Source: an uncultured Clostridia bacterium (GTDB lineage Bacteria; Bacillota; Clostridia; Oscillospirales; Ruminococcaceae). Taken from it: DNA of 64,000 bases. Of this stretch, positions 1 to 64,000 are shown one piece after another. The notes under the pieces are model-generated. The model searched no databases, was not told the origin of the DNA, and saw only the letters and a program-made list of their open reading frames with translations. The position numbers were made by a program, and so were the translations under genes. The stretch covers positions 6,925 through 70,924 of the forward strand of contig CANQXX010000005.1 of NCBI GenBank assembly GCA_947627905.1. The letters run 5' to 3'. Position 1 is the first letter of the stretch; each line of letters starts with the position of its first letter.

Positions 1-1
1 T

Positions 2-3000
2 AAAACCGACAAAACATATTTTAATTCTTCGCTTAACGTACAATCTACGGGTACAAATCCTAAAAATGACGGACTGTATGAGCTTGTAAAAAGCGACGTG
101 ACTAATATAAACGGCACATATATTTTCACAAACATAAAGTATGATAAAGAAAACGGAACAGAATTTATCTATCATGTAAAAAATCCTGATGAGGACACTT
201 ATGATTTAACATCAATGGGGGATAAGGCACCGAGCACAAGACCTAATTATGGCCATTATTATCTTTATTATCCGATACAGAATGTATACGGTAATGAAAT
301 ACAGCGTTTTACTGTTGGCGGAACAGGTGTAGATCTTGATACAGCAGTAAACGGTCAGGGATATGTCAAGGACACTATAACCGCTATAGATGTAGGGTAC
401 AATTATGTCTCCACGGGTTATGACATAAAGCTGCAGAAAGAATGGAAAACGGACGGCGCCGGCGATCCGGATGTCGTGTACTATGATCTGTCATATTCTA
501 CCGCGAAAAATTCCAACGGACAGCATTATAAAACATACAGTATTTCTGCGGCTGTCGGCTGGCTTAACGCTCAGAATATAAACAACCCTCCGGCTGAGAT
601 AGACGGAGAAGCAGTAACCGATTATTATGTAGCTGCGGAATATTATTTCAAGGGCGGCTACCTGTTCAAGCATGTGTTTGAATATGAAAACGGCAAATAC
701 GGCGAACTTTCCGGCAAAACATATTATTATAATGATAAGCCCGGCGTGATCGCGGATATCCGTGATCTTGGTGACATAAACCACGACGAAATTGTAGACG
801 CAGAGGATCTCAGCGCAATAGGTGACGCTCAATGGGCGGAGTATGTCTTTGGCACAACGAAACTGGGCAGCGGCGACGGTGTAAAGCCTTACCATGCTGC
901 CGTTGATAAAAACTTTGTTGAGGGCAAAACCGATGTTACGATAAAGGTAGTAAATTCCTCTGAGGAAAAGCCGGCAAGTATTGAAGTATACAAATATTAT
1001 GACAATCTTTATAAGGAAGGAACAGAGGATATAATAGATGATTCCAACGCTCTCCGCGGCGCTACTTTCCGACTTTACAAGAATACGGAAGAAGAGGTAA
1101 AAGCCGGTCTTGCTCCCGACGCAACAGCCGATGCTAAAAAGAAACTTGAGGAAGTTGAAACGGAAACTACCCGTATAAACGGACGGTATATTTTTACGGG
1201 TCTTGATCCGAAAGAAACATACACTCTCCGTGAGCTGTTCTCTCCTGTAGGTTATCGTATAACCAACGAATACACGGAGATAACTTCGGGTATGTTTGAA
1301 AAAAACAACAATAAGGTAACGGTGTATGTTCCGAATACTCGTGTTGAGGAAGGATTTTACATTCGTAAAAGGTTAAGCGGAAGAATCTGGGAGCCAAGTG
1401 ACACATTTTCTTTCACTATGACAATGAATGAAGGCGAGAGCGGTTACCAACAGGGTACAGGCAACACTGATGTCAATGATATCTTTGAAAATAGTACTGA
1501 CAATCTTAATAATGCGGTAAACACGTTCAGAACAGATTTTAACAGCACATATAAAACAGTTACTATAAACAACGATACGCCTTTCTATACATATGATGAT
1601 GAAACGGGCAATCATATCAGCGCCGACACAAAGGCTGCTTCGCTGCTTGTAAGTGACACCGCGAGCAAAGGAAGTGATGTTGCTGCAACTCTGAACGGCT
1701 TGCCATTTCCTGCTGCCGGTGAATATACATTCACCATAAAGGAAGAAAATTGCACTGATAAAAATATTACGGGATCTGCCGCTGAATATCAGGTAACATT
1801 TTCGGTTACCCGTAAATATAATTCCGATGTTGAGGAGGGTACTACTCCTGCTATAACCGAGAAAAATACACACCTTGCAGCCGAGGTTTCAAGAATACTG
1901 GTGAAATATTCTCCTGGAGGAGCATTTGAGGATTATGCGTCAACAATGCCTATGTTCACAAACCGGTATACGGCTTCTGCTGAACAGAGCGCAAGCTATG
2001 TGATATCTAAAAATCTCGAAGGCCGTGAATGGCTTGAAGATGATGCGTTTACATTTAAGATAAGCACTACCGATGATACTACAATTGCTGCTTTAACAAA
2101 TGGTAATTTTATTGTACAGTCAAAACGTGGCAGTGAAACTTTGGAGACTATTCTCGGAAAAGATAAAGACGACCCCGGAGAAGCAAAAACGGAATATACG
2201 GGTACAATAAGTGCAGCAGACGGCAAAATAACCATTGACGAGCTGAACTATGAGAATGTTTCTTTCCCTGTAGTTTACGTTAATGGCGATGGTGTAGAAT
2301 GGACGGGTGAGGAAGATCCTTCTGCTAAACAAATACAAGACGGTGGTTGGAAACGCGTTACAAAGCCGGTAACTTATGTTCTTGATATTGAGGAGATAAT
2401 TCCTGCGGAGACAAATGGAATAAAGTATTCAAGCGAAAAATATCAGTTGAAAATAACCCTTAAAAATGCTTTGAATGATGAAGGCGAGATAGACGGTGAA
2501 ATTGACGATATAGAGCTTGAGCTTTACTATATTCCGGAAACAGGTAAAGCATCGCGCTTGATAGGGCGGTGTACTATTATTAATGGTAAACAGGAGCACA
2601 ATAATAAGGCTCATGCTATACTTTTCACAAATATATATGAAGCTGAACTTTATTGGAGCCCCTCTATCAATAAATATATATCGGGCAGAGAATGGGACGA
2701 ATTTGATGAATTTGCATTTTCAATTGCATGTACAAGTGCCAATAAAGCCGATGTAAATGTGGTGCAAGGTGCACGGACAGTTACTATCAAAAATAGTTCC
2801 ACCGGTGGAAGTGACTACAGGACAGGTAAATTTGGTTGGGCTGAATTTACCAAGCCCGGTAAATATACCTTTGATATCACAGAAACAAATAATATTGAAG
2901 AACGCGGATTTGTTAAAAAAGTCATAACGACTATCTATGTTGAGATAAAGGATGATAATAAAGGCAAGCTGACGTTCATTGAATATCCTGACGGATTTGA

Positions 3001-6000
3001 TAACCCTGATACAAAGAAGGAGGTAGATATAGAAGAGTCTTCCGAAGGTCAAAGGTATTTATCAACATCATACAATATTACAAACCAATATAAAGACGAC
3101 CCTGATACTACATATTCCTTTGACATCAGCAAGAAACTCGACGGCAGAAACTGGGCGTCGTCGGATATCTTTACCTTTGAACTTACTCCCAATGATGAAG
3201 CAACAAAGAATGCTGTTGATAGCGAGTATATCAAGCTGCCGGCTGATTGGACAAAAAGCGGTGATAAATATACAGTTACTGTAAATTCGGCAGACCCAAA
3301 AAATGTCAGCATTGCTTTCCCGAAGTTTGACGACAGCAGCAACAATGATCCTAAAAATTATACATTTACCCTTTCGGAACAGTCCGGATCCGGAAATATG
3401 GATTATTCCAAAGAGAAATATACGCTGACCTTTACCGTAAAACGTAACAGACACCAAGAGTCTGTAGATGACGGAACAAAAGAAACTTATCTTACCGGTA
3501 AGATTGATGTTGATCTGTCCGTAACTAAATCAGGCGCGGAAGAGGTCTATAATTCAACAGATACTTCTGGAACGTTTTCTGCTACGTTCACCAACTCTGC
3601 TTATGCAACAGATGAATTTAAAGTAAGCAAGAGCTTTTTCGGCACATGGCCGACCAGCAAATCATTTGAAGCAGTAATTAAGCGTACCGATACAAACGGC
3701 GGAAAGGTGACCATTGACGGAACAGAAATTGCTGCCAGCAAATCAACAACAATAGAATTTACAGAGGACGATAAAGTTAAAACTCCCGAAATAAAATTCT
3801 ATGAGGAAGGTACTTATACATTTGAAGTTAAAGAAACAGCACCGGCACCATTGGCAAAGGAGCCTATTGATTATGACAGCAGCACTTATACTGTTACTGC
3901 AAAAGTAACGGATAATGGATCAGGAAGTCTGAATGTAGAATACGAGATCGACGGAAAAACCGGCAATGAAGTAAAAATTGAAAACGCAGCTGTAGGAAGT
4001 CTTTCCGTTACAAAGGCAGTGGAATGCAATAAACCCGGCGTTGATGTTCCGACGGATAAGGAGTTTAAGGATAAGGAATTTACTATTAATGTTGCGCTGA
4101 CACTGCCTGAAGGTCTGCCTGAAAGGTATCTGAATAGTTCTGCATACTCGGTTACCAGTATTGACGGTATAGAAGGATCTTCTATCGGAGACGTTAATAA
4201 AAGCAGCCGTACATTTACAGTAACCCTCACGCTGAAAGCCGGTCAGACAGCAACGATAAATCATCTTCCCACAGGTACAGCGTATAGCATTACGGAAGAA
4301 GGACCTGTATTCAGCTTTACACCAAAAGATCAGACGATCACGGGAGATGTAGTTGTCAATGAAACTACCAGTGAATACAAGGAAACTGTTACCAATATCT
4401 ACAATGTCAATGATATAACAATTTCCAAGAAAGTCCAAAAAGAGGACAAATCTGACATTTCCGGCGAAGATGATACCGAGTTCAGTTTCAATATCACATT
4501 GAAAAACGGCGAAGCTCCTCTTGACGATTATATCTATACCAGTAATGAGGATGTTACATGGAATGAACCGCATGACGGAACAGGTACATTTACAATTACA
4601 CCGAAAAAATCTATAACGCTGAAAAATATCCCATACGGCGCAACATATTCAATAGAGGAGACCGGTGATTATGCCGGATATGTAAAGGAAACAGTACCGG
4701 TTTCAGGAACGGTCGGCGGAAGTGCTCTGGATGTAAAGTTTGTAAACACCAAGCTTGCCACACATGATCTCACTATTGAAAAGACTGTTGACAGCACAAT
4801 GGCAGCGGATCTTGAGCAGAATTTCAAATTTGATGTAACTCTTACTGCGCCGGACGGAACGATATTTGATGATGTTGATGAATACACAGCTGTTTCCGGT
4901 CTGACAAGAAGCGCTGACGGCAAAACTATAAGCGGAATTATTACCCTTGGTAATAAAGGAACCGCAACAATAGCGGGACTTCCCAATGGAACGGTATATA
5001 CAGTCGAGGAACAGGATACTTATGACGAGAAACTTGTATCTTCCGTTTCAAGCGACTATGACGAAGCCGAAGGAAAATTGGACGATAACAAGACCGTTAA
5101 ATTTGTCAATACACGCCAAAAAGGCAGTCTGACTATTTCCAAGACGGTCGAATCAGCCGATAGCGGCTTTGACAAGGACAGCTACAGTTTTGAGTTTAAG
5201 GTAAAAGTTGAGGGTATTGACACTGACCGCGAATATCCTATAGAAAACTATTCTACCAATAAAGTTACATTTGACAAAGAAAAAGAAACAACATTATACC
5301 TCAAAGACAAAGACATTGTAACTATAGGGGAATTGCCGGACGGCGCGGCATATACAGTGACCGAAGAAGGCAACGCAAATTACTTCACGCTTGTTAACGG
5401 AGAACTTATTGACAGTGAGTCCCCAAAAGCGGCAGCGGGAAATATAGTTCCGGGAACACCGTCAGAGGTTGATTTTGTCAATATTTACGACAAACAGCCC
5501 ACAAAGGAACTTGACCCGGATATTTCCAGCGTTCAGGTCGGAGATGAAATTAACTATTCTATAAAATGGTATAACAACAGCAAAGATACAGCAAACGTTA
5601 CTATCACCGACACTCTGCCGGCTCAGCTTGATTATGATAAAGCAGAAGTGATCGGAGCCGGATCTTCAGGTTATGATATCCAAGTTAAAGGCAACGAAAT
5701 AACATTGACGCTGAAAGGCTGTGCCGGTCTTTCCAGCGGTACGGTAAAGGTATTTGCAAAGGTCAACGAAAAAGCTGCGAAATCCGGCTTTACAAATACT
5801 GCAGCGGTAGAAGTCGGCAAAAATGAATATACGGTAAGCTCCAAAACTATTGGCGCGGCTGAAATTGGCAATATCAAGATATCCAAGAAGGCCGCAGGCT
5901 CTCTTGCCGACAAGAACCAATATTTCACCTTTAAGATAACGGAAGCAGTAGATAATAGCGGCACTCCGCTGACCGGCACATACAATTATACGGGCGGCAA

Positions 6001-9000
6001 AGAGGGAACGGGAACGTTTGATTTCTCCACTACAGACTCTCTTACGTTTGAGCTTAAAGACGGCGATAGTATTATCATTAATGCTTTGCCGGCAGGAGCA
6101 AAGATAACCGTTGAAGAAAAAAAAGAAGAAGGGACTGCGGCTGCGGATTATGTTACTTCCGTAAAAGAGATCCCCGATAAAGTAACCGCAGTTTCCGACA
6201 ATATTGCCAAACTGACGGTTGTCAAGAGTACAGATACCGAAGCTGCTTTCACCAACAGGAAAGACGGACTAAATACAAAGAGCATTGATAAGACTAAGCT
6301 GACAGGCGATCATGTAAGTGTAGGCGATACTATACCCTATGTTATCACATGGAACAACAACAGTGAATATAAAGCAGACGTTACTATCACCGATACACTG
6401 GCTGATGGTCTTGAAATTGTCAGCCATGAAGAACCGGAAGGTGAAACAGATAAAGAAGTGACATATGAATATATTCCCGAAACAAACACGGCTAAATGGA
6501 CATTGAAAGGCAGGGAAGCAGGCGAAAAGGGAGAAGTGCGTCTTACCGTTAAGGTAAACGAAGCCGCGGTAAAATGGGACGGAAAAAATACTGCTTCAAT
6601 AACCGTAAATTCAAATGAAGATAAAGTTTCGACGGAAGATGAAGATATTGTATATGTCAAAAAAGGCAATATAAGTCTGACAAAGAGCGTGACCGGTACG
6701 GAAAAAGCTTCCGAACTTGGCAGGTATTTTGCATTTACTATCGATGCAAATACAGCCTACAATGCAGCTACAGGCAGCGTACCTCTTAGCGGAAGCTATG
6801 ACTTTACGGGAACAATGGGTAAAAAACTCGGCAGCGACGATACCATTACCGAAGTTACGGACGGAAAAATAGAGTTTAAATCGGGAAAGGCGGAGATATT
6901 CCTTAAAGCCGGACAGAGCATAGAGATCATTGGACTGCCCGCAAACGGTGACGATAAACATAAAGACTTTACGATCACAGAAGCGGAAGTACCGGGATAT
7001 ACTGTATCTATAACTCCGGAGCCTGACGTCACAGCAGACAGCAGGACATACAGCGGAAAAGTGCCTGTTGGCAATACTGCGAATATAGTTTATGAAAACC
7101 ATAAGCTGGAAGAACATGATCTTACCATACTTAAGGTAGTGGCCGGAAAGAACGGAAACAAATTGCGCTCATGGAACTTTAAGGTTGAACTGACCGCCCC
7201 GGAGGGAACTGTATTTGCTAAGACATACACTGATACATACAAAGTTACCAAAGGTAATTTTGAATGGACCGGTCTGTCCGATGACGAAACAAAGCTGACA
7301 GGCAGCTTCAGTCTTGTGAGCGGCGAGAGTTTGATCATAAATGGACTGCCGGAAGGTACGGTATATGATGTTATTGAGAATGGTCTTCCCAAAGACTATG
7401 AGGTAAGCGCTGAAATATCAGGAAAGAAAGCTACACTTGCGGAATCTGACGGTCTTGCTGTAAATACGGCAAAGCTTTCTGATAGCAAAACCCTTGATCT
7501 TACTCTTGATGATGACAAGAGTGTCATCATTACCAATGAAAGTCCTATTCCGGAAGCAGGCGAAGGCAGATACAGCCTTACAAAAAAGGTAACAGGCGTA
7601 GGCTTAAAGCCTGATGATATGGACACCGAGTGGCATTTTGATCTTCAATTTGGAAATATGGACGCAAAAGATTATGACTATACAAAACTTGATATTTCAG
7701 CCAGTGATCCTAAGATAATTGAAGAGGGCATAATATCTTTAGGCAGCGACGGAAAGATCACATCTATCAAAGTAAAAGATTCGTCAGGAACGTTCACTGT
7801 GCAGCCGGATAATAAGATTACCCTGAAAAACTCTCAGATCATAACCATTTACCGGCTGAAAGCAGGAGAAACCGTAACGGTTTCAGAAGTTGGAGACCTG
7901 AACGGTTATGAGACAACATTCACTCAGTATACTGCTCCTACCAGAGCGGCGTCTGCAGAAGAAGCGGCAAAGGATTATACTGTGACTGTTCCGAATAAGA
8001 GTGACGTTGTGGTAACCTGCACAAATAAACGTCTGCCCGGAAATCTTAATATAACGTCGGAGGTAGAAAACGAAGGCGGCGATACTATTGATGATAAAAC
8101 AGAATTTGAATTTGACATTACTCTTACAACTGAGAAACCGTTAGATTCTGACGTATGCGCACAATTCAAGGATATTAAATGTGAAGAAGTAGACGGCAAA
8201 TATGTATATACCTGCACGGTGACCGGACGGGAATTTAATTTCAGCGGTCTGCCGGACGGCACAGAATATACCGTTGAAGAACATCTTGCTCCGGGCTATA
8301 AGTTCAAGAACGGAATAAACAGATATGAGGGTACTATAACAGCCGGCGAAACATCTTCAGCACCTTTCGTCAACATAAAGATCAGCGAAGCAACTCTTAT
8401 AGTGACTAAGTTGCTCGATAGCAGCATCACAACTGACAGCGACAAGGCCTTTACTATCCGGATATATCTTACAGCGCCCAAGGATACTATCCTTGCCGAT
8501 AAATATTCCTATACGGTAAGTCCTTCAGATGAATACTCAGACGTCCGTACTCTCACAAAGGTAAGCGGCGATAAATGGGAAGGCAATTTCAATCTCATAC
8601 CCGGTCAGACGGCGACGATAAGCGGTCTGCCGCAAGGCACATTCTTTGAGATAAGCGAACCTTCAGCAGACGGATTTGATCCGGATATCTCGCGGAATAA
8701 AGCTGTCCTTGATAAAAAAGAAAATGAGGTAACTATCACAAACAGGAGAAAGACAGCCGATCTGACGATATCCAAGAAGATATCTTCCGACAGCGAGCTG
8801 ACGGCAACGGATAGGGCGATCCCGTTTGAATTTGAAATAGGACTTGGCGCCGGAACTACAGGACTGGATATTAAAGATATCGACGGCACATATGGATATG
8901 ACGGAACATATTCAGGAACGGTAACGTTCAGCGACGGAAAGGTGACCGGATCTACAGGCGAGCATTCACCGTTCGGAAAAGACGGCAAGCTCACTCTGAA

Positions 9001-12000
9001 ACACGATGAGAGCATAGAAATTAAGGGTCTGCCGGTTGGAACATATTATACCGTTAATGAAGTATCGGCATACAGCGGATATACTCCGGAGACCGGTCCA
9101 TTCAATGGCTATATTTATGAGCTGCCGAAAAATAATCCTGCCGAATCGTCTGAAAATAATCTTGCCGCATTTGTAAATAACAAGAATGTCGGCACACTGG
9201 AAATATCCAAGAAGGTAGTTCATTCCGACGGAGGAGAGCTTAGCGGCGGCAGCACGGAAGACAATTTTGTATTTGATGTTTATATGTCTATCACTCTGCC
9301 GGACGACACTAAGCTGCCGCTCTCAGGAACGTTCGGAGACTATACGTTTGAAAACGGACACGCTGCAATAACTCTTAAAAATGGCGGAACAGCCGTTATC
9401 AGCGGAGTGCCTTTCGGAACTGATTATTTGATAGAAGAAGATCTGAGCGGCAAGGGAGGCATATACACTTCAACAGTTACGAGCGGCAATGATAGCGGTC
9501 AGATCAACAATGATACAACACCGGTAAAGGTTGAATATGTCAACAAAAAGAGCGTAGCAAGCCTGAAAGTCACAAAGACTGTAGAAAATGCCGATACAAA
9601 CATCAGTACGATAGACAGCAACAAGGACTTCAGCTTTACTCTTACGCTGACAAACAGCAATGTATCAGTTGCAGGAACGTATAAGACCGACAAGGGAGAA
9701 ATAATTATTGATAACGGCGGCGTCGGAACATTTACGCTGAAAGACGGCGAAAGCCTGACAATTTACGGTATCCCGACAGGAACATCGTACACCGTTCAGG
9801 AAGCTGCTGACGCTGATTATAACGTAAAGATCAACGGTATAAGCGACGAGGACGGCAGCAGTGAGGGAATGATATCTTCCGACAGCACTGTAGCATTTAC
9901 AAACGTCAAGAAATCGGCAGTGCTTACGGTTACCAAGGAGATAACCTCTGAAAATGAAATTACCGATGACGACAAGCGTATCCCGTTCAAGTTCACCATA
10001 GAACTTGAAGTGCCTGTAAATGACGGAACGGAATATAGAGGACTTGACGGAACGGTAAGAGCAGAGATCAAAAGAGTAAACGGAGGTCTTTCCGAGTCTG
10101 AAGATCTTGTATTTGACGGAGGTTCATGCAGCACCGAAATAACTCTTCACCATGGAGACAGTGTAAAACTTATTGATATTCCCATTGGAACAAAATACAC
10201 AGTCACTGAGACGACTAAAGATCCGGGATATACATATACACCGGACGAAGCAGACGGAAAGATAAGCGGCACGGTCGAAAAGGAAGAGAATCTGAAATTC
10301 ATAAACAAGAAAGTATCAGGTTCTCTGACCATATCCAAGACGGTGAATAATTCCGACGGATCGCCGCTCAGCAGCAGTACGGCGGAAGAAAAATTCGACT
10401 TTGGCGTTAAATTAACCGATGACGGAATAACGTTCAACACGGCAACGGTAAGCATAAACGGAGAAACGGCAACTCCGATCAAAGCAGGTACAGACGGAAA
10501 GTTCCATATACCGCTTGGAAACGAAGACCGCGCAGTATTTACGGATATTCCTGTCGGAACTCATTATGAGATAACCGAAGATCTGAGCGGCAAGGACGGA
10601 TATGCTTCTCCCGAAGTCAAAGACAACAATGCTAATTCAAGCATCAATGGCGGCAATGTAAGCGGAGATATCGACGGAACATCATCGCCGGTACAGGTAG
10701 AATACATCAATACAAAGAATGTAGGAAGCCTGACGATTACAAATACCGTTCAGGTATCCGACGGTTCTGCACTTAATGATACCGATAAGGAGCCGTTTGA
10801 ATTTAGTGTCTTACTTGGTTCAAAGGCAAGAGCCGCTGCCGGATATGAAAATGAATATCAGGCATATATAGGCGAAAAGGGAAGTTCAGCAGCGTCTGAT
10901 GTCAATGCTTCGGTATCGTTTAACGCTGACGGAACGTTAAAGAGCGTTACTTATTACAACGGAACTGAGGAAAGTTTCGTCAAACTCAGCCACAATATGG
11001 AAATAACCATTTACGGCATACCTCTGGATATGGGCTATCAGGTAACTGAGACGCAAAGACCCGGTTATACCATGTCTGCGGTCGGCGATAACGGAACTAT
11101 TTCCGCTGATAGTATAGCAAACTATATAAATATCAGATATGTAGGCAGCCTGACGGTAACAAAGACAATAGTAAATTCCGACGGCTCGGAAGTAACCGAG
11201 GACCAGAAGAATGAAAAGTTCGATTTTGAAGTAAGGTTCTACACAACTGACGCAAGCGGAATCGAGACGGAATATGACAAACAGACATTTGAACTTGGTC
11301 ACGACGGAACAATTACATTTGACAGTATCCCGGCGGGAATGAGTTACACGGTTTCCGAGACTGACAGCAAGGGTTACTCAAGTTCCGGAGATGTAAGCGG
11401 AATTATCAAAAAGGATACCGAAGATACCGTAGCATTTATAAATACTTTTGAAGTTCCTGAACTCGGAAGTCTGACGGTAACAAAGACAGTAGTAAATTCC
11501 GACGGATCGGAAGTAACCGATGACCAGAAGAATGAAAAGTTCGATTTTGAAGTAAGGTTCTACACAACTGACGCAAGCGGAATCGAGACGGAATATGACA
11601 AACAGACATTTGAACTTGGTCACGACGGAACAATTACATTTGACAGTATCCCGGCGGGAATGAGTTACACGGTTTCCGAGACTGACAGCAAGGGTTACTC
11701 AAGTTCCGGAGATGTAAGCGGAATTATCAAAAAGGATACCGAAGATACCGCAGCATTTACAAATACTTTTGAAGTTCCCGAACCCGGCAGCCTGACAGTA
11801 ACAAAGACAATATTAAATTCCGACGGCTCGGAAGTAACCGATGACCAGAAGAATGAAAAGTTCGGCTTTGAAGTAAGGTTCTACACAACTGACGCAAGCG
11901 GAGCCGAGACGGAATATGACAAACAGACCTTTGAACTCAGTCACGGCGGAACAATTACATTTGACAGTATCCCGGCGGGAATGAGTTACACGGTTACCGA

Positions 12001-13255
12001 GATTGACAGCAAGGGTTATGCAAGTTCCGGAGATGTAAGCGGAAGAATAGATAACGGTGCGGCAGTGATGGCAGAATTTATAAACACCAATGAGGTAACT
12101 TCGCTGCCCGATACAGGAAGCCTTACGCTGACAAAACATGTCAATGTCCTCAGCGGAACGCCTGATCCGGAAGATACGTTTACGTTTTCAATAACTCTGG
12201 TATATCCTGACACAACTTCCGAAACGCGTGAGGCCGTTCTTCACGGCGGAGAAAGCACTATCATTGAGGATATACCTACAGGAACGGCATATACGATATC
12301 CGAGATATCAATGCCCGGCGGATATGCTGCTCAGGATATGATAACAGGAAACGTTAATGGAGACATAACAGAAATATTTGTCAATAACTTCGGCAGCAGC
12401 ACCGATCCCGATGATCCTCCGGATATTCCTACACCTCCTCCCGGACCTCCGGAACATATTGATCCTCCGGAACCGCCAAAGACAGATGAACTTATTATTC
12501 ACAAAGATGTAGTTGACGCAGGCGGCAATGACATCAACAGTGAGAATAAGGACAGCTTCGAGTTTGTTGTGGAGATATTCAGAATGGACGGAGATTACGC
12601 ATTAGGTTCATTTGAATACACCGGAACGATGGGTTCTTCCGGAAGCGTATCCAGCGGAGGAAAGATCACACTTAAAGCCGGAGAGACTGTAACGATTGAA
12701 GGTATACCTGTCGGATACGGCTACAGAGTAAGGGAAGTCCTTCCGGAAAGCGGAGAATACAAAGTAAACGGAAGTATAAATGTATCCGGAACTATAGTGG
12801 ATCACCGCGCAAATGAAGTTGACTTTGAAAACCTGTATACTCCTAAGGAAAAGCCTGAAGATCCAGACAAGTCCGCAGCAGAAGATCCGGACGATACCGA
12901 CAATATTGATCCCGATGATGCTGTTGGACCTGACGATGATGACGCTGCCAATGACACGGCAGAAACTGAAACGTCTTATGAATCAGCAGATTCCGGCGCG
13001 TCGGCAAGCTCGGAAGAAGATGAACTTCCGGACGATGAGCACAAGGATATTCCGGAATATCCGGACGACGCAGAGGAAGCAAAAGAACCGGAAGAACTCG
13101 AAGTTCCGGACAAAACCGATGCAGACGGAGATATACCCTATGAGCCTGAAGCTCAGGAAAATCCTAAGACCGGAAATACTTCTCCCGCATCTGCAATATT
13201 TGCAATGCTTGCTTCGGCGGCAGCTATGATGTTCACAAGGAAGAAAAAGAAATAA
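2..13255 (+). CDS. giant cell-wall-anchored surface adhesin, 5'-truncated by the window edge (about 4,417 aa visible)
   Basis: Frame 2 has no stop from nt 2 to the TAA at 13253-13255. The GTG at 98 used by the ORF track is therefore internal. The translation shows FctA/Spy0128-like pilin-isopeptide-style modules (e.g. 'DAFTFKISTT', 'GKYTFDITETNN', 'KNYTFTLSEQSG'). It also shows two DUF11-like repeats ('VGDEINYSIKWYNNSKDTANVTITDTLP', 'VGDTIPYVITWNNNSEYKADVTITDTLA'). About 20 Cna-B/SpaA-like units each open with G-x-L-x-[IV]-x-K-x-V. The protein ends with a Pro-rich linker, a D/E-rich tail, NPKTG, a hydrophobic helix and RKKKK. Confidence 0.9.
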   Translation, partial: KTDKTYFNSSLNVQSTGTNPKNDGLYELVKSDVTNINGTYIFTNIKYDKENGTEFIYHVKNPDEDTYDLTSMGDKAPSTRPNYGHYYLYYPIQNVYGNEIQRFTVGGTGVDLDTAVNGQGYVKDTITAIDVGYNYVSTGYDIKLQKEWKTDGAGDPDVVYYDLSYSTAKNSNGQHYKTYSISAAVGWLNAQNINNPPAEIDGEAVTDYYVAAEYYFKGGYLFKHVFEYENGKYGELSGKTYYYNDKPGVIADIRDLGDINHDEIVDAEDLSAIGDAQWAEYVFGTTKLGSGDGVKPYHAAVDKNFVEGKTDVTIKVVNSSEEKPASIEVYKYYDNLYKEGTEDIIDDSNALRGATFRLYKNTEEEVKAGLAPDATADAKKKLEEVETETTRINGRYIFTGLDPKETYTLRELFSPVGYRITNEYTEITSGMFEKNNNKVTVYVPNTRVEEGFYIRKRLSGRIWEPSDTFSFTMTMNEGESGYQQGTGNTDVNDIFENSTDNLNNAVNTFRTDFNSTYKTVTINNDTPFYTYDDETGNHISADTKAASLLVSDTASKGSDVAATLNGLPFPAAGEYTFTIKEENCTDKNITGSAAEYQVTFSVTRKYNSDVEEGTTPAITEKNTHLAAEVSRILVKYSPGGAFEDYASTMPMFTNRYTASAEQSASYVISKNLEGREWLEDDAFTFKISTTDDTTIAALTNGNFIVQSKRGSETLETILGKDKDDPGEAKTEYTGTISAADGKITIDELNYENVSFPVVYVNGDGVEWTGEEDPSAKQIQDGGWKRVTKPVTYVLDIEEIIPAETNGIKYSSEKYQLKITLKNALNDEGEIDGEIDDIELELYYIPETGKASRLIGRCTIINGKQEHNNKAHAILFTNIYEAELYWSPSINKYISGREWDEFDEFAFSIACTSANKADVNVVQGARTVTIKNSSTGGSDYRTGKFGWAEFTKPGKYTFDITETNNIEERGFVKKVITTIYVEIKDDNKGKLTFIEYPDGFDNPDTKKEVDIEESSEGQRYLSTSYNITNQYKDDPDTTYSFDISKKLDGRNWASSDIFTFELTPNDEATKNAVDSEYIKLPADWTKSGDKYTVTVNSADPKNVSIAFPKFDDSSNNDPKNYTFTLSEQSGSGNMDYSKEKYTLTFTVKRNRHQESVDDGTKETYLTGKIDVDLSVTKSGAEEVYNSTDTSGTFSATFTNSAYATDEFKVSKSFFGTWPTSKSFEAVIKRTDTNGGKVTIDGTEIAASKSTTIEFTEDDKVKTPEIKFYEEGTYTFEVKETAPAPLAKEPIDYDSSTYTVTAKVTDNGSGSLNVEYEIDGKTGNEVKIENAAVGSLSVTKAVECNKPGVDVPTDKEFKDKEFTINVALTLPEGLPERYLNSSAYSVTSIDGIEGSSIGDVNKSSRTFTVTLTLKAGQTATINHLPTGTAYSITEEGPVFSFTPKDQTITGDVVVNETTSEYKETVTNIYNVNDITISKKVQKEDKSDISGEDDTEFSFNITLKNGEAPLDDYIYTSNEDVTWNEPHDGTGTFTITPKKSITLKNIPYGATYSIEETGDYAGYVKETVPVSGTVGGSALDVKFVNTKLATHDLTIEKTVDSTMAADLEQNFKFDVTLTAPDGTIFDDVDEYTAVSGLTRSADGKTISGIITLGNKGTATIAGLPNGTVYTVEEQDTYDEKLVSSVSSDYDEAEGKLDDNKTVKFVNTRQKGSLTISKTVESADSGFDKDSYSFEFKVKVEGIDTDREYPIENYSTNKVTFDKEKETTLYLKDKDIVTIGELPDGAAYTVTEEGNANYFTLVNGELIDSESPKAAAGNIVPGTPSEVDFVNIYDKQPTKELDPDISSVQVGDEINYSIKWYNNSKDTANVTITDTLPAQLDYDKAEVIGAGSSGYDIQVKGNEITLTLKGCAGLSSGTVKVFAKVNEKAAKSGFTNTAAVEVGKNEYTVSSKTIGAAEIGNIKISKKAAGSLADKNQYFTFKITEAVDNSGTPLTGTYNYTGGKEGTGTFDFSTTDSLTFELKDGDSIIINALPAGAKITVEEKKEEGTAAADYVTSVKEIPDKVTAVSDNIAKLTVVKSTDTEAAFTNRKDGLNTKSIDKTKLTGDHVSVGDTIPYVITWNNNSEYKADVTITDTLADGLEIVSHEEPEGETDKEVTYEYIPETNTAKWTLKGREAGEKGEVRLTVKVNEAAVKWDGKNTASITVNSNEDKVSTEDEDIVYVKKGNISLTKSVTGTEKASELGRYFAFTIDANTAYNAATGSVPLSGSYDFTGTMGKKLGSDDTITEVTDGKIEFKSGKAEIFLKAGQSIEIIGLPANGDDKHKDFTITEAEVPGYTVSITPEPDVTADSRTYSGKVPVGNTANIVYENHKLEEHDLTILKVVAGKNGNKLRSWNFKVELTAPEGTVFAKTYTDTYKVTKGNFEWTGLSDDETKLTGSFSLVSGESLIINGLPEGTVYDVIENGLPKDYEVSAEISGKKATLAESDGLAVNTAKLSDSKTLDLTLDDDKSVIITNESPIPEAGEGRYSLTKKVTGVGLKPDDMDTEWHFDLQFGNMDAKDYDYTKLDISASDPKIIEEGIISLGSDGKITSIKVKDSSGTFTVQPDNKITLKNSQIITIYRLKAGETVTVSEVGDLNGYETTFTQYTAPTRAASAEEAAKDYTVTVPNKSDVVVTCTNKRLPGNLNITSEVENEGGDTIDDKTEFEFDITLTTEKPLDSDVCAQFKDIKCEEVDGKYVYTCTVTGREFNFSGLPDGTEYTVEEHLAPGYKFKNGINRYEGTITAGETSSAPFVNIKISEATLIVTKLLDSSITTDSDKAFTIRIYLTAPKDTILADKYSYTVSPSDEYSDVRTLTKVSGDKWEGNFNLIPGQTATISGLPQGTFFEISEPSADGFDPDISRNKAVLDKKENEVTITNRRKTADLTISKKISSDSELTATDRAIPFEFEIGLGAGTTGLDIKDIDGTYGYDGTYSGTVTFSDGKVTGSTGEHSPFGKDGKLTLKHDESIEIKGLPVGTYYTVNEVSAYSGYTPETGPFNGYIYELPKNNPAESSENNLAAFVNNKNVGTLEISKKVVHSDGGELSGGSTEDNFVFDVYMSITLPDDTKLPLSGTFGDYTFENGHAAITLKNGGTAVISGVPFGTDYLIEEDLSGKGGIYTSTVTSGNDSGQINNDTTPVKVEYVNKKSVASLKVTKTVENADTNISTIDSNKDFSFTLTLTNSNVSVAGTYKTDKGEIIIDNGGVGTFTLKDGESLTIYGIPTGTSYTVQEAADADYNVKINGISDEDGSSEGMISSDSTVAFTNVKKSAVLTVTKEITSENEITDDDKRIPFKFTIELEVPVNDGTEYRGLDGTVRAEIKRVNGGLSESEDLVFDGGSCSTEITLHHGDSVKLIDIPIGTKYTVTETTKDPGYTYTPDEADGKISGTVEKEENLKFINKKVSGSLTISKTVNNSDGSPLSSSTAEEKFDFGVKLTDDGITFNTATVSINGETATPIKAGTDGKFHIPLGNEDRAVFTDIPVGTHYEITEDLSGKDGYASPEVKDNNANSSINGGNVSGDIDGTSSPVQVEYINTKNVGSLTITNTVQVSDGSALNDTDKEPFEFSVLLGSKARAAAGYENEYQAYIGEKGSSAASDVNASVSFNADGTLKSVTYYNGTEESFVKLSHNMEITIYGIPLDMGYQVTETQRPGYTMSAVGDNGTISADSIANYINIRYVGSLTVTKTIVNSDGSEVTEDQKNEKFDFEVRFYTTDASGIETEYDKQTFELGHDGTITFDSIPAGMSYTVSETDSKGYSSSGDVSGIIKKDTEDTVAFINTFEVPELGSLTVTKTVVNSDGSEVTDDQKNEKFDFEVRFYTTDASGIETEYDKQTFELGHDGTITFDSIPAGMSYTVSETDSKGYSSSGDVSGIIKKDTEDTAAFTNTFEVPEPGSLTVTKTILNSDGSEVTDDQKNEKFGFEVRFYTTDASGAETEYDKQTFELSHGGTITFDSIPAGMSYTVTEIDSKGYASSGDVSGRIDNGAAVMAEFINTNEVTSLPDTGSLTLTKHVNVLSGTPDPEDTFTFSITLVYPDTTSETREAVLHGGESTIIEDIPTGTAYTISEISMPGGYAAQDMITGNVNGDITEIFVNNFGSSTDPDDPPDIPTPPPGPPEHIDPPEPPKTDELIIHKDVVDAGGNDINSENKDSFEFVVEIFRMDGDYALGSFEYTGTMGSSGSVSSGGKITLKAGETVTIEGIPVGYGYRVREVLPESGEYKVNGSINVSGTIVDHRANEVDFENLYTPKEKPEDPDKSAAEDPDDTDNIDPDDAVGPDDDDAANDTAETETSYESADSGASASSEEDELPDDEHKDIPEYPDDAEEAKEPEELEVPDKTDADGDIPYEPEAQENPKTGNTSPASAIFAMLASAAAMMFTRKKKK
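11144..12106 (+). repeat. 3 x 321-nt (107-aa) in-frame tandem repeat inside the adhesin gene
   Basis: Units start at 11144, 11465 and 11786 ('GSLTVTKT[IV][VIL]NSDGSEVT.DQKNEKF.FEVRFYTTDASG'). Units 1 and 2 differ at 5 of 107 aa by my count. Unit 3 diverges towards its end. Confidence 0.9.
13160..13252 (+). other. C-terminal sorting signal: NPKTG, hydrophobic segment, RKKKK
   Basis: Translation reads 'NPKTGNTSPASAIFAMLASAAAMMFTRKKKK*'. NPKTG is encoded at 13160-13174. Confidence 0.8.
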
Positions 13256-13260
13256 TTTAA

Positions 13261-13299
13261 ATATCCGGCGCGGATAATATTCCGTGCCGGGTATTTTTT
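13261..13299 (+). terminator. intrinsic terminator after the giant adhesin gene
   Basis: CCGGCGCGGA (13265-13274), a 6-nt loop, and TCCGTGCCGG (13281-13290). There is one G-U position. A T-run follows at 13294-13299. Confidence 0.7.
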
Positions 13300-13317
13300 G
13301 TGCTTATGAATGTGGTA

Positions 13318-13346
13318 TTGACGTTTTTGCAATAATATAGTAAAAT
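13318..13346 (+). promoter_or_regulatory. sigma-A-type promoter for the M20 amidohydrolase gene
   Basis: -35 TTGACG (13318-13323), 17-nt spacer, -10 TAAAAT (13341-13346). Confidence 0.6.
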
Positions 13347-13391
13347 ATTATTATATATTTGCAGTATATAAAATTTCAGGAGGCGTTTTAT

Positions 13392-14597
13392 ATGTATGAT
13401 ATATTAAATGAAGCAAGTCTGCTGCAGCAGGAGTTGGTCTCTATAAGACGGGAACTGCATATGTATCCGGAGACAGGGTTCGATATACCTAAAACAAAGG
13501 CTTTTGTAAAGCAGAAGTTAGAGAAAATGGGGTATGCTCCCTGTGAAATGGGCAAGGCAGGTCTGGTCGCTCTTGCAGGCGGAAAGCATCCCGGCAAGAC
13601 AATGCTCCTGAGAGCGGATATGGACGCTCTTGCAATGGACGAGCAGGCGGACGTTGAATACCGCAGCAGAAATGAAGGTAAAATGCATGGCTGCGGTCAT
13701 GATATGCATACTGCAATGCTTCTCGGAGCGGCAAAGCTGCTCAAAGAGCATGAGGACGATATATGCGGAACGGTAAAGCTGGAATTTCAGCCTGCGGAGG
13801 AAATATTTCAGGGCTCGCCGGATATGATAAGCTCCGGACTTCTTGAAGATCCTCACGTTGACGCTGCGGCTATGATACACGTTACAGCCGGTATGCCGCT
13901 GCCGTCAGGAACGTTCCTCGTTGCCGGAGGAGGTATATCCTCCACTTCCTGCGAGCAGTACCATATTACCGTAAAAGGAAAGGGCGGACACGGTTCAACG
14001 CCGCATGAAGCCATAGATCCGATAACAGCGGCGGCGCATATCCATATTGCGCTTCAGGAGATAAACAGCCGAGAGCTTGAGGGCAATCAGTTCGGCGTAT
14101 TTACTACCGGACGGTTTGAAGCCGGCAAGGCTTCAAACGTTATTCCGGATACAGCCGAAATGTGGGGAACGATAAGGACTACCGATCCGGAAAACGAAGT
14201 TGGCAAGCTGATAAAGACCCGTATGGAACAGATATGCAAGGGAGTTGCGGCAGCATTCAGATGTGAAGCGGAAGCTGAATTTTACGATTTCTGCCCGTGT
14301 ATGATGATAGACGGCAGCCTTGCGGCTGATACGCTTAAATATATGAAGTCGGTTTTCGGGGAGCAGGCAATGGATCTTTCGGTAGTTTCCGGCGGAAAAG
14401 CAGGCGGAGGAAGCGAAGATTTTGCTTTTGTAAGTCATCATGTTCCTACGGTAAGTATGTTCCTGACGGCAGGCAGCTCACTTGACGGTTATAAGTTCGG
14501 GCAGCATCATCCGCAGGTAAGATTTGACGATTCGGTGCTTTACCGCGGCAGCGCCGCATATGCAAATACGGCTCTTTGCTGGCTCAAAGAGCACTGA
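13392..14597 (+). CDS. M20-family amidohydrolase (N-acyl-amino-acid amidohydrolase / hippurate-hydrolase-like)
   Basis: 'RRELHMYPETGFD' and 'MHGCGHDMHTAMLLGAAKLL' are typical of the M20D family. I chose the ATG at 13392 because a GGAGG lies about 9 nt upstream. The ORF-track start at 13359 (TTG) has no ribosome-binding site. Confidence 0.88.
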   Translation: MYDILNEASLLQQELVSIRRELHMYPETGFDIPKTKAFVKQKLEKMGYAPCEMGKAGLVALAGGKHPGKTMLLRADMDALAMDEQADVEYRSRNEGKMHGCGHDMHTAMLLGAAKLLKEHEDDICGTVKLEFQPAEEIFQGSPDMISSGLLEDPHVDAAAMIHVTAGMPLPSGTFLVAGGGISSTSCEQYHITVKGKGGHGSTPHEAIDPITAAAHIHIALQEINSRELEGNQFGVFTTGRFEAGKASNVIPDTAEMWGTIRTTDPENEVGKLIKTRMEQICKGVAAAFRCEAEAEFYDFCPCMMIDGSLAADTLKYMKSVFGEQAMDLSVVSGGKAGGGSEDFAFVSHHVPTVSMFLTAGSSLDGYKFGQHHPQVRFDDSVLYRGSAAYANTALCWLKEH

Positions 14598-14605
14598 TAA
14601 GAGTG

Positions 14606-14634
14606 TTGAGAGTTAAGAGTTGAGATATTATAAT
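14606..14634 (+). promoter_or_regulatory. promoter-like module built from GTTGAGA heptads (copy L1)
   Basis: -35 TTGAGA (14606-14611), exactly 17-nt spacer, -10 TATAAT (14629-14634). It starts 9 nt after the M20 stop codon. The same module recurs at 62071-62099, and a degenerate inverted copy lies near 42174-42204. Confidence 0.5.
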
Positions 14635-14639
14635 TTAGC

Positions 14640-14980
14640 GTACTAAACGAAAGAAAATTATAGCTGGTCGAGCTGAGCCCAGCTCGCGGGGTCGAGGGGC
14701 AGAGCCCCTTGTCGCCGTCCGCAGACGGCGAAATTCCCCTTAAAAAGAGCTCCGCAAGGGTGTGAATAAAACGACGCAAGCGTCGTCTAAGCCGCTTTAG
14801 TGGCTTCAAGAGGGGGCTGCCCTGCGATAGAGGGCGCCCCCTTGGCACTAACGATTACTATAGTTTAAGCCTTGCCAAACAGCCCAGTGAGCTGTTTGGC
14901 AACATAGAACACTAAACAACTAAACAAAAGAAAATAATAGCTGTTCGTGATTAGCTCACGATCAGCTATTATTTTTTTTT
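14640..14980 (+). ncRNA. candidate structured ncRNA or structured repeat element, copy 1 (family not recognised)
   Basis: It lies between the promoter-like module and a strong terminator, with no ORF carrying a ribosome-binding site. Hairpins seen:
- 14669-14686
- 14693-14711
- 14713-14730
- 14771-14786
- 14789-14806
- 14811-14842
- 14872-14902 (12-bp stem)
The 247-nt core (14658-14904) is repeated at 41918-42144. Confidence 0.4.
14933..14980 (+). terminator. strong intrinsic terminator
   Basis: An 18-bp stem (14933-14950 with 14956-14973, one mismatch), a 5-nt loop, and a run of about 10 T's. Confidence 0.8.
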
Positions 14981-15027
14981 ATTTGTAAAAAAAATTTTGC
15001 CTTTTCAACAAATTTGTTGTTTAATAC

Positions 15028-15056
15028 TTGACAAGTGTTAGGCATATTGATATAAT
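15028..15056 (+). promoter_or_regulatory. sigma-A-type promoter of the ABC operon
   Basis: -35 TTGACA (15028-15033), 17-nt spacer, -10 TATAAT (15051-15056). The leader is about 125 nt. Confidence 0.7.
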
Positions 15057-15186
15057 AGTTATGTAACTCTATAAAATTTTTTCAGACTTTAACGTAATTT
15101 TTGTTCATTTGACATAAAAATTACACCGGACAGTGTGCAGTTTGCTGTTTCTGCCCCGCTGTACCGGCGATCAGGTTATTTGAAAG

Positions 15187-18129
15187 GTGGTCTATCTGTT
15201 GTCAAGGAAAACGAATTTTAAGAGAATTTTGTCGGCAGCTCTCGCAGTTCTCATTTGTGTTCCTGTACTCTCCGCTTTCCCCGCTGCCGCAGACGGCGAG
15301 GAGGGTCCCCCCGCAGGAACGGAAACTGCCGCTTCTGCTGAAAGCACCGGAACGGAGCTGTTCACAAAGCAGAAAACGTACAGCGATTATTATGATGAGA
15401 TCGTCGATGTGCCAAGACCAAATGCGGAGGCTCTGCTGACATATGCAGGAAAGGACGATATTGCCGAGGCGGAAGTCACTTCCTTTGAAGGCAGGGATAA
15501 TATCGTCGTCTGGTCAAACGAGGAGGGCAGGCTCGACTTTACCGTCGATGTGCCTCAGTCCGGCGCTTATCAGATGGAGATAAGCTATTATCCGCTTGCC
15601 GACGGCGCTACTACTACGGAAGTTTCGGTCCTGCTGGACGGCGAATCTCCCTATGATACGGCTACCCGTGTTACCCTGCCGCATATATGGACGTCCGCTT
15701 ACCCCATAAGCACCGATTCCAAGGACAACGAAGTCCGTCCGCCGCAGATACAGGCTCCAAGGTGGGTAAAAACCATGGTCTATGATGTGGACGGTCTGTT
15801 CAATGACCCTCTCTACTTCAACCTTGAAGCCGGTCAGCATACCATTTCGCTTGAATCCGAGCGCGCGTCTGTGGCGATCGAATATATCAAGCTCTGCAAT
15901 ACAAACGGCTATGCTGCATACTCCAAGCCCTCCGACGCAGACCTTGCAAAAAATTCCGGCGCAGCGCCTATAAGGCTGCAGGGCGAACAGTACAGCTACA
16001 CCAATTCCCAGACCCTTTTCCCTACATACGACAGAGGCTCTTACCTTACGGAACCGTCCCACCCCTCAAAACAGCGCTATAATACGGTGGGCGACGGAAC
16101 CTGGGATAATGCGGGTCAGGCTATCACATGGGAAATGAATGTTGAAACAGCCGGATATTACAAGATCGGCATTAAAGCCCGTCAGAACGAGCTCCGCGGT
16201 CTTTATACGAACCGCAGGCTCTATATAGACGGCGAAGTCCCCAATGAAAAACTTGCTCAGATAAAGTTCCAGTACGACGATGACTGGCTCATGGTAGTTC
16301 CTGAGGACGAAAACGGCGATCCCATATATGTTTACCTCGACGCCGGCAAGCACGAGCTTACTCTCGATGTTATCCCCGGTGAGATAGGCGAATCAATGCG
16401 CAATCTGGATAAGATCGTTTATACTGCCAACCAGTATTATATGCAGATACTGATGATAACCGGTCCTACGCCGGATAAGTATACCGATTACTACGTTCAC
16501 AGAGAGATCCCGGAACTGGTAGAAACTTTCAAGATGCTTGCAAATCAGCTTATCGCAGAGGAACATAACATAGAGGAACTTGCCAATCAGAAAGGTACCG
16601 AAGCTGCCGCTCTTGAAAGACTTGCTACAGTCCTTGAAAACGGCGCAAAAAGACCTATAAAGATCCCCGATATGATCGCAAACAACTCCATAAAGGATAA
16701 CGTAAACTCCGTTTCCTCATGGATGAGACAGTACCGTGAACAGCCGCTGGAAGTGGATTTCATCGAGCTCGTTCCGGCTGACGGCGAATTTACTTCCGTC
16801 AAGGAAAAGATCGGCAAGAGCTTTGCATTCAGCTTCAAAGGATTTATAAATTCTTTCTTTGAGGATTATACCGTTCTTTCCGACGCTACGGAGGATTCCA
16901 TAAACGTATGGGTATCCCTCGCCCGTGACCAGACAAACGTTATAAAACAGATGACCGATTCCGATTATAACCCCGAACACAGCACTAAAGTTTCTATCAA
17001 CCTCGTTCAGGGCGCTATAATGGAGGCTGTTCTTGCAGGAAAAGGTCCTGATGTGGCGCTGTTTGTCGGCGGCGAATTTCCGGTAAACCTTGCAGTCCGT
17101 GATCTTATCCTCCCGCTCAACGATATGGAGGGCTACGATGAGGTAGCGGCAAGGTTTCAGGATAACGCAGTCGTTCCTTATACATTTGACGGCAATGTTT
17201 ACGCTATCCCGATAAACAGAAGCTTCCCGATGATGTTCTACCGCAAGGATATGCTTGCTCAGGTCGGCATAAGCGAGCCGCCGGAGACATGGGACGATCT
17301 TATAGATATGCTCCCCGCTATCCAGAGAAAGTATATGCAGCCCGGTCTGATACTTCCTACAATAGTTTCCGGAGGCAACTCGGTATCACCTGCTACGGAA
17401 GCCGGTCACACCTTCGCAATGCTGATGCTCCAGTCGGGCACCAACTACTATAACGAGGATCAGACCGCTACGAACTTCGATACTCAGGCGGCGGTAGACG
17501 CATTCGCAAAATGGACGGATTTTTATAACATCTATAAATTTGACCAGACTTATGACGCATTTACACGTTTCAGAACAGGCGAAGCTCCTATAGTAATACA
17601 GAATTACTGCACATTCTATAATCAGCTCAATGTTGCCGCTCCCGAAATAAAGGGACTCTGGGACTTCTGTGCCGTTCCCGGAACTCTCAGGGAGGACGGA
17701 ACGATATCTCACGCAGCAAACTCCAACGGTTCAGGTGCGGTTATACTTTCAGACTGCACCAACGTCGAGGCGGCATGGGATTTCATCAAATGGTTCACGG
17801 AAACCGACACAATGATCCAGTACGGTCAGAATGTAGAAGGCGTTATGGGTCCTCTCGGACGCTTTGACAGCGCAAACGTTGAAGCTCTCAAGGAACTTAA
17901 CTGGTCAAACAAGGATCTGGAAAAGATACTCTTCCAGATGGATCAGCTTGAAGAGATCCCGATAATTCCTTCCGCTTACGTTGTAACACGAAGCATAATG
18001 AACGCTTTCAGATCGGTAGTAAACGATAAGGAAAACGCCCGTGAAACACTTCGCTGGTACAATATCGACATCAACAGAGAGATCACGAGAAAACGTCAGA
18101 ATCTCGGTCTCGATGACGATGATGAATAA
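15187..18129 (+). CDS. 980-aa extracellular solute-binding protein with N-terminal carbohydrate-binding-module-like duplications
   Basis: Signal peptide 'ILSAALAVLICVPVLSAFPAAA'. Two similar beta-sandwich-like segments are visible ('LDFTVDVPQSGAYQMEISYYP...VLLDGE' and 'ITWEMNVETAGYYKIGIKAR...LYIDGE'). The C-terminal ~450 aa look like a family-1 ABC sugar-binding protein ('INVWVSLARDQ...YAIPINRSFPMMFYRKDML'). The start is either the GTG at 15187 or the in-frame TTG at 15199. Confidence 0.85.
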   Translation: MVYLLSRKTNFKRILSAALAVLICVPVLSAFPAAADGEEGPPAGTETAASAESTGTELFTKQKTYSDYYDEIVDVPRPNAEALLTYAGKDDIAEAEVTSFEGRDNIVVWSNEEGRLDFTVDVPQSGAYQMEISYYPLADGATTTEVSVLLDGESPYDTATRVTLPHIWTSAYPISTDSKDNEVRPPQIQAPRWVKTMVYDVDGLFNDPLYFNLEAGQHTISLESERASVAIEYIKLCNTNGYAAYSKPSDADLAKNSGAAPIRLQGEQYSYTNSQTLFPTYDRGSYLTEPSHPSKQRYNTVGDGTWDNAGQAITWEMNVETAGYYKIGIKARQNELRGLYTNRRLYIDGEVPNEKLAQIKFQYDDDWLMVVPEDENGDPIYVYLDAGKHELTLDVIPGEIGESMRNLDKIVYTANQYYMQILMITGPTPDKYTDYYVHREIPELVETFKMLANQLIAEEHNIEELANQKGTEAAALERLATVLENGAKRPIKIPDMIANNSIKDNVNSVSSWMRQYREQPLEVDFIELVPADGEFTSVKEKIGKSFAFSFKGFINSFFEDYTVLSDATEDSINVWVSLARDQTNVIKQMTDSDYNPEHSTKVSINLVQGAIMEAVLAGKGPDVALFVGGEFPVNLAVRDLILPLNDMEGYDEVAARFQDNAVVPYTFDGNVYAIPINRSFPMMFYRKDMLAQVGISEPPETWDDLIDMLPAIQRKYMQPGLILPTIVSGGNSVSPATEAGHTFAMLMLQSGTNYYNEDQTATNFDTQAAVDAFAKWTDFYNIYKFDQTYDAFTRFRTGEAPIVIQNYCTFYNQLNVAAPEIKGLWDFCAVPGTLREDGTISHAANSNGSGAVILSDCTNVEAAWDFIKWFTETDTMIQYGQNVEGVMGPLGRFDSANVEALKELNWSNKDLEKILFQMDQLEEIPIIPSAYVVTRSIMNAFRSVVNDKENARETLRWYNIDINREITRKRQNLGLDDDDE

Positions 18130-18146
18130 GAATGGAGGTATGACCT

Positions 18147-19112
18147 TTGGCTGCTGAAACACAAAAGAAGGAAATTCTGCTTCCGAATGAACGCAAAATG
18201 TCCTTTAAGGAAAGATGGCACTATACATGGCACGAGATGAAAAGGAACAAAGTGTGCTACGCAATGCTGTTCCCGTTCATGATATTCTTTATAGTGTTTA
18301 CGGTTATTCCCGTATGTATGTCGCTGCCTATCGGATTTACCGATTTCGATATGGCGCACTTCCCGCCGAAATTTGTCGGATTTCAGAACTTTTACACAAT
18401 GTTCCTTGAGGACGACGTATTCATCGGTTCGATCAGAACTACTCTTATATTCGCTATCTTCACCGGTCCTCTCAGCTACGCGATGAGCTTTATGCTGGCA
18501 TGGCTGATAAATGAGCTCCACCCGGTACTCAAGACCATATTTACGCTGATATTCTATGCGCCTTCAATGGCAGGAAATATCTACTTCGTATGGCAGCTCA
18601 TCTTCTCCGGCGACTCTTACGGATATCTCAACGCTCTCCTCAATGAGCTCGGAATAACAACTGCCGCTATACAGTGGCTCACAGACGCAAATTATGTTCT
18701 CATATGCGTTATCATAGTTCAGCTCTGGGTATCAATGGGCGCCGGCTTCCTTGCGATGCGCGCCGGCTTCCAGGGTATCGACAAATCAATGTATGAAGCC
18801 GGAGCTATCGAAGGCATAAGCAACAGGTGGCAGGAGCTCATCTACATAACGATACCTTCTATGGGACCTCAGCTCATGTTCGCGGCTGTAATGCAGATCG
18901 TTTCTTCCTTTACGGTAGATATGGTAGGAAGAAGCCTCGCAGGATTCCCGTCAACTGACTATAAGGCGCACACCATTATGACTCACGCATTTGACTACGG
19001 CTGGATACGATATGAAATGGGTTATTCTTCGGCGATATGCTTTGTGCTTTTCCTTGCAATGCTTGTCTGCAACAACATCATTTCAAAGATACTCGGCAAG
19101 TATATGAACTGA
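18147..19112 (+). CDS. carbohydrate ABC transporter permease (MalF/LplB-like)
   Basis: Multi-pass membrane protein with an EAA-type loop ('YEAGAIEGISNRWQELIYITIP'). TTG start lies 8 nt after the GGAGG at 18134-18138. Confidence 0.9.
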   Translation: MAAETQKKEILLPNERKMSFKERWHYTWHEMKRNKVCYAMLFPFMIFFIVFTVIPVCMSLPIGFTDFDMAHFPPKFVGFQNFYTMFLEDDVFIGSIRTTLIFAIFTGPLSYAMSFMLAWLINELHPVLKTIFTLIFYAPSMAGNIYFVWQLIFSGDSYGYLNALLNELGITTAAIQWLTDANYVLICVIIVQLWVSMGAGFLAMRAGFQGIDKSMYEAGAIEGISNRWQELIYITIPSMGPQLMFAAVMQIVSSFTVDMVGRSLAGFPSTDYKAHTIMTHAFDYGWIRYEMGYSSAICFVLFLAMLVCNNIISKILGKYMN

Positions 19113-19133
19113 GAAATGAGGTGAGGATCACAA

Positions 19134-20105
19134 ATGGCTAAAAAAGAAATGAAACCTTCTCAGATAAAGGCTCAGATGGAAGCGGAGAACGCTGCGGCTC
19201 TTGAAGCCCTGAGAAAAAGGCGGGAAAAAGAACACCGCAAAATGGAGAGATCCAAGGGTTCCAACAAACAGGTAGGCAAGAGCTGGAAAGACGATATCGG
19301 AATTTTTATAGTTCTTACGCTTCTGGGCTCGTTCATGCTGCTGCCGATATACATTGCCATAGTAACATCGCTGAAACCGGTAAATGAGATCTTCATTATG
19401 CCGCCGAGGCTTTACGCAATGGATCCTACAACGGATAACTTCAAGGATCTGTTCATTGTGGCAAACAACTCATGGGTACCTTTCTCCAGAAACGTTTTCA
19501 ACAGTATTTTCGTTACCGTTGTTGCAACGGTGCTCCACGTTGTATTTGCTTGTATGGCAGCGTTCATCCTTGCAAAATGCCGATTCCCCGGAGCAAAGTT
19601 CATCAACAAAGTAGTAGTTGTCTCGCTGCTTTTCACCAGCCAGGTAACCTACATCATGCAGTATATGGTAATGGCTAAGCTGGGCATGATAAATACATAT
19701 TCCGCGCTTATACTTCCTCTCATAGCTTCTTCAATGGGTCTTTACCTTATGATACAGAGTATCGGTCAGATACCCGACGCTATGATAGAAGCCGCCAAGG
19801 TGGACGGCGCAGGTCTTATGCGTATATGCTGGGGTATCGTAATGCCCAACTCGAAACCGGCTCTTATGACTATTATCATCTTCCAGTTCCAGGCAGCCTG
19901 GAACTCAAACGGCGGTTCTCTTGTATACGATGAGGCGCTCAAAACGATCCCCACCGTTGTACAGCAGATCGCTGCCGCAGGTATCGCAAGACAGGGCGCG
20001 ATCGCAGCTTCGGCTGTTGTTCTGATGATCCCGCCGCTGGCTATCTTCATCGCCGCACAGAGCAACGTTATGGAAACAATGGCTCATGCAGGTATGAAGG
20101 ATTAA
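19134..20105 (+). CDS. carbohydrate ABC transporter permease (MalG/LplC-like)
   Basis: 'IEAAKVDGAGLMRICWGIVMPNSKPAL' is an EAA loop. Ribosome-binding site GAGGTGAGG lies upstream. Confidence 0.9.
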   Translation: MAKKEMKPSQIKAQMEAENAAALEALRKRREKEHRKMERSKGSNKQVGKSWKDDIGIFIVLTLLGSFMLLPIYIAIVTSLKPVNEIFIMPPRLYAMDPTTDNFKDLFIVANNSWVPFSRNVFNSIFVTVVATVLHVVFACMAAFILAKCRFPGAKFINKVVVVSLLFTSQVTYIMQYMVMAKLGMINTYSALILPLIASSMGLYLMIQSIGQIPDAMIEAAKVDGAGLMRICWGIVMPNSKPALMTIIIFQFQAAWNSNGGSLVYDEALKTIPTVVQQIAAAGIARQGAIAASAVVLMIPPLAIFIAAQSNVMETMAHAGMKD

Positions 20106-20125
20106 AATCTGATTGGAGGGATAAT

Positions 20126-21622
20126 ATGTCAGGCTTGAAAAAGCTTCTATCTTTGGTTTCAGCCGCGGCTCTGACGGTTTCGGCGATCGCCGTGAACGCA
20201 TCTGCGCTGGAAACATATGACCCCTACAGCTATGACAGGTGGGGCGATGCAGTCGCTTCACAGGCAGGATATACCGCAGAAAAATACGTTGACGGCGAAA
20301 TGATAGGCTGCGGAAACTTTTATGAACCTGCTGACCTGTTTATTTCACACGATGATCTGATGTACATAGCCGACAGGGGAAACAACAGGATCGTTATTAC
20401 CGATCTGGATTTCAACTTCATTAGGGAAATGAAGGAATTTGACTACAACGGTGAAACACTTACGCTTAAAGGTCCTACAGGCGTTTTCGTGGATCAGTAT
20501 ACAGGCAATATCTACATATGCGATACTGAAAATGACCGGGTAATAAAATGCGACACCGAAGGCAAGGTAGACAGACTGTTTACAAAGCCCGAAAGCGAGC
20601 TTTACGATCAGGGCGTTACCTACAACCCGAACAAGGTCCTTGTAGATAAAGCCGGAAATGTGTACGTTGTTGTAAAGTCCGTTACAAAGGGCGCTGTAAT
20701 GTTTGACAAGGACGGCGAATTTCTCGGATTCTACGGAGCAAACAGAGTTGAACAGACTGCGGAGGTTCTGGCAAACGCTTTCTGGAACCTGATCTCCACC
20801 GAAGAGCAGAGAAACCGTTCTGCTAAGCAGACTCCTATCGGATTTTCAAACTTCGATATAGACGATGACGGATTTATCTTTACCGTTACCGATTCTCAGG
20901 AAACGTCCACCGACCTTGTTAAAAAGCTGAACCCAAGAGGAGACAATATCCTTGACTCCCTCGGTGCGGCGGATATGAGATTCGGCGACAACCCGCCGGC
21001 GTATTACTCGATCTACTCTAAAAATTCCAGCCTTACCGATATCGACCTTGGTCCTAACGGAGAGCTGAATATCCTCGACTTTGAGCATGGACGAATTTTC
21101 CAGTACGACAAGGAATGCTGGCTGCTGTTCATCATGGGCGGCAAGGGCTATCAGCTGGGACTGTTCCAGTCGGCGGCGGCAATAGAAAGCCACGACAACC
21201 ATATTTACGTTCTTGATTCAAGAAAGAACAATATAACCATTTTCACCAGAACGGTTTTCGGCGAGATCGTTACCAATGCGGCAAACCTTTATAACGACGG
21301 TCTTTACGAGGAATCCCTCGAGCCTTGGCAGAACGTTCTGAAATACGACGGCAACTACAGAAGAGCCTATATCGGCATCGGCAATGCGCTGTACAACAAG
21401 TACCAGTACAGAGAAGCAATGGATTACTTTGAGATATCCATAAGCCGTGACAGATACAACAGAGCGTTTGAGGGCTACCGTGATCTGTGGCTGAAAGCCA
21501 ATTACATGAAGTGTATTGTGGTAATTGTAATTCTTGTGATCCTCATTATAGTATACAAACAGCTGCGGAAGCGCGGCAAGATAGTATACCCGTGGGAAAA
21601 GAACAGAAAGGCTGGTGTGTGA
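20126..21622 (+). CDS. secreted NHL-repeat beta-propeller protein with a TPR-like region and a C-terminal membrane anchor
   Basis: Signal peptide 'LSLVSAAALTVSAIAVNASA'. NHL-like blades are visible ('YIADRGNNRIVITD', 'YICDTENDRVIKCD', 'VLVDKAGNVYVV', 'YVLDSRKNNITIF'). A TPR-like segment reads 'YRRAYIGIGNALYNKYQYREAMDYF'. The transmembrane segment is 'CIVVIVILVILIIVY', followed by KQLRKRGK. Confidence 0.8.
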   Translation: MSGLKKLLSLVSAAALTVSAIAVNASALETYDPYSYDRWGDAVASQAGYTAEKYVDGEMIGCGNFYEPADLFISHDDLMYIADRGNNRIVITDLDFNFIREMKEFDYNGETLTLKGPTGVFVDQYTGNIYICDTENDRVIKCDTEGKVDRLFTKPESELYDQGVTYNPNKVLVDKAGNVYVVVKSVTKGAVMFDKDGEFLGFYGANRVEQTAEVLANAFWNLISTEEQRNRSAKQTPIGFSNFDIDDDGFIFTVTDSQETSTDLVKKLNPRGDNILDSLGAADMRFGDNPPAYYSIYSKNSSLTDIDLGPNGELNILDFEHGRIFQYDKECWLLFIMGGKGYQLGLFQSAAAIESHDNHIYVLDSRKNNITIFTRTVFGEIVTNAANLYNDGLYEESLEPWQNVLKYDGNYRRAYIGIGNALYNKYQYREAMDYFEISISRDRYNRAFEGYRDLWLKANYMKCIVVIVILVILIIVYKQLRKRGKIVYPWEKNRKAGV

Positions 21623-21623
21623 T

Positions 21624-22253
21624 ATGCTTGATCTGACAAGAGGACAATTCGTTAAGCACGTTATTATGCACCCCTTTGAGGGATTTGAGGATCTGCGCTG
21701 GAAAAAGGCAGGTTCGATGAAAATAGCCATTGTTGTTGTATGTCTGCTGTTCGTTCAGCAGATAGCCTACAGCAGACTTTACGGCTTCCAGTATTACTCT
21801 GATTATGACAAAATGTTCAACATAGTTCCGTATATATTCAAGAGCTTTATCCTTTTCGGAACATGGGTAGTCGCCAACTGGGCGATGTGTACGCTCTTTG
21901 ACGGCGAGGGCAGCATGAAGAACATCTTCATAAATTCGGCTTACGCCCTTATCCCGTATATTTCGGCTTACCTTATAGGTACGGTAATGTCCCACTTCCT
22001 GATAAAAGATGAATATGTTTTCATTCAGGCGGTGGAAATTATCGGATTGTGCTGGAGCTTCGTTCTCCTGATATCGGGAATAAAAGCGGTACACCAGTTC
22101 ACCTTCGGAAAGACAATAGCTCTTATGCTGCTGACAATAGTGGCAATGATCGCGATACTGTTCCTGTTGGTTCTTCTGCTGACACTGTTCCAGCAGGTGC
22201 TGATATTCATATTCTCGATCTACACGGAGCTTTCATACCGGTTCAGAGTTTAA
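21624..22253 (+). CDS. Yip1-family integral membrane protein
   Basis: 'HPFEGFEDLRWKKAGSMKIAIVVV' followed by about five transmembrane segments. The ATG at 21624 lies 1 nt after the upstream stop (21620-22), which suggests translational coupling. Confidence 0.7.
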   Translation: MLDLTRGQFVKHVIMHPFEGFEDLRWKKAGSMKIAIVVVCLLFVQQIAYSRLYGFQYYSDYDKMFNIVPYIFKSFILFGTWVVANWAMCTLFDGEGSMKNIFINSAYALIPYISAYLIGTVMSHFLIKDEYVFIQAVEIIGLCWSFVLLISGIKAVHQFTFGKTIALMLLTIVAMIAILFLLVLLLTLFQQVLIFIFSIYTELSYRFRV

Positions 22254-22283
22254 TACTAAAAACGAAAAGTGGTGAAATAACGA

Positions 22284-24584
22284 ATGCAGAAAAAGATGAA
22301 AAAGCTGTTAGCTTGTCTTTGCTGCCTTGCAATGATGGTCCCGACATTTGCAGTTTCGGTAAGCTCCGATGATGAAAATGCCGCCGATACTTCTTCCACG
22401 GAAACGTCGGAAGAAGGCGAGGCTATTTCAGAGGACGATTACGCCATGGACGAGGACGAACCGCTGATTACCGACGAACAGGCAATGGCGGAAATGAAAC
22501 TGGCTGCCGAAAACAGCAGAATGGCTTTGTATTACAACGACAAGGACATCACGCTTGCAGTGGTAGACAAGAACACAGGCAAAATATGGTGGTCGAACCC
22601 GATAAATGCCGACGCTTCGGCAGGTAAAGCCGCTCAGAAACAGGAGCTTAAATCGGGCATGACGCTTATCTACGGAGAACCCTCCAAAAGGCGTACTACC
22701 ACCAACCAGAGCAAGGCGCGAAGCGACGCGACAATGCAGGTCTCCGGCAACACGATCACCGTGACATACGATTTTACGGACGCGGAAATAGTTGTTCCGG
22801 TAACTTATACTCTCAATGACAATTATCTTAGCCTGAATGTTGATACTTCAAAGATAAACGAAAAGAACAGCGACAAGATCATCACCGATATGGCGTTCCT
22901 TTCTACTTTCGGAGCTGCCGAAATGGACGAGGAAGGCTACTACGTTATCCCGGACGGAAGCGGCGCGCTGATAAACTTCAACAATAACAAAGCCGGCTAC
23001 CGTGTTTATCAGGGCAAGGTATACGGAAACGATATCACCGCCGTAAAGACCACCAAGCCCACTACGGGACGTAACGTTTATCTACCGATGTTCGGCATTG
23101 TAAAGGGAGACAGCGGAATGATGGTCGTTGCCGATAAGGGCGACACCTGCGCGACTATAAACGCTTATGTTGCCGGTCAGAAAAACACGAGCTACAATTC
23201 CTGCTACTTCGATTTTGAAATAAGAACCTCCGACGAGTTTCTTATGGGCGGCGACGCTAACCCGCTGAGAGTTTTTGAAAAGCGCGGAATACTCGTTCCT
23301 GAGATCGAAGTAAGATATTACCCCGTTTCCAACAGCGATGGCTCGGACGTTGACTATGTGGATATAGCAAATTCCTACAGAGATTACCTTACGTCCGATC
23401 AGGGCGTAACAAGATCGGACGCCGCAGGAAACAATTCGCTTTATGTTGACTTCTACGGCGCTACAATGAAACAGGAGCCTATCCTTGGTTTCCCTGTAAC
23501 GCTCCAGCATAAGACCACTTCCTTTGAGGACGCACAGAATATTCTTGAGCAGCTCAAGGGAGAGGGCGTTGAAGATATGACGGTGCAGTACCACCAGTGG
23601 ACTACCGCCGATATCAAGGAAAAAGTCGCAGACAAAGCAAAACCTGCTTCCGTTCTTGGCGGAAAGAGCGATTTCAACGCACTTATGGATTATGCAAACG
23701 CAAACGGCATAGAAATATATCCCGCGGTCGATAACCTGACATTCAAGAGCGGCGGCGGATATTTCACAATGACCGATACGACGATAAGAGTTTCAAACGC
23801 TTATTCAAGGCAGATAGTTTACGATCTTGCACACGGCGTTGAAAACAAGTATTATGATGCAATGTCTCTGCTCAGCCCGAGAAAATACGGCAAGATGTTT
23901 GAAAACCTCGGCAAGAGCTACAGCAAGGCGGGATTAGACAATATTTCCGTAGGAAGCGCAACTACCGTTATCTACGGCGACTACGGAAAGAACTCGGTTT
24001 CCAGAGAAATGTTCAAGTATAATCTTCAGGAACAGCTGGAAGGTCTTAAAAATTCCGTTCCTTCGATACTTGCCGACGGAGCAAACGCTTACGTCCTCAA
24101 ATATGTGGATCATATCTCAAACGTTCCTCTCAGTTCAAGCAAATATGACGTTTTTGATACGGAAATACCTTTCTATCAGATCGTCATGAGCGGACTGAAG
24201 CCCGTTTCCACCACCGCTGTAAACGGCGACGCCCAGATAGCGGATCTGGTCCTCAGGGCTATAGCAAGCGGTTCAAACCTGCACTTCGACTTTACTGCTG
24301 AGGAAGCAAACGAATTGAAGGATACCAAGTACGATCCCCTTTATTATGCGGATTATAAGTATTGGGTAGAGGACGCGGCAGGCTGCTATAAATTCGTCAA
24401 GGAAGCTCTTTCGGGAGTCGAGGGCGTTGAGATAGCCGAATACAATATACTGTCCGACAATGAGATAGAAACCGTTTATACCAACGGCGTAACAACGGTG
24501 GTAAATCTCAAGGACAAGACAGTGACCAAAAACGGTACTAAGATCAGCATTTACGACTATGTCGGAGAGGAGGTAATCGGCTGA
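22284..24584 (+). CDS. 766-aa secreted protein of unknown function (possibly DUF5696-type; not verifiable here)
   Basis: Signal peptide 'KKLLACLCCLAMMVPTFAVS' followed by an acidic linker. I recognised no catalytic motif. Its stop overlaps the next ATG (TGATG at 24582-24586). Confidence 0.7.
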   Translation: MQKKMKKLLACLCCLAMMVPTFAVSVSSDDENAADTSSTETSEEGEAISEDDYAMDEDEPLITDEQAMAEMKLAAENSRMALYYNDKDITLAVVDKNTGKIWWSNPINADASAGKAAQKQELKSGMTLIYGEPSKRRTTTNQSKARSDATMQVSGNTITVTYDFTDAEIVVPVTYTLNDNYLSLNVDTSKINEKNSDKIITDMAFLSTFGAAEMDEEGYYVIPDGSGALINFNNNKAGYRVYQGKVYGNDITAVKTTKPTTGRNVYLPMFGIVKGDSGMMVVADKGDTCATINAYVAGQKNTSYNSCYFDFEIRTSDEFLMGGDANPLRVFEKRGILVPEIEVRYYPVSNSDGSDVDYVDIANSYRDYLTSDQGVTRSDAAGNNSLYVDFYGATMKQEPILGFPVTLQHKTTSFEDAQNILEQLKGEGVEDMTVQYHQWTTADIKEKVADKAKPASVLGGKSDFNALMDYANANGIEIYPAVDNLTFKSGGGYFTMTDTTIRVSNAYSRQIVYDLAHGVENKYYDAMSLLSPRKYGKMFENLGKSYSKAGLDNISVGSATTVIYGDYGKNSVSREMFKYNLQEQLEGLKNSVPSILADGANAYVLKYVDHISNVPLSSSKYDVFDTEIPFYQIVMSGLKPVSTTAVNGDAQIADLVLRAIASGSNLHFDFTAEEANELKDTKYDPLYYADYKYWVEDAAGCYKFVKEALSGVEGVEIAEYNILSDNEIETVYTNGVTTVVNLKDKTVTKNGTKISIYDYVGEEVIG

Positions 24585-25510
24585 TGAAAAGACTTCATAT
24601 GTCCTACGAAAAGAAAAAAGGTCTTTACGGATACGGCTTTATCGCCCTGTGGTTCGTCGGTGCGCTGATGTTCTTCATTATCCCGCTGATACAGTCCTTT
24701 TACTACTCATTCCACAATGTAACTCCTGAAACGGGTTATCTTGCTATCACCCAGTTGGTTGACAACAAGACCGGTCAGGCAAATATGTTCCTGAACTACA
24801 AGAACGCATTCATGACGGACCCGAATTTCAGACAGTATCTTGTTGAATCGCTTCAGGATATGGCTCTTAACCTGCCGGTAATAGTAATATTCTCCCTTTT
24901 CGTTGCGATCGTTATAAATCAGAATTTCAGAGGAAGAACTTTCGCAAGAGCGGTATTCTTCCTGCCGGTAATCATTGCAACGGGTCCTGTTTACGCCATT
25001 ATCACCGGTGACCTTGAAACGGGAGGAAACAGCAGCGCAGAACAGTTCTCCACAATGTTCGAGGCGGACATGGTCGATCAGCTGCTGGAGTTTATCGGAA
25101 TATACGGCTTCGGCGATAAATTCACCGAAATGCTCACGAGCATTACTTCCGATATACTGAACCTTGTATGGAAATGCGGTATCCAGATAATCATATTCCT
25201 TTCCGCTTTGCAGGGCATACCTGCATCGGCAAAGGAAGCGGCGGCTATCGAAGGCGCTACATCATGGGAATTTTTCTGGAAGATCACTCTCCCTTACATT
25301 TCCCCGATGATCCTTGTAAACATAGTTTATACCGTTATCGACGCTTTCACCGATCCGACGAACCAGGTAATGGAACGTCTGCTGAGCGTTCAAAGCGAAT
25401 GGAAATACGGTTACTCCGCCGCAATGGCATGGAGTTATTTCGGAATAATCCTCGTGGCTCTGGGAATTATCTTCTGGATAATGAACAAGCTCGTATGGTA
25501 CGATGATTAA
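24584..25510 (+). CDS. carbohydrate ABC transporter permease (MalF-like), second pair
   Basis: Six transmembrane segments. EAA loop 'KEAAAIEGATSWEFFWKITLPYISP'. Confidence 0.9.
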   Translation: MKRLHMSYEKKKGLYGYGFIALWFVGALMFFIIPLIQSFYYSFHNVTPETGYLAITQLVDNKTGQANMFLNYKNAFMTDPNFRQYLVESLQDMALNLPVIVIFSLFVAIVINQNFRGRTFARAVFFLPVIIATGPVYAIITGDLETGGNSSAEQFSTMFEADMVDQLLEFIGIYGFGDKFTEMLTSITSDILNLVWKCGIQIIIFLSALQGIPASAKEAAAIEGATSWEFFWKITLPYISPMILVNIVYTVIDAFTDPTNQVMERLLSVQSEWKYGYSAAMAWSYFGIILVALGIIFWIMNKLVWYDD

Positions 25511-25524
25511 GGAGGTCGGAAAAA

Positions 25525-26613
25525 ATGGCTGATACTGTTGCAAAGAAAAATCCTGTTTCCGACTTCCTTGCAAAGCGCAAGGCGGAAAAGCCGCCCAAGG
25601 AGCCTAAAATGTCCCGTAAGGAAAGAAGAGAACGTTTCAAGAAAAGAATGGAATGTCTCACTCCCGAGGAACAGAGCTACCTTAAGCGTAAACGCGCTAT
25701 GGAAGCCGTATGGCCCATATTCAGAGCAATAATCGTTTTCGGACTTTGCTTTATCATTCTTTATCCTCTGCTGTTCATGATCTCTGCGGCATTCCGTCCG
25801 AGAGCCGACATGAACGACCCGACGATAATGTGGATACCGAAAACATTCACCCTTTCAAACATCAAGGACGCTATCAGAGCCATGGATTTCTGGCACACTC
25901 TCGGAAATACAATGGTGCTGAACATAGGCTGTTCGCTGGTACAGGTAATTACCTGCGCTATCACGGGCTACGGATTTGCAAGATATAACTTCAAGGGCAA
26001 GAGCATACTGTTCTTTGTAGTTATCATGATGATACTTGTTCCTCCGCAGATCATACTTATCCCGCAGTATATGTTCTTCCGTTACTTCAACCCGCTGGGA
26101 ATTTACCATGCGATCACAGGAAACTACATCAACTTCATAAATACTGCTGTTACGATGTATATGCCTGCGCTGACGGCAAACGGTCTGAGAGCCGGTCTGT
26201 TCATATTCCTGTTCAGACAGTCCTTCCGCGGACTTCCTAAAGAACTTGAGGACGCCGCTGCACTGGACGGCTGCTCACCTCTCACAACATTTGTAAGAGT
26301 TATGATACCGAATGCAGGCTCTACGTTCCTGACGGTATTCCTGTTCTCGATAGTATGGTACTGGAACGATTACTATGTAAGTACATCTTTCTTCACCGAG
26401 AACAAGACCATTGCCCTTATGCTGAAAAACCTCGACGGCAACCTTACAAGAATTATATTCGGCAACGACGCCAGCTCGGTAAACGTCCGCGAGCTTATCG
26501 TATGGATGGAATCCGGCTGTCTGATCTCCATTCTGCCGATACTTATTCTGTACATATGCTTACAGAAGAACTTCACAGAGGGTATTGCACGTTCCGGTCT
26601 TACAGGAATGTAA
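25525..26613 (+). CDS. carbohydrate ABC transporter permease (MalG-like) with a basic N-terminal extension, second pair
   Basis: EAA loop 'EDAAALDGCSPLTTFVRVMIPNAGS'. A Lys/Arg-rich cytoplasmic extension of about 70 aa precedes it. Ribosome-binding site AAGGAGG lies upstream. Confidence 0.9.
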   Translation: MADTVAKKNPVSDFLAKRKAEKPPKEPKMSRKERRERFKKRMECLTPEEQSYLKRKRAMEAVWPIFRAIIVFGLCFIILYPLLFMISAAFRPRADMNDPTIMWIPKTFTLSNIKDAIRAMDFWHTLGNTMVLNIGCSLVQVITCAITGYGFARYNFKGKSILFFVVIMMILVPPQIILIPQYMFFRYFNPLGIYHAITGNYINFINTAVTMYMPALTANGLRAGLFIFLFRQSFRGLPKELEDAAALDGCSPLTTFVRVMIPNAGSTFLTVFLFSIVWYWNDYYVSTSFFTENKTIALMLKNLDGNLTRIIFGNDASSVNVRELIVWMESGCLISILPILILYICLQKNFTEGIARSGLTGM

Positions 26614-26637
26614 TCTGATACTAAGAATAAAAACAGA

Positions 26638-26670
26638 GCGCCCGTTCCGGGAAATCGGAACGGGCGGTTT
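26638..26670. terminator. bidirectional intrinsic terminator (ABC operon / spoVAC)
   Basis: An 11-bp perfect stem, CGCCCGTTCCG (26638-26648) with CGGAACGGGCG (26655-26665). T-runs are present on both strands. Confidence 0.8.
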
Positions 26671-26688
26671 TGCGTTTTGGAGAAAATT

Positions 26689-27129
26689 TTACCTTAAAAA
26701 GAAATAATATATCAGTCCGTAAATAAACGAAGCCGCCGTGCCGTAAAGTATCACCGGTCCTGCGATAGTGAAAATTTTTGCGCCCAGACCAAGCACAAGC
26801 CCCTCCGATTTAAATTCCAGCGCGGAGGAGGAGACCGCGTTTGCAAAGCCGGTTATCGGCACAAGAGTGCCTGCGCCGCCATGCTTGGCGATCTTTTCAT
26901 ATATCCCCAGACCGGTCAGTATCGCGCTTAAAAGAACAAGCGTTATGGACGTCCATGCGGCGGCAGTCTTTTCGTCGAAGTCAAAGCGGCTGTAAATGTC
27001 GTTTATGCCCTGCCCAAGGCAGCAGATAAGCCCGCCTATGACAAAAGCCTTTGCAATGTCCTTTGCGCTTTTGGAATTTGGCGAGGCTTTTTTTACCATG
27101 CTGTCATACTGCTGTTTTGAAATGCTCAT
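26689..27129 (-). CDS. spoVAC: stage V sporulation protein AC
   Basis: 'AFVIGGLICCLGQGI...LTGLGIYEKIAKHGGAGTLVPITGFANAV' matches SpoVAC closely. I chose the ATG at 27129, which has AAGGAG upstream. The 79-codon N-terminal extension in the ORF track is non-homologous. Confidence 0.85.
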   Translation of the reverse strand: MSISKQQYDSMVKKASPNSKSAKDIAKAFVIGGLICCLGQGINDIYSRFDFDEKTAAAWTSITLVLLSAILTGLGIYEKIAKHGGAGTLVPITGFANAVSSSALEFKSEGLVLGLGAKIFTIAGPVILYGTAASFIYGLIYYFFLR

Positions 27130-27366
27130 AAAAACAACTCCTTTTAAGGGATATTTTACGAAATTTTTCGGCGGATATACATTGCAGCTTTTATTTTTAA
27201 AAGCAGGATATGGGAATATTTTTCCGGCTTTTCTATGAATTATATTAATCAACTGTGTTTTTTTTTTTTGTAAAAATGAATTGTCGACTTTCTTAAAAAA
27301 GTGTATTAAATTCGCAGTTGTACGTTGTGTAAAACGCCTAATTTTATGGGGTTTTTTAAAAAACAA

Positions 27367-27395
27367 TTGACATTTCCCACAAATAAGAATATAAT
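27367..27395 (+). promoter_or_regulatory. sigma-A-type promoter of the second adhesin gene
   Basis: -35 TTGACA (27367-27372), 17-nt spacer, -10 TATAAT (27390-27395). Confidence 0.7.
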
Positions 27396-27482
27396 TATGA
27401 TGTATCTTTATATATAATTTTTATTAACAAAAATACAAGCCATGCGCTTACGAAAATAATTAAAACGAAGGGAAAATGTCTT

Positions 27483-30400
27483 ATGAAAACAACATTCAAA
27501 CGCTTTGTATCATTTACATTGAGCTTTGCTTTTTTATTTCTGATGTTAGGAGATATGTCGTTTCAGCTGAATATATCCGCTCGTAATTACAACTCTCATG
27601 ATATGTATATCTATATTAAATCGTGGCAGCCTGATGGTTCATATTTACAGGACGAGTATTATATAGATGCCAGCGACAACGAATTCATAATTAAGACGGG
27701 CGGCGGAAAACCGGCAGCTGTAAACAATGCAGTGTATGATGAAGCAAGACAAATGCTTACTATTACTCCTTTTGGTGAAAAGGAAACCTCTAAGCTGTCC
27801 GGCTTTGCGGTATCCGCAGGTAATGACGCGGTAACGCTCGGCGTTGACAAAAGCAATAATTTTACGATACAATACGATCCGAATATACATCTTGTAAAGG
27901 TACATATTTTCTACAGTGAAAAGCAGAGAGAAGTTGCCGGTGAAAACTTTGCGTCAGGCGCAACATTTGGTAAGGATTTTAAAGAAAATAATCCGGAAAC
28001 AGACGTTATAACACCGGATTATTATAATAATTATCTTAAAGGCTATCTTACAAGCCAAGGTGTTGATACTACTAAATTAGCAATAGAAGATGATATGTAT
28101 GATACTTCTATGGGCTTGCATACAAACAAGACCGCTAAAGCGGCTGATAATGCCGAAATTGCTAACTATGTCGGAGAATATAACACCGCTGACGGCGCAC
28201 GTATATTTGATATAAACCTTGAAGCATGGTATGCCGATCAGGCAAAGGCTGATATAGGTCTTGTTCTTGATGCCTCCGGAAGTATGGCTTGGGTCGCTGA
28301 TACTACAGCAATAAGCGAAGAAACAATATTACCCATTAATTTTAACGATTTGACAAGCGGAGACGAAGAAAAATACATGAGTATCCAAGTAAAAACGGGT
28401 ACTGATGAAAAAGGTAAATATTACGAAATATATGAAACCAGTGAAAAACACGCTGACGGACATTACTGTGCAAAAGTATATGAAAATGAATACATCACTC
28501 CCGAGCAGCTGGCAAGCATACTTGACCCGGCTCTTACGGATAATTCCAGCTTGAGTTACAGTGATTATAAATACTATATCTATGGCACAAGATCTACTGA
28601 AAAGGAGTTTATTCCTCTTGGATACTGGGACGGTAATGAAGGTAAAGTTGCAAAAGAAGAAGCAGGAAAAGAAGAGGAAGTAACGCCGGTAAGTCCTGTT
28701 CCGCAAAGAAAGAATCTTATAGGATATTGGGATTTTGAAGAAGATCATATTGCAAAGAGAAACGGCGGTCAACGTCATCCCTTATATCCAGTAAACGTGG
28801 TTGATGGTACTCTTTCTGATGTAGGTGCTACTGATTCAAATATAACAGAATATCTTAGTGACGGTTATACCGGCGGTACAGCACTTAGATTGGCAGATTG
28901 GATAAAGAAGTTAAATAGTAAAGGACCAATCAGTTTAAATGTTAAGCCGAAAAGTAATAATTTTACTATTTCATTTGCTGTAAAAAATGCAAAAAATGAC
29001 AGTTCTTTTTATAAGCAAGGATTAATTTACATTGGGGATAAAACATACCAAAATAGTAATATTTGCAGCGATGGGAGAGGTTTACAACCCAGTCAAGGGT
29101 ATATAATATATCAATATCAAAATGAAAGCAGTCATAGTGATTTAAGATTAGGAAACTCAAACAACAAAGCTGTTTATAGAAACAGTGAGGGACTAAAAAG
29201 TGATTGGCAATTTTACACTTTTGTATTTAGTGATGAGGGAGATATTAAAGTTTATATTGACGGATATTTAAAAGGAACTAAAACGAATAGCGTAAAAACT
29301 TTTACTAATTCTGAACTTGAAAGCGACAATTTTAATATTATTTTAGGAGCAAATATTGACACAAGTAAAAAATATGATCAAATTTTGCTTGACGATATCT
29401 TCTTATATGATATAGCATTGGGAGAAAAAGAGGTTAGCGAATTATACAATAATATTAAAACTATAAACGAAAAAGGTATTGACGGAAATGAAACTCCTAA
29501 ACCCAGTGCAACCGACGACAAGCACCGCGCTTATTCTCCCGACGGAGAAACTGTGATCGGTGTTTACAGTAAGGATCTTGCCTCAGGTGTGGGTGAAAAC
29601 ACTAAAGGCTGGTACTATGTAAACTCAACATCTAACTGGAAAGAAAATTATAATTCAGATGCTGTAAAGACCGGTAAAGACCTGAAACATCTTCAGGCAG
29701 GCGATGTTATCGAAAACCGTATCAACTATTCTGATCTTCCCAAAACTGTGCAAGATTTTGTAAGTGAAACTGACGTAAACGCGGGAAACGGCGGTGCTAT
29801 CTGTACTGGCTCCAATACATTTACCGGAAAAGGCAGAAAGTATGACGGCTCAAGCGTAGAAGAAAAAGGCAAATATTATAATCCGGAATATGAAGTACTT
29901 GAACATGACAGTTCAATAGAACTTGGAGACAAACAATCCAAGGCTGCCATAACCTTACCGTCAAGCAAAACTACTCGTCAGGGTGTGGAAAGCAGCGACG
30001 GAATAGAATCGCCTGTGGTATTTTTCATAGATTCAGCCGGTTATCTCAGATGTTTTTATAATACCGGTACAGCAGAAGCTGACGGAAAAAGTAGGGCTTC
30101 AGATCTTGACCATACCTCAGGGGTATCCTATGTTTATGCTAAAAACGATCAGCAGAGAACAAAGGTAGAGGAGCTGCAGTATTCACTGGGTAGGTTTGCT
30201 TCACAGCTTATCACCGAATCTCGCGAAAGCCGTGTTTCTGCTGTAAGATTCAGTCTTGAAATCAATGAAAAAAAAGACAGGATAACCGAAAAAGAACTTG
30301 ACCACTTGGTTCTTCTTGACTGGACAAATGATACTCAGGAAATAAGCCGGCTTATGAGCCTTACAAGAGGAGACGGTAGCTCATTAGGCTTTGATCCATC

Positions 30401-33400
30401 AGGTGATGTTGAACAGTATAACTATGGTCTGACTGGCGGTACTAATCTGGCGGTAGGTCTGCAGGCGTATAAAGATAATCTTGACAAAATAAGGCTCAAA
30501 GACGGTGAAGACAACGACGCCAAGAAATACATAGTTGTATTTACCGACGGTAAGGATACAAGCCTTGAATCGGGCGGCGACGACGGCAAAGCAGCAAAAG
30601 ATATTGCCCAAGAGCTTAAAGATAAAAACGACTATGAAATATTTGTCGTTCTGCTGAAGACCGGTGCATTTACCGACGATGCTGCTGCCGAAGACAGTAA
30701 GGTGCCGGGTTTTGTCAGCGCTATAGCCGGAAAGAAATTAAAAGAAGGCGAAGATGCGCCTACATATGAAAAACTTGCGCTTGATAAAGATATTTCAACA
30801 TTGACTGACGAAGAACTGGCAGAAGAAGCAAAAGATAAATATATTTTTGTTGCAACGAACGGTGAAGACCTTACAAGAATGTTTACACAGGGTGTTCTTA
30901 TGAACATCTCCGAAAAGCTGACGGATTATACCGTTCAGGACTATATCGATCCCAGATTCGATATGATCGTAAAGAACCCCAATACTTTAACAGACACCAC
31001 GGATTACAGGCTCGTTCTGGGCGCAGGCGGAAAAGTAACAATACAGAGCTATGACGATACGAAAAAAGTATGGACAGAAGTCACCGACACAACCAAGGTT
31101 TTCAAAACCGGAACTACAGCTCCCGGCGATAGTACTCTTATTGGCAATATCAAACTTTATGACGGTACAGACGGCGTTGGTCTGCATTATGACAAAAAGG
31201 AGAATATGTATTTCCTGCGCTGGGATAAAGAGGATATACCGGCGTGTGCCGTTGGCGCGACTAAATTGACCGTATGGAGCAGGGAAATGCGCCTTATCGC
31301 TAAGGAAGATTTCATCGGCGGAAACGCTGTTCTTACAAACGGCAATAAGGAAAAAATGAACTGGGTATATTCAAACTCGTCAAAAGAAGAGGGCGATTAT
31401 GCAAACAGTTCAGGCACTAAGGACGCCGTAAGACAATTAAGCAGTGACAATGAAACATACCTTAATGCTGATGTTTCCAAGGGCTTCCCAAGAACTACGG
31501 TAAACGTGCGCCTTGAAGATCTCAGCTTCAAAGAAAAGGACATCGTTGTTTATCTCGGTGAAGAGCTTGACCCTGTTGATGTTGCCGAGCAGGCAGGTAT
31601 GGAGATAGTGAAAACTCTTTACTGGGAATATCTGGGAAGATACTATTACAACAATCCCGAAAAGGGTTCATTTGATAATTATAACGAAGCTCTTAAAAAA
31701 GGCATTGAGGATATAATTGAAAAAGCCAATGACAATAGTTTTATAAAAATTGACAATAATGCAAGCAAAGCAGACATTGAAAAAGCTGTTGATGACTTTT
31801 TCAACGATCCGAGCAATGAGCATAAATATGTAAAACTTCCTTACTATTATCTGCCTGTTGCCGCAGGAGAACCCGAGCCGGAAAACAATATTGCCGCCGA
31901 TATGCCGCAGTCAGAGGATAAGATCGGAGATATCTATTATGCGATATCGCTTATCGATCGTGATGTAGATGCCGGAGAAAGCGGCACAGCAGACAGCTCA
32001 CCTTTTGAAACAAGATCCACCAAGACGAGACAGTATAAACTGATAGTAAGATTTGTTGCCAATGAAGTCAAAGTGGAAGATGAGATAGCAAATTCAGACA
32101 GAATAGAAGCCAACAAAAATCTTATTACGGAAACAGACGGCACAACAAAAGCGGTTTATCCTTGGGATAGAGCGTATAAGCCTGAACAGGGTAAGGCACA
32201 GGAATCGGTAAGTTACGGCAGAGTTTACAATATCGGTCTTGTAAAGGGTGAAGTTGTTCTCGGTCTTAAGATCTATAAAGAAGATTATGATCACATTCAT
32301 GATCATCTGGGGAAACAGTCTTTAGACTATACCGGAACGCTTATGCGTACTGCTCCCGGAAGTACAGATCCGACAGAAGCAGCTACATTTACTGTTGAAT
32401 TTGATACTGAGCGTTCTTGGGACGACATGAACGATTATGCATCTAAAGACAAAGATCACACATATCTCTTTGATAAAGATGAAAATGGCGAATATGTTGT
32501 AATTTATGCTAAAGCCGAGATCAACAAAGACATTTTCAAAAATACAGAAACCGGTGAAGAATATCTTCCTATCGGCAAGTATACGATCGAAAATAATAAG
32601 GGTGAATCTACACTTTCAGGTGTAACATTTGGCACGGTTGAGTTTGTTGATGTTGAAGGTCATGATGATCTATTTGAAACTTTACGTGTAAATAATAAGA
32701 CCACAGATGAAATGCTTGAAGCAATACCAAGTGGAATTTCTCCTGCAAACCTTGAAGAACTCAAAACGGGCTCTAAAATTGCGGACGCTCTTGCCGCAGG
32801 TATCAGCGAAGATAATACGCAGGCTTATCTTGGTTATCCTGTTGACGAACCCACTGAAGAGAAAAAAATAGACGGTACGATCTACACCGACAACCGTCTT
32901 GCACTGGCAATTATTTCCCTTGATATGCCTATGGGCAAACTTGAAATTTCCAAGGAAGTAAAAAGTTCCAATGATAGCGAGATCGACAAGAGCCGGGAGT
33001 TTACGTTTACCGTTAAGCTGTATTACGGTGATGATCTTACGTCTGGTACGCCTTATGAAATGACCGATATTGCAAGTCATGTTAAGATAAACGACGAAGC
33101 AGTGACCGGCGATCTGGCAGAAAGATTTACAGGCGAAAAAGGTTCTTATACACTCATACTTAAAGACGGCGAAAAAGCTGTAATTGACGAACTCCCCGAC
33201 GGCTTGAAGTATGAGATCACCGAAAGTGCGCCGGTAGGTTATAAAACTACCGTGAACGAGACTGAAAGCGTATCCAAGAATGGAGTTATTGAGGCTGATG
33301 CTTCCGGCAACAAAACGGAACCGGTTGCCTTTACCAACATAAAGCAGGTCGGCGATCTGAAAATTTCCAAAACGGTCGAAAGCTTGTCCGGCGATGCTGA

Positions 33401-36400
33401 TGATCTTACACCGGAAGATAAGGATACACAGTTTACGTTTACAATTACGCTGGCAGGTACTTCCGGAATAGATGCTGCCGGTACATACAATTATGACTAT
33501 AACAGAACTCCAAATGCTGGAACGGTAACGTTCGGCAGCAAAGGAACTGTCACTGCAGCTGACGGTCCAGCGTTTGAACGTACCAAGGAAGGCATCATCA
33601 AGCTCACTCTGAAACACGGTGAGAGCATAAAGATCCACGGTCTGCCGGCAAAAATAACAGCAACTGTTACGGAAGATCCTGATGGTAATTATGAAACAAA
33701 GAGCAATCTGGTAAATGACATGGTAACGATTGAAGCCGTTGATGGCACGTCGACTGATGCTAATGCTACAAAGGCAGAATTTACCAACAAGCATAAGCCG
33801 CTGAGCCTTGAGATCACCAAGAATGTAGTAGTGCCGGTCGGTTATGAGGCAAGCAAGGACACGGCAACAGCATTTGAAATTACAGTTAAGCTTGAAAACA
33901 ACGCCGGTGCGGATCTTACTGGATCATACTATTATAAGATCAAAGGCAGGGAGGATACTGCTTATCCGGAGGGCGATGGTACTTCATATACCGTATCCGA
34001 CGGTACAATGACATTTAACCTTAAGGACGGTCAGTCTGTAATGATCCTTGGACTTCCTGAGGGAACAAAGTATACCGTTTCCGAGGAAAACTATGACGGT
34101 TACATTACGGAAATATATTTGAGCGATGGAAACAAGCTTAATGCTGAAACCGAGCTTAGTAATGCTGCCAACCAAGTCATTGTAGAAAACAAAATGCAGC
34201 TTGGTCAGCTTACTGTCACCAAGCAGATATCCTCGACAGAAGCTCTGAATACGTTTGACGAGAGTATCGGATTTGAATTTACAGTCAAGTTTGAAAAGGA
34301 CGGAGAGCTTCTTGCCGGAACATATCCCGTTACCATTGACGGCAAAACGGAAGAATTGCCGCTTGATTCTGACGGCGAAATGACATTTGAGCTTAAGCAC
34401 AATCAGTCTGCCCTTATTACAGGTCTGCCTGTAGGAACGGAGTACACTATCACGGAGACGGGAATTGCCGGATATGATCCGCCGAAGGATCCCGTAACAG
34501 GCACAATATACACAAAAGCAGATCTTGCCGACGATTACTATTCTGCAACTGAAACCATAACCAACACCAAGAACACGGCTGATCTGTCAATAACAAAGAT
34601 CGTTTATGAAGGTTCAGAGCCAATAGACAAAGATATCGACAACGAAGATTACAGCCTGAAAGATGTATTCAATGTCGAGTTACAGGTCTACATTGATACA
34701 GACGGAGTAGAGGGCTATGACGAGAAAAAAGACATACCCGTTACCGGAAAATATTACGACAGCAAATCGAACGAATATGAATTTGACGGCGGCAAGACAA
34801 ATATCGAGATACACCACGGAGAGACAGTAACTATAGAAGGTCTGCCTGAGGGCGCATGCTACGTCGTTAATGAGACTTTTGCTGACGGATATAGTGCTGG
34901 ATATAGTGTAGATTACGAGAACAATAACAAAACAGTCGGAGAATACAATGCCACAATACGCAACACCAAAAATACCGGCGATATCAGCATAACCAAGAAT
35001 GTAGTCGGCTACACAGATCCTGCCAAATCGTTTGACTTTGAAATAACGGTAACAAGGGGCGAAGGCCATGTTCCTGTTCAGGGAACATTTGATACCGAGC
35101 TTAATGGTGAAAAAGGCACCCCGATAGAGCTGAACAACGACGGCGTCGGAACGTTCACTCTCAGCGACAAGGGTAAGATTACTATCAAAGGGCTGCCTGC
35201 CGGAGCTGAAGTCAACGTAGTTGAATCGGAGAAAAGTGCTGCCGGATTTACCGTAAGTGTAAACAACGAGATAAAAGATGACAGGAAGTATTCAGGCACA
35301 ATAACAGCAGGTTCGGGATTATTGGCCGAATTTACCAATTCATCCAATACTGCAAACATTTCTATCTCCAAGACGGTTGAAAATTACATTGCGGCAGAGG
35401 ATAACGAGGCATTTGAATTTGAGATCGAAGCAACTGACAATACCGACTTTGCAGGAGCATATGAGGTAAAATATGAGACTTCCGGTGTGCCGGTTGATAC
35501 TTCTTCGCAGGATACAAATGTAACGTTCACAAAAGGCAAGGCGACAATAACTCTTTATCACGGTCAGAAAGCAACGATAAAGGGCGTTCCTGCCGATATG
35601 ACATTTACTGTCGGTGAGATCAATATACCGGACAAATATGAACAGGTTATAGATAATAAGGTTATCTATACAAAAGCCGGTGATACACATCTCGTAGAAT
35701 TTACCAATAAAAAGAAGTCTACCGGAACGCTGATCGTTGAAAAGAAAGTTATCAATGGCATTGGAACGGAAGGTCCGTTCGATATCAGCGTTACATTCAG
35801 CGGAACAGAAGATTTGTCCGGCATAAAGCTTGACGGCGCTGAAATTAAAGGCACAACAGTTACAGTAACGCTTGGAAACAGCGATGAAGCAAAATTTACC
35901 GATATTCCTTATGGAACTTCGTTCCATGTTGAAGAAACCGCCGAATCCTCGAAAGGCTATACAGTAACATATTCTGAGGCGTCCGAAACTGCTGACGACG
36001 GAGACGGAAAGATAAGTGCAGATACTCCGGACGTTACCGTAACTGTAACCAACACCAAGAAGCCTACCGCAAGCCTTACCGTAACTAAAACCGTAACCGG
36101 AGAGGGAGCGGATACATCACTTGCATTTGACTTTACGGCAACCATAATTCCTCCGAGCACGGTCACAGATATGACATTGTCAGTCAGCGGAGACTATACG
36201 GCTGCAACCGTTGATGGCGGAACGGTAACATTTAAACTTGCTCACGGACAGAATATCACCATATCCGGCATACCTTCCGGAGCAATGTATACCGTTGCGG
36301 AGGACAGTGCATATGCGGCGGATTATGATGTTAAATATGAAAGTTCCGCAACAGGAACGATAAGCGCAGATGCTCAGGACGTTACCGTGAATGTAATCAA

Positions 36401-38357
36401 CACCAAGAAAGCTGCTGAGCCGTCCACCGCAAGTCTTACCGTAACTAAAACCGTAACCGGAGAGGGAGCGGATACATCACTTGCATTTGACTTTACGGCG
36501 ACCATAATTCCTCCGAGCACGGTCACAGATATGACATTGTCAGTCAGCGGAGACTATACGGCTGCAACCATTGATGGCGGAACGGTAACATTCAAACTTG
36601 CTCATGAACAGAGTGTGACCATATCCGGCATACCTTCCGGAGCAACGTACACCGTTGCGGAGGACAGCACATATGCGGCGGATTACAGCGTTGAATATAA
36701 AAGTTCCGCAACAGGAACGATAAGCGCTGATGCTCAGGACGTTACTGTGAACGTAATCAACACCAAGAAAGCTGCTGAGCCGTCCACCGCAAGTCTTACC
36801 GTAACTAAATCTGTAGCCGGAGAGGGAGCGGATACATCACAGGAATTTGACTTTACGGTAACCATAATTCCTCCGAGCACGGTCACAGATATGACATTGT
36901 CAGTCGATGATACGGCTGCAACTGTTAGTGGCGGAACAGTAACATTCAAACTTGCTCATGGACGGAGCGTGACCATATCCGGCATACCTTCCGGAGCAAC
37001 GTATACCGTTGAGGAAGACAGCCAATATGCGGCGGATTATGACGTTGATTATGGCGGTTCTGAAACAGGAACGATAAGCGCTGATGCTCAGGACGTTACT
37101 GTGAACGTAATCAACACCAAGAAAACTGCTGAGCCGTCACCAGGTACTACCGCAAGCCTTACCGTAACAAAGTCCGTAACCGGAGAGGGAGCGGATATGA
37201 CACGCGGATTTGACTTTACGGTGACCATATCTCCTCCGACAACGGTTACAGATATGACATTGTCAGTCAGCGATACGACTGCGACCGTTAACGGCGGAAC
37301 AGTAACATTTACACTTACTCATGGACAGAGTATCACCATATCCGGCATACCTTCCGGATCAACATACGAGGTAGTAGAGGCTGAAGCTGAGGGTTATACC
37401 GCTTCCATAACCGGAAAACCGCAAGGAACGATCTCAACCGATATGACGACCGTAGCTTATATCAACACATTCGGAAGCACCGATCCTGACGATCCTGATC
37501 CTCCGGGACCTACAGATCCTCCGGGACCTACAGATCCTCCGGGACCGACAGACCCTCCGGGACCGACAAATCCTCCGGGACCTGTTGATCCTCCGGAGCC
37601 GCCAAAGACATATGAGCTTATTATCCATAAAGATGTTGTTGACGAAGCCGGAAACGACATCAACAGCGAAAATGAGGACAGCTTTGAGTTCGTGATAGAA
37701 ATATTTGACATGAACGGTAACTATGCACCGGGTCCGTTTGGTTATACCGGAACAAAGGGTTCTTCCGGAAGCGTATCCAGCGGCGGAAAGATCACACTTA
37801 AAGCCGGCGAAACTGTAACAGTCGCAGGAATGCCTAAAGGATACAGCTACAACGTAAGAGAAGTCCTGCCGGAAAGCGGAGAGTACAAAATAAACGGAAG
37901 CATAAATGTAGGCGGAACCATAGTAGATCACCGCACAAATGAAGCCGACTTTGAAAACCGCTATATCCCTAAGGACGATCCGAACGATCCCGGAAATCCC
38001 GACGATCCCGGAAATCCCGGCGATCCGGATGATCCCGACAATAACTATCCGGACGACCCCGACGGCAGCGATCCTTATGATCCGGACGTTCCGTATGATA
38101 CCGTAGATTCCGGCGCATCGGCAAGCTCTGATGAAGAGGAGCTTCCCGACGACGAAAATTACGAATATCCCGACGATGCCGAAGAAGCCAAAGAACCCGA
38201 AGAGACTGAGGCTGACGATGATACCGACGGAGACGGCGATATTCCTTACGAGCCGGAAGAAAATGAAAATCCTGAAACCGGCGATTCACTTACCGCAATA
38301 ATGTTTGCACTGGCAGCTTCTGCTGTTGCGGCAATATGCGCAAGAAAGAAGAAGTAA
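27483..38357 (+). CDS. 3,624-aa wall-anchored adhesin with vWA/LamG head, Cna-B/SpaA-like stalk and NPETG sorting signal
   Basis: Features read from the translation, in order:
- signal peptide 'FVSFTLSFAFLFLMLG';
- MIDAS motif 'LVLDASGSM';
- LamG-type signature ('LIGYWDFEED...ILLDDIFLYDIALGEKEVSELY');
- the later vWA elements 'RVSAVRFS', 'GGTNLAVGL' and 'YIVVFTDGKD';
- about a dozen G-x-L-x-I-x-K-x-V stalk units;
- 4 tandem 120-aa repeats;
- PGPTDP repeats;
- an acidic tail;
- 'NPETGDSLTAIMFALAASAVAAICARKKK*'. Confidence 0.92.
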   Translation: MKTTFKRFVSFTLSFAFLFLMLGDMSFQLNISARNYNSHDMYIYIKSWQPDGSYLQDEYYIDASDNEFIIKTGGGKPAAVNNAVYDEARQMLTITPFGEKETSKLSGFAVSAGNDAVTLGVDKSNNFTIQYDPNIHLVKVHIFYSEKQREVAGENFASGATFGKDFKENNPETDVITPDYYNNYLKGYLTSQGVDTTKLAIEDDMYDTSMGLHTNKTAKAADNAEIANYVGEYNTADGARIFDINLEAWYADQAKADIGLVLDASGSMAWVADTTAISEETILPINFNDLTSGDEEKYMSIQVKTGTDEKGKYYEIYETSEKHADGHYCAKVYENEYITPEQLASILDPALTDNSSLSYSDYKYYIYGTRSTEKEFIPLGYWDGNEGKVAKEEAGKEEEVTPVSPVPQRKNLIGYWDFEEDHIAKRNGGQRHPLYPVNVVDGTLSDVGATDSNITEYLSDGYTGGTALRLADWIKKLNSKGPISLNVKPKSNNFTISFAVKNAKNDSSFYKQGLIYIGDKTYQNSNICSDGRGLQPSQGYIIYQYQNESSHSDLRLGNSNNKAVYRNSEGLKSDWQFYTFVFSDEGDIKVYIDGYLKGTKTNSVKTFTNSELESDNFNIILGANIDTSKKYDQILLDDIFLYDIALGEKEVSELYNNIKTINEKGIDGNETPKPSATDDKHRAYSPDGETVIGVYSKDLASGVGENTKGWYYVNSTSNWKENYNSDAVKTGKDLKHLQAGDVIENRINYSDLPKTVQDFVSETDVNAGNGGAICTGSNTFTGKGRKYDGSSVEEKGKYYNPEYEVLEHDSSIELGDKQSKAAITLPSSKTTRQGVESSDGIESPVVFFIDSAGYLRCFYNTGTAEADGKSRASDLDHTSGVSYVYAKNDQQRTKVEELQYSLGRFASQLITESRESRVSAVRFSLEINEKKDRITEKELDHLVLLDWTNDTQEISRLMSLTRGDGSSLGFDPSGDVEQYNYGLTGGTNLAVGLQAYKDNLDKIRLKDGEDNDAKKYIVVFTDGKDTSLESGGDDGKAAKDIAQELKDKNDYEIFVVLLKTGAFTDDAAAEDSKVPGFVSAIAGKKLKEGEDAPTYEKLALDKDISTLTDEELAEEAKDKYIFVATNGEDLTRMFTQGVLMNISEKLTDYTVQDYIDPRFDMIVKNPNTLTDTTDYRLVLGAGGKVTIQSYDDTKKVWTEVTDTTKVFKTGTTAPGDSTLIGNIKLYDGTDGVGLHYDKKENMYFLRWDKEDIPACAVGATKLTVWSREMRLIAKEDFIGGNAVLTNGNKEKMNWVYSNSSKEEGDYANSSGTKDAVRQLSSDNETYLNADVSKGFPRTTVNVRLEDLSFKEKDIVVYLGEELDPVDVAEQAGMEIVKTLYWEYLGRYYYNNPEKGSFDNYNEALKKGIEDIIEKANDNSFIKIDNNASKADIEKAVDDFFNDPSNEHKYVKLPYYYLPVAAGEPEPENNIAADMPQSEDKIGDIYYAISLIDRDVDAGESGTADSSPFETRSTKTRQYKLIVRFVANEVKVEDEIANSDRIEANKNLITETDGTTKAVYPWDRAYKPEQGKAQESVSYGRVYNIGLVKGEVVLGLKIYKEDYDHIHDHLGKQSLDYTGTLMRTAPGSTDPTEAATFTVEFDTERSWDDMNDYASKDKDHTYLFDKDENGEYVVIYAKAEINKDIFKNTETGEEYLPIGKYTIENNKGESTLSGVTFGTVEFVDVEGHDDLFETLRVNNKTTDEMLEAIPSGISPANLEELKTGSKIADALAAGISEDNTQAYLGYPVDEPTEEKKIDGTIYTDNRLALAIISLDMPMGKLEISKEVKSSNDSEIDKSREFTFTVKLYYGDDLTSGTPYEMTDIASHVKINDEAVTGDLAERFTGEKGSYTLILKDGEKAVIDELPDGLKYEITESAPVGYKTTVNETESVSKNGVIEADASGNKTEPVAFTNIKQVGDLKISKTVESLSGDADDLTPEDKDTQFTFTITLAGTSGIDAAGTYNYDYNRTPNAGTVTFGSKGTVTAADGPAFERTKEGIIKLTLKHGESIKIHGLPAKITATVTEDPDGNYETKSNLVNDMVTIEAVDGTSTDANATKAEFTNKHKPLSLEITKNVVVPVGYEASKDTATAFEITVKLENNAGADLTGSYYYKIKGREDTAYPEGDGTSYTVSDGTMTFNLKDGQSVMILGLPEGTKYTVSEENYDGYITEIYLSDGNKLNAETELSNAANQVIVENKMQLGQLTVTKQISSTEALNTFDESIGFEFTVKFEKDGELLAGTYPVTIDGKTEELPLDSDGEMTFELKHNQSALITGLPVGTEYTITETGIAGYDPPKDPVTGTIYTKADLADDYYSATETITNTKNTADLSITKIVYEGSEPIDKDIDNEDYSLKDVFNVELQVYIDTDGVEGYDEKKDIPVTGKYYDSKSNEYEFDGGKTNIEIHHGETVTIEGLPEGACYVVNETFADGYSAGYSVDYENNNKTVGEYNATIRNTKNTGDISITKNVVGYTDPAKSFDFEITVTRGEGHVPVQGTFDTELNGEKGTPIELNNDGVGTFTLSDKGKITIKGLPAGAEVNVVESEKSAAGFTVSVNNEIKDDRKYSGTITAGSGLLAEFTNSSNTANISISKTVENYIAAEDNEAFEFEIEATDNTDFAGAYEVKYETSGVPVDTSSQDTNVTFTKGKATITLYHGQKATIKGVPADMTFTVGEINIPDKYEQVIDNKVIYTKAGDTHLVEFTNKKKSTGTLIVEKKVINGIGTEGPFDISVTFSGTEDLSGIKLDGAEIKGTTVTVTLGNSDEAKFTDIPYGTSFHVEETAESSKGYTVTYSEASETADDGDGKISADTPDVTVTVTNTKKPTASLTVTKTVTGEGADTSLAFDFTATIIPPSTVTDMTLSVSGDYTAATVDGGTVTFKLAHGQNITISGIPSGAMYTVAEDSAYAADYDVKYESSATGTISADAQDVTVNVINTKKAAEPSTASLTVTKTVTGEGADTSLAFDFTATIIPPSTVTDMTLSVSGDYTAATIDGGTVTFKLAHEQSVTISGIPSGATYTVAEDSTYAADYSVEYKSSATGTISADAQDVTVNVINTKKAAEPSTASLTVTKSVAGEGADTSQEFDFTVTIIPPSTVTDMTLSVDDTAATVSGGTVTFKLAHGRSVTISGIPSGATYTVEEDSQYAADYDVDYGGSETGTISADAQDVTVNVINTKKTAEPSPGTTASLTVTKSVTGEGADMTRGFDFTVTISPPTTVTDMTLSVSDTTATVNGGTVTFTLTHGQSITISGIPSGSTYEVVEAEAEGYTASITGKPQGTISTDMTTVAYINTFGSTDPDDPDPPGPTDPPGPTDPPGPTDPPGPTNPPGPVDPPEPPKTYELIIHKDVVDEAGNDINSENEDSFEFVIEIFDMNGNYAPGPFGYTGTKGSSGSVSSGGKITLKAGETVTVAGMPKGYSYNVREVLPESGEYKINGSINVGGTIVDHRTNEADFENRYIPKDDPNDPGNPDDPGNPGDPDDPDNNYPDDPDGSDPYDPDVPYDTVDSGASASSDEEELPDDENYEYPDDAEEAKEPEETEADDDTDGDGDIPYEPEENENPETGDSLTAIMFALAASAVAAICARKKK
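36066..37470 (+). repeat. 4 x ~360-nt (120-aa) in-frame tandem repeat
   Basis: Units begin at 36066, 36426, 36786 and 37149 ('TASLTVTK[TS]V[TA]GEGAD...'). Units 1 and 2 differ at 9 of 120 aa by my count. Confidence 0.9.
37497..37604 (+). repeat. about 6 x 18-nt tandem repeat encoding (D/N)PPGP(T/V) units
   Basis: GATCCTCCGGGACCTACA is repeated head-to-tail from 37497. The later units are degenerate. Confidence 0.85.
38268..38354 (+). other. C-terminal sorting signal: NPETG, hydrophobic segment, RKKK
   Basis: NPETG is encoded at 38268-38282, followed by 'DSLTAIMFALAASAVAAICARKKK*'. Confidence 0.8.
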
Positions 38358-38394
38358 GGCATTTTCAGAAAAGACGGTACAAACAAAAAGATAA

Positions 38395-38431
38395 GACCTC
38401 CCCGTATAAATTTTACGGGGAGATCTTTTTT
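38395..38431 (+). terminator. intrinsic terminator after the adhesin gene
   Basis: A 13-bp stem with one mismatch (38395-38407 with 38415-38427), followed by a T-run. Confidence 0.75.
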
Positions 38432-38440
38432 AGGCAAAGA

Positions 38441-38470
38441 AAACGTCCTGCTTTTGCGGCAGGACGTTTT
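38441..38470 (-). terminator. intrinsic terminator of nadB (usable on both strands)
   Basis: An 11-bp perfect stem, AAACGTCCTGC with GCAGGACGTTT. On the minus strand it is followed by TTTTCTTT. Confidence 0.7.
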
Positions 38471-38474
38471 ATCA

Positions 38475-39938
38475 TCATATAACTTCTTTAAGTATAAGAT
38501 AAGCAACTGTAGTAAGGGACTTTGCTTCAACATAATTCTGGTCGATAATGAAATTGCCTTCTTCAAGCATACGCTTTATTTCGGAAATGCGTTCAAATCC
38601 CGAAAGGGCTTCCTGCATATTTGGTATTACGAAGTAGGACTTCTGTATAATATGGCGTACTTCCGTCCGTATTCCCCGCGGGATAGGCACTGCGTCCGCA
38701 TTTACAGGGAAATCGGCGCTTTCAAGGCTGTCAAGAGGGCAGCTTTGATTTTCCGTGATGCGTTTTGAAATATCTTCCGCAGCCTGTCTGCCGAAAACAA
38801 GAGCTTCCAGCAGCGAATTTGAAGCAAGCCTGTTATTTCCGTGAACGCCTGTGTGTGAACATTCACCGACTGCGTAAAGCCCGTCGATAGACGACATTGC
38901 CGATGTATTTACGTTTATTCCGCCCATAAGATAATGCTGGCAGGGATATATGGGTATCATGTCCTTGGTCATGTCTATACCCTGACTGAGCAGATATTTG
39001 TATATCATAGGGAATCTGTTTTTCAGGAACTCCGGATCCTTGTGGGTTATGTCAAGATAAAATTCATCGGAGTTCAGCTTTCTGCCCTCGCTGATTATGG
39101 CGTGAGATACAACGTCGCGCGGAGCAAGTTCAAGGCGGTCGTCATAATTCTGCATAAAGCGTTCCTTGTTGCAGTTTTTGAGGTAAGCGCCTTCGCCGCG
39201 GACGGCTTCCGAGATAAGGAAGCATTCTCTGGTATGCTTGTTGTTGAACGCCGTCGGGTGGAACTGTATAAGCGAAAGATTTTTTATATTTGCACCCATT
39301 TCATAAGCAAAAGTTATGCCGTCTCCGGTGGCAATGGCGGAATTTGTGGTGTAATCATATACTCTGCCTATGCCGCCCGTTGCAAGTACAAAATAACGGC
39401 TGTTGAATGTGCAGTGCTCGTCGTTGTGAAGTATATCTGCGGAAAATCCCGTAGAAGTCTTTTTCAGTCTGCAAAGCAAGGCGTTTTCAACGATATCGGT
39501 GTTGGGACGCTTTTTCAGCGCATCCTGAAGCTTTGTGGTTATTTCAAAGCCTGTGGAATCCTTGTGGTGGAAAATACGTCTGCGGGAATGTCCGCCCTCG
39601 AGAGTGCGGTGGAGCTCGCCGTGTTCGTCTCTGTCAAAATCAACGCCCAGTTTCAGTATGGTTTCAATTTCATGGGCAGCTTCGTTGACAAGTATTTTCA
39701 GGCTGTCCGGGTTGTTTTTAAATCCTCCGGCAATAAGCGTATCCTGAGTATGCATACCAACGCTGTCATCTTTCGGCTGATAGACCGCAGCTATGCCACC
39801 CTGCGCAAGAGCCGAATTGCAGAGAATAAGATCGCGTTTTGTTATAACAAGTATTTTCAGCTCATCGGGAAGATTAAGCGCGGTATAGATACCGCCGGCG
39901 CCTGTTCCGGCTATTATGACATCATAATTCTTGACCAT
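38475..39938 (-). CDS. nadB: L-aspartate oxidase
   Basis: 'YDVIIAGTGAGG', 'SALAQGGIAAV', 'EGGHSRRRIFHHKDSTG' and 'GLYAVGECSHTGVHGNNRLASNSLLEALVFG'. Confidence 0.9.
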   Translation of the reverse strand: MVKNYDVIIAGTGAGGIYTALNLPDELKILVITKRDLILCNSALAQGGIAAVYQPKDDSVGMHTQDTLIAGGFKNNPDSLKILVNEAAHEIETILKLGVDFDRDEHGELHRTLEGGHSRRRIFHHKDSTGFEITTKLQDALKKRPNTDIVENALLCRLKKTSTGFSADILHNDEHCTFNSRYFVLATGGIGRVYDYTTNSAIATGDGITFAYEMGANIKNLSLIQFHPTAFNNKHTRECFLISEAVRGEGAYLKNCNKERFMQNYDDRLELAPRDVVSHAIISEGRKLNSDEFYLDITHKDPEFLKNRFPMIYKYLLSQGIDMTKDMIPIYPCQHYLMGGINVNTSAMSSIDGLYAVGECSHTGVHGNNRLASNSLLEALVFGRQAAEDISKRITENQSCPLDSLESADFPVNADAVPIPRGIRTEVRHIIQKSYFVIPNMQEALSGFERISEIKRMLEEGNFIIDQNYVEAKSLTTVAYLILKEVI

Positions 39939-40039
39939 TTATAATTCCTTCTTTTTCAACATTATGCAGAAATTTAAGGCAATGTCATGAAAGCACATTC
40001 ATAACATTGCCCTTATTGTACCACATATTTCCGAATAAG

Positions 40040-40924
40040 TCAAGAAAAATAAGCCTGTCCGGTAACTACTCTGTCATGTCCGGCAAGATCCTTATGAACG
40101 GCGATGTTCTTATAGCCGCTTTTTTGCAGGATATCCTTAACTGCTTCGCCTTGTTCAAAGCCTATTTCAAAGGCGATAAGTCCGCCGTCTTTGAGTATCT
40201 CTTTCCACAGAACGGAAATTATCCTGTAGAATTTCAGACCGTCCATTCCGCCGCGCAGGGCAAGCTCAGGCTCATATTTCACTTCACGGGAAAGCTCGTT
40301 CATTTCCTTGTCGGTAAGGTAGGGAGGATTGGACACTACCGCGTCTATCCTGCGGTATTCGCCGAAGTCGTCCGGATCAAGGAAATTTTCCAGAAGCCTG
40401 CCGTCGGTAACATCGCCTTTGATGATCTTCACGTCCGCTTCATTATGGCGGATATTTTTCATAAGATAGGGCATAGCGTCGGAAGAAAGCTCCACTGCGT
40501 GAACAGCCGCTCCCGGCAGTTCTTTTTTCAAGGTTACGGCAATGCAGCCGCTGCCGCTGCAAAGATCGCATATTTCCGGCGAACGGTTATTTTGTCCGGC
40601 AAAATGCTCAATTACCTTTTCAACAAGTATTTCCGTATCGGGGCGGGGGATAAGTACGCCGCTTCCCACGAAGAACGTTCTGCCGAAAAATTCCCATTTC
40701 CCGAGGATATATTGCAGAGGGATACCGGAACAGCGCTTTTCGGCAGCGGACATAAGCCTGTCCGCGTCCGGTTCGGAGACTTCCCTGTCGCCGTGAAGAA
40801 GCAGAGTTACCTTGTCCGCATCAAGGATATCCTCAAAAAGGCAGTCGGTATCGAAGCGGTGATCTTCAACGCCTGCCGCAGCAAGCATATTTTCGGTAAG
40901 CTCGTAAAGTTCTTTTAATATCAA
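40040..40924 (-). CDS. prmC: peptide chain release factor N5-glutamine methyltransferase
   Basis: 'PLQYILGKWEFFGR', 'DLCSGSGCIA' and 'VVSNPPYL' (the NPPY motif). Confidence 0.9.
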   Translation of the reverse strand: MILKELYELTENMLAAAGVEDHRFDTDCLFEDILDADKVTLLLHGDREVSEPDADRLMSAAEKRCSGIPLQYILGKWEFFGRTFFVGSGVLIPRPDTEILVEKVIEHFAGQNNRSPEICDLCSGSGCIAVTLKKELPGAAVHAVELSSDAMPYLMKNIRHNEADVKIIKGDVTDGRLLENFLDPDDFGEYRRIDAVVSNPPYLTDKEMNELSREVKYEPELALRGGMDGLKFYRIISVLWKEILKDGGLIAFEIGFEQGEAVKDILQKSGYKNIAVHKDLAGHDRVVTGQAYFS

Positions 40925-40939
40925 TGTTTAAACGTCCTT

Positions 40940-41512
40940 TCAGAAAGATATCACTCCAAGATGTTCAAGCAGGATCTTCGTTCCGATAAGTATCAGGATA
41001 ACTCCTCCTGCGATCTCGGCTTTATTTTTGTATTTTGCGCCGAAGCGGTTGCCAATAATAACTCCGCCGAGGGAAAGCGCAAAGGTCGTAACGCCGATAA
41101 TAAGTATCGCAAAGAAAATGCTTACTTCAAGGAATGCAAAGGTTATTCCTACTGCAAGGGCGTCAATGCTTGTTGCTATCGCGAGCATGAAAAGCTCGCC
41201 GATTTTCAGGGAATATTCCGTTTCCTCGTCATCGTCCTTTTCGTGCAGGGCGTCGAAAATCATTTTCCCGCCGATAAAAAGCAGCAGAACAAAGGCTATC
41301 CAGTGATCGAAGGCTTCGATATACTTTGAAAATCCGGAGCCGAGCAGGTAGCCGATAAGGGGCATAAGCGCCTGAAATCCGCCGAAAAACAGGGCGATAA
41401 TATAAGCGTGTCCGAGGTTTAATTTCCGCATATTAAGACCTTTGCAGACGGAGACAGAAAACGCGTCCGCAGAAAGTCCTATGCCTATCATAAAAAGTTC
41501 AAAAAATCCCAT
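40940..41512 (-). CDS. mntP: manganese efflux pump MntP family protein
   Basis: 'IGIGLSADAFSVSVCKG' and a second half 'IATSIDALAVGITFA' show the DUF204 duplication. The ATG at 41512 has GGAG upstream. The ORF-track extension to 41632 is non-homologous. Confidence 0.85.
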   Translation of the reverse strand: MGFFELFMIGIGLSADAFSVSVCKGLNMRKLNLGHAYIIALFFGGFQALMPLIGYLLGSGFSKYIEAFDHWIAFVLLLFIGGKMIFDALHEKDDDEETEYSLKIGELFMLAIATSIDALAVGITFAFLEVSIFFAILIIGVTTFALSLGGVIIGNRFGAKYKNKAEIAGGVILILIGTKILLEHLGVISF

Positions 41513-41679
41513 AGCGTGAACGTCTCCTAATGTGTTAAATGTCCGATGCGAATTACAGCTTGTCAATTTAAATTTATGAAAGATATCCTGTTTATATGCA
41601 GGAATTTTATCGGGATAAGTGTCATTGCTCATATCCTGCGGGATATGGGATTTGTCCGGTAAACCGGATTTCTTGATTT

Positions 41680-41708
41680 ATTATACCATGAACATTGCAG
41701 AATTGCAA
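41680..41708 (-). promoter_or_regulatory. sigma-A-type promoter of mntP
   Basis: On the minus strand: -35 TTGCAA (41703-41708), 17-nt spacer, -10 TATAAT (41680-41685). The leader is about 160 nt. Confidence 0.65.
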
Positions 41709-41766
41709 GCACAGAAGAATTATAACAAAAGGTGGGTTTTCATTTATATTTTTTCAATGTACAGAT

Positions 41767-42183
41767 AAATGATAATTTGCGGGGAAGCCCCCGCGGGCTT
41801 TGTCACCCCCAAAGTAAGTTGAAATAGTAAACCGTTTGAACGTGTAGCCCCCTCAAGGGGGCGGGTATGTTTGGTGTTAAGCCTTTAATATCTAAAATTC
41901 TCAACGCTTAAAAAATATTATAGCTGGTCGAGCTGAGCCCAGCTCGCAGGGACAAGGGGCAGAGCCCCTTGTCGCCGTCCGCAGACGGCGAAATCCCCCT
42001 TAAAAAGAGCTCCGCAAGGGGTGAATTGAAGCCGCTTTAGTGGCTTCAAGAGGGGGCTGCCCTGCGATAGAGGGCGCCCCCTTGGCACTAACGATTACTA
42101 TAGTTTAAACCTTGCCAAACAGCCCAGTGAGCTGTTTGGCAACACAGATAAATAAATTTGTGCTTCCCCGCAAATTATCATTT
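41767..42183. repeat. 417-bp unit bounded by perfect 22-bp inverted repeats, containing copy 2 of the hairpin-array core
   Basis: AAATGATAATTTGCGGGGAAGC at 41767-41788 has its exact reverse complement at 42162-42183. ACAGATAAAT occurs at both 41761-41770 and 42144-42153. Confidence 0.85.
41918..42144 (+). repeat. hairpin-array core, copy 2 (same orientation as 14658-14904)
   Basis: It aligns with copy 1 with 5 substitutions by my count. There is also one ~20-nt indel with a few changes around it; copy 1 carries an extra ACGACG-CAAG-CGTCGT hairpin there. Confidence 0.9.
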
Positions 42184-42222
42184 AGCTCAACACTCAACTC
42201 TCAACACTCAACCCTTGTTATA

Positions 42223-42258
42223 TAAAAAACCGCCCGTGCCTTTCAGGACACAGGCGGT
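42223..42258 (-). terminator. intrinsic terminator of gap
   Basis: A 10-bp stem (42229-38 with 42249-58). Its single non-Watson-Crick position is a G-U only on the minus strand. TTTTTT follows on the minus strand. Confidence 0.75.
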
Positions 42259-42280
42259 CTGTATTATTTCTTTAAGAAAC

Positions 42281-43318
42281 TTATGCAAGTTCTGCAAAGT
42301 ACTTGATAGTTCTTACCATCTGAGATGTGTAAGAGTTCTCGTTGTCGTACCAGGAAACTACCTGTACTTCATAGAGATCGTCAGCGATCTTTGCAACCAT
42401 TGTCTGTGTTGCATCAAAGAGTGAACCGTACTTCATGCCGATAACATCGGAAGAAACGATCTGATCTTCATTGTAGCCGAAGGACTCGGAAGCAGCAGCC
42501 TTCATAGCAGCGTTGATAGCTTCCTTGGTAACGTCAGCCTTCTTTACAACAGCTGTAAGGATAGTTGTTGAACCTGTGGGAACAGGAACTCTCTGTGCGG
42601 AACCGATGAGCTTGCCGTTCAGCTCGGGGATAACAAGACCGATAGCCTTAGCAGCACCTGTGCTGTTAGGAACAATGTTAGCAGCGCCGGCTCTTGCTCT
42701 TCTGAGGTCGCCCTTTCTGTGAGGACCGTCAAGGATCATCTGATCGCCTGTGTAAGCGTGGATAGTGGACATGATACCGCTCTGGATAGGAGCAAAATCG
42801 TTAAGAGCCTTAGCCATAGGAGCAAGGCAGTTAGTTGTGCAGGAAGCTGCGGAAATGATCTGATCGTCCTTGGTAAGGGTCTTTTCATTTACGGAATAAA
42901 CAATAGTCTTGAGGTCGTTGCCTGCGGGAGCGGAAATAACAACTTTCTTTGCGCCTGCGTCGATATGAGCCTGTGACTTTTCCTTAGAGCAATAGAAGCC
43001 TGTGCACTCGAGAACAACATCAACACCGAGCTCACCCCAAGGGAGTTCGTTTGCCTTTGCCATAGCATAGATCTTAAGGGTCTTGCCGTCAACTGTGATA
43101 GTACCTGCTTCATCATCAGCGGAAACAGTGTGGAGATTTTCACCTATTTTTCCGCAATAACCGCCCTGTGCGGTATCATACTTGAGAAGCTGAGCAAGCA
43201 TTGAAGGCTTTGTAAGGTCGTTGATAGCAACAACATCATAGCCCTCTGCGCCGAACATCTGTCTGAATGCAAGACGTCCGATTCTGCCGAAACCATTGAT
43301 TGCAACTTTAACTGCCAT
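42281..43318 (-). CDS. gap: type I glyceraldehyde-3-phosphate dehydrogenase
   Basis: '[15 protein letters not shown]' and '[12 protein letters not shown]'. The ATG at 43318 has GGAGG upstream. Confidence 0.95.
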
Positions 43319-43384
43319 AATAAAATTCCTCCTAAAAGAAATGTAAATTTTACCGGCGTTCTTTTCCGAACACCACATGTATCT

Positions 43385-43413
43385 ATTTTAACCTATTTTT
43401 GCGAATTTTTCAA
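43385..43413 (-). promoter_or_regulatory. sigma-A-type promoter of gap
   Basis: On the minus strand: -35 TTGAAA (43408-43413), 17-nt spacer, -10 TAAAAT (43385-43390). Confidence 0.6.
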
Positions 43414-43510
43414 GACCTTTTTTAAAAAATTCTACAAAAATTTATCTCCAAAGGGAATAACTTGAAATATCGGTGATATCCAAGGGCATAAAGATACGGG
43501 ATATTGCTTT

Positions 43511-44800
43511 TTATCGGTTTATAAGCGCCTTTACGGTAGCGTTTACGTCGGCATAGATCTTTTCCGCGTCAAGGGTAGGGAACTGTCCGTTTTCGTAAAC
43601 TATAACTCCTCCGCTGACGGTCATTAGGACATTGCTCTTATTCCCTGCAAAGACCATATTCTTCACGGTATTATGGAGCGGCTGCATATTGGGAGTATTC
43701 AGGTCAATGACCGTCATATCCGCCTTTTTACCTGCCGCAAGGGTATCACAATCGGTAAGCCCCATTGCAAGTGCGCTGCCTTTTACAGCCATTTCAAGAA
43801 CTGCGTCCGCCGGCATTGCGGAAGCGTCTTTTTCAAGTATCTTTTGCAGTACGGAAGCAAGGTACATCTCCCGGAACATATCAAGGGCGTTGTTGCTTGC
43901 TGCGCCGTCCGTTCCTATGGCGAGCTTCAAACCTTTTTTACGCATTTCGGCAAGGGGAGCAATGCCGCTGGCAAGTTTGCAGTTAGAGCAGGGGTTGGTT
44001 ATTACCCATGCGCCGTTCCTGCGGAAGATCTCCATATCCTCGTCGGTAAAATGAACACAGTGGAATCCTCCGCCGCCGTATTTGAGAAGTCCTGTTTCTT
44101 CCATAAGAGCGGCAGGAGTTTTCCCGTGGCGCCCGATACATTCCCAGACCTCCTTTTCAGTTTCGGAATTATGGGTATAGACCGGCTGCCTGTATTTTTC
44201 CGCAAGCTCCGCGATCCCTTTCATAATAGAAATATGCGTTGTATATTCCGCATGGAAGCCTATTTTGAACGAGACAAGCGGATCTGCGCCGTTGAATTTA
44301 TTATAGTATTCCTCAAGACGGGACAAAGCGGAATCATAGTCGGCTTTGTTATCGCCGCCGCTCACCGACCCACAGATCACCGTGCGCAGACCGGTGTCAA
44401 TGCCGGCTTGGGCGATATATTCCGGGTAAAAATACATATCAAAGCAGGCTGTAGTTCCGCCGGAAAAATATTCAAGCGCCGCCAGCTTTGTAAAAATGTA
44501 TATATCTTCGGGCGTGAGCTTGTCCTCCATGGGGAAAACCTGTTTGAAAAGCCAGTCCTGAAGCGGCATATCGTCGGCATAGGAACGCAGGAACACCATT
44601 GCGGAATGTGTATGGGCATTCTTGAAAGACGGCATGATAAGATTTCCGTTCAGATCTATTTCCCTGTCAAACTTTTCATCAGAAGTATCTTTTTCTTTGC
44701 CCACATAAGTAATGGTATCGCCGTCGGTGTGAACTTCTCCCCACCGGACGGTCATATCTTCCGCGGTCAGGATATTGCCGTTGTAAAATCTTAATTTCAA
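43511..44800 (-). CDS. mtaD: amidohydrolase, 5-methylthioadenosine/S-adenosylhomocysteine deaminase-like
   Basis: 'PSFKNAHTHSAMVFLRSYADDMPLQDWL', 'YTHNSETEKEV' and 'LAIGTDGAASNN'. The TTG start at 44800 lies 7 nt after AGGAGG. The ORF-track ATG at 44899 overlaps the upstream gene. Confidence 0.8.
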   Translation of the reverse strand: MKLRFYNGNILTAEDMTVRWGEVHTDGDTITYVGKEKDTSDEKFDREIDLNGNLIMPSFKNAHTHSAMVFLRSYADDMPLQDWLFKQVFPMEDKLTPEDIYIFTKLAALEYFSGGTTACFDMYFYPEYIAQAGIDTGLRTVICGSVSGGDNKADYDSALSRLEEYYNKFNGADPLVSFKIGFHAEYTTHISIMKGIAELAEKYRQPVYTHNSETEKEVWECIGRHGKTPAALMEETGLLKYGGGGFHCVHFTDEDMEIFRRNGAWVITNPCSNCKLASGIAPLAEMRKKGLKLAIGTDGAASNNALDMFREMYLASVLQKILEKDASAMPADAVLEMAVKGSALAMGLTDCDTLAAGKKADMTVIDLNTPNMQPLHNTVKNMVFAGNKSNVLMTVSGGVIVYENGQFPTLDAEKIYADVNATVKALINR

Positions 44801-44895
44801 GGGATCTCCTCCTATAACGTATCGTTTTTCCCGAACGGCAGGATATTGCCGAACAAGACCCTTTGCCCGGGCGTCCGGACCAAGGGTCTGTTTTG

Positions 44896-45996
44896 TCATT
44901 CAATAGCGGAAGCTATATCCGCAAGATATTCTCTTATCGGAAGATGCTGAGGACAGTGGGCTTCGCACTTTCCGCATTTTATACAGTCGGAAGCCTTACC
45001 GTGTTCCGCCGAAAGCGCGGCATAGTCTGCGGCAGCTTTCTCCGTCTGATTTCTTCCGTATCGTTTCATGTCGTTGAATATTTTGAAATAGTCCGGAATG
45101 GCTATTTTCTTTGGGCAGCCGTCGGTGCAGTAGCGGCAGGCGGTGCATTTTATCGAAATGCTGTTCCTGATGATATCCGCGCATTTTAACACCATTTCCT
45201 TTTCATCGGCGGAAAGCGGTCTGAAATCTTTCATATAGCTGAGGTTATCGTTCATCTGATCCATATTGCTCATGCCGGAAAGGACCATCATTACGTTTTC
45301 ATATGAAGCCGCATACCGCACCGCCCATGAAGCGGGAGACATTTCCGGTTCACGGGCTTTCATCATATCCTCGGCTTCTTCGGGAACGTTGGCAAGCGCG
45401 CCGCCCTTTACCGGTTCCATTACTATGACCGGTTTGCCGTGGCGTGTGGCGACCTCATAGCATTTTCCTGCCTGAACGCCGGGATCTTCAAGATCGAGAT
45501 AATTTATCTGTAACTGAACAAATTCCATTTCGGGGTGATTTGTAAGTATCTTGTCAAGGACTTCCGCCGAATCGTGGAAAGAAAATCCGATATGCTTTAC
45601 CTTTCCCTCGGCTTTTTTGCGGGCGATGAAGTCAAAAGCGCCTATCTGTTCGGAGATGTTGTATGTATCGTTTCCGAGAGCGTGGAGCCAGTAATAATCA
45701 AAATAGTCCACGCCGCAGCGCTTTAGCTGTTCATCGAAAATGGGCTGCATTTCTTCCGTTTTTCTTATGCTGAACATAGGCAGCTTATCGGTGACAGTAT
45801 AGCTTTCGCGGGGATATCTTTTTACCACAGCTTCACGGAAAGCGGCTTCGCTTTTCCCTTTATGATAAGGATAAGCCGTGTCGAAATAAGTACCTCCTGC
45901 GGCGATAAACGCGTCAGCCATTTTTTCGACCTGTTCGATGTCGATATTGTCCTCGTCGAGCATGGGAAGGCGCATAAGACCGAAACCAAGCTTCAT
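44896..45996 (-). CDS. aldo/keto reductase fused to a C-terminal 2x[4Fe-4S] ferredoxin-like domain
   Basis: 'GFGLMRLP', 'YFDTAYPYHKGKSE', 'CTACRYCTDGCP' and 'CIKCGKCEAHCP'. The ATG at 45996 lies 8 nt after AAGGAG. Confidence 0.85.
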   Translation of the reverse strand: MKLGFGLMRLPMLDEDNIDIEQVEKMADAFIAAGGTYFDTAYPYHKGKSEAAFREAVVKRYPRESYTVTDKLPMFSIRKTEEMQPIFDEQLKRCGVDYFDYYWLHALGNDTYNISEQIGAFDFIARKKAEGKVKHIGFSFHDSAEVLDKILTNHPEMEFVQLQINYLDLEDPGVQAGKCYEVATRHGKPVIVMEPVKGGALANVPEEAEDMMKAREPEMSPASWAVRYAASYENVMMVLSGMSNMDQMNDNLSYMKDFRPLSADEKEMVLKCADIIRNSISIKCTACRYCTDGCPKKIAIPDYFKIFNDMKRYGRNQTEKAAADYAALSAEHGKASDCIKCGKCEAHCPQHLPIREYLADIASAIE

Positions 45997-46054
45997 AAAT
46001 ATCACTCTCCTTTATCATATTTTACCATATCCAAGCAGAAATGTAAATAGAGGT

Positions 46055-46987
46055 TTAAACATTTTTCAGCGCTTCAAGTGCCTTTTCAAGAGTTTTTTCA
46101 TTTTCCACATTAAGGGCGGTAACGTCTTTGAGAGTTTTTCTTACCAGTCCGGTAAGCACTTTGTTAGGACCGAGTTCAACAAAGTTTACATATCCTGCGG
46201 ACCGGAGCGCGTTCAGCTCCGAAGTAAATCTTACCGGCGAAACGATATGTTTTGCAAGTTTTTCGGGCATATTGTCAAAGTCGGTCAGTTCTCCTCCGGT
46301 AAGGTTGGAATAGAAAGATACCGTCGGTTTGCGGAATGTTATGTTCATGCTTTTTACGGCGGCTTCAAATTCTTCTGCGGCAGGCTGCATCAGCTTTGAA
46401 TGGAAAGCCGAGCTTACTCCGAGCTTTACGGCTTTTGCACCCATTCCGGCAAATTCCGCAGCTGCTTTTCCGGCAGCCTCGGCTTCTCCGGCAATGACCG
46501 TCTGTACGGAAGAATTATAATTTACCGGAACTACATATCCGTCGATGCCGGCGCATACCTGTTCGATCTCCTCTGCGGACTTTCCGATAATTGCGTACAT
46601 AGCGCCGTCGGAAGCCTCTGCGGCTTTCTGCATGGCTTCCGCTCTTGCCTTGATGACCTTAAATCCGTCCTCGAAAGAAAGTATGCCGGAAGCTACCATA
46701 GCCGCATATTCGCCGAGGGAGTGTCCTGCCGCAGCGGAAAATTCTATCCCGTTTATTTTCATGGCTTCAAAAGCCGTCAGGGACGCTGCCATTATCGCAG
46801 GCTGGGAATAGATCGTCCTTGCAAGTTCTTCCTCGGAAGAATTGTTTATCTTTTCCGCAATGTCAAAGCCGACGATCTCGCTTGCGCGGGCAAATACATC
46901 TATCTGCGGGTATTTTTCACAAAGCTCCTTTCCCATTCCTATGTACTGAGAGCCTTGTCCGGAGAATAAAAATACAGTTTTTGACAT
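46055..46987 (-). CDS. fabD: malonyl-CoA:ACP transacylase
   Basis: 'FLFSGQGSQYIGMG', 'GHSLGEY' and 'SSAFHSKLM'. Confidence 0.95.
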   Translation of the reverse strand: MSKTVFLFSGQGSQYIGMGKELCEKYPQIDVFARASEIVGFDIAEKINNSSEEELARTIYSQPAIMAASLTAFEAMKINGIEFSAAAGHSLGEYAAMVASGILSFEDGFKVIKARAEAMQKAAEASDGAMYAIIGKSAEEIEQVCAGIDGYVVPVNYNSSVQTVIAGEAEAAGKAAAEFAGMGAKAVKLGVSSAFHSKLMQPAAEEFEAAVKSMNITFRKPTVSFYSNLTGGELTDFDNMPEKLAKHIVSPVRFTSELNALRSAGYVNFVELGPNKVLTGLVRKTLKDVTALNVENEKTLEKALEALKNV

Positions 46988-47046
46988 ATTATCTTTTCCC
47001 TTTCAAAAATATTTTTGCCGCAGGCAAATTTTATTTTCCGAAATCG

Positions 47047-47075
47047 TTGACAACGGGGACGAAAAATATTACAAT
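47047..47075 (+). promoter_or_regulatory. sigma-A-type promoter of the fab/acc operon
   Basis: -35 TTGACA (47047-47052), 17-nt spacer, -10 TACAAT (47070-47075). Confidence 0.65.
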
Positions 47076-47194
47076 ATTAATATATGCTTATTGTTTGCGG
47101 CACTGCCAAGGACTATATAATTAATATACCATATATATTGTAAAATTTCAATAGGGTATATTCTATAAGAACGTTATCTGTCGGAATAAAGAAA

Positions 47195-48205
47195 ATGGAG
47201 GGTACCGATTTGTGCGGAATTGAAATTTTAGGAACAGGAGCTTATACGCCTGTCCTTCGCGTTACCAACGACGACCTTGCAAAGGTGGTGGATACCAACG
47301 ATGAATGGATATCTACCCGTACCGGCATAAAGGCAAGACATATAACCAACGGCGAACCAACATGGAGAATGGGCGCGGAGGCCTCCCGGCAAGCGCTTGA
47401 AAATGCCGGCATAGACGGTTCCGAGATAGGTCTTATCATTGCAACGACTATCACAAGCGACTTTTCCACGCCGTCTGTAGCCTGCGTTATACAGGACGCC
47501 ATAGGAGCCACGGACGCGGCTGCTTATGACCTTAACGCCGCCTGCTCCGGATTTGTTTACGGTATAGACGCCGCAAAGAGATATCTTCAGACTGACAGCG
47601 ATCTGAAATATGTGCTTGTAGTCGCTGCAGAAAGGCTTTCAAAAATAACCGATTATACGGATCGTTCGTCATGTATACTTTTCGGGGACGGAGCTGCGGC
47701 TGCCGTTGTTGCCCGTTCCGACAAGATGTTCACAAGCTATATAGGCGCGGACGGACGGGGTGCAAAGTTCCTCTATTCAAAGGTGCACAAGGTGCTCCAC
47801 CCGTTCAGGACCACAGACGCCGACGAAATAGAGACCGGCGATTTTGCGGCGGGAAAATATTTTCTTTATCAGGACGGCAAGGAAGTTTACAAGTTTGCCA
47901 CCAAGGCTCTGCCTGCAGCTGCAAAAAAAGCCGCAGACAAGATAGGGCTTGATATTGCGGATATCGACTGGTTCGTTCCGCATCAGGCGAATATAAGGAT
48001 AATCGAGACGGCTGCAAAAAATCTCGGCGTAAAAATGGATAAATTCATAGTGAACATCGCCGAGCACGGCAATACTTCAAGCGCGTCGATACCTACAGCT
48101 CTGCATGAAGCAATAACGGACGGAACGATAAAGCGCGGAGACAAGCTCTGCCTTGTGGGTTTCGGAGCAGGACTTACCATGGGCGCTGTCATCATAGAAT
48201 ATTAA
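47195..48205 (+). CDS. fabH: 3-oxoacyl-ACP synthase III
   Basis: 'ILGTGAYTP', 'NAACSGFVYG', 'HQANIRI' and 'GNTSSASIP'. The in-frame TTG at 47210 lies 7 nt after the GGAGGG at 47197-47202 and may be the true start. Confidence 0.93.
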   Translation: MEGTDLCGIEILGTGAYTPVLRVTNDDLAKVVDTNDEWISTRTGIKARHITNGEPTWRMGAEASRQALENAGIDGSEIGLIIATTITSDFSTPSVACVIQDAIGATDAAAYDLNAACSGFVYGIDAAKRYLQTDSDLKYVLVVAAERLSKITDYTDRSSCILFGDGAAAAVVARSDKMFTSYIGADGRGAKFLYSKVHKVLHPFRTTDADEIETGDFAAGKYFLYQDGKEVYKFATKALPAAAKKAADKIGLDIADIDWFVPHQANIRIIETAAKNLGVKMDKFIVNIAEHGNTSSASIPTALHEAITDGTIKRGDKLCLVGFGAGLTMGAVIIEY

Positions 48206-48239
48206 AAGCGCGAAGATCTGACGGAGGGAGGCGGCTTTA

Positions 48240-48635
48240 TTGATCGCAGGATATTATGACAATGGCATTTATGATATTGCCGAGCTTTATATTGTAAAAG
48301 CCGCGCTTGACCTTTGGCAGAAAAGCGTTGTGCTGCTGCTGATACAAAGTGTGCTGCTGACATTTTCGGATTGGGACAAAAACAGCGGGTTCTTTGTTAT
48401 CCTTGCAGCGATAGGAGTATACTCCGTGTATGGGAGCATATCGGTAAGGATAAGCCTCCGGCGGCTGGAAACGGCGGTAAAAAAGCTTTCCGAAACAAAA
48501 TGCAGGCAGTTTATCCGGTCAATTGATATAAGGCGCGATATACTGCTTATCGGAAGAGAGATATTCATTCCGGAAAAAGAATGTGATACGGTACATACTG
48601 AAAGGCTCCCCTTAAAACTTTGTTCAGTATTCTAA
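48240..48635 (+). CDS. hypothetical small membrane protein (131 aa) between fabH and fabG
   Basis: TTG start lies 8 nt after GGAGGGAGG (48223-48231). There are two hydrophobic segments ('VVLLLIQSVLLTF', 'GFFVILAAIGVYSVYGSISV'). I recognised no family. Confidence 0.45.
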   Translation: MIAGYYDNGIYDIAELYIVKAALDLWQKSVVLLLIQSVLLTFSDWDKNSGFFVILAAIGVYSVYGSISVRISLRRLETAVKKLSETKCRQFIRSIDIRRDILLIGREIFIPEKECDTVHTERLPLKLCSVF

Positions 48636-48658
48636 TTTTGCCGAAAGGATTGAAAAAT

Positions 48659-49396
48659 ATGGCTAAAACAGCGATCATAACAGGTTCATCGAGAGGAATA
48701 GGCGCAGCGATAGCTCTCCGCCTCGCAAAGGACGGCTGCAATATCGCTCTTAACGATCTTAACGAAAGTATGTTTGAAAACAACACCATTGCGGACGATA
48801 TCCGCGCGCTTGGTGTTGAGGCTGAAATATTCTGCGCAGACGTTTCAAGATACGATCAGTGCGAAGCTATGGTAAAGGCTGTAAAGGAACGCTTCGGAAC
48901 TATCGACATTCTTATAAACAACGCCGGCATAACAAGGGACGGTCTTATGGCAAGAATGCCGGAGGAACAGTATGATATGGTCATCTCCGTCAACCAGAAG
49001 AGCGTTTTCAATATGATGAAGCTGGCAGGAAACGTCATGATAAGGCAGAAGCAGGGACGTATCGTCAATCTTGCCTCTGTGGCAGGACTGTACGGCAATC
49101 CCGGACAGATAAACTATTCCGCGTCAAAGGCAGCTATAATAGGAATGACAAAAACTGCAGCAAAGGAGCTGGGCTCGCGCAATATCAACGTAAACGCCGT
49201 TGCTCCGGGATTTATAAAAACACCTATGACCGACAAGCTCACCGACGAGCAGAAAGCAAAAATGCTTGAAGCTATCGCCATGAAGCGCTACGGCACAGTG
49301 GACGAGATAGCCGGAGTGGTATCTTTCCTGTGTTCGGAGGATTCCTCCTACGTTACGGGACAGACCATTGAGATCTCCGGCGGTCTGTCTATGTAA
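48659..49396 (+). CDS. fabG: 3-oxoacyl-ACP reductase
   Basis: 'AIITGSSRGIG', 'NNAGI' and 'YSASKAA' (an SDR with the YxxxK motif). Confidence 0.93.
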   Translation: MAKTAIITGSSRGIGAAIALRLAKDGCNIALNDLNESMFENNTIADDIRALGVEAEIFCADVSRYDQCEAMVKAVKERFGTIDILINNAGITRDGLMARMPEEQYDMVISVNQKSVFNMMKLAGNVMIRQKQGRIVNLASVAGLYGNPGQINYSASKAAIIGMTKTAAKELGSRNINVNAVAPGFIKTPMTDKLTDEQKAKMLEAIAMKRYGTVDEIAGVVSFLCSEDSSYVTGQTIEISGGLSM

Positions 49397-49427
49397 GGAT
49401 CAAGTTTGTTCTGAAAGGATATTATAT

Positions 49428-50666
49428 ATGAAAAGAGTAGTAATTACCGGAATGGGCGTTGTCTCACCGGTCGGAAATACCATTGACGGATTATGGAACA
49501 GTCTTAAAGCCGGAAAGCACGGTTTTGATTATATCTCCGATATTACAGGCGACGATTTTGATATAAAGATCGCCGCACGGGTAAAGGACTTTTCCTGTGA
49601 AAAATATATCGACAAAAAAGAAGCAAGAAGAATGGACAGATTTACTCAGTTTTCGGTAACGGCGGCTATGGACGCTCTTGCCGACAGCGGTACGGATTTC
49701 AAGGACGTTGATCCTTTCCGCGCAGGAGTGATCTTCGGAGTAGGCATAGGCGGTCTTAATCTTACGCTTCAGGAGCATGAAAAATTCCTTGAAAAAGGTC
49801 CTGACAGGATATCGGTATTCTATGTTCCCATGATGATAGGGAATATGGCTGCCGGAACTATCGCAATGCGGACCGGTTTCAAGGGCGATAACTACTGCAC
49901 TACAACGGCTTGCTCCTCGGCGGCGCACGCTATAGGAGAAGCATTCCGCAAGATAAAGGACGGATACCTTGATGTATGCATTGCAGGCGGCGCAGAATCC
50001 TGCGTTGGCAAATTCGCGCTGGCAGGGTTCAATAACATGAAAGCGCTTACCCGTTCCGACGATCTTGAAAGATGTTCTATACCCTTTGATGCGGAAAGAA
50101 ACGGTTTTGTACTGGGCGAGGGCTGCGGCGCGCTTATTCTTGAAGAGCTTGAACACGCAAAAGCCCGCGGCGCGAAAATTTACGCCGAGATCGCCGGTTA
50201 CGGTGCAACAGGCGACGCTTACCACATGACAAGCCCGTCTCCGGAGGGAGACGCTGCTGCAAGAGGCATGATAAACGCTTATACGGAAGCCGGTCTTAAA
50301 GCCGAAGATATCGACTATATCAACGCTCACGGTACTTCCACCGGACTTAACGACAAGTACGAAACAAAGGCGATAAAGAAAGCTCTCGGCGAGGAAAAGG
50401 CTCATAAGGTAGCGATAAATTCCACAAAGTCCATGACGGGACACCTTCTCGGCGCGGCAGGCGCGGTGGAAGCTATCGTAACGGCGCTTTCGGTAAAGAA
50501 CGATTACGTTCATGTGACAAGAGGATATAAAGTTCCCGATCCGGAATGTGACCTTGACTACTGCACGGAGGGCGGACGCGAAATGACGGTGAACGCCGCG
50601 CTTTCCAACAGCCTTGGCTTCGGCGGACACAACGCTACGCTTTGCATAGTAAAATACAAAGATTAA
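49428..50666 (+). CDS. fabF: 3-oxoacyl-ACP synthase II
   Basis: 'MKRVVITGMGVVSPVGN', 'TTACSSAAHAIGEA', 'INAHGTSTGLND' and 'GFGGHNATL'. Confidence 0.95.
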   Translation: MKRVVITGMGVVSPVGNTIDGLWNSLKAGKHGFDYISDITGDDFDIKIAARVKDFSCEKYIDKKEARRMDRFTQFSVTAAMDALADSGTDFKDVDPFRAGVIFGVGIGGLNLTLQEHEKFLEKGPDRISVFYVPMMIGNMAAGTIAMRTGFKGDNYCTTTACSSAAHAIGEAFRKIKDGYLDVCIAGGAESCVGKFALAGFNNMKALTRSDDLERCSIPFDAERNGFVLGEGCGALILEELEHAKARGAKIYAEIAGYGATGDAYHMTSPSPEGDAAARGMINAYTEAGLKAEDIDYINAHGTSTGLNDKYETKAIKKALGEEKAHKVAINSTKSMTGHLLGAAGAVEAIVTALSVKNDYVHVTRGYKVPDPECDLDYCTEGGREMTVNAALSNSLGFGGHNATLCIVKYKD

Positions 50667-50678
50667 GGAGAAAGTGAT

Positions 50679-51131
50679 ATGAGCGGAAAGATTTTCAATA
50701 CAGACCTTGACACGGTCTCAAAACTGGCGGATATCGTGAATGAAAAGGATCTGGGTGAAATAACCATTGCCTGCGGCGATAATATGATAACCATAAAAGG
50801 AAAGAAATGTCCTCCTCCGCCTCCTATGGGCGGAATTGCTCCTGCTGCGGCAAATATCCCTGCTGCACAGCCTGAAGCAAAGCCTGCCGTCACTGAGGGC
50901 AACGTTGTAAAAGCTCCAATAGTGGGAACTTTCTATGCGGCGTCAGCGCCGGACAAGCCGCCGTTCGTCACGGTCGGAAAGCAGGTAAAAAAAGGCGACG
51001 TACTTATGATAATCGAGTCAATGAAGCTGATGAACGAAGTTCAGAGCGATTTTGACGGTGTTGTTTCGGAAATTCTCGTAAAGAACGGCGAAGCCGTGGA
51101 ATACGATCAGCCGATAATGATAATCAAGTAA
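50679..51131 (+). CDS. accB: acetyl-CoA carboxylase biotin carboxyl carrier protein
   Basis: An Ala/Pro linker followed by the biotinylation motif 'IESMKLMNEV'. Confidence 0.93.
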   Translation: MSGKIFNTDLDTVSKLADIVNEKDLGEITIACGDNMITIKGKKCPPPPPMGGIAPAAANIPAAQPEAKPAVTEGNVVKAPIVGTFYAASAPDKPPFVTVGKQVKKGDVLMIIESMKLMNEVQSDFDGVVSEILVKNGEAVEYDQPIMIIK

Positions 51132-51144
51132 GGAGGGACGTTTC

Positions 51145-51573
51145 ATGGCTGCAATGGACAAGGAGCAGATCAAGGAAGTGATTCCCCACCGCGATCCGTT
51201 CCTGCTGATAGATTCCGTTGAAGAAATGGAAGCAGGGAAACGCGTTGTGGCAACAAAATATATGTCTCCGGACGAGTTCTGGTTCAAGGGACATTTCCCC
51301 GACTACCCGGTAGTTCCGGGAGTGCTCATGCTTGAAATGTGCGCGCAGGCAGGCGCTGTGGCAATGCTTGCGCTGCCCGAAAACAAAGGGAAGATAGGCT
51401 TTTTCGGTGGAGTAAAGGAAGCAAAGTTCCGCCGTCAGGTAGTTCCGGGAGATACTCTGCGCATCGAAGTGGAGATAATCAAGGTAAAAGGTCCTGTGGG
51501 AGTGGGAAAAGCCGTTGCAACGGTAAACGGCGAAAAAGCCGTTTCTGCGGAAATTTCCTTTGCGATAAAATAA
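51145..51573 (+). CDS. fabZ: 3-hydroxyacyl-ACP dehydratase
   Basis: 'IPHRDPFLLID' and 'FKGHFPDYPVVPGVLMLE'. Confidence 0.95.
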   Translation: MAAMDKEQIKEVIPHRDPFLLIDSVEEMEAGKRVVATKYMSPDEFWFKGHFPDYPVVPGVLMLEMCAQAGAVAMLALPENKGKIGFFGGVKEAKFRRQVVPGDTLRIEVEIIKVKGPVGVGKAVATVNGEKAVSAEISFAIK

Positions 51574-51593
51574 TTACCGAAAGGTGAATTATC

Positions 51594-52931
51594 ATGTTTA
51601 AAAAAGTTCTTATTGCCAACCGCGGTGAAATTGCCGTAAGAGTTATAAGAGCGTGCCGTGAGCTCGGACTGAAAACCGTAGCGGTGTTTTCTACTGCCGA
51701 CAGGAACGCTCTTCACGCAAAGATAGCCGATGAAGCGGTCTGCATAGGCGGTCCTGCCACAAAAGACAGCTATCTTAACGAACAGGCTATGATAGCGGCT
51801 TGTGAGATAACAGGCGCGGACGCCGTTCACCCCGGTTTCGGATTTCTTTCGGAAAATGCGTCTTTTGCCCGCAACTGCGGCAAATGCGGGATAACATTCA
51901 TAGGTCCTTCTCCGGAATCAATAGAAATGCTGGGAGATAAAGCCGCGGCAAAATCCGCCATGAAAAAAGCCGGCGTTCCCGTAATACCGGGAAGCGACGG
52001 CGAGGTAAAGTCCATAGAAGAAGCTCAGGATATTGCCGATGAGATAGGCTATCCGCTTATGGTAAAGGCTTCGGCAGGCGGCGGAGGACGCGGCATACGC
52101 CTTGTAAATTCTCCCGATGAGCTTGAAGCCCAGATAACTGCGGCAAAACAGGAGGCTCTGAATTTCTTCGGCGACGACAGCATCTACATGGAAAAATTTA
52201 TTATTAATCCTAAACATATTGAGTTCCAGATACTTGCCGACAAACACGGCAACGTCATACATCTCGGAGAGCGCGACTGCTCCATGCAGAGGCGCAATCA
52301 GAAGGTGCTTGAGGAAAGCCCCTCCACCATAATGACGCCCATGCTCCGCGAAAGAATGGGCAAGGCTGCCGTTGCGGCGGCAAAGGTATGCGGTTATTAC
52401 AACGCCGGAACTATAGAGTTCCTTGTGGACGATAAGCAGAATTTTTATTTTATGGAAATGAATACCCGTATTCAGGTGGAACACCCGATAACGGAATTTG
52501 TTACAGGGGTCGATCTTGTAAAGGCGCAGCTTAAAATTGCAGCAGGAAAGGAGCTGCCCTATTCGCAGGAGGATATCCGCATAAAGGGACATTCCATAGA
52601 ATGCCGCATAAACGCGGAAAATCCCGAAAAGAATTTCCGCCCAAGCCCCGGACGGATAAGCGCACTGCACATTCCCGGAGGTCCGGGCATACGCGTGGAC
52701 AGCTCCGCATATCAGGGCTATACTATCACGCCTTATTATGACAGCATGATAGCAAAACTGATAGTTTATGCTCCTACCCGTGAGGAAGCTATTGCAAAAA
52801 TGAAATGGGCTCTGGCGGAATTTATCGTTGAGGGCGTAGATACAAATATAGATTTTCAGCTTTCGCTCATACGCGATCCGGTTTTTGAATCCGGAAAGTA
52901 CGATATAGGTTATCTTGGAAGAAAGAGCTGA
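51594..52931 (+). CDS. accC: acetyl-CoA carboxylase biotin carboxylase
   Basis: 'KVLIANRGEIAVRVIRA', 'GGGGRGIR' and 'EMNTRIQVEHPITE'. Confidence 0.95.
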   Translation: MFKKVLIANRGEIAVRVIRACRELGLKTVAVFSTADRNALHAKIADEAVCIGGPATKDSYLNEQAMIAACEITGADAVHPGFGFLSENASFARNCGKCGITFIGPSPESIEMLGDKAAAKSAMKKAGVPVIPGSDGEVKSIEEAQDIADEIGYPLMVKASAGGGGRGIRLVNSPDELEAQITAAKQEALNFFGDDSIYMEKFIINPKHIEFQILADKHGNVIHLGERDCSMQRRNQKVLEESPSTIMTPMLRERMGKAAVAAAKVCGYYNAGTIEFLVDDKQNFYFMEMNTRIQVEHPITEFVTGVDLVKAQLKIAAGKELPYSQEDIRIKGHSIECRINAENPEKNFRPSPGRISALHIPGGPGIRVDSSAYQGYTITPYYDSMIAKLIVYAPTREEAIAKMKWALAEFIVEGVDTNIDFQLSLIRDPVFESGKYDIGYLGRKS

Positions 52932-53000
52932 GAAAAGAACACTAACGGTTTATGTCAGCATCTCAGTTCTCAGCTTTAATTAAAGGGGTGTTGATAGATC

Positions 53001-53690
53001 ATGGCTGAAAGATGTCCATTGTGTCAGGGAAAACTACAGAACGGCGAATGTGTTTCATGCGGCTACAGGATACCCGACGAGGACGATATCAGCGCACTTT
53101 ATAACTACGATCCCTCCGATTACCCGCAGCCGGAAGAAGAACATATCCGCGAGATAATTCCCGATGTTCAGATGGAGGAAATTTATCCTGACCGTCCCGA
53201 TCCCATTGATATAAAAGTACGCAACGATCAGGGAAAAACTATCGGACAGAACGGAAATTTCTCCTATGGACAGCAGGGACAGTACGGTCAGCCCTTGAAC
53301 GGTCAGGGCAGTCCATATTATCAGGGCGGAAATTCCCGTTATCAACAGCAGGGACAGTATGGTCAGCAAGGGCAGGGTACTCCCTATTACAGAACGGGGA
53401 ACACGTTCAGACAGTACGGTCAGGCGGGACAGTACGGACGGAATACCGGTCAGGGCGGATATTACAGCGGCGGACAGCAGTCCGGGAACAATTCATCAAA
53501 CTTTTTTACCGACGCCGGCGAATTTTGTTCAAAATATTTTTGGCTGATAATATGTACGATAGCGATCCCGTTTTTTGGTTTTTTAATATGCCTGTCTTTT
53601 TTAAAGCTAAACACAACAGAGCAGAAGTATAAAAAGTTTTTAATGATCCTGTTGGCAATAAGTATTATTTGGATGCTCATACGTTTTTGA
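53001..53690 (+). CDS. hypothetical zinc-ribbon / Gln-Gly-Tyr-rich / membrane-anchored protein (229 aa)
   Basis: 'CPLCQGKLQNGECVSCGY' is a CxxC-x8-CxxC motif. A low-complexity stretch of about 90 aa follows ('QQGQYGQPLNGQGSPYYQGGNSRYQQQGQYGQQGQG'). The C-terminus has two transmembrane segments. Confidence 0.55.
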   Translation: MAERCPLCQGKLQNGECVSCGYRIPDEDDISALYNYDPSDYPQPEEEHIREIIPDVQMEEIYPDRPDPIDIKVRNDQGKTIGQNGNFSYGQQGQYGQPLNGQGSPYYQGGNSRYQQQGQYGQQGQGTPYYRTGNTFRQYGQAGQYGRNTGQGGYYSGGQQSGNNSSNFFTDAGEFCSKYFWLIICTIAIPFFGFLICLSFLKLNTTEQKYKKFLMILLAISIIWMLIRF

Positions 53691-53754
53691 AAACAGTAAA
53701 TTTCTCTTGGCAGACCTGCGCGGCGGTGTTTGCTATGATAAGGAGTGAAGATAT

Positions 53755-54645
53755 ATGGGTCTTGAGGACCTGTTCAACGTGGTGAAAACACGTTTTAACG
53801 TCAATTCGCCGGAGGATGACAAAGAGGACGGCGAAAGATCTGAGGATACTGCGGTACAAGTGCCGGAGGATCTGGTGTTCAAATGCCCCAGATGTCTGAA
53901 TGTTATAATGACCGACGAACTGGAAAAGAACCTGAAAGTGTGTCCCCAGTGCAATTACCATTCCCGGCTCACTGCACCGGAAAGGATAAAGCTCATTGCG
54001 GATAAGGACAGCTTTAAGGAATTTGACGCGGATATGCTGAGTAAAAATCCCATAGATTTTCCCGGCTATGAAACAAAACAGCAGGCTCTCCGCGACAGCA
54101 CCGGTCTTAAAGACGCCGTTATCACGGGAGAATGTACCATACGCGGCGAAAGATGCGTTATGGGCGTTATGGATCCAAGGTATATGATGGCTTCAATGGG
54201 CAGCGTTGTGGGCGAAAGGATCACAAGGGCTTTTGAATTTGCCACGGAAAACAGGCTTCCGGTAATAATGTTTACCGCTTCGGGCGGAGCAAGAATGCAG
54301 GAGGGGATAGTTTCCCTGATGCAGATGGCAAAGACCAGCGGCGCAGTGGCAAGGCACAGCGACGCAGGACTTCTTTATATAACGGTCATAACCGATCCCA
54401 CTACCGGCGGAGTAACGGCTTCGTTCGCTTCGCTTGGGGATATAATAATTGCCGAGCCGAAGGTGCTTATAGGCTTTGCAGGAAGGCGCGTCATAGAGGG
54501 AACTATCAGACAGCGGCTGCCGGACGATTTCCAGTCGGCTGAATTTGCTCTTGAGCACGGCTTTGTGGATATGATAGTTGAAAGAAAATCAATGCGGCGG
54601 ACTATTGCTCATATTCTGAAGCTGCATAAGGGGGCGGAAATATAA
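53755..54645 (+). CDS. accD: acetyl-CoA carboxylase carboxyltransferase beta subunit
   Basis: Zinc ribbon '[26 protein letters not shown]' and '[12 protein letters not shown]'. Confidence 0.93.
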
Positions 54646-55460
54646 TGGAAAAGCTGAATAAATTCACCCCGTATGAACGGCTTGAGATCGTCCGCCATAA
54701 GGGCAGACCTACCATAAGGGATTATATCCCGCTGATATTCGATGAATTTATCGAAATGCACGGCGATCGCCTTTTCGGAGACGACGGCGCGATAATGGGC
54801 GGGATCGCTTCAATAAACGGTATCCCTGTGACGGTAATTGCCGAGGTAAAGGGCAGGAACATAAACGAAAACAAGGAATGTAACTTTGCAATGCCAAATC
54901 CGGAGGGCTACAGAAAGGCTTTGCGTCTTGCAAAGCAGGCTGAAAAATTTCACCGTCCGGTGATATGTTTTATTGACACTCCGGGAGCGTTTGCGGGAGT
55001 TGACGCCGAAAAGCGCGGTCAGGGCGAAGCGATAGCACGAAATCTTATGGAATTTATGCGGCTCAGAACGCCGATAATAAGCATCGTTCTGGGCGAGGGC
55101 GGAAGCGGCGGAGCGCTTGCGCTTGGAGTATGTGACTGCCTTGCGGTACTGGAAAATTCCATATATTCGGTAATTTCTCCCCGCGGATTTGCTTCTATTC
55201 TCTGGAAAGATTCCGGAAAGGAAAAGGAAGCCTGCTCTATTATGAAAGTTACGGCGGAAGATATGATAGAACTTGGCGTTGCGGAAAAGGTCATTGAGGA
55301 ACCGTTAGGCGGCGCGCACAATGACATTAGTCAGACTGCCGAAAATATAGCAGAATTTTTGTATAAAACGCTGAATAAAAAAATGAAAATAGATATTGAC
55401 GTTTTGCTTAATGAACGGTATACTAAATTTAGAAAAATCGGTGAGTTTGAGGAAGGCTGA
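54645..55460 (+). CDS. accA: acetyl-CoA carboxylase carboxyltransferase alpha subunit (short form)
   Basis: 'RHKGRPTIRDYI', 'FIDTPGAFAGVDAEKRGQGEAIA' and 'GEGGSGGALAL'. The ATG overlaps the accD stop (TAATG). Confidence 0.93.
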   Translation: MEKLNKFTPYERLEIVRHKGRPTIRDYIPLIFDEFIEMHGDRLFGDDGAIMGGIASINGIPVTVIAEVKGRNINENKECNFAMPNPEGYRKALRLAKQAEKFHRPVICFIDTPGAFAGVDAEKRGQGEAIARNLMEFMRLRTPIISIVLGEGGSGGALALGVCDCLAVLENSIYSVISPRGFASILWKDSGKEKEACSIMKVTAEDMIELGVAEKVIEEPLGGAHNDISQTAENIAEFLYKTLNKKMKIDIDVLLNERYTKFRKIGEFEEG

Positions 55461-55579
55461 TATTCTTCCTTGATCTTCCGATGCGGTCAGGCGTAAAGGC
55501 GAAAATTTCGGACGGCTCGTTCGGTACGGAATAGTTCGTTCCTTTATAAATAAAATAAACTTGAACGGAGGCTATCAGA

Positions 55580-55807
55580 ATGGTATTTGATAAGGTAAAG
55601 GAAATTATTGTTGAGCAGCTCGACGTTGATGAGGAAAAGGTAACATCAGGCGCAAATATTCAGGATGACCTTGGCGCAGATTCTCTCGACGTTGTTGATC
55701 TTGTTATGAGCCTTGAAGAAGAATTTGATATCGAGATCCCCGACGAAGCTGTTGAGGGTATCAAGACCGTCGGCGATATTGTTAAGTATATCGAGGACAA
55801 TCAGTAA
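55580..55807 (+). CDS. acpP: acyl carrier protein
   Basis: '[20 protein letters not shown]' carries the phosphopantetheine Ser in the DSL motif. Confidence 0.95.
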
Positions 55808-55833
55808 TTTTACCGTTATTAAAGTTCAAAATC

Positions 55834-55866
55834 ACGCCGCGGAGATGATCTCAGCGGCGCGTTTTT
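55834..55866 (+). terminator. intrinsic terminator of the fab/acc operon
   Basis: CGCCGCGGAGAT pairs with ATCTCAGCGGCG (one mismatch). GTTTTT follows. Confidence 0.75.
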
Positions 55867-55930
55867 GCAGAAAAGGGTATTTATAATTGAATGTTATTAT
55901 GCCCCATATTCGGGATCGGAGGAATTTATC

Positions 55931-56764
55931 ATGGAAAAATATGGACTTCTGGGCTATCCGCTCAAACACACCATGTCGCCGCCTATACATAAACGGCTTT
56001 TTGAACTGGACGGAAACACTTCCGCAGAATATGAGGTCTGCGAGCTTCCGCCGGAGGAGCTGGAGGGAAAAGCCGCGTATCTCAATTCTCTTAACGGGTA
56101 CAATATCACCATTCCATATAAGGTGGATATAATAAAATATCTGGACGGACTGGACGAGTCCGCAAAGCGGTACAATTCGGTAAACTGCGTTGTGCGCAGG
56201 GACGGAAAAAATATCGGCTACAACACCGACTGTTACGGATTTCTCCGCTCCCTTGAAGCTGCCGGAGGACGGCTTGACGGCAAGGTATTGCAGATAGGCT
56301 GCGGCGGCGTTGGCAGAATGATGGCTATAGAAGCCGCTCTGCATGGTGCAGATCTGACAATAGTTTCTCTGCCGGAATTTATCGGCGGAGCGCAGGCTGC
56401 GGCAAAAGAAGCTCTTGCTCTTGCTCCCGGCGCAAAAATAAAGGTAATAACGCATGAAGAGATAAGCGGTGAATTTGACACGCTCGTCAATGCAAGTCCG
56501 GTGGGAATGTTCCCGAAAGTGGACGAATGTCCCGTTACGGAAGATGTCGTAAAGAGCTGCAAATTTGTTTTTGAAGTTATCTATAACCCCGATGTTACAA
56601 GGCTTATGGAAACTGCGGAAAAGAACGGTATAAAAGCCATAGGCGGCATGGCAATGCTTGTATGGCAGGCTGCCGTGGCGCACGAGATATGGTGCGGCGT
56701 TTCATACCGCGACAAGGATATAGAAAAGATCATCGAGGATATGAAAAAGGAAATGAAAAGGTGA
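55931..56764 (+). CDS. aroE: shikimate dehydrogenase
   Basis: 'YGLLGYPLKHTMSPPIH', 'GYNITIPYK', 'NCVV' and 'GYNTD'. The ATG at 55931 has GGAGG upstream. Confidence 0.88.
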   Translation: MEKYGLLGYPLKHTMSPPIHKRLFELDGNTSAEYEVCELPPEELEGKAAYLNSLNGYNITIPYKVDIIKYLDGLDESAKRYNSVNCVVRRDGKNIGYNTDCYGFLRSLEAAGGRLDGKVLQIGCGGVGRMMAIEAALHGADLTIVSLPEFIGGAQAAAKEALALAPGAKIKVITHEEISGEFDTLVNASPVGMFPKVDECPVTEDVVKSCKFVFEVIYNPDVTRLMETAEKNGIKAIGGMAMLVWQAAVAHEIWCGVSYRDKDIEKIIEDMKKEMKR

Positions 56765-56800
56765 TTTTTTTAAATTCTGAGAAAAAATTCTGATTTCCTA

Positions 56801-56829
56801 TTGACATTTATATACTTAAATGGTATAAT
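56801..56829 (+). promoter_or_regulatory. consensus sigma-A promoter with an extended -10
   Basis: -35 TTGACA (56801-56806), 17-nt spacer ending in TG, -10 TATAAT (56824-56829). Confidence 0.75.
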
Positions 56830-56862
56830 TTAATCAATAAAAAAATGAAAGGAAGATGTCCT

Positions 56863-57132
56863 ATGGATATAATTGTAAACGGCGGCACAATTTCCGAAGA
56901 GGAAAAGAACAATTACGTTAAATATGTAAAAGAAAAAAATCCCGGCAAGGAGCTTGCTTCCCTTGAAATAAATGTTGACGGTGATTTTGTCGACCTGAAA
57001 TATCATTTTGAGGAAGTTCCTTTCGAGCGTATCCGCCGCGTTACCGGCTATCTGACGGGAACGCTTGACAGGTGGAACGACGCTAAGCGTGCGGAAGAAA
57101 GAGACAGAGTAAAGCACGGCATCTGCTGCTGA
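56863..57132 (+). CDS. small (89-aa) protein with an NrdD-type glycyl-radical C-terminal motif
   Basis: The C-terminus 'RIRRVTGYLTGTLDRWNDAKRAEERDRVKHG' matches the R-[VI]-x-G-Y...N-x-[GA]-K-x-x-E-x-x-x-R-x-x-H ending of class III ribonucleotide reductases. The ATG at 56863 lies 7 nt after AAAGGAAG. The ATG at 56845 would fall at or near the predicted transcription start. Confidence 0.6.
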   Translation: MDIIVNGGTISEEEKNNYVKYVKEKNPGKELASLEINVDGDFVDLKYHFEEVPFERIRRVTGYLTGTLDRWNDAKRAEERDRVKHGICC

Positions 57133-57327
57133 TCTCCGGCGTTTATGCGGACAGCCAGTATATTCCGCTTAGGGAATAATTTTATAGTCATATTTGATAT
57201 CAAACAAGGAACATTATTTATATAAACCACGTCCGACAAAAAGACGGCGCGCGGGGCATAATGCAGCCGAAGCGAAAACCGCGGAGTTTGCGGAACGTGT
57301 TTATATAAAAATATTCAGAAACGAATA

Positions 57328-57375
57328 TCCGCGGAAGAGAAGCCTTTAGGGCATTTTCTTCCGCGGAAATTTTTA
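57328..57375. terminator. hairpin terminator between convergent genes
   Basis: TCCGCGGAAGAG (57328-57339) pairs with TTCTTCCGCGGA (57356-57367), 11 of 12 positions. On the plus strand AATTTTT follows. It abuts the PP2C stop codon. Confidence 0.5.
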
Positions 57376-57378
57376 TAT

Positions 57379-58134
57379 TCATTGATTTTCAAGATATGTT
57401 ACGCCCACAACGGTAATATTGTCATCACTGCCGTTGGTTTTTGCGCGTTCTGCCATATCTGCCAGACGAAGGGGCAGCTTTTTCGGCTGAGCAAGTATAT
57501 CCTCGATCTCCCCGGCTGTAAGATGATCGGAAAGTCCGTCGGTACACATTATTATAATGTCTCCGTGAACAAGTCCGCCGGATATTTCTTCTATCTGGGG
57601 AACGGGATCTTCGTCAAGATTTCCAAGCACCGGGAAGATAACGTTCTTTTTGGCGTGGTGGATCCTTTCCTCCGGGGTTATCTGACCTTGTTCATAAAGA
57701 AGCTGAACGAGCGACTGATCTCTTGAAAGCTGCTTTATTCTTCCGCTGCGGTAAAGATACATACGGGAATCGCCGATATTTATCATTATTGTCCTGCCGT
57801 CCGGTTCTACGGCAAGAGCGCAGAGCGTGGTCTGCATATTCTCGGTATGATGACTTACGCCGAATTTCTGAAGAACACGGTGTATGGACATTATTTTCTG
57901 CTTATAATCTACGGCAGGAGAGGGCTTTACCGATGAAAACAGCTCAAGAGCGATGCGGGACGCAACTTCTCCGGAACGCTCTCCGGCTACTCCGTCGGCA
58001 ACGGCGGCTATTACGGGAACATCGGTCTTATATTCCTTGTGTGAACGGGTTACGACCCTTTTATTTACAAGAAAAGCGTCCTCATTGTGGTCGCGGACGT
58101 TTCCGGCGTCGGTAATTCCGCAGCAGTAAAACAA
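57379..58134 (-). CDS. PP2C-family Ser/Thr protein phosphatase
   Basis: 'TDAGNVRDHNEDAF', 'NIGDSRMYL', 'CTDGLSD' and 'GSDDNITVV'. The TTG start has a GGAGGGG ribosome-binding site. Confidence 0.9.
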   Translation of the reverse strand: MFYCCGITDAGNVRDHNEDAFLVNKRVVTRSHKEYKTDVPVIAAVADGVAGERSGEVASRIALELFSSVKPSPAVDYKQKIMSIHRVLQKFGVSHHTENMQTTLCALAVEPDGRTIMINIGDSRMYLYRSGRIKQLSRDQSLVQLLYEQGQITPEERIHHAKKNVIFPVLGNLDEDPVPQIEEISGGLVHGDIIIMCTDGLSDHLTAGEIEDILAQPKKLPLRLADMAERAKTNGSDDNITVVGVTYLENQ

Positions 58135-58339
58135 AGAAACCCCTCCTTTCCCCGTATTTTACAGTTATCTAACTATATTATATATTAAACAGAACATATT
58201 TTCAAGGGGCGGATATAAAAAATTGACGGCGCATTATTGATCGGCACGTTCATATTTATTTTCGCAAAACTATTTACTAATTCATTTTTTTATATTATAA
58301 TGATATAATAGAAGCGTATACAGTGAAAGGAGCTTTAAT

Positions 58340-58513
58340 ATGGAAAAGAAATACGACGGCAGAGAAGATACTATAAACTACCTTAAAGCGGCTGTGCCCA
58401 TTTCGGCAGCATTGGTGCTTTTCCTCGTTTCGGCAGGCTTTATAGCCTATAAGCTGATAATCGCTTACCGCCATAACGAACGCTGGAAAGACTATGATGA
58501 GTGCGGTATATGA
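58340..58513 (+). CDS. hypothetical 57-aa single-pass membrane protein (below the ORF-track cutoff)
   Basis: The ATG lies 8 nt after AAAGGAG. My hand translation is MEKKYDGREDTINYLKAAVPISAALVLFLVSAGFIAYKLIIAYRHNERWKDYDECGI*. Confidence 0.4.
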   Translation: MEKKYDGREDTINYLKAAVPISAALVLFLVSAGFIAYKLIIAYRHNERWKDYDECGI

Positions 58514-58530
58514 CGCTGAAAGGAAATAAA

Positions 58531-59685
58531 ATGATAATTTACAACGCTGAGATATATTCTTCCGACGGGACTGTGAAGATACCGTCAGGATATGTTGTCT
58601 GCGAAAACGGCAGGATATCCGGCATGGGTGAAGGTCTGCCGGAGGAGATCTCTTCCGAAGATGTTGACGCAGGCGGAATGAGGCTTTATCCCGGTTCTAT
58701 AGATATCCATACCCATATGGGACTTATAGGCGACGGTCAGGGCGCAGAGGGCGAGGACGTAAACGAGGACAGCGATCCGGTCACCCCTCATCTGCGGACG
58801 ATAGACGGTCTTTGCTATACCGACGGATATTTTACCGACGCGGTAAAAGCAGGGATAACCTGCTGCGTTACCGGAGTGGGCTCGACAAACCCTATAGGCG
58901 GAGACCTTATTGCTGTAAAAACAGCCGGATATTCTCCCGATGAAATGCTTGTCAAAAGAGTAGGGATAAAATTTGCCCTCGGAGAAAATCCCAAATCTAC
59001 ATTTTCCGAAAGGGATACTGCCCCGATAACCAGAATGGCAACGGCTGCAATTATCCGCGAAGCGCTTTTCAAGGCGCAGAGGTATATGAAAGACAAAGCC
59101 TGCGCCGAAGAAAACGGCGAAACGCTTCCCGAATTTGACATGAAGTCGGAAGCGCTTGTTCCGTTGCTTAAAGGAGAGCTGAAAGCCCATTTCCATTGTC
59201 ACCGTGCGGACGATATACTTACAGCCGTAAGGATCGCCAAGGAATTTGATCTTGAATATGTGCTCATACACTGTACAGAGGGATATATTGCCGCAGATAT
59301 ACTGGGCAGAGAAAAGGCTTCAGCTGTAGTCGGTCCTGTGATATGCGACCGTGGAAAGCCCGAGCTTGCCGGTCAGAAGCCGGAAAATGCGGCTATACTA
59401 TATAAAAATGGTGTTAAGACGGCAATATGTACCGATCACCCCGAAATGCCGATACAGTATCTTTATGCCGGCGCAGCTTACTGCGTAAAAGCAGGGCTTC
59501 CGAAGGCAGCGGCAATGAGGGCGATATCTTCGGAGGCGGCTGAGATCGCAGGCATTTCCGACCGTGTGGGTGAAATTGCTGTCGGAATGGACGCGGATAT
59601 GTTCCTTGCAGACGGCGATCCTCTTGACCTGATGACAAATGTAAAAATGACGGTAATAAACGGCAGGATAGTTTATAAAGGCTGA
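58531..59685 (+). CDS. metal-dependent amidohydrolase family protein
   Basis: 'LYPGSIDIHTHMG', 'HFHCHRADD', 'ICTDHP' and 'ADMFLADGDPL'. ATG at 58531. Confidence 0.8.
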   Translation: MIIYNAEIYSSDGTVKIPSGYVVCENGRISGMGEGLPEEISSEDVDAGGMRLYPGSIDIHTHMGLIGDGQGAEGEDVNEDSDPVTPHLRTIDGLCYTDGYFTDAVKAGITCCVTGVGSTNPIGGDLIAVKTAGYSPDEMLVKRVGIKFALGENPKSTFSERDTAPITRMATAAIIREALFKAQRYMKDKACAEENGETLPEFDMKSEALVPLLKGELKAHFHCHRADDILTAVRIAKEFDLEYVLIHCTEGYIAADILGREKASAVVGPVICDRGKPELAGQKPENAAILYKNGVKTAICTDHPEMPIQYLYAGAAYCVKAGLPKAAAMRAISSEAAEIAGISDRVGEIAVGMDADMFLADGDPLDLMTNVKMTVINGRIVYKG

Positions 59686-59712
59686 CATTCCGTGTGTAAA
59701 AGGAGAATTATA

Positions 59713-60561
59713 ATGAGTATTCGTGAGATAAACGTATCCGAAATAGAAAATGCCGTGAGAGATCTTTGTATACAGGCGAATCGTTTTCTGCCGGCTTCCT
59801 TAGCGGAATGTATAGGCTGCGCGGTAAAAAAGGAAAGATCTCCTGTGGGAAAGGAAGTGCTTTCCGACCTTGTGCGGAATATTGAAGCTGCCGAACAGGA
59901 AGAGCTTGCCATATGTCAGGATACGGGAATGGCGGTAATATTCCTTGATATCGGTCAGGAAGTCCATTTTACAGGCGGTTCTCTTTATGAAGCTGTAAAC
60001 AGGGGTGTGTCAAAAGGATATACCGAAGGATACCTGCGGTGTTCGATAGTTTCCGATCCGCTGGAGCGGGTCAATACCGGGGATAATACTCCTGCGGTGA
60101 TACATACGCGCATAGTTGACGGGGACAAGGTTTCTATATCGGTATGTCCGAAAGGCTTCGGAAGCGAAAATATGTCGGCAATGAAGATGTTCACGCCGTC
60201 CGCTTCGGCAGAGGATATAGAAAATTTTGTTGTTGAAACGGCTTCAAAAGCGGGGAGTAATCCCTGTCCTCCCATGGTGATAGGAGTAGGTATAGGCGGT
60301 GATTTTGAATATTGCGCTTTTCTGGCGAAAAAGGCGCTTTGCCGCGATATTGCCTGCAAAAACCCAAAAGAAATATACAGGAAAATGGAAGAAAATATTC
60401 TTGAAAAAATAAACCGTCTCGGCATAGGACCTCAGGGCTTCGGCGGAACGGTAACGGCGCTTTCGGTTGGGATAGAACAGGCTCCCACGCATATTGCAGG
60501 GCTTCCTGTGGCGGTAAATATAGGCTGTCATGTGACCCGCCACGCCCACAAAGAGATATAA
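59713..60561 (+). CDS. Fe-S type hydro-lyase (class I fumarate hydratase / tartrate dehydratase) alpha subunit
   Basis: 'AICQDTGMAVIFLDIGQEV', 'GDNTPAVIH' and 'PPMVIGVGIGG'. The ATG at 59713 has AAGGAG upstream. Confidence 0.85.
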   Translation: MSIREINVSEIENAVRDLCIQANRFLPASLAECIGCAVKKERSPVGKEVLSDLVRNIEAAEQEELAICQDTGMAVIFLDIGQEVHFTGGSLYEAVNRGVSKGYTEGYLRCSIVSDPLERVNTGDNTPAVIHTRIVDGDKVSISVCPKGFGSENMSAMKMFTPSASAEDIENFVVETASKAGSNPCPPMVIGVGIGGDFEYCAFLAKKALCRDIACKNPKEIYRKMEENILEKINRLGIGPQGFGGTVTALSVGIEQAPTHIAGLPVAVNIGCHVTRHAHKEI

Positions 60562-60575
60562 TATCAGGCTCATAA

Positions 60576-60608
60576 ACTGTCCGGAATATATCCGGGCAGT
60601 CTTTTTTT
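60576..60608 (+). terminator. intrinsic terminator
   Basis: ACTGTCCGG pairs with CCGGGCAGT (one G-U). CTTTTTTT follows. Confidence 0.7.
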
Positions 60609-60918
60609 GCCTGAAATTTTTATGTTTTAAACAAAAACAGGAGAATTTTTATATGTTCCGTTGTTGAATTTATATAATCAAAACAAAGGATTTTATTAAA
60701 TTATAATTTAAAATTGTCAATTTAATTTCAAAGTATTAGAAAATCTGACAATTAAAGGAAATTTTTATTTCGTTTTAAAACCGATTTAGGAGCTTTGCAT
60801 AAAAAATATAAAATTTTTTTGTACAATACCCTTGAAAAATGGAATATTATGTAAGCGGATTTACAAATATTTTTAATTATATTGTGCAAAATCAACAAAA
60901 TACCCTGTTAGAAACAGC

Positions 60919-60947
60919 TTGACAAACGGCAAAAATGAAATTATAAT
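60919..60947 (+). promoter_or_regulatory. sigma-A-type promoter of the G5/3D gene
   Basis: -35 TTGACA (60919-60924), 17-nt spacer, -10 TATAAT (60942-60947). Confidence 0.7.
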
Positions 60948-61010
60948 AATAAAAGTTAAAGAATGGTTACAGCTGTAACCGTTTTGTAACCATTTGTGAA
61001 AGGAGTCTTT

Positions 61011-62018
61011 ATGAGTAATAATAACATGGAACACCGTGATAAAAACACGGCTGCGGATTGTAAAAAAGTCTTAAAGATCAAAAACAAAGCGATAACTGCT
61101 GCGGCAGCAATATGCACCGCTGCTTTTGCAGCAGCGGCAGGATTTGCACTCGTCGGCAATAATGATATGCCTCTTACGGCGGATATCTTCAGCGCAAAGG
61201 ATACGGCAAGCGCAGTAAAAACACAGCTTCCCCCTAAAGAATATGATGTAAGCATAAATGTTGATGGAAAAAATATCGTAGTAAAAGCTGCGGGAAATGT
61301 AAAGGACGCTCTTGATGCTGCCGACGTTGATGTTTATGACGATGACCTTATAAATATAGGTCTTTCGGAGCCCCTTAATCCGTATACAAATATAGTTATA
61401 AACCGCGTCGATATCGTTGAAGAAGTTCAGGTAGAAGTCCTTGAATATGCTACAAAATACCGCGAGGACGACAGCTATACAATAGGCTACTCGGAAACGA
61501 TAGTTGACGGCGAAGAGGGAGAAATGGAAACTACACTCAGACATACATATGTTGACGGCGAGCTTGTTTCCTCCTCTGTGATAGATACGGATATCACCGA
61601 ACCGGTAGATGAAGTGGTCGTAGTCGGCACAAAGGAGTATAATCCTATAGATGACGTAAGCATTTCGCAGATACCTGCGCCGCTTGATCTTGCGTTTGAC
61701 GACAACGGCGTGCCTCTTGATTATTCACAGGTATTTACCGGAAAAGCAACGGCTTATTCCGCAAGACCGGGCGCACGCACCGCAAGCGGCAGACTTGCTC
61801 AGGTGGGAACGGTAGCCGTTGATCCGAGTCTTATCCCTTACGGAAGTGAGCTTTACATTGTTTCTACAGACGGTTCCACGATATACGGTTATGCAATAGC
61901 AGCCGATACGGGAACGGCTCTTATTGACGGCAGCGTGCTGGTGGACGTATTTATGGAAAGCTATGATGCAAGCTGTCAATGGGGAGCAAAACAAGTGAAC
62001 GTATACGTTCTTAACTGA
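61011..62018 (+). CDS. membrane-anchored DUF348/G5/3D-domain cell-wall protein (YabE/RpfB-like architecture)
   Basis: Transmembrane segment 'ITAAAAICTAAFAAAAGFALVG'. The G5-like segment reads 'YREDDSYTIGYSETIVDGEEGEMETTLRHTYVDGEL'. The 3D domain reads 'TGKATAYSARPGARTASG...VAVDPSLIPYGSELYI...AADTG'. The ATG at 61011 follows AAAGGAG. Confidence 0.85.
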   Translation: MSNNNMEHRDKNTAADCKKVLKIKNKAITAAAAICTAAFAAAAGFALVGNNDMPLTADIFSAKDTASAVKTQLPPKEYDVSINVDGKNIVVKAAGNVKDALDAADVDVYDDDLINIGLSEPLNPYTNIVINRVDIVEEVQVEVLEYATKYREDDSYTIGYSETIVDGEEGEMETTLRHTYVDGELVSSSVIDTDITEPVDEVVVVGTKEYNPIDDVSISQIPAPLDLAFDDNGVPLDYSQVFTGKATAYSARPGARTASGRLAQVGTVAVDPSLIPYGSELYIVSTDGSTIYGYAIAADTGTALIDGSVLVDVFMESYDASCQWGAKQVNVYVLN

Positions 62019-62031
62019 ATATGCCGATGAG

Positions 62032-62062
62032 ATACCGGTTTTCACAGAAAGCCGGTATTTTT
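62032..62062 (+). terminator. intrinsic terminator
   Basis: ATACCGG (62032-38) pairs with CCGGTAT (62052-58). TTTTT follows. Confidence 0.65.
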
Positions 62063-62070
62063 GTATAGTG

Positions 62071-62099
62071 TTGAGAGTTGAGAGTTGAGATATTATAAT
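62071..62099 (+). promoter_or_regulatory. promoter-like GTTGAGA-heptad module (copy L3)
   Basis: -35 TTGAGA (62071-62076), 17-nt spacer made of GTTGAGA units, -10 TATAAT (62094-62099). It is nearly identical to 14606-14634. Confidence 0.5.
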
Positions 62100-62144
62100 T
62101 TAGCGGGGGCTTCCCCTCAAATGTAAAAAATCGTCAGTTCCCGC

Positions 62145-62173
62145 TTGACAAAGGGAATAGGCTTTAGTATAAT
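62145..62173 (+). promoter_or_regulatory. sigma-A-type promoter of the Hpt gene
   Basis: -35 TTGACA (62145-62150), 17-nt spacer, -10 TATAAT (62168-62173). Confidence 0.65.
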
Positions 62174-62234
62174 TAAAATAATGCCGGATATTTTTAAAAC
62201 ATATACAGAATGTGCTTTAAAAAGGAATGATCTT

Positions 62235-62600
62235 ATGACTAAAGCTGAAAACAAACTTTTTGATTCTCTTAAAGAATTGGGCGTGGATATCGAGGGTACT
62301 ATCTCGCGCTTTATGGACGATGACGTCATATATACAAAGTTTCTGTCACGCTTTCCCGATGAGGACAGAATAACGCCCATAAAAGAAGCTGCCGCTGCCG
62401 GAGATAACGGCGCGCTGCTCAGTACGGCGCATAAACTTAAAGGAGTTTCGGCAAATCTTGGAATGGGTGCTCTCTCTGCCAAGGCGGAAAGGATAGTTTC
62501 CAAGTTAAGGAACAATATTTCCGAAGGTCTGGACGAGGACATCGCCGAGACGGAACGGGAATATGACATCATTTGCAGAACCATTCTTGAAAACAGATAA
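62235..62600 (+). CDS. stand-alone histidine phosphotransfer (Hpt) domain protein
   Basis: 'LLSTAHKLKGVSANLGMGAL' carries the HxxKG phospho-His motif. The ATG at 62235 lies 7 nt after AAAGGAA. The ORF-track start at 62145 coincides with the -35 box. Confidence 0.7.
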   Translation: MTKAENKLFDSLKELGVDIEGTISRFMDDDVIYTKFLSRFPDEDRITPIKEAAAAGDNGALLSTAHKLKGVSANLGMGALSAKAERIVSKLRNNISEGLDEDIAETEREYDIICRTILENR

Positions 62601-62614
62601 AAACACGCTTCACA

Positions 62615-63886
62615 TCATTCGGTGTGAAGCGTATCTTTTAATTTGCGTTCATGAAGATATTCTGCCGCAAACTGTATTTTTGTGGCGTTAAAGCCGCTTT
62701 CAAGCGGATAAATGAAATATGTGTTATCTACCGTGGAAAGGGTTATGCACTGACCTTTCTTTTCACGGTAGTTATATTCCATATGTACCGAAAACATTGA
62801 CGCGGGCGAAAATTCAAGAGTTTTCTCTTCGGTCTCGCCGTAGTCGGTAAATGTCAGGCTGAACCCTTTTTCGTTATGGATAAGCCGTCCCTCACCAAGA
62901 TCTATGAAATTTACCGCATTGGGCAGGGACTCTATCTTTATCCGCATATCAAGGGAATACTCTCCCCGTTCTATTTCTGCGATCACCTGCCGGCGCTCCC
63001 ATTCGTACCAGTTTGGAATGTGGGAAAATCCGTCCTCTTTTTTATCGGGAAGTGTGACCATTCGCCCGTATTCGGTCATAAAACGCGCCGCGCCGCAGTT
63101 TTGGCAGGATATTTCCGCGCCGCTTGATATCATCTGAAATTCTGCGCCGCAGGACGGACATTTGTAAAGAGGGAGTTCTATCCCCTCAGCACGCTTTTCG
63201 TAGGTTATCGCCATTTTGTTTTCGTATTGATATGCATATTCGTCATATGAAAGATACTCTTTTATTTTTGCGTTTATTTCATTTACAGAAGCTGCGCGAA
63301 GCTCTTCACGGGTGTATATCTGCGTTATCTCGGCTTTCAGACGCACGCCCTTGCGCTTTTTTACGTTCCAGATAGGCGATTGCAGATAATTTCCGTGCAT
63401 ATTCAGTGCTACAAGGGGAACATCGAGGCTTTTTGCAAGCTTTCCCACCGATCCGGGGAGCTTTGAGCTTGTTCCCACATTTGCATATTTTGCTTCCGGA
63501 TAAAGCACAAGTATGCCGCCGCGGTCAATAACGTTTCGGATATTCCGTATAAGCAGAATGTCGTTGACAAACTTCCGGGTGCCAAGGCAGCCCGCCTGAC
63601 GGTAGAGCCACTCTCCGTAATTTTCAAAGCCCTCCAGTTCGGAAACATAATTTGCCCTGTGCGGAAACAGCGCCAGCGGCGTTACATAAAAATCCATGAA
63701 CGCATGATGCGTGGCAAGGACAAGAAACGGTGGTTTAAGACCTTTCATTCTGTTCCGGCTGATCTTCAGTCCCGTTCCTCTTGTCAGAAGAAAGCATATA
63801 GCCCATATCAACGGCATAAAAAACAGATTCTGCTTCGGGGGTATCCTTTTCCGGTCAAAAGGAACGGTAACTATCTTCTTTTTCAT
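62615..63886 (-). CDS. lysophospholipid (PlsC-like) acyltransferase family protein with an internal zinc ribbon
   Basis: 'LATHHAFMDF' is the HX4D motif. 'LVLYPEAKY' resembles the acyltransferase motif III region. Zinc ribbon 'CPSCGAEFQMISSGAEISCQNCG'. Confidence 0.75.
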   Translation of the reverse strand: MKKKIVTVPFDRKRIPPKQNLFFMPLIWAICFLLTRGTGLKISRNRMKGLKPPFLVLATHHAFMDFYVTPLALFPHRANYVSELEGFENYGEWLYRQAGCLGTRKFVNDILLIRNIRNVIDRGGILVLYPEAKYANVGTSSKLPGSVGKLAKSLDVPLVALNMHGNYLQSPIWNVKKRKGVRLKAEITQIYTREELRAASVNEINAKIKEYLSYDEYAYQYENKMAITYEKRAEGIELPLYKCPSCGAEFQMISSGAEISCQNCGAARFMTEYGRMVTLPDKKEDGFSHIPNWYEWERRQVIAEIERGEYSLDMRIKIESLPNAVNFIDLGEGRLIHNEKGFSLTFTDYGETEEKTLEFSPASMFSVHMEYNYREKKGQCITLSTVDNTYFIYPLESGFNATKIQFAAEYLHERKLKDTLHTE

Positions 63887-63887
63887 A

Positions 63888-64000
63888 TCAGTCTACGAGC
63901 TTGGGGTCGAAAGTCTCTTTCCAAGGCAGTCCCCATTTGTTGAGAGCTTCCATAAACGGATCGGGATCAAATTCCTCTACATTATATACTCCCGGCTTTT
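63888..64000 (-). CDS. 3' end of an unidentified upstream gene (37 codons visible)
   Basis: The minus frame reads '...KPGVYNVEEFDPDPFMEALNKWGLPWKETFDPKLVD*'. Its TGA (63888-63890) lies 1 nt before the acyltransferase ATG, which suggests an operon. Confidence 0.35.
   Translation of the reverse strand, partial: KPGVYNVEEFDPDPFMEALNKWGLPWKETFDPKLVD

Follow-up and report, generated by a model that had tools for sequence, protein, structure and literature searches.

The region downstream of an M20 amidohydrolase gene in the window (the whole 64-kb stretch of DNA analyzed here) carries a promoter-like site, a dense array of hairpins and a terminator-like stem, and raises the question whether it is a self-contained RNA gene, as the initial annotation proposed, or one instance of something repeated. 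We consider it probable that positions 14603–14980 are a copy, devoid of its right end, of an interspersed repeat that is mosaic, non-autonomous and of the MITE or BOX kind. The family is uncatalogued and occurs in Ruminococcus-like Oscillospiraceae, and its structured core is probably selected on one strand.

The copy at 14603–14980 and its counterparts in the window

The upstream ORF, identified as an M20 amidohydrolase by Pfam domains PF01546/PF07687, ends with a stop codon at 14597, and 9 nt past it a sigma-70-like site starts, consisting of TTGAGA (14606–14611), a 17-nt spacer and TATAAT (14629–14634), with a promoter score of 11/12. This arrangement had been reported earlier, together with its composition of GTTGAGA/GTTAAGA heptads, and both were reproduced. 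The heptad array, GTGTTGAGAGTTAAGAGTTGAGAT, occupies 14603–14626 on the plus strand, as do all other features of this copy, and forms its left end; the site at 14606–14634 is made of the heptad period plus ATTATAATTT and points into the element, the –35/17/–10 geometry being a consequence of the 7-nt period of the heptads. The stretch from the heptad end to the core (14635–14659) is an A-rich leader, TTAGCGTACTAAACGAAAGAAAATT, with homologues in loci L025, L219, L215 and L093.

The core extends from 14660 to 14902, and its helices P1–P6 (14660–14845) are recognized by the covariance model R1 with 118.9 bits (E = 1.9e-31). P1 is located at 14669–14686, P2 at 14693–14711, P3 at 14713–14730, followed by GAAA, P4 at 14737–14741 paired with 14756–14760, P5 at 14789–14806 and P6 at 14811–14842, while a lineage-specific extra hairpin at 14771–14786 is common to this copy and L215. 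A linker and P7 occupy 14846–14902, with P7 itself at 14872–14902, having 12 bp and a loop of the family type CCNGTGR. All seven hairpins of the initial annotation, that is, P1–P3, the extra hairpin and P5–P7, are present in the predicted fold. The minimum free energy of the segment 14636–14985 is –152.9 kcal/mol, compared to –98.7 ± 5.0 in shuffled sequences (z = –10.8), but its minus strand folds equally well in silico (z = –9.8), and hence fold energy by itself is uninformative about the strand. The G·T positions G14694·T14710, noticed before in the P2 stem, and G14794·T14801 are confirmed in the sequence. Two further pairings were rejected: a long-range helix between the leader and the P6–P7 linker is predicted in the window copy, but its register is lost in L055 and L064, as judged by eye, and an alternative closing helix P0 (GGGG before P2 with CCCC after GAAA), replacing P4, has no covariation support.

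The remaining part, 14903–14980, comprises a tail and a terminator-like hairpin with a run of nine T, and lies outside the shared repeat. The stem and T-run at 14933–14980, described earlier as a terminator, were found again as inverted repeat I3 and in the predicted fold; a simple terminator scan misses the stem due to one internal mismatch. The left arm of this hairpin (14920–14949) forms a 30-nt direct repeat, matching at 26 of 30 positions, with the leader and the 5′ arm of P1 (14643–14672), possibly left behind by the insertion event or by another element that was truncated.

The recurrence of the core in the same orientation had also been recognized, and indeed the second copy occupies 41910–42156 on the same strand, with P1–P7 at 41920–42142 scoring 138.9 bits; these two known copies are the only hits of the model in the window. 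Compared to the first copy (14658–14904), it has the five substitutions counted previously and lacks 20 nt that correspond precisely to the hairpin at 14771–14786, with two more substitutions next to this indel. Upstream of the second core is a B-like hairpin module (41767–41905, plus strand) that starts with a 22-nt inverted end, AAATGATAATTTGCGGGGAAGC, and also precedes the core in L064, L018 and L025, the latter with a compensatory variant (GCGGGG..CCCCGC to GTGGGG..CCCCAC). This module resembles the B module of PUUB17 copies, which consists of a hairpin, CACCCCC and a GC hairpin. Downstream, a right terminal module (42143–42212, minus strand) is formed by the inverted 22-mer at 42162–42183 and four inward-facing heptads at 42186–42212, and a module of the same type follows the core in L064. 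The first copy has the left end only and lacks this right module: the two copies part beyond P7, where the first one runs into the terminator-like hairpin.

The second copy has no heptad promoter on its own strand, as its heptads face in from the opposite strand, and the promoter-like site there is poor (9/12, with a 16-nt spacer, minus strand). It is antisense to both neighboring genes, gapdh and mntP, and therefore not every copy can act as a sense RNA. The mntP gene (Mn efflux, 40940–41760, minus strand) has a good promoter at 41708–41680; mntP is often preceded by the yybP-ykoY riboswitch, and none was found at this gene by the Rfam scan of the window.

A solo heptad end is present at 62063–62120 (plus strand), with TTGAGA-17-TATAAT and one short hairpin, GCGGGGGCTTCCCC, and without a core behind it. 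Farther downstream, at 62145–62173, an independent and perfect TTGACA-17-TATAAT precedes an ORF with an Hpt domain. Elsewhere, the window contains two giant repeat-rich ORFs, at 98–13255 (4385 aa) and 27483–38357 (3624 aa, with 13 DUF7601 and five DUF5979 stretches), both having tandem units of 321 or 360 nt and PPGP-type 18-nt repeats; their common tail is 81% identical (12446–12745 and 37572–37871), and they are probably cell-surface proteins.

Host range and mosaic build of the family

A 23-mer from P2 and P3, searched for in one genome per species, yields 86 exact matches in 84 stretches, exclusively from MAGs of Ruminococcus, Oscillospiraceae or Clostridia obtained from the rumen and from the gut of rabbit, mouse and human. 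A single MAG, PUUB17_bin.063, accounts for at least 32 of these matches. Both strands are represented, and a contig end is a very frequent location; an identical M20 protein is encoded on only one other contig, which stops 37 nt past the stop codon, inside the heptads. The covariance model R1, trained on 23 diverse copies, produces 131 hits across 584 kb of element-bearing loci, while the phage, plasmid and viral collections contain no match to the core. In agreement with the earlier failure to assign the hairpin array to a common RNA class, the whole window has no hits at the Rfam gathering thresholds, and the E-value mode returns sub-threshold noise only; the gathering scan of 18 element-bearing loci with Rfam 15 identifies only tRNA and tmRNA, neither overlapping the element. 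A literature search of incomplete coverage, on the P3 sequence or on MITEs of Ruminococcus, retrieved no specific description.

The presence of the element varies between related loci. L074 is 92% identical to the window segment 57379–61369 and has a hairpin module and a core downstream of the gene, where the window has an ordinary terminator. The element is found in the same place and on the same strand after the M20 gene in L219 (94% amino acid identity of the M20 protein) and L215 (86%), and is absent downstream of M20 in L211–L214 (87%) and L216–L218 (80–81%). The insertion boundaries at M20 are unreadable, since synteny is not kept in the relatives. A low-GC homologue (GC 0.38, 54 bits) is located in L093 between heptads and degenerate inverted heptads.

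The order of the core is constant: a variable P1, GGGG, P2, P3 with the loop CGCA, GAAAY, P4, which sometimes encloses a further hairpin, UGAGAAA or UGAAUU, P5, the long hairpin P6, a linker of about 25 nt, P7 and CAAC. P7 has 12–13 bp and a CCGGUGG-type loop, is found in 53 of the 57 full-length copies with enough flanking sequence, and its stem varies by compensatory changes; no conserved terminator or T-run is present 3′ of P7 in the other copies of the family. Around this order the build is mosaic, which was recognized because a plain MAFFT alignment of 480-nt windows gave an unusable 1281 columns. The 5′ module, P1–P3, is also joined to other 3′ modules, P2-like hairpins are repeated two or three times in tandem, with three in L082:1–115, and PUUB57-type copies have two P1 units. 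Elements are also arranged head to tail or tail to tail, with tail-to-tail pairs about 20 nt apart in L010, L037 and L080. In L032:6870–7150, the 5′ module and the B module form alternating arrays.

The whole element exceeds the core and is bounded by inverted repeats that differ among subfamilies. In the subfamily of the window and L064 this is the 22-nt repeat AAATGATAATTTGCGGGGAAGC plus heptads, in the PUUB17 subfamily the 18-nt repeat CAATGTCATCAACTTAAG (L035 and L045), in the RGIG6795 subfamily GACCCAAACGCGAAGCGA, and in the PUUB57 subfamily CTGTCACATCTAAAAAT. Such ends were found at the second window copy and in L064, L045, L035, L078, L041 and L085, and in other genomes the same core lies within at least four unrelated pairs of inverted ends. 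Direct repeats of about 10 nt border two copies of the PUUB17 subfamily, L035 (ACCGTRCGAG) and L045; neither of the window copies, and none examined from the remaining subfamilies, displays a target-site duplication. In L045:5550–5900, an element with CAATG-type ends appears inside a small GC hairpin module, GCCCCCTGCCAGGGGGC, that is intact in L040, and this comparison suggests nested insertion into hairpins. No matching pair of ends encloses an ORF, as an autonomous parent would have, in the element-bearing loci scanned, and clustering of the 1241 ORFs of these loci reveals no recurrent neighbor gene that could encode a partner protein; the sole recurrent ORF “family” consists of spurious ORFs crossing the repeat itself.

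The seven-helix core may alternatively be a functional RNA module captured as cargo by several unrelated transposon-end systems, with the fold rather than the ends under selection. We regard this as possible, though unlikely, compared to the reading of the region as a copy of a mosaic interspersed repeat.

Constraint on the core and the strand that folds

Base pairing was counted in the 70 best hits of the model, constituting 68 distinct rows. A standard pair is observed in 97.5% of cells, compared to 82.6% in shuffled alignments and 43–53% with slid partners, the covariation score is 0.367, compared to 0.110 and 0.04–0.10, respectively, and 29 of the 48 pairs are changed on both sides. None of 500 shuffles reaches any of the observed pair or covariation values, a control that overstates significance, as the alignment is fitted to the covariance model and a single genome often contributes many of the rows. 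Covariation is observed at every pair of P1, the inner P4 hairpin and P5, and P6 and P7 display clear series of variants; inter-copy recombination could spread whole stem variants. P2 and P3 are nearly invariant in most rows because the 23-mer used as the search word lies in them; copies that this word missed, and that were recovered through an adjacent copy or the model alone, have compensated P2/P3 variants, TCCAGGGAC/GTCCCTGG, GCCGCC/GGCGGC and GCCGAC/GTCGGC, and L093 has GCTTTC/GAAAGC. Between the M20-adjacent copies of the window and L215, compensated replacements are seen in P1, P2, P6 and the extra hairpin, in the latter from C-G to U-A. The CGCA loop, GAAA and GGUGA are fixed.

Thus, the stems of the core are kept by compensatory changes, and the core is a real folded element. 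The initial judgment that the substitutions did not amount to convincing covariation, made from two copies, was too cautious now that many are aligned. Its alternative of a REP/BIME/MITE-like DNA repeat stands insofar as the region is a multicopy interspersed repeat, but the high level of pairing, the compensatory changes, the strand-specific G·T excess, the conserved loop and junction bases and the recurrence of the core between unrelated ends make it more than a plain DNA repeat.

In distinct ungapped hairpins, G·T positions outnumber A·C on the strand of the element, 22 vs. 6, and several pairs of the model are half G·U; hence the hint of plus-strand folding, previously drawn from a single wobble in P2, holds for the whole family. 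By crude gene calls, 24 copies in co-directional intergenic spaces are sense and 10 antisense, and 22 copies are in convergent spaces, compared to 12 in divergent ones. The wobble excess and the sense bias fit a transcribed, folded RNA, and equally well fit recognition of single-stranded DNA on the lagging-strand template, since Firmicute genes are mostly co-oriented with replication; the sense bias could originate from this replication-strand bias rather than from transcription. Judging from the sequences, the core is probably selected as a folded single strand, more likely RNA than DNA, because its helices are distinct and ordered, one of them is nested, the junction bases are fixed, and copies are placed in 3′ UTRs ahead of terminators.

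The hairpin array could act solely as single-stranded DNA, with stems serving as sites of an HUH/Y1 enzyme, similar to TnpA of IS200/IS605 or to RAYT, and without any role as RNA. The tandem hairpins P1 and P2 share a common foot, (G)GTC, with three P2-like hairpins in a row in L082, the core itself has no inverted ends, and the one-strand excess of G·T over A·C and the orientation bias of about 70% are as compatible with use of the lagging-strand template in Firmicutes as with transcription. However, L035 and L045, with their inverted ends and direct repeats of about 10 nt, suggest that the whole element is moved by an enzyme of the DDE type, genes resembling tnpA, tnpB or RAYT are not recurrent beside the copies, no shared tetra- or pentanucleotide is apparent at the core edges, and the conserved junction bases and the nested P4 exceed simple REP hairpins. 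We consider a purely single-stranded-DNA role quite unlikely. Derivation from IS200/IS605 was also rejected, as tnpA, tnpB or iscB do not recur, inverted ends are present, and there is no match to the HEARO or IS605-orfB families.

Heptad ends, gene context and the nearest analogues

The heptads bear on the proposal that the region is a free-standing gene of a trans-acting sRNA, with paralogous copies, its own sigma-70 promoter and an intrinsic terminator. The heptad block plus ATTATAATTTAGCG has three sites in the window, before the first copy, at 42186–42212 (minus strand) and at 62063–62089 (plus strand), with five matches observed and 0.02 expected by chance. The same array is present in at least 120 metagenome contigs; among the matches listed, its usual form is heptads, 50–100 nt and inverted heptads, that is, a tiny element flanked by inverted repeats, and these matches are mostly such elements and unrelated heptad runs. 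Many of the contigs with tiny elements (L091–L210) come from gut and digester-type metagenomes, and among the matches listed none of these elements is accompanied by a transposase. In L064, heptads bracket a second hairpin module in the inverted orientation. In L030, from a rabbit-gut MAG, a module of about 270 nt is bounded by forward heptads at 2242 and reverse heptads at 2513, and a tmRNA gene (2624–2973, minus strand) is located at a distance of about 110 nt.

The –35/17/–10 geometry is retained in L015, where heptads, TATAAT, leader and core are arranged as in the window copy, and at the window site 62070–62098. In L219, the closest orthologous copy, a 17-nt insertion breaks the spacing, and L215 has no heptads at all. 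Promoters directed inward from a transposon end are ordinary, and the one in the heptad end may well be active, but it is not conserved together with the core: the heptads at 14603–14626 are a repeat end rather than a dedicated promoter.

Accordingly, an sRNA gene is very unlikely. The near-perfect promoter match followed by a terminator-like hairpin, the same arrangement in L015, the covarying stems with conserved loops, and the wobble pairs specific to the plus strand would all suit it. Against it are the broken or missing promoter in L219 and L215, the second window copy with heptads on the wrong strand, the dozens of copies in both orientations in one genome, the lack of a T-run after P7 in other copies, and the terminator at 14933–14980 that does not belong to the shared repeat. 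On these grounds, the earlier notion of a self-contained unit of promoter, RNA and terminator does not survive.

It is highly improbable that the core is a guide or scaffold RNA (omega-RNA, bridge-RNA or similar) of a trans-acting transposon nuclease or recombinase, with the leader or a loop providing specificity. With its length of about 250 nt, its many copies and its dense structure, the core does resemble such an RNA, and in the window subfamily a variable leader of about 20 nt separates the promoter-like site from the conserved scaffold; but none of the 131 copies has a TnpB, IscB or IS110-like ORF beside it, the HEARO and IS605-orfB Rfam families give no hit, the leader is A-rich and of low complexity, and inverted ends with target duplications are foreign to IS200/IS605 and IS110 elements, which, to our knowledge, have neither. 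Equally remote is a vertically inherited cis-regulatory 3′ UTR element of the M20 gene: the element does directly follow the M20 stop on the same strand in the window, L219 and L215, and the extra hairpin is common to the window copy and L215, but it is absent after M20 in the seven loci L211–L214 and L216–L218, more than 100 other copies adjoin unrelated genes, and the second window copy is antisense, between gapdh and mntP.

Returning to the reading of 14603–14980 as a copy of a mosaic interspersed repeat, its nearest analogue among known systems is the BOX element of Streptococcus, built as boxA-boxB(n)-boxC, with boxB in S. suis flanked by boxA/C and also by boxE/F (PMC3049150). Both are non-coding, multicopy, intergenic and modular, with a variable number of internal modules and different terminal modules around the same internal one; both have extensive predicted secondary structure if transcribed, are often nested or clustered with other repeats, and have an uncertain mobilizing enzyme (PMC3049150). 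The resemblance is of kind only, as the hosts are unrelated, and is presumably not one of sequence; compared to BOX, the present core is longer (about 250 nt, seven helices) and GC-rich, it is maintained in different genera, where its stems have undergone many compensatory changes while loop bases are fixed, and tandem variation affects P2-like hairpins and not a boxB unit.

As with MITEs, the element is small, lacks a conserved ORF, is dispersed and multicopy (86 matches of the 23-mer and 131 model hits), and its presence varies between closely related genomes. Its ends agree with those of MITEs in part: inverted repeats bound several subfamilies, direct repeats of about 10 nt flank two copies, and the copy at 14603–14980 has the left end only. 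However, typical MITEs are AT-rich and keep their ends while the interior drifts, whereas here it is the interior that is conserved, with different ends in different subfamilies; the loci scanned contained no parent IS.

The REP/BIME repeats of Enterobacteria are GC-rich hairpins with a conserved foot, single or arrayed, that are associated with RAYT transposases, reside in 3′ UTRs and between convergent genes, and have known effects on mRNA stability and attenuation. The hairpins described here share the GC-richness, the foot, the single or arrayed occurrence and the placement in 3′ UTRs and convergent spaces, but all helices are on one strand in the fixed order P1–P7, while REP/BIME alternate in orientation, and a RAYT gene is not among the recurrent neighbors. 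Correia and ERIC elements have promoter-like sequences in their ends, as do the repeats considered here, and RNA-processing sites when co-transcribed, but they form a single long hairpin via inverted ends rather than an ordered array of local helices (PMC3049150).

We propose that a transposase supplied in trans would read the variable ends, while the core would not be a transposase substrate and would be selected as a folded single strand, most simply RNA. This RNA could arise by read-through from the upstream gene, here as the part of the M20 3′ UTR that precedes the terminator; alternatively, transcription could start at the inward promoter-like site of the heptad end. Most likely, the core would act in cis, as an RNA module for protection, processing or attenuation of transcripts. 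Insertions could then be tolerated, a view already put forward for REP/BIME, ERIC, Correia and BOX.

If the core is instead captured cargo, it would represent a structured ncRNA that is mobile in Clostridia of the gut and rumen, and might serve either the elements, via control of the transposase or copy number, or the host, as a portable signal for mRNA stabilization or processing. The element breaks assemblies of Ruminococcus-like MAGs and can be mistaken for an sRNA gene, and a model of it would improve annotation and binning of abundant Clostridia of the gut and rumen. It is a small mobile repeat whose interior is under stronger constraint than its ends, and the natural compensatory variants already at hand make it testable whether such repeats persist through the action of their transcribed fold.

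What the first reader, a model, noticed from the sequence alone, without database searches (positions are those of the whole stretch)
41761..42215. Second copy of the hairpin core enclosed by perfect 22-bp inverted repeats (MITE-like, or a long-range RNA closing stem)
AAATGATAATTTGCGGGGAAGC (41767-41788) is exactly reverse-complemented at 42162-42183. The two enclose 417 bp in total, made up of:
- about 130 nt unique to this locus, with extra GC hairpins at 41785-41800 and 41846-41861;
- a degenerate inverted GTTGAGA-ATTTTAGA motif at about 41893-41910;
- the 227-nt core shared with 14658-14904.

ACAGATAAAT occurs at both 41761-41770 and 42144-42153. The second copy lies inside the right inverted repeat, so the pair is not a classical target-site duplication.

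Outside the right repeat sits an inverted GTTGAG-heptad array (42185-42215). Read on the minus strand it gives TTGAGA, 19 nt, GATAAT, which is a poorer promoter than at the other two loci.

The element sits between the divergent mntP promoter and the gap terminator. The 22-bp repeat could be the termini of a non-autonomous mobile element. If the plus strand is transcribed, it could instead be a closing helix of a ~420-nt ornate RNA.
Basis: seen in the sequence. Interest (0 to 1): 0.65.

Follow-up and report, generated by a model that had tools for sequence, protein, structure and literature searches.

The report
Promoter-flanked copy of high-copy structured repeat
The inverted repeat is real, but it brackets one copy of a non-coding, strongly folded repeat that occurs many times per genome in gut Clostridia and matches no Rfam family; the two arms are most likely copies of the repeat's own promoter piece, not a stem of a larger RNA.

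Summary
A perfect 22-bp (really 23-bp) inverted repeat lies at 41766-41788 / 42162-42184. It encloses a ~120-nt leader and a ~230-nt core shared with 14656-14904.

The core belongs to a large family found in gut metagenomes:
- 144 covariance-model hits in 0.78 Mb of fetched loci.
- About 50-110 copies in one 2.4-Mb isolate-like assembly.
- No Rfam match, no conserved neighbouring gene, and random orientation relative to genes.
- A 5' domain whose helices are strongly supported by covariation.

Of 134 copies, only this one and a rabbit-gut MAG copy (L003) have long arms. The closing-stem idea therefore has no family support.

The arms are two inverted copies of a promoter-like module: GTTGAGA heptads, a TAAATGATAAT box and the start of a GC hairpin. 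The same module sits, in promoter position, upstream of the core at 14.6 kb and alone at 62.07 kb.

The arm-to-arm unit recurs in L003 with unrelated flanks. Arms are 23/23 identical, the core 96%, the flanks about 50%. Its depth in rabbit metagenomes is 10-300 times that of its flanks.

I read it as a MITE-like, promoter-carrying composite repeat. No target duplication, empty site or transposase was found. An invertible switch remains possible.

The parts
41737..41765 (+). Left outer flank. It holds a TTTTCATTTAT box (inverted partner of ATAAATGATAA) and TTTTTTCAATGTACAGA in the place where other copies carry GTTGAGA heptads.
   Evidence: (I11, I1). L003 has intact heptads at this position.
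41766..41788 (+). Left arm, TAAATGATAATTTGCGGGGAAGC. It comprises a -10-like GATAAT box plus the first half of a GC hairpin.
   Evidence: It is 23/23 identical in L003.
41779..41794 (+). GC hairpin GCGGGG-AAGC-CCCCGC. It competes locally with the long-range arm pairing.
41789..41909 (+). Leader of about 120 nt. It contains a second GC hairpin at 41847-41862 and degenerate inverted heptads at about 41891-41909. It is itself repeated and varies between strains by insertion or deletion.
   Evidence: 86.5% identity to L003. sections 5 and 5c: an X1 contig replaces 41755-41909 with a 38-nt promoter-like stretch. Depth is 140-370.
41916..42004 (+). Conserved 5' domain of the family. H1 is at 41930-41945, H2 at 41952-41972, and H3 with the GAAAU junction at 41971-41994.
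   Evidence: Covariance model R1 scores 73.4 bits, E 1.7e-23, on the + strand only. Covariation is shown.
41916..42143 (+). Core unit shared with 14656-14904. It contains an end-pairing P1 (41916-41924 with 42096-42105), H4 (42026-42049), H5 (42050-42083) and a 3' hairpin with a CCAGUGA loop (42110-42143).
42162..42184 (-). Right arm, the same 23-mer on the minus strand. It breaks off in the hairpin loop, so it carries only a half hairpin.
42185..42215 (-). Array of four GTTGAG(A/T/C) heptads just outside the right arm. They point into the element and give TTGAGA-19 nt-GATAAT on the minus strand, which is the strand of mntP.
14604..14985 (+). Paralogous copy organised as a plain gene. It has heptads with TTGAGA-17-TATAAT (14606-14634), the core (14656-14904), and a long hairpin followed by a T-run (14936-14985).
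   Evidence: 72.5 bits.
62068..62120 (+). Solo module: three perfect GTTGAGA heptads, TATTATAAT, then the GC hairpin GCGGGGGCTTCCCCTC. It lies upstream of the own promoter of an Hpt-domain gene.
   Evidence: The module's depth is 17-20 times that of its flanks.

Best explanation
**What it is.** Positions 41761-42215 hold one composite copy of a high-copy, modular, non-coding intergenic repeat of gut Clostridia.

**The core.** The centre (41916-42143) is a ~230-nt unit. Its + strand folds into a conserved, end-paired, multi-helix structure:
- hairpin H1;
- a three-way junction carrying H2 and H3, with conserved UC / GUC / GAAAU joints;
- H4 and H5;
- a terminal hairpin with a CC-RGU-GR loop.

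The same unit at 14.6 kb is a stand-alone promoter-RNA-terminator gene.

**The arms.** The 23-bp inverted repeat is not part of that conserved fold. It is two inverted copies of the promoter-proximal module used by the family in this rabbit-gut lineage. That module consists of GTTGAGA heptads that supply -35 boxes, a TA(A/T)AT(G/T)ATAAT -10 box, and the start of a GC hairpin at the 5' end of the transcript.
- The left copy faces the leader and core (sense strand). Its heptads have decayed.
- The right copy has intact heptads and faces inward on the minus strand. It would transcribe antisense to the core and on towards mntP.

**How it behaves.** The arm-to-arm segment behaves as one discrete, copied piece of DNA, like a MITE whose inverted termini carry promoter elements.

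**Shown:** the repeat; the module identity of the arms; the family and its covarying structure; the copy number; the recurrence of the whole unit in unrelated flanks.

**Inferred:** promoter activity; convergent transcription; spread at the DNA level by an enzyme acting in trans on the arms or on the folded strand.
For: **Arms are the module.** The same heptads, -10 box and TTT(A)GCG(GGG) sequence occur at 14604-14640, 62068-62120, on the minus strand at 42215-42160, and three times in L003. At 14.6 kb the module scores 11/12 as TTGAGA-17-TATAAT, 22 nt upstream of the core.

**What follows the module in rabbit metagenomes.** It is joined downstream to the sense core several times, to the leader, to the antisense core and to the antisense leader. 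Upstream sequence diverges just before the heptads.

**Unit identity against L003:3756-4197.** Arms 23/23 and 23/23, core 96%, leader 86.5%, flanks 47-54%. A second, partial copy lies at L003:7708-7812.

**Copy number.**
- The element is 100-2500 deep against flanks of 3-24 in eight runs, and contigs end at 41790 and 42155.
- In a 2.4-Mb assembly, unique sequence is about 85 deep and the repeat reaches 9223.

**Family.**
- At least 120 metagenome loci.
- 144 R1 hits in 0.78 Mb.
- H2 is 97% and H3 99% paired; 19 of 20 pairs show double changes; 0 of 500 shuffles reach the observed covariation. In a separate alignment, 16 of 34 pairs are compensatory.
- The + strand is favoured: the mean fold-energy difference is -3.5 kcal/mol, p = 2e-4, with 12 G-U pairs against 4 A-C.

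**Not cis-regulatory and not tied to a gene.**

**Arms are not a family feature.** Only the window copy and L003 have them.
Against: - There is no target-site duplication at the arm ends: AGA|...|GCT in the window and AGA|...|TTA in L003.
- No empty site was seen at this locus in eight metagenomes. Related strains in X7 and X9 carry the element at the same place.
- No transposase or autonomous element shares the arms.
- Heptads are intact on one side only, and on different sides in the window and in L003. This also fits an inversion switch.
- Promoter activity is judged from consensus only. The arm version has a 19-nt spacer.
- The perfect identity of the arms, against 4-14% divergence inside the unit, could reflect RNA pairing or recombinase sites rather than transposase sites.
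Confidence: 0.5

Rival explanations
1. **Invertible DNA switch (inverton).** The 23-bp perfect inverted repeats would be crossover sites for a recombinase acting in trans. The recombinase would flip the 373-bp interior. The GTTGAGA heptads (-35 boxes) stay outside, and each arm supplies a -10 box. Depending on orientation, the fixed promoter would then make either the structured sense RNA or its antisense.
For: - The size and perfect inverted repeats fit known invertons.
- The heptad-plus-arm unit is found joined to the leader end in L003:3756-4197. It is joined to the 3' end of the core in the window and in L003:7708-7812.
- Both kinds of joint appear as loose ends in X1 and X10.
- The arms are 100% conserved while the interior has diverged.
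Against: - Contigs that cross an arm at this locus all have the window's orientation (X7 and X9 on the left, X1 and X5 on the right). No strand-change joint was listed.
- No recombinase gene is evident among the ORFs at 39.5-44.5 kb.
- Weak heptad-like remnants on the heptad-less side suggest decay of a symmetric element rather than flipping.
Confidence: 0.15
2. **Long-range RNA helix.** A + strand transcript that starts upstream of 41766 would pair its 5' arm with its 3' arm. The resulting 22-26-bp duplex would close a ~420-nt RNA, or serve as an RNase III processing stalk that releases the leader and core.
For: - The minimum-free-energy fold of 41761-42190 forms this helix, at -194 kcal/mol with z = -10.5.
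- A weak ATAACA-17-TATATT site at 41722-41750 could start transcription before the arm.
- The arms are perfectly conserved.
Against: - Only 2 of 134 family copies have such arms. The paralogue at 14.6 kb and L001 lack them.
- L003 has a second promoter-like box between the leader and the core.
- An X1 strain variant lacks 41755-41909, and with it most of the left arm.
- The arms show no compensatory or G-U variation.
- The minus strand folds equally well, at -201 kcal/mol. That is what a DNA palindrome would give.
- The local hairpin at 41779-41794 competes for half of the arm.
Confidence: 0.12
3. **Local rearrangement without mobility.** Recombination or gene conversion between dispersed promoter modules would have created an inverted partial duplicate next to an ordinary sRNA gene. 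The L003 copy would then be inherited or exchanged as ordinary DNA.
For: - The modules are abundant and are joined to many different partners.
- The right arm is a truncated module that ends in the hairpin loop.
- There is no target-site duplication.
Against: - The same arm-to-arm unit with sharp borders lies between different genes in a different MAG, and a further partial copy lies 3.5 kb away there.
- The arm bins have the highest depth of the whole element in X1, at 611-757.
Confidence: 0.13
4. **Family-level rival for how the core spreads.** The core would be a non-autonomous derivative of an IS200/IS605-type element (a PATE carrying a guide-RNA-like scaffold), or a REP-like substrate of an HUH enzyme. 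It would move as folded single-stranded DNA. The arms would be incidental.
For: - Copies have sharp ends without terminal inverted repeats and carry subterminal hairpins.
- They are numerous and are oriented at random relative to genes.
- GTAG-type REP-like hairpins lie beside some copies.
Against: - No TnpB-, TnpA- or IscB-like ORF recurs next to any of about 130 copies. The largest neighbour cluster is an ABC transporter in 11 loci.
- There is no Rfam IS605-orfB or HEARO match.
- Strand asymmetry and own promoters speak for RNA.
Confidence: 0.1

Closest known systems
Correia elements (CREE) of Neisseria
   Same: Both are small non-coding repeats bounded by inverted repeats that carry promoter elements. 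Both lie between genes, occur in many copies, and would form a long duplex if transcribed across both arms. (This rests on my own knowledge of the family.)
   Different: Correia elements are 100-155 bp, duplicate a TA target and have no large conserved interior fold. Here no duplication is seen. The interior is a ~230-nt covarying structure that also exists without arms. The arms carry tandem heptads.
BOX elements of Streptococcus pneumoniae
   Same: Both occur in Firmicutes and are modular: a constant module plus variable ones. Both have ends that pair, occur in about 100 copies in a ~2-Mb genome, lie between genes, are transcribed and have an unknown mobilising enzyme. (From my own knowledge, compared.)
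   Different: No sequence relation was tested or expected. BOX is restricted to one species group. The 5' domain here is conserved across many gut Clostridia (human, rabbit, hare, pig, rat and rumen samples).
REP/BIME and REPIN repeats with RAYT transposases
   Same: Both are high-copy intergenic structured repeats arranged as mosaics of modules.
   Different: REPs are 20-40-nt palindromes with a GTAG head. This unit is 110-280 nt with a multi-helix junction. No RAYT was examined. GTAG-type hairpins do occur beside some copies, as a separate repeat.
Putative mobile promoters and invertible promoters (invertons) of gut bacteria
   Same: A promoter-like cassette is found in front of many different downstream sequences. 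Perfect inverted repeats of about 23 bp flank a segment of a few hundred base pairs.
   Different: Neither promoter activity nor inversion has been shown. In classical invertons the promoter lies inside the invertible segment. Here the -35 part lies outside it.
Large or ornate bacterial ncRNA classes in Rfam (raiA, HEARO, ROOL, GOLLD, OLE)
   Same: It is a GC-rich, multi-helix, covarying RNA-like structure in Firmicutes without a known function.
   Different: No Rfam 15 family matches at gathering score or at E<=10. The copy number, at tens to about 100 per genome, is far above those classes, HEARO excepted.

Membership tests
MITE | Terminal inverted repeats | tested here: met
   The inverted repeats are 23 bp and perfect, extending imperfectly to 36 nt at 86%.
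MITE | Target-site duplication flanking the termini | tested here: not met
   No direct repeat abuts the arms in the window or in L003. ACAGATAAAT is internal on the right side.
MITE | Small, non-coding, multicopy, at unrelated sites | tested here: met
   The unit is 419 bp. Its only ORFs are spurious and have no homologues. A copy lies in L003 with unrelated flanks. Depth is 10-300 times that of the flanks.
MITE | Insertion polymorphism (empty sites) | tested here: inconclusive
   No contig skips the whole element in eight runs. One contig lacks 41755-41909 only. Flank coverage is only 3-24x.
MITE | Autonomous IS with the same termini | tested here: inconclusive
   The 22-mer is absent from viral contigs, and the whole 455-bp element has no BLASTN match in plasmid or phage records. 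No transposase lies beside any copy. Genome-wide scans were exhausted.
Inverton | Both orientations of the segment present at one locus | tested here: inconclusive
   Arm-crossing contigs all have the window's orientation. Assembled contigs drop rare variants, and no raw reads were available.
Inverton | Site-specific recombinase nearby | tested here: not met
   The ORFs at 38.5-44.9 kb are an L-aspartate-oxidase-like gene and an amidohydrolase-like gene (judged from their translations only), plus PrmC, MntP and GAPDH (confirmed by Pfam). A recombinase acting in trans cannot be excluded.
Closing helix of a conserved structured RNA | Helix kept, with covariation, across homologues | tested here: not met
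   Only 2 of 134 copies have arms. The arms are invariant, with no compensatory change.
Any Rfam 15 family | Covariance-model score at or above the gathering threshold | tested here: not met
   There were 0 hits in the window. In 12 family loci the only hit was one tRNA. E-value mode gave only chance-level hits.
Riboswitch / cis-regulatory leader | Constant position upstream of, and on the same strand as, the regulated genes | tested here: not met
   Orientation classes were 20/16/13/12. Neighbouring genes are unrelated housekeeping genes.
IS200/IS605 PATE / omega-RNA | Full-length partners with tnpB/tnpA that share the ends | tested here: not met
   No recurrent transposase-like ORF lies next to about 130 copies.
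Retron msr-msd | Adjacent reverse transcriptase gene | tested here: not met
   The flanks are mntP and gap. The family has no conserved neighbour.
Hammerhead ribozyme | CUGANGA between two helices of the three-way junction | tested here: not met
   The joint between H2 and H3 is only GUC. There is no Rfam hit.
Type I-C CRISPR repeat | GUCGC-stem-GCG followed by UGGAUUGAAAU, in arrays with spacers | tested here: not met
   H3 has GUCGC..GCG-AAAU but lacks UGGAUUG. The copies are solitary. No I-C array occurs in 0.96 Mb of loci. The resemblance is recalled from memory.

The most novel reading that the evidence does not exclude
The core would represent an undescribed class of structured RNA-encoding (or single-strand-folded) selfish elements. 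This class is widespread in gut Clostridia at tens to about 100 copies per genome. Its invariant three-way junction (UC / GUC / GAAAU, with a CGCA loop) would be the handle for a conserved host or mobile enzyme. In the rabbit-gut lineage the element would have acquired a heptad promoter and 23-bp inverted repeats that make it an invertible or transposable sense/antisense RNA cassette.
Probability: 0.25. Interest if true: 0.8.

Novelty: new variant of a known kind. Interest (0 to 1): 0.6.

Why it matters
- If the family is indeed undescribed, it is a major unannotated component of many gut Clostridia genomes. It could make up about 1% of a 2.4-Mb genome, and it breaks short-read assemblies at its copies.
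- Its 5' domain has strong covariation, which argues for selection on a folded strand rather than mere repetition.
- The promoter-bearing arms could impose sense or antisense transcription on neighbouring genes, here mntP.
- The family offers a tractable case for an old question: how BOX- or REP-like structured repeats spread and what they do.

Tried and rejected
**Searches that found nothing**
- Rfam at gathering and E-value thresholds, on the window and on 13 family loci: nothing.
- Exact-product look-ups for gap and the amidohydrolase, to find sister strains: not on record.
- Protein search with the spurious antisense ORF, as a way to fish for copies: no hits.
- Plasmid and phage BLASTN: no match.
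- Viral-contig scans. The arm and the core gave 0 hits. The family motif gave 1 hit in 2.9 M contigs. The element is therefore not phage-borne.
- Full-text search for the motif sequence and three keyword searches: no description found. One IStron paper was read and was not relevant.

**Scans that were poorly spent**
- The first genome scan used too long an exact pattern and returned only 3 loci.
- The first metagenome pattern returned nothing.

**Ideas rejected**
- Riboswitch or leader: orientation is random.
- Autonomous element with the 5' domain and 3' hairpin 2.8 kb apart: this was a false lead, a prophage next to an ordinary copy.
- Hammerhead: the core sequence is missing.
- Retron: no reverse transcriptase.
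- Type I-C CRISPR repeat: a partial look-alike only.
- Fur-box-like reading of TGATAAT: not pursued, because the module occurs in many contexts.

**Ideas left open**
- A split-palindrome insertion model for the arms (a 10-bp GC inverted repeat inserted into an AT-rich palindrome). It was considered but could not be tested with three copies.

Full report
**1. The observation**

The 22-mer AAATGATAATTTGCGGGGAAGC lies at 41767-41788. Its exact reverse complement lies at 42162-42183. There are no other matches in the window with up to 3 mismatches, and none in 100 shuffles.

The perfect repeat is 23 bp long and continues imperfectly outwards. The core at 41910-42156 aligns with 14650-14916 at 87.6%, the main difference being a 20-nt extra hairpin in the 14.6-kb copy.

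The flanking genes are MntP and GAPDH, both on the minus strand. The gap terminator is at 42227-42260 and a good mntP promoter at 41708-41680.

**2. What the core is**

No Rfam 15 family matches either copy at the curated thresholds or at E<=10.

An exact 51-mer from the core found three rabbit-gut MAG contigs, L001-L003. These come from human, rabbit, hare, pig, rumen and other gut samples, often with several copies per contig. About seven of these loci are chance matches inside a coding gene.

A covariance model of the 5' domain (R1) finds 144 copies in 0.78 Mb of these loci. It finds exactly two in the window, both on the + strand, with E about 1e-23.

On the model alignment, H2 is paired in 97% of cells and H3 in 99%. 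Nineteen of 20 pairs show changes on both sides. No shuffle out of 500 reaches the observed covariation (0.402 against 0.123), and slid controls stay at or below 0.17.

An independent MAFFT/RNAalifold run on 12 full-length relatives gives 16 of 34 pairs with compensatory changes. It adds a GGG/CCC helix that closes a three-way junction around H2 and H3, and it adds H5.

The strand carrying the motif folds 3.5 kcal/mol better than its complement on average (63 of 92 copies, p = 2e-4). It also shows 12 G-U against 4 A-C mismatches in H2.

Downstream of the 5' domain the family is modular. The modules vary but include a hallmark hairpin, AAAC..UCC-RGU-GGA..GUUU. Units are 110-280 nt long, their two ends pair, and their borders are sharp.

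**3. It is a dispersed repeat, not a cis-regulator or a single-copy RNA gene**

- Neighbouring genes are unrelated housekeeping genes: an ABC transporter, a sensor kinase, PdxK, SerA, a P-type ATPase, PcrA and FeoB. The largest neighbour cluster covers 11 of 123 loci.
- Orientation relative to flanking genes is random, with classes of 20/16/13/12.
- In a 2.4-Mb isolate-like assembly (X27), unique sequence has depth about 85. The 5' domain reaches 4400-9200, which corresponds to roughly 50-110 copies.
- In eight rabbit or gut metagenomes the window's element is 100-2500 deep against flanks of 3-24. Contigs stop at 41790 and 42155.
- RNA libraries from rat and pig gut, sludge and wastewater contain contigs with the 5' domain. 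DNA carry-over cannot be excluded.
- The family is almost absent from viral contigs, with 1 hit. The window's element has no BLASTN match in the plasmid and phage collections.

**4. What the arms are**

Of 134 copies, only the window copy and L003 have an inverted repeat of at least 18 bp spanning the unit. The arms are therefore a lineage-specific addition.

They match a module seen three times in the window and three times in L003. The module has 2-5 GTTGAGA/GTTAAGA heptads, then TA(A/T)AT(G/T)ATAAT, then TTT(A)GCG, often running into a GC hairpin.

At 14.6 kb this module gives TTGAGA-17-TATAAT (11 of 12). It ends 22 nt before the core, which is followed by a strong hairpin and T-run. That is an ordinary small-RNA gene.

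In rabbit metagenomes the module alone is 17-20 times deeper than its flanks. Upstream sequences diverge right before the heptads. Downstream it is joined to the sense core (several variants), the leader, the antisense core and the antisense leader.

The left arm is therefore the -10 and start region of a module whose heptads have decayed here but are intact in L003. The right arm is the same module on the minus strand with four heptads. It breaks off in the hairpin loop and points into the 3' end of the core and onwards to mntP.

**5. The arm-to-arm segment is a unit**

Against L003:3756-4197 the identities are as follows:

| Segment | Identity |
|---|---|
| Arms | 23/23 and 23/23 |
| Core | 96% |
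| Linker | 94% |
| Leader | 86.5%, plus a 22-nt insert carrying another promoter-like box |
| Flanks | about 50%, i.e. unrelated |

A second copy begins 3.5 kb away in L003, with the right arm followed by inverted heptads.

One X1 contig from a related strain keeps the left flank. It replaces 41755-41909 with 38 nt of promoter-like sequence joined directly to the core. The leader is therefore a separate, polymorphic module.

No target duplication, no empty site and no transposase were found.

**6. Weighing the readings**

*Closing or processing helix.* This reading rests only on thermodynamics, and the minus strand shares that property. It is contradicted by several facts. The arms are absent from the family. 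The paralogue is arm-less. A strain variant lacks most of the left arm. The arms show no compensatory change. The probable start site lies inside the arm.

*Inverton.* This reading is attractive because the heptad-bearing side abuts opposite ends of the interior in different copies. However, the few contigs that cross an arm at this locus all share the window's orientation, and heptad-like remnants exist on the heptad-less sides.

*My preferred reading.* I favour a MITE-like composite whose inverted termini are promoter modules (confidence about 0.5). Inversion, an RNA helix and a non-mobile rearrangement are the rivals.

How the wider family spreads is unknown. An HUH- or IS605-type single-strand mechanism is possible, but gene neighbourhood does not support it.

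**7. Novelty**

The composite is a new variant of known kinds of bacterial structured repeats, such as Correia, BOX and REP. The underlying family appears to be unannotated. It is not in Rfam, and four literature searches did not find it. These searches cannot prove that it is undescribed.

Noticed in passing
L009:~9500-10100 and ~4600-5200; also L041, L032, L094 (see alignment): REP-like units, GTAG followed by a GC palindrome (GTAGGGACACGGCGAGCCGTGTCC), lie beside the structured-repeat copies in human-gut contigs, sometimes on both sides. They appear to be a second, independent repeat family.
   Followed up: no
window 41971-41994 and 14711-14734; all family copies: Hairpin H3 with its 3' tail (GUCGC-NN-UC-CGCA-GA-NN-GCG-AAAU) resembles a type I-C CRISPR repeat with UGGAUUG removed. 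The resemblance is recalled from memory. No I-C array was found in 0.96 Mb of loci, and no Rfam CRISPR-DR family matched.
   Followed up: partly
window 41755-41909 (variant seen in run X1): A contig from a related strain has the same left flank but replaces the left arm and leader with 38 nt (TCAACGTACCGATAAATGGTAATTTAGCGCTCTAAATA) joined directly to the core. The leader is therefore a separately gained or lost module.
   Followed up: partly
L075:6884-7262 (-); L030:2242-3165; L094:3660-4216: Copies occur in tandem 271 nt apart (a long and a short 110-nt form), as two identical copies 829 nt apart, and as an inverted pair.
   Followed up: partly
L066:737-965: One copy starts 3 nt after the stop codon of a pdxK-like gene and ends in an intrinsic terminator. 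Prophage terminase and portal genes follow directly, so the copy sits at a prophage junction.
   Followed up: partly
window 41500-41680: mntP has a ~180-nt leader downstream of a good promoter, but no yybP-ykoY riboswitch is detected. The whole 64-kb window has no Rfam hit at gathering score, not even a tRNA.
   Followed up: no
window 98-13255 (+): A single ORF of 4385 aa fills the first 13 kb of the window.
   Followed up: no
window 62068-62180: The solo heptad module lies 40 nt upstream of a second, canonical TTGACA-17-TATAAT promoter of an Hpt-domain gene. That gene may therefore have tandem promoters, one of them repeat-borne.
   Followed up: no
L003:4226-4182 and 7690-7752: In L003 each heptad array is itself bracketed by a short inverted repeat (ATTATCATTTA ... 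TAAATGATAAT). The -10-like box thus occurs on both sides of the heptads, facing outwards.
   Followed up: partly
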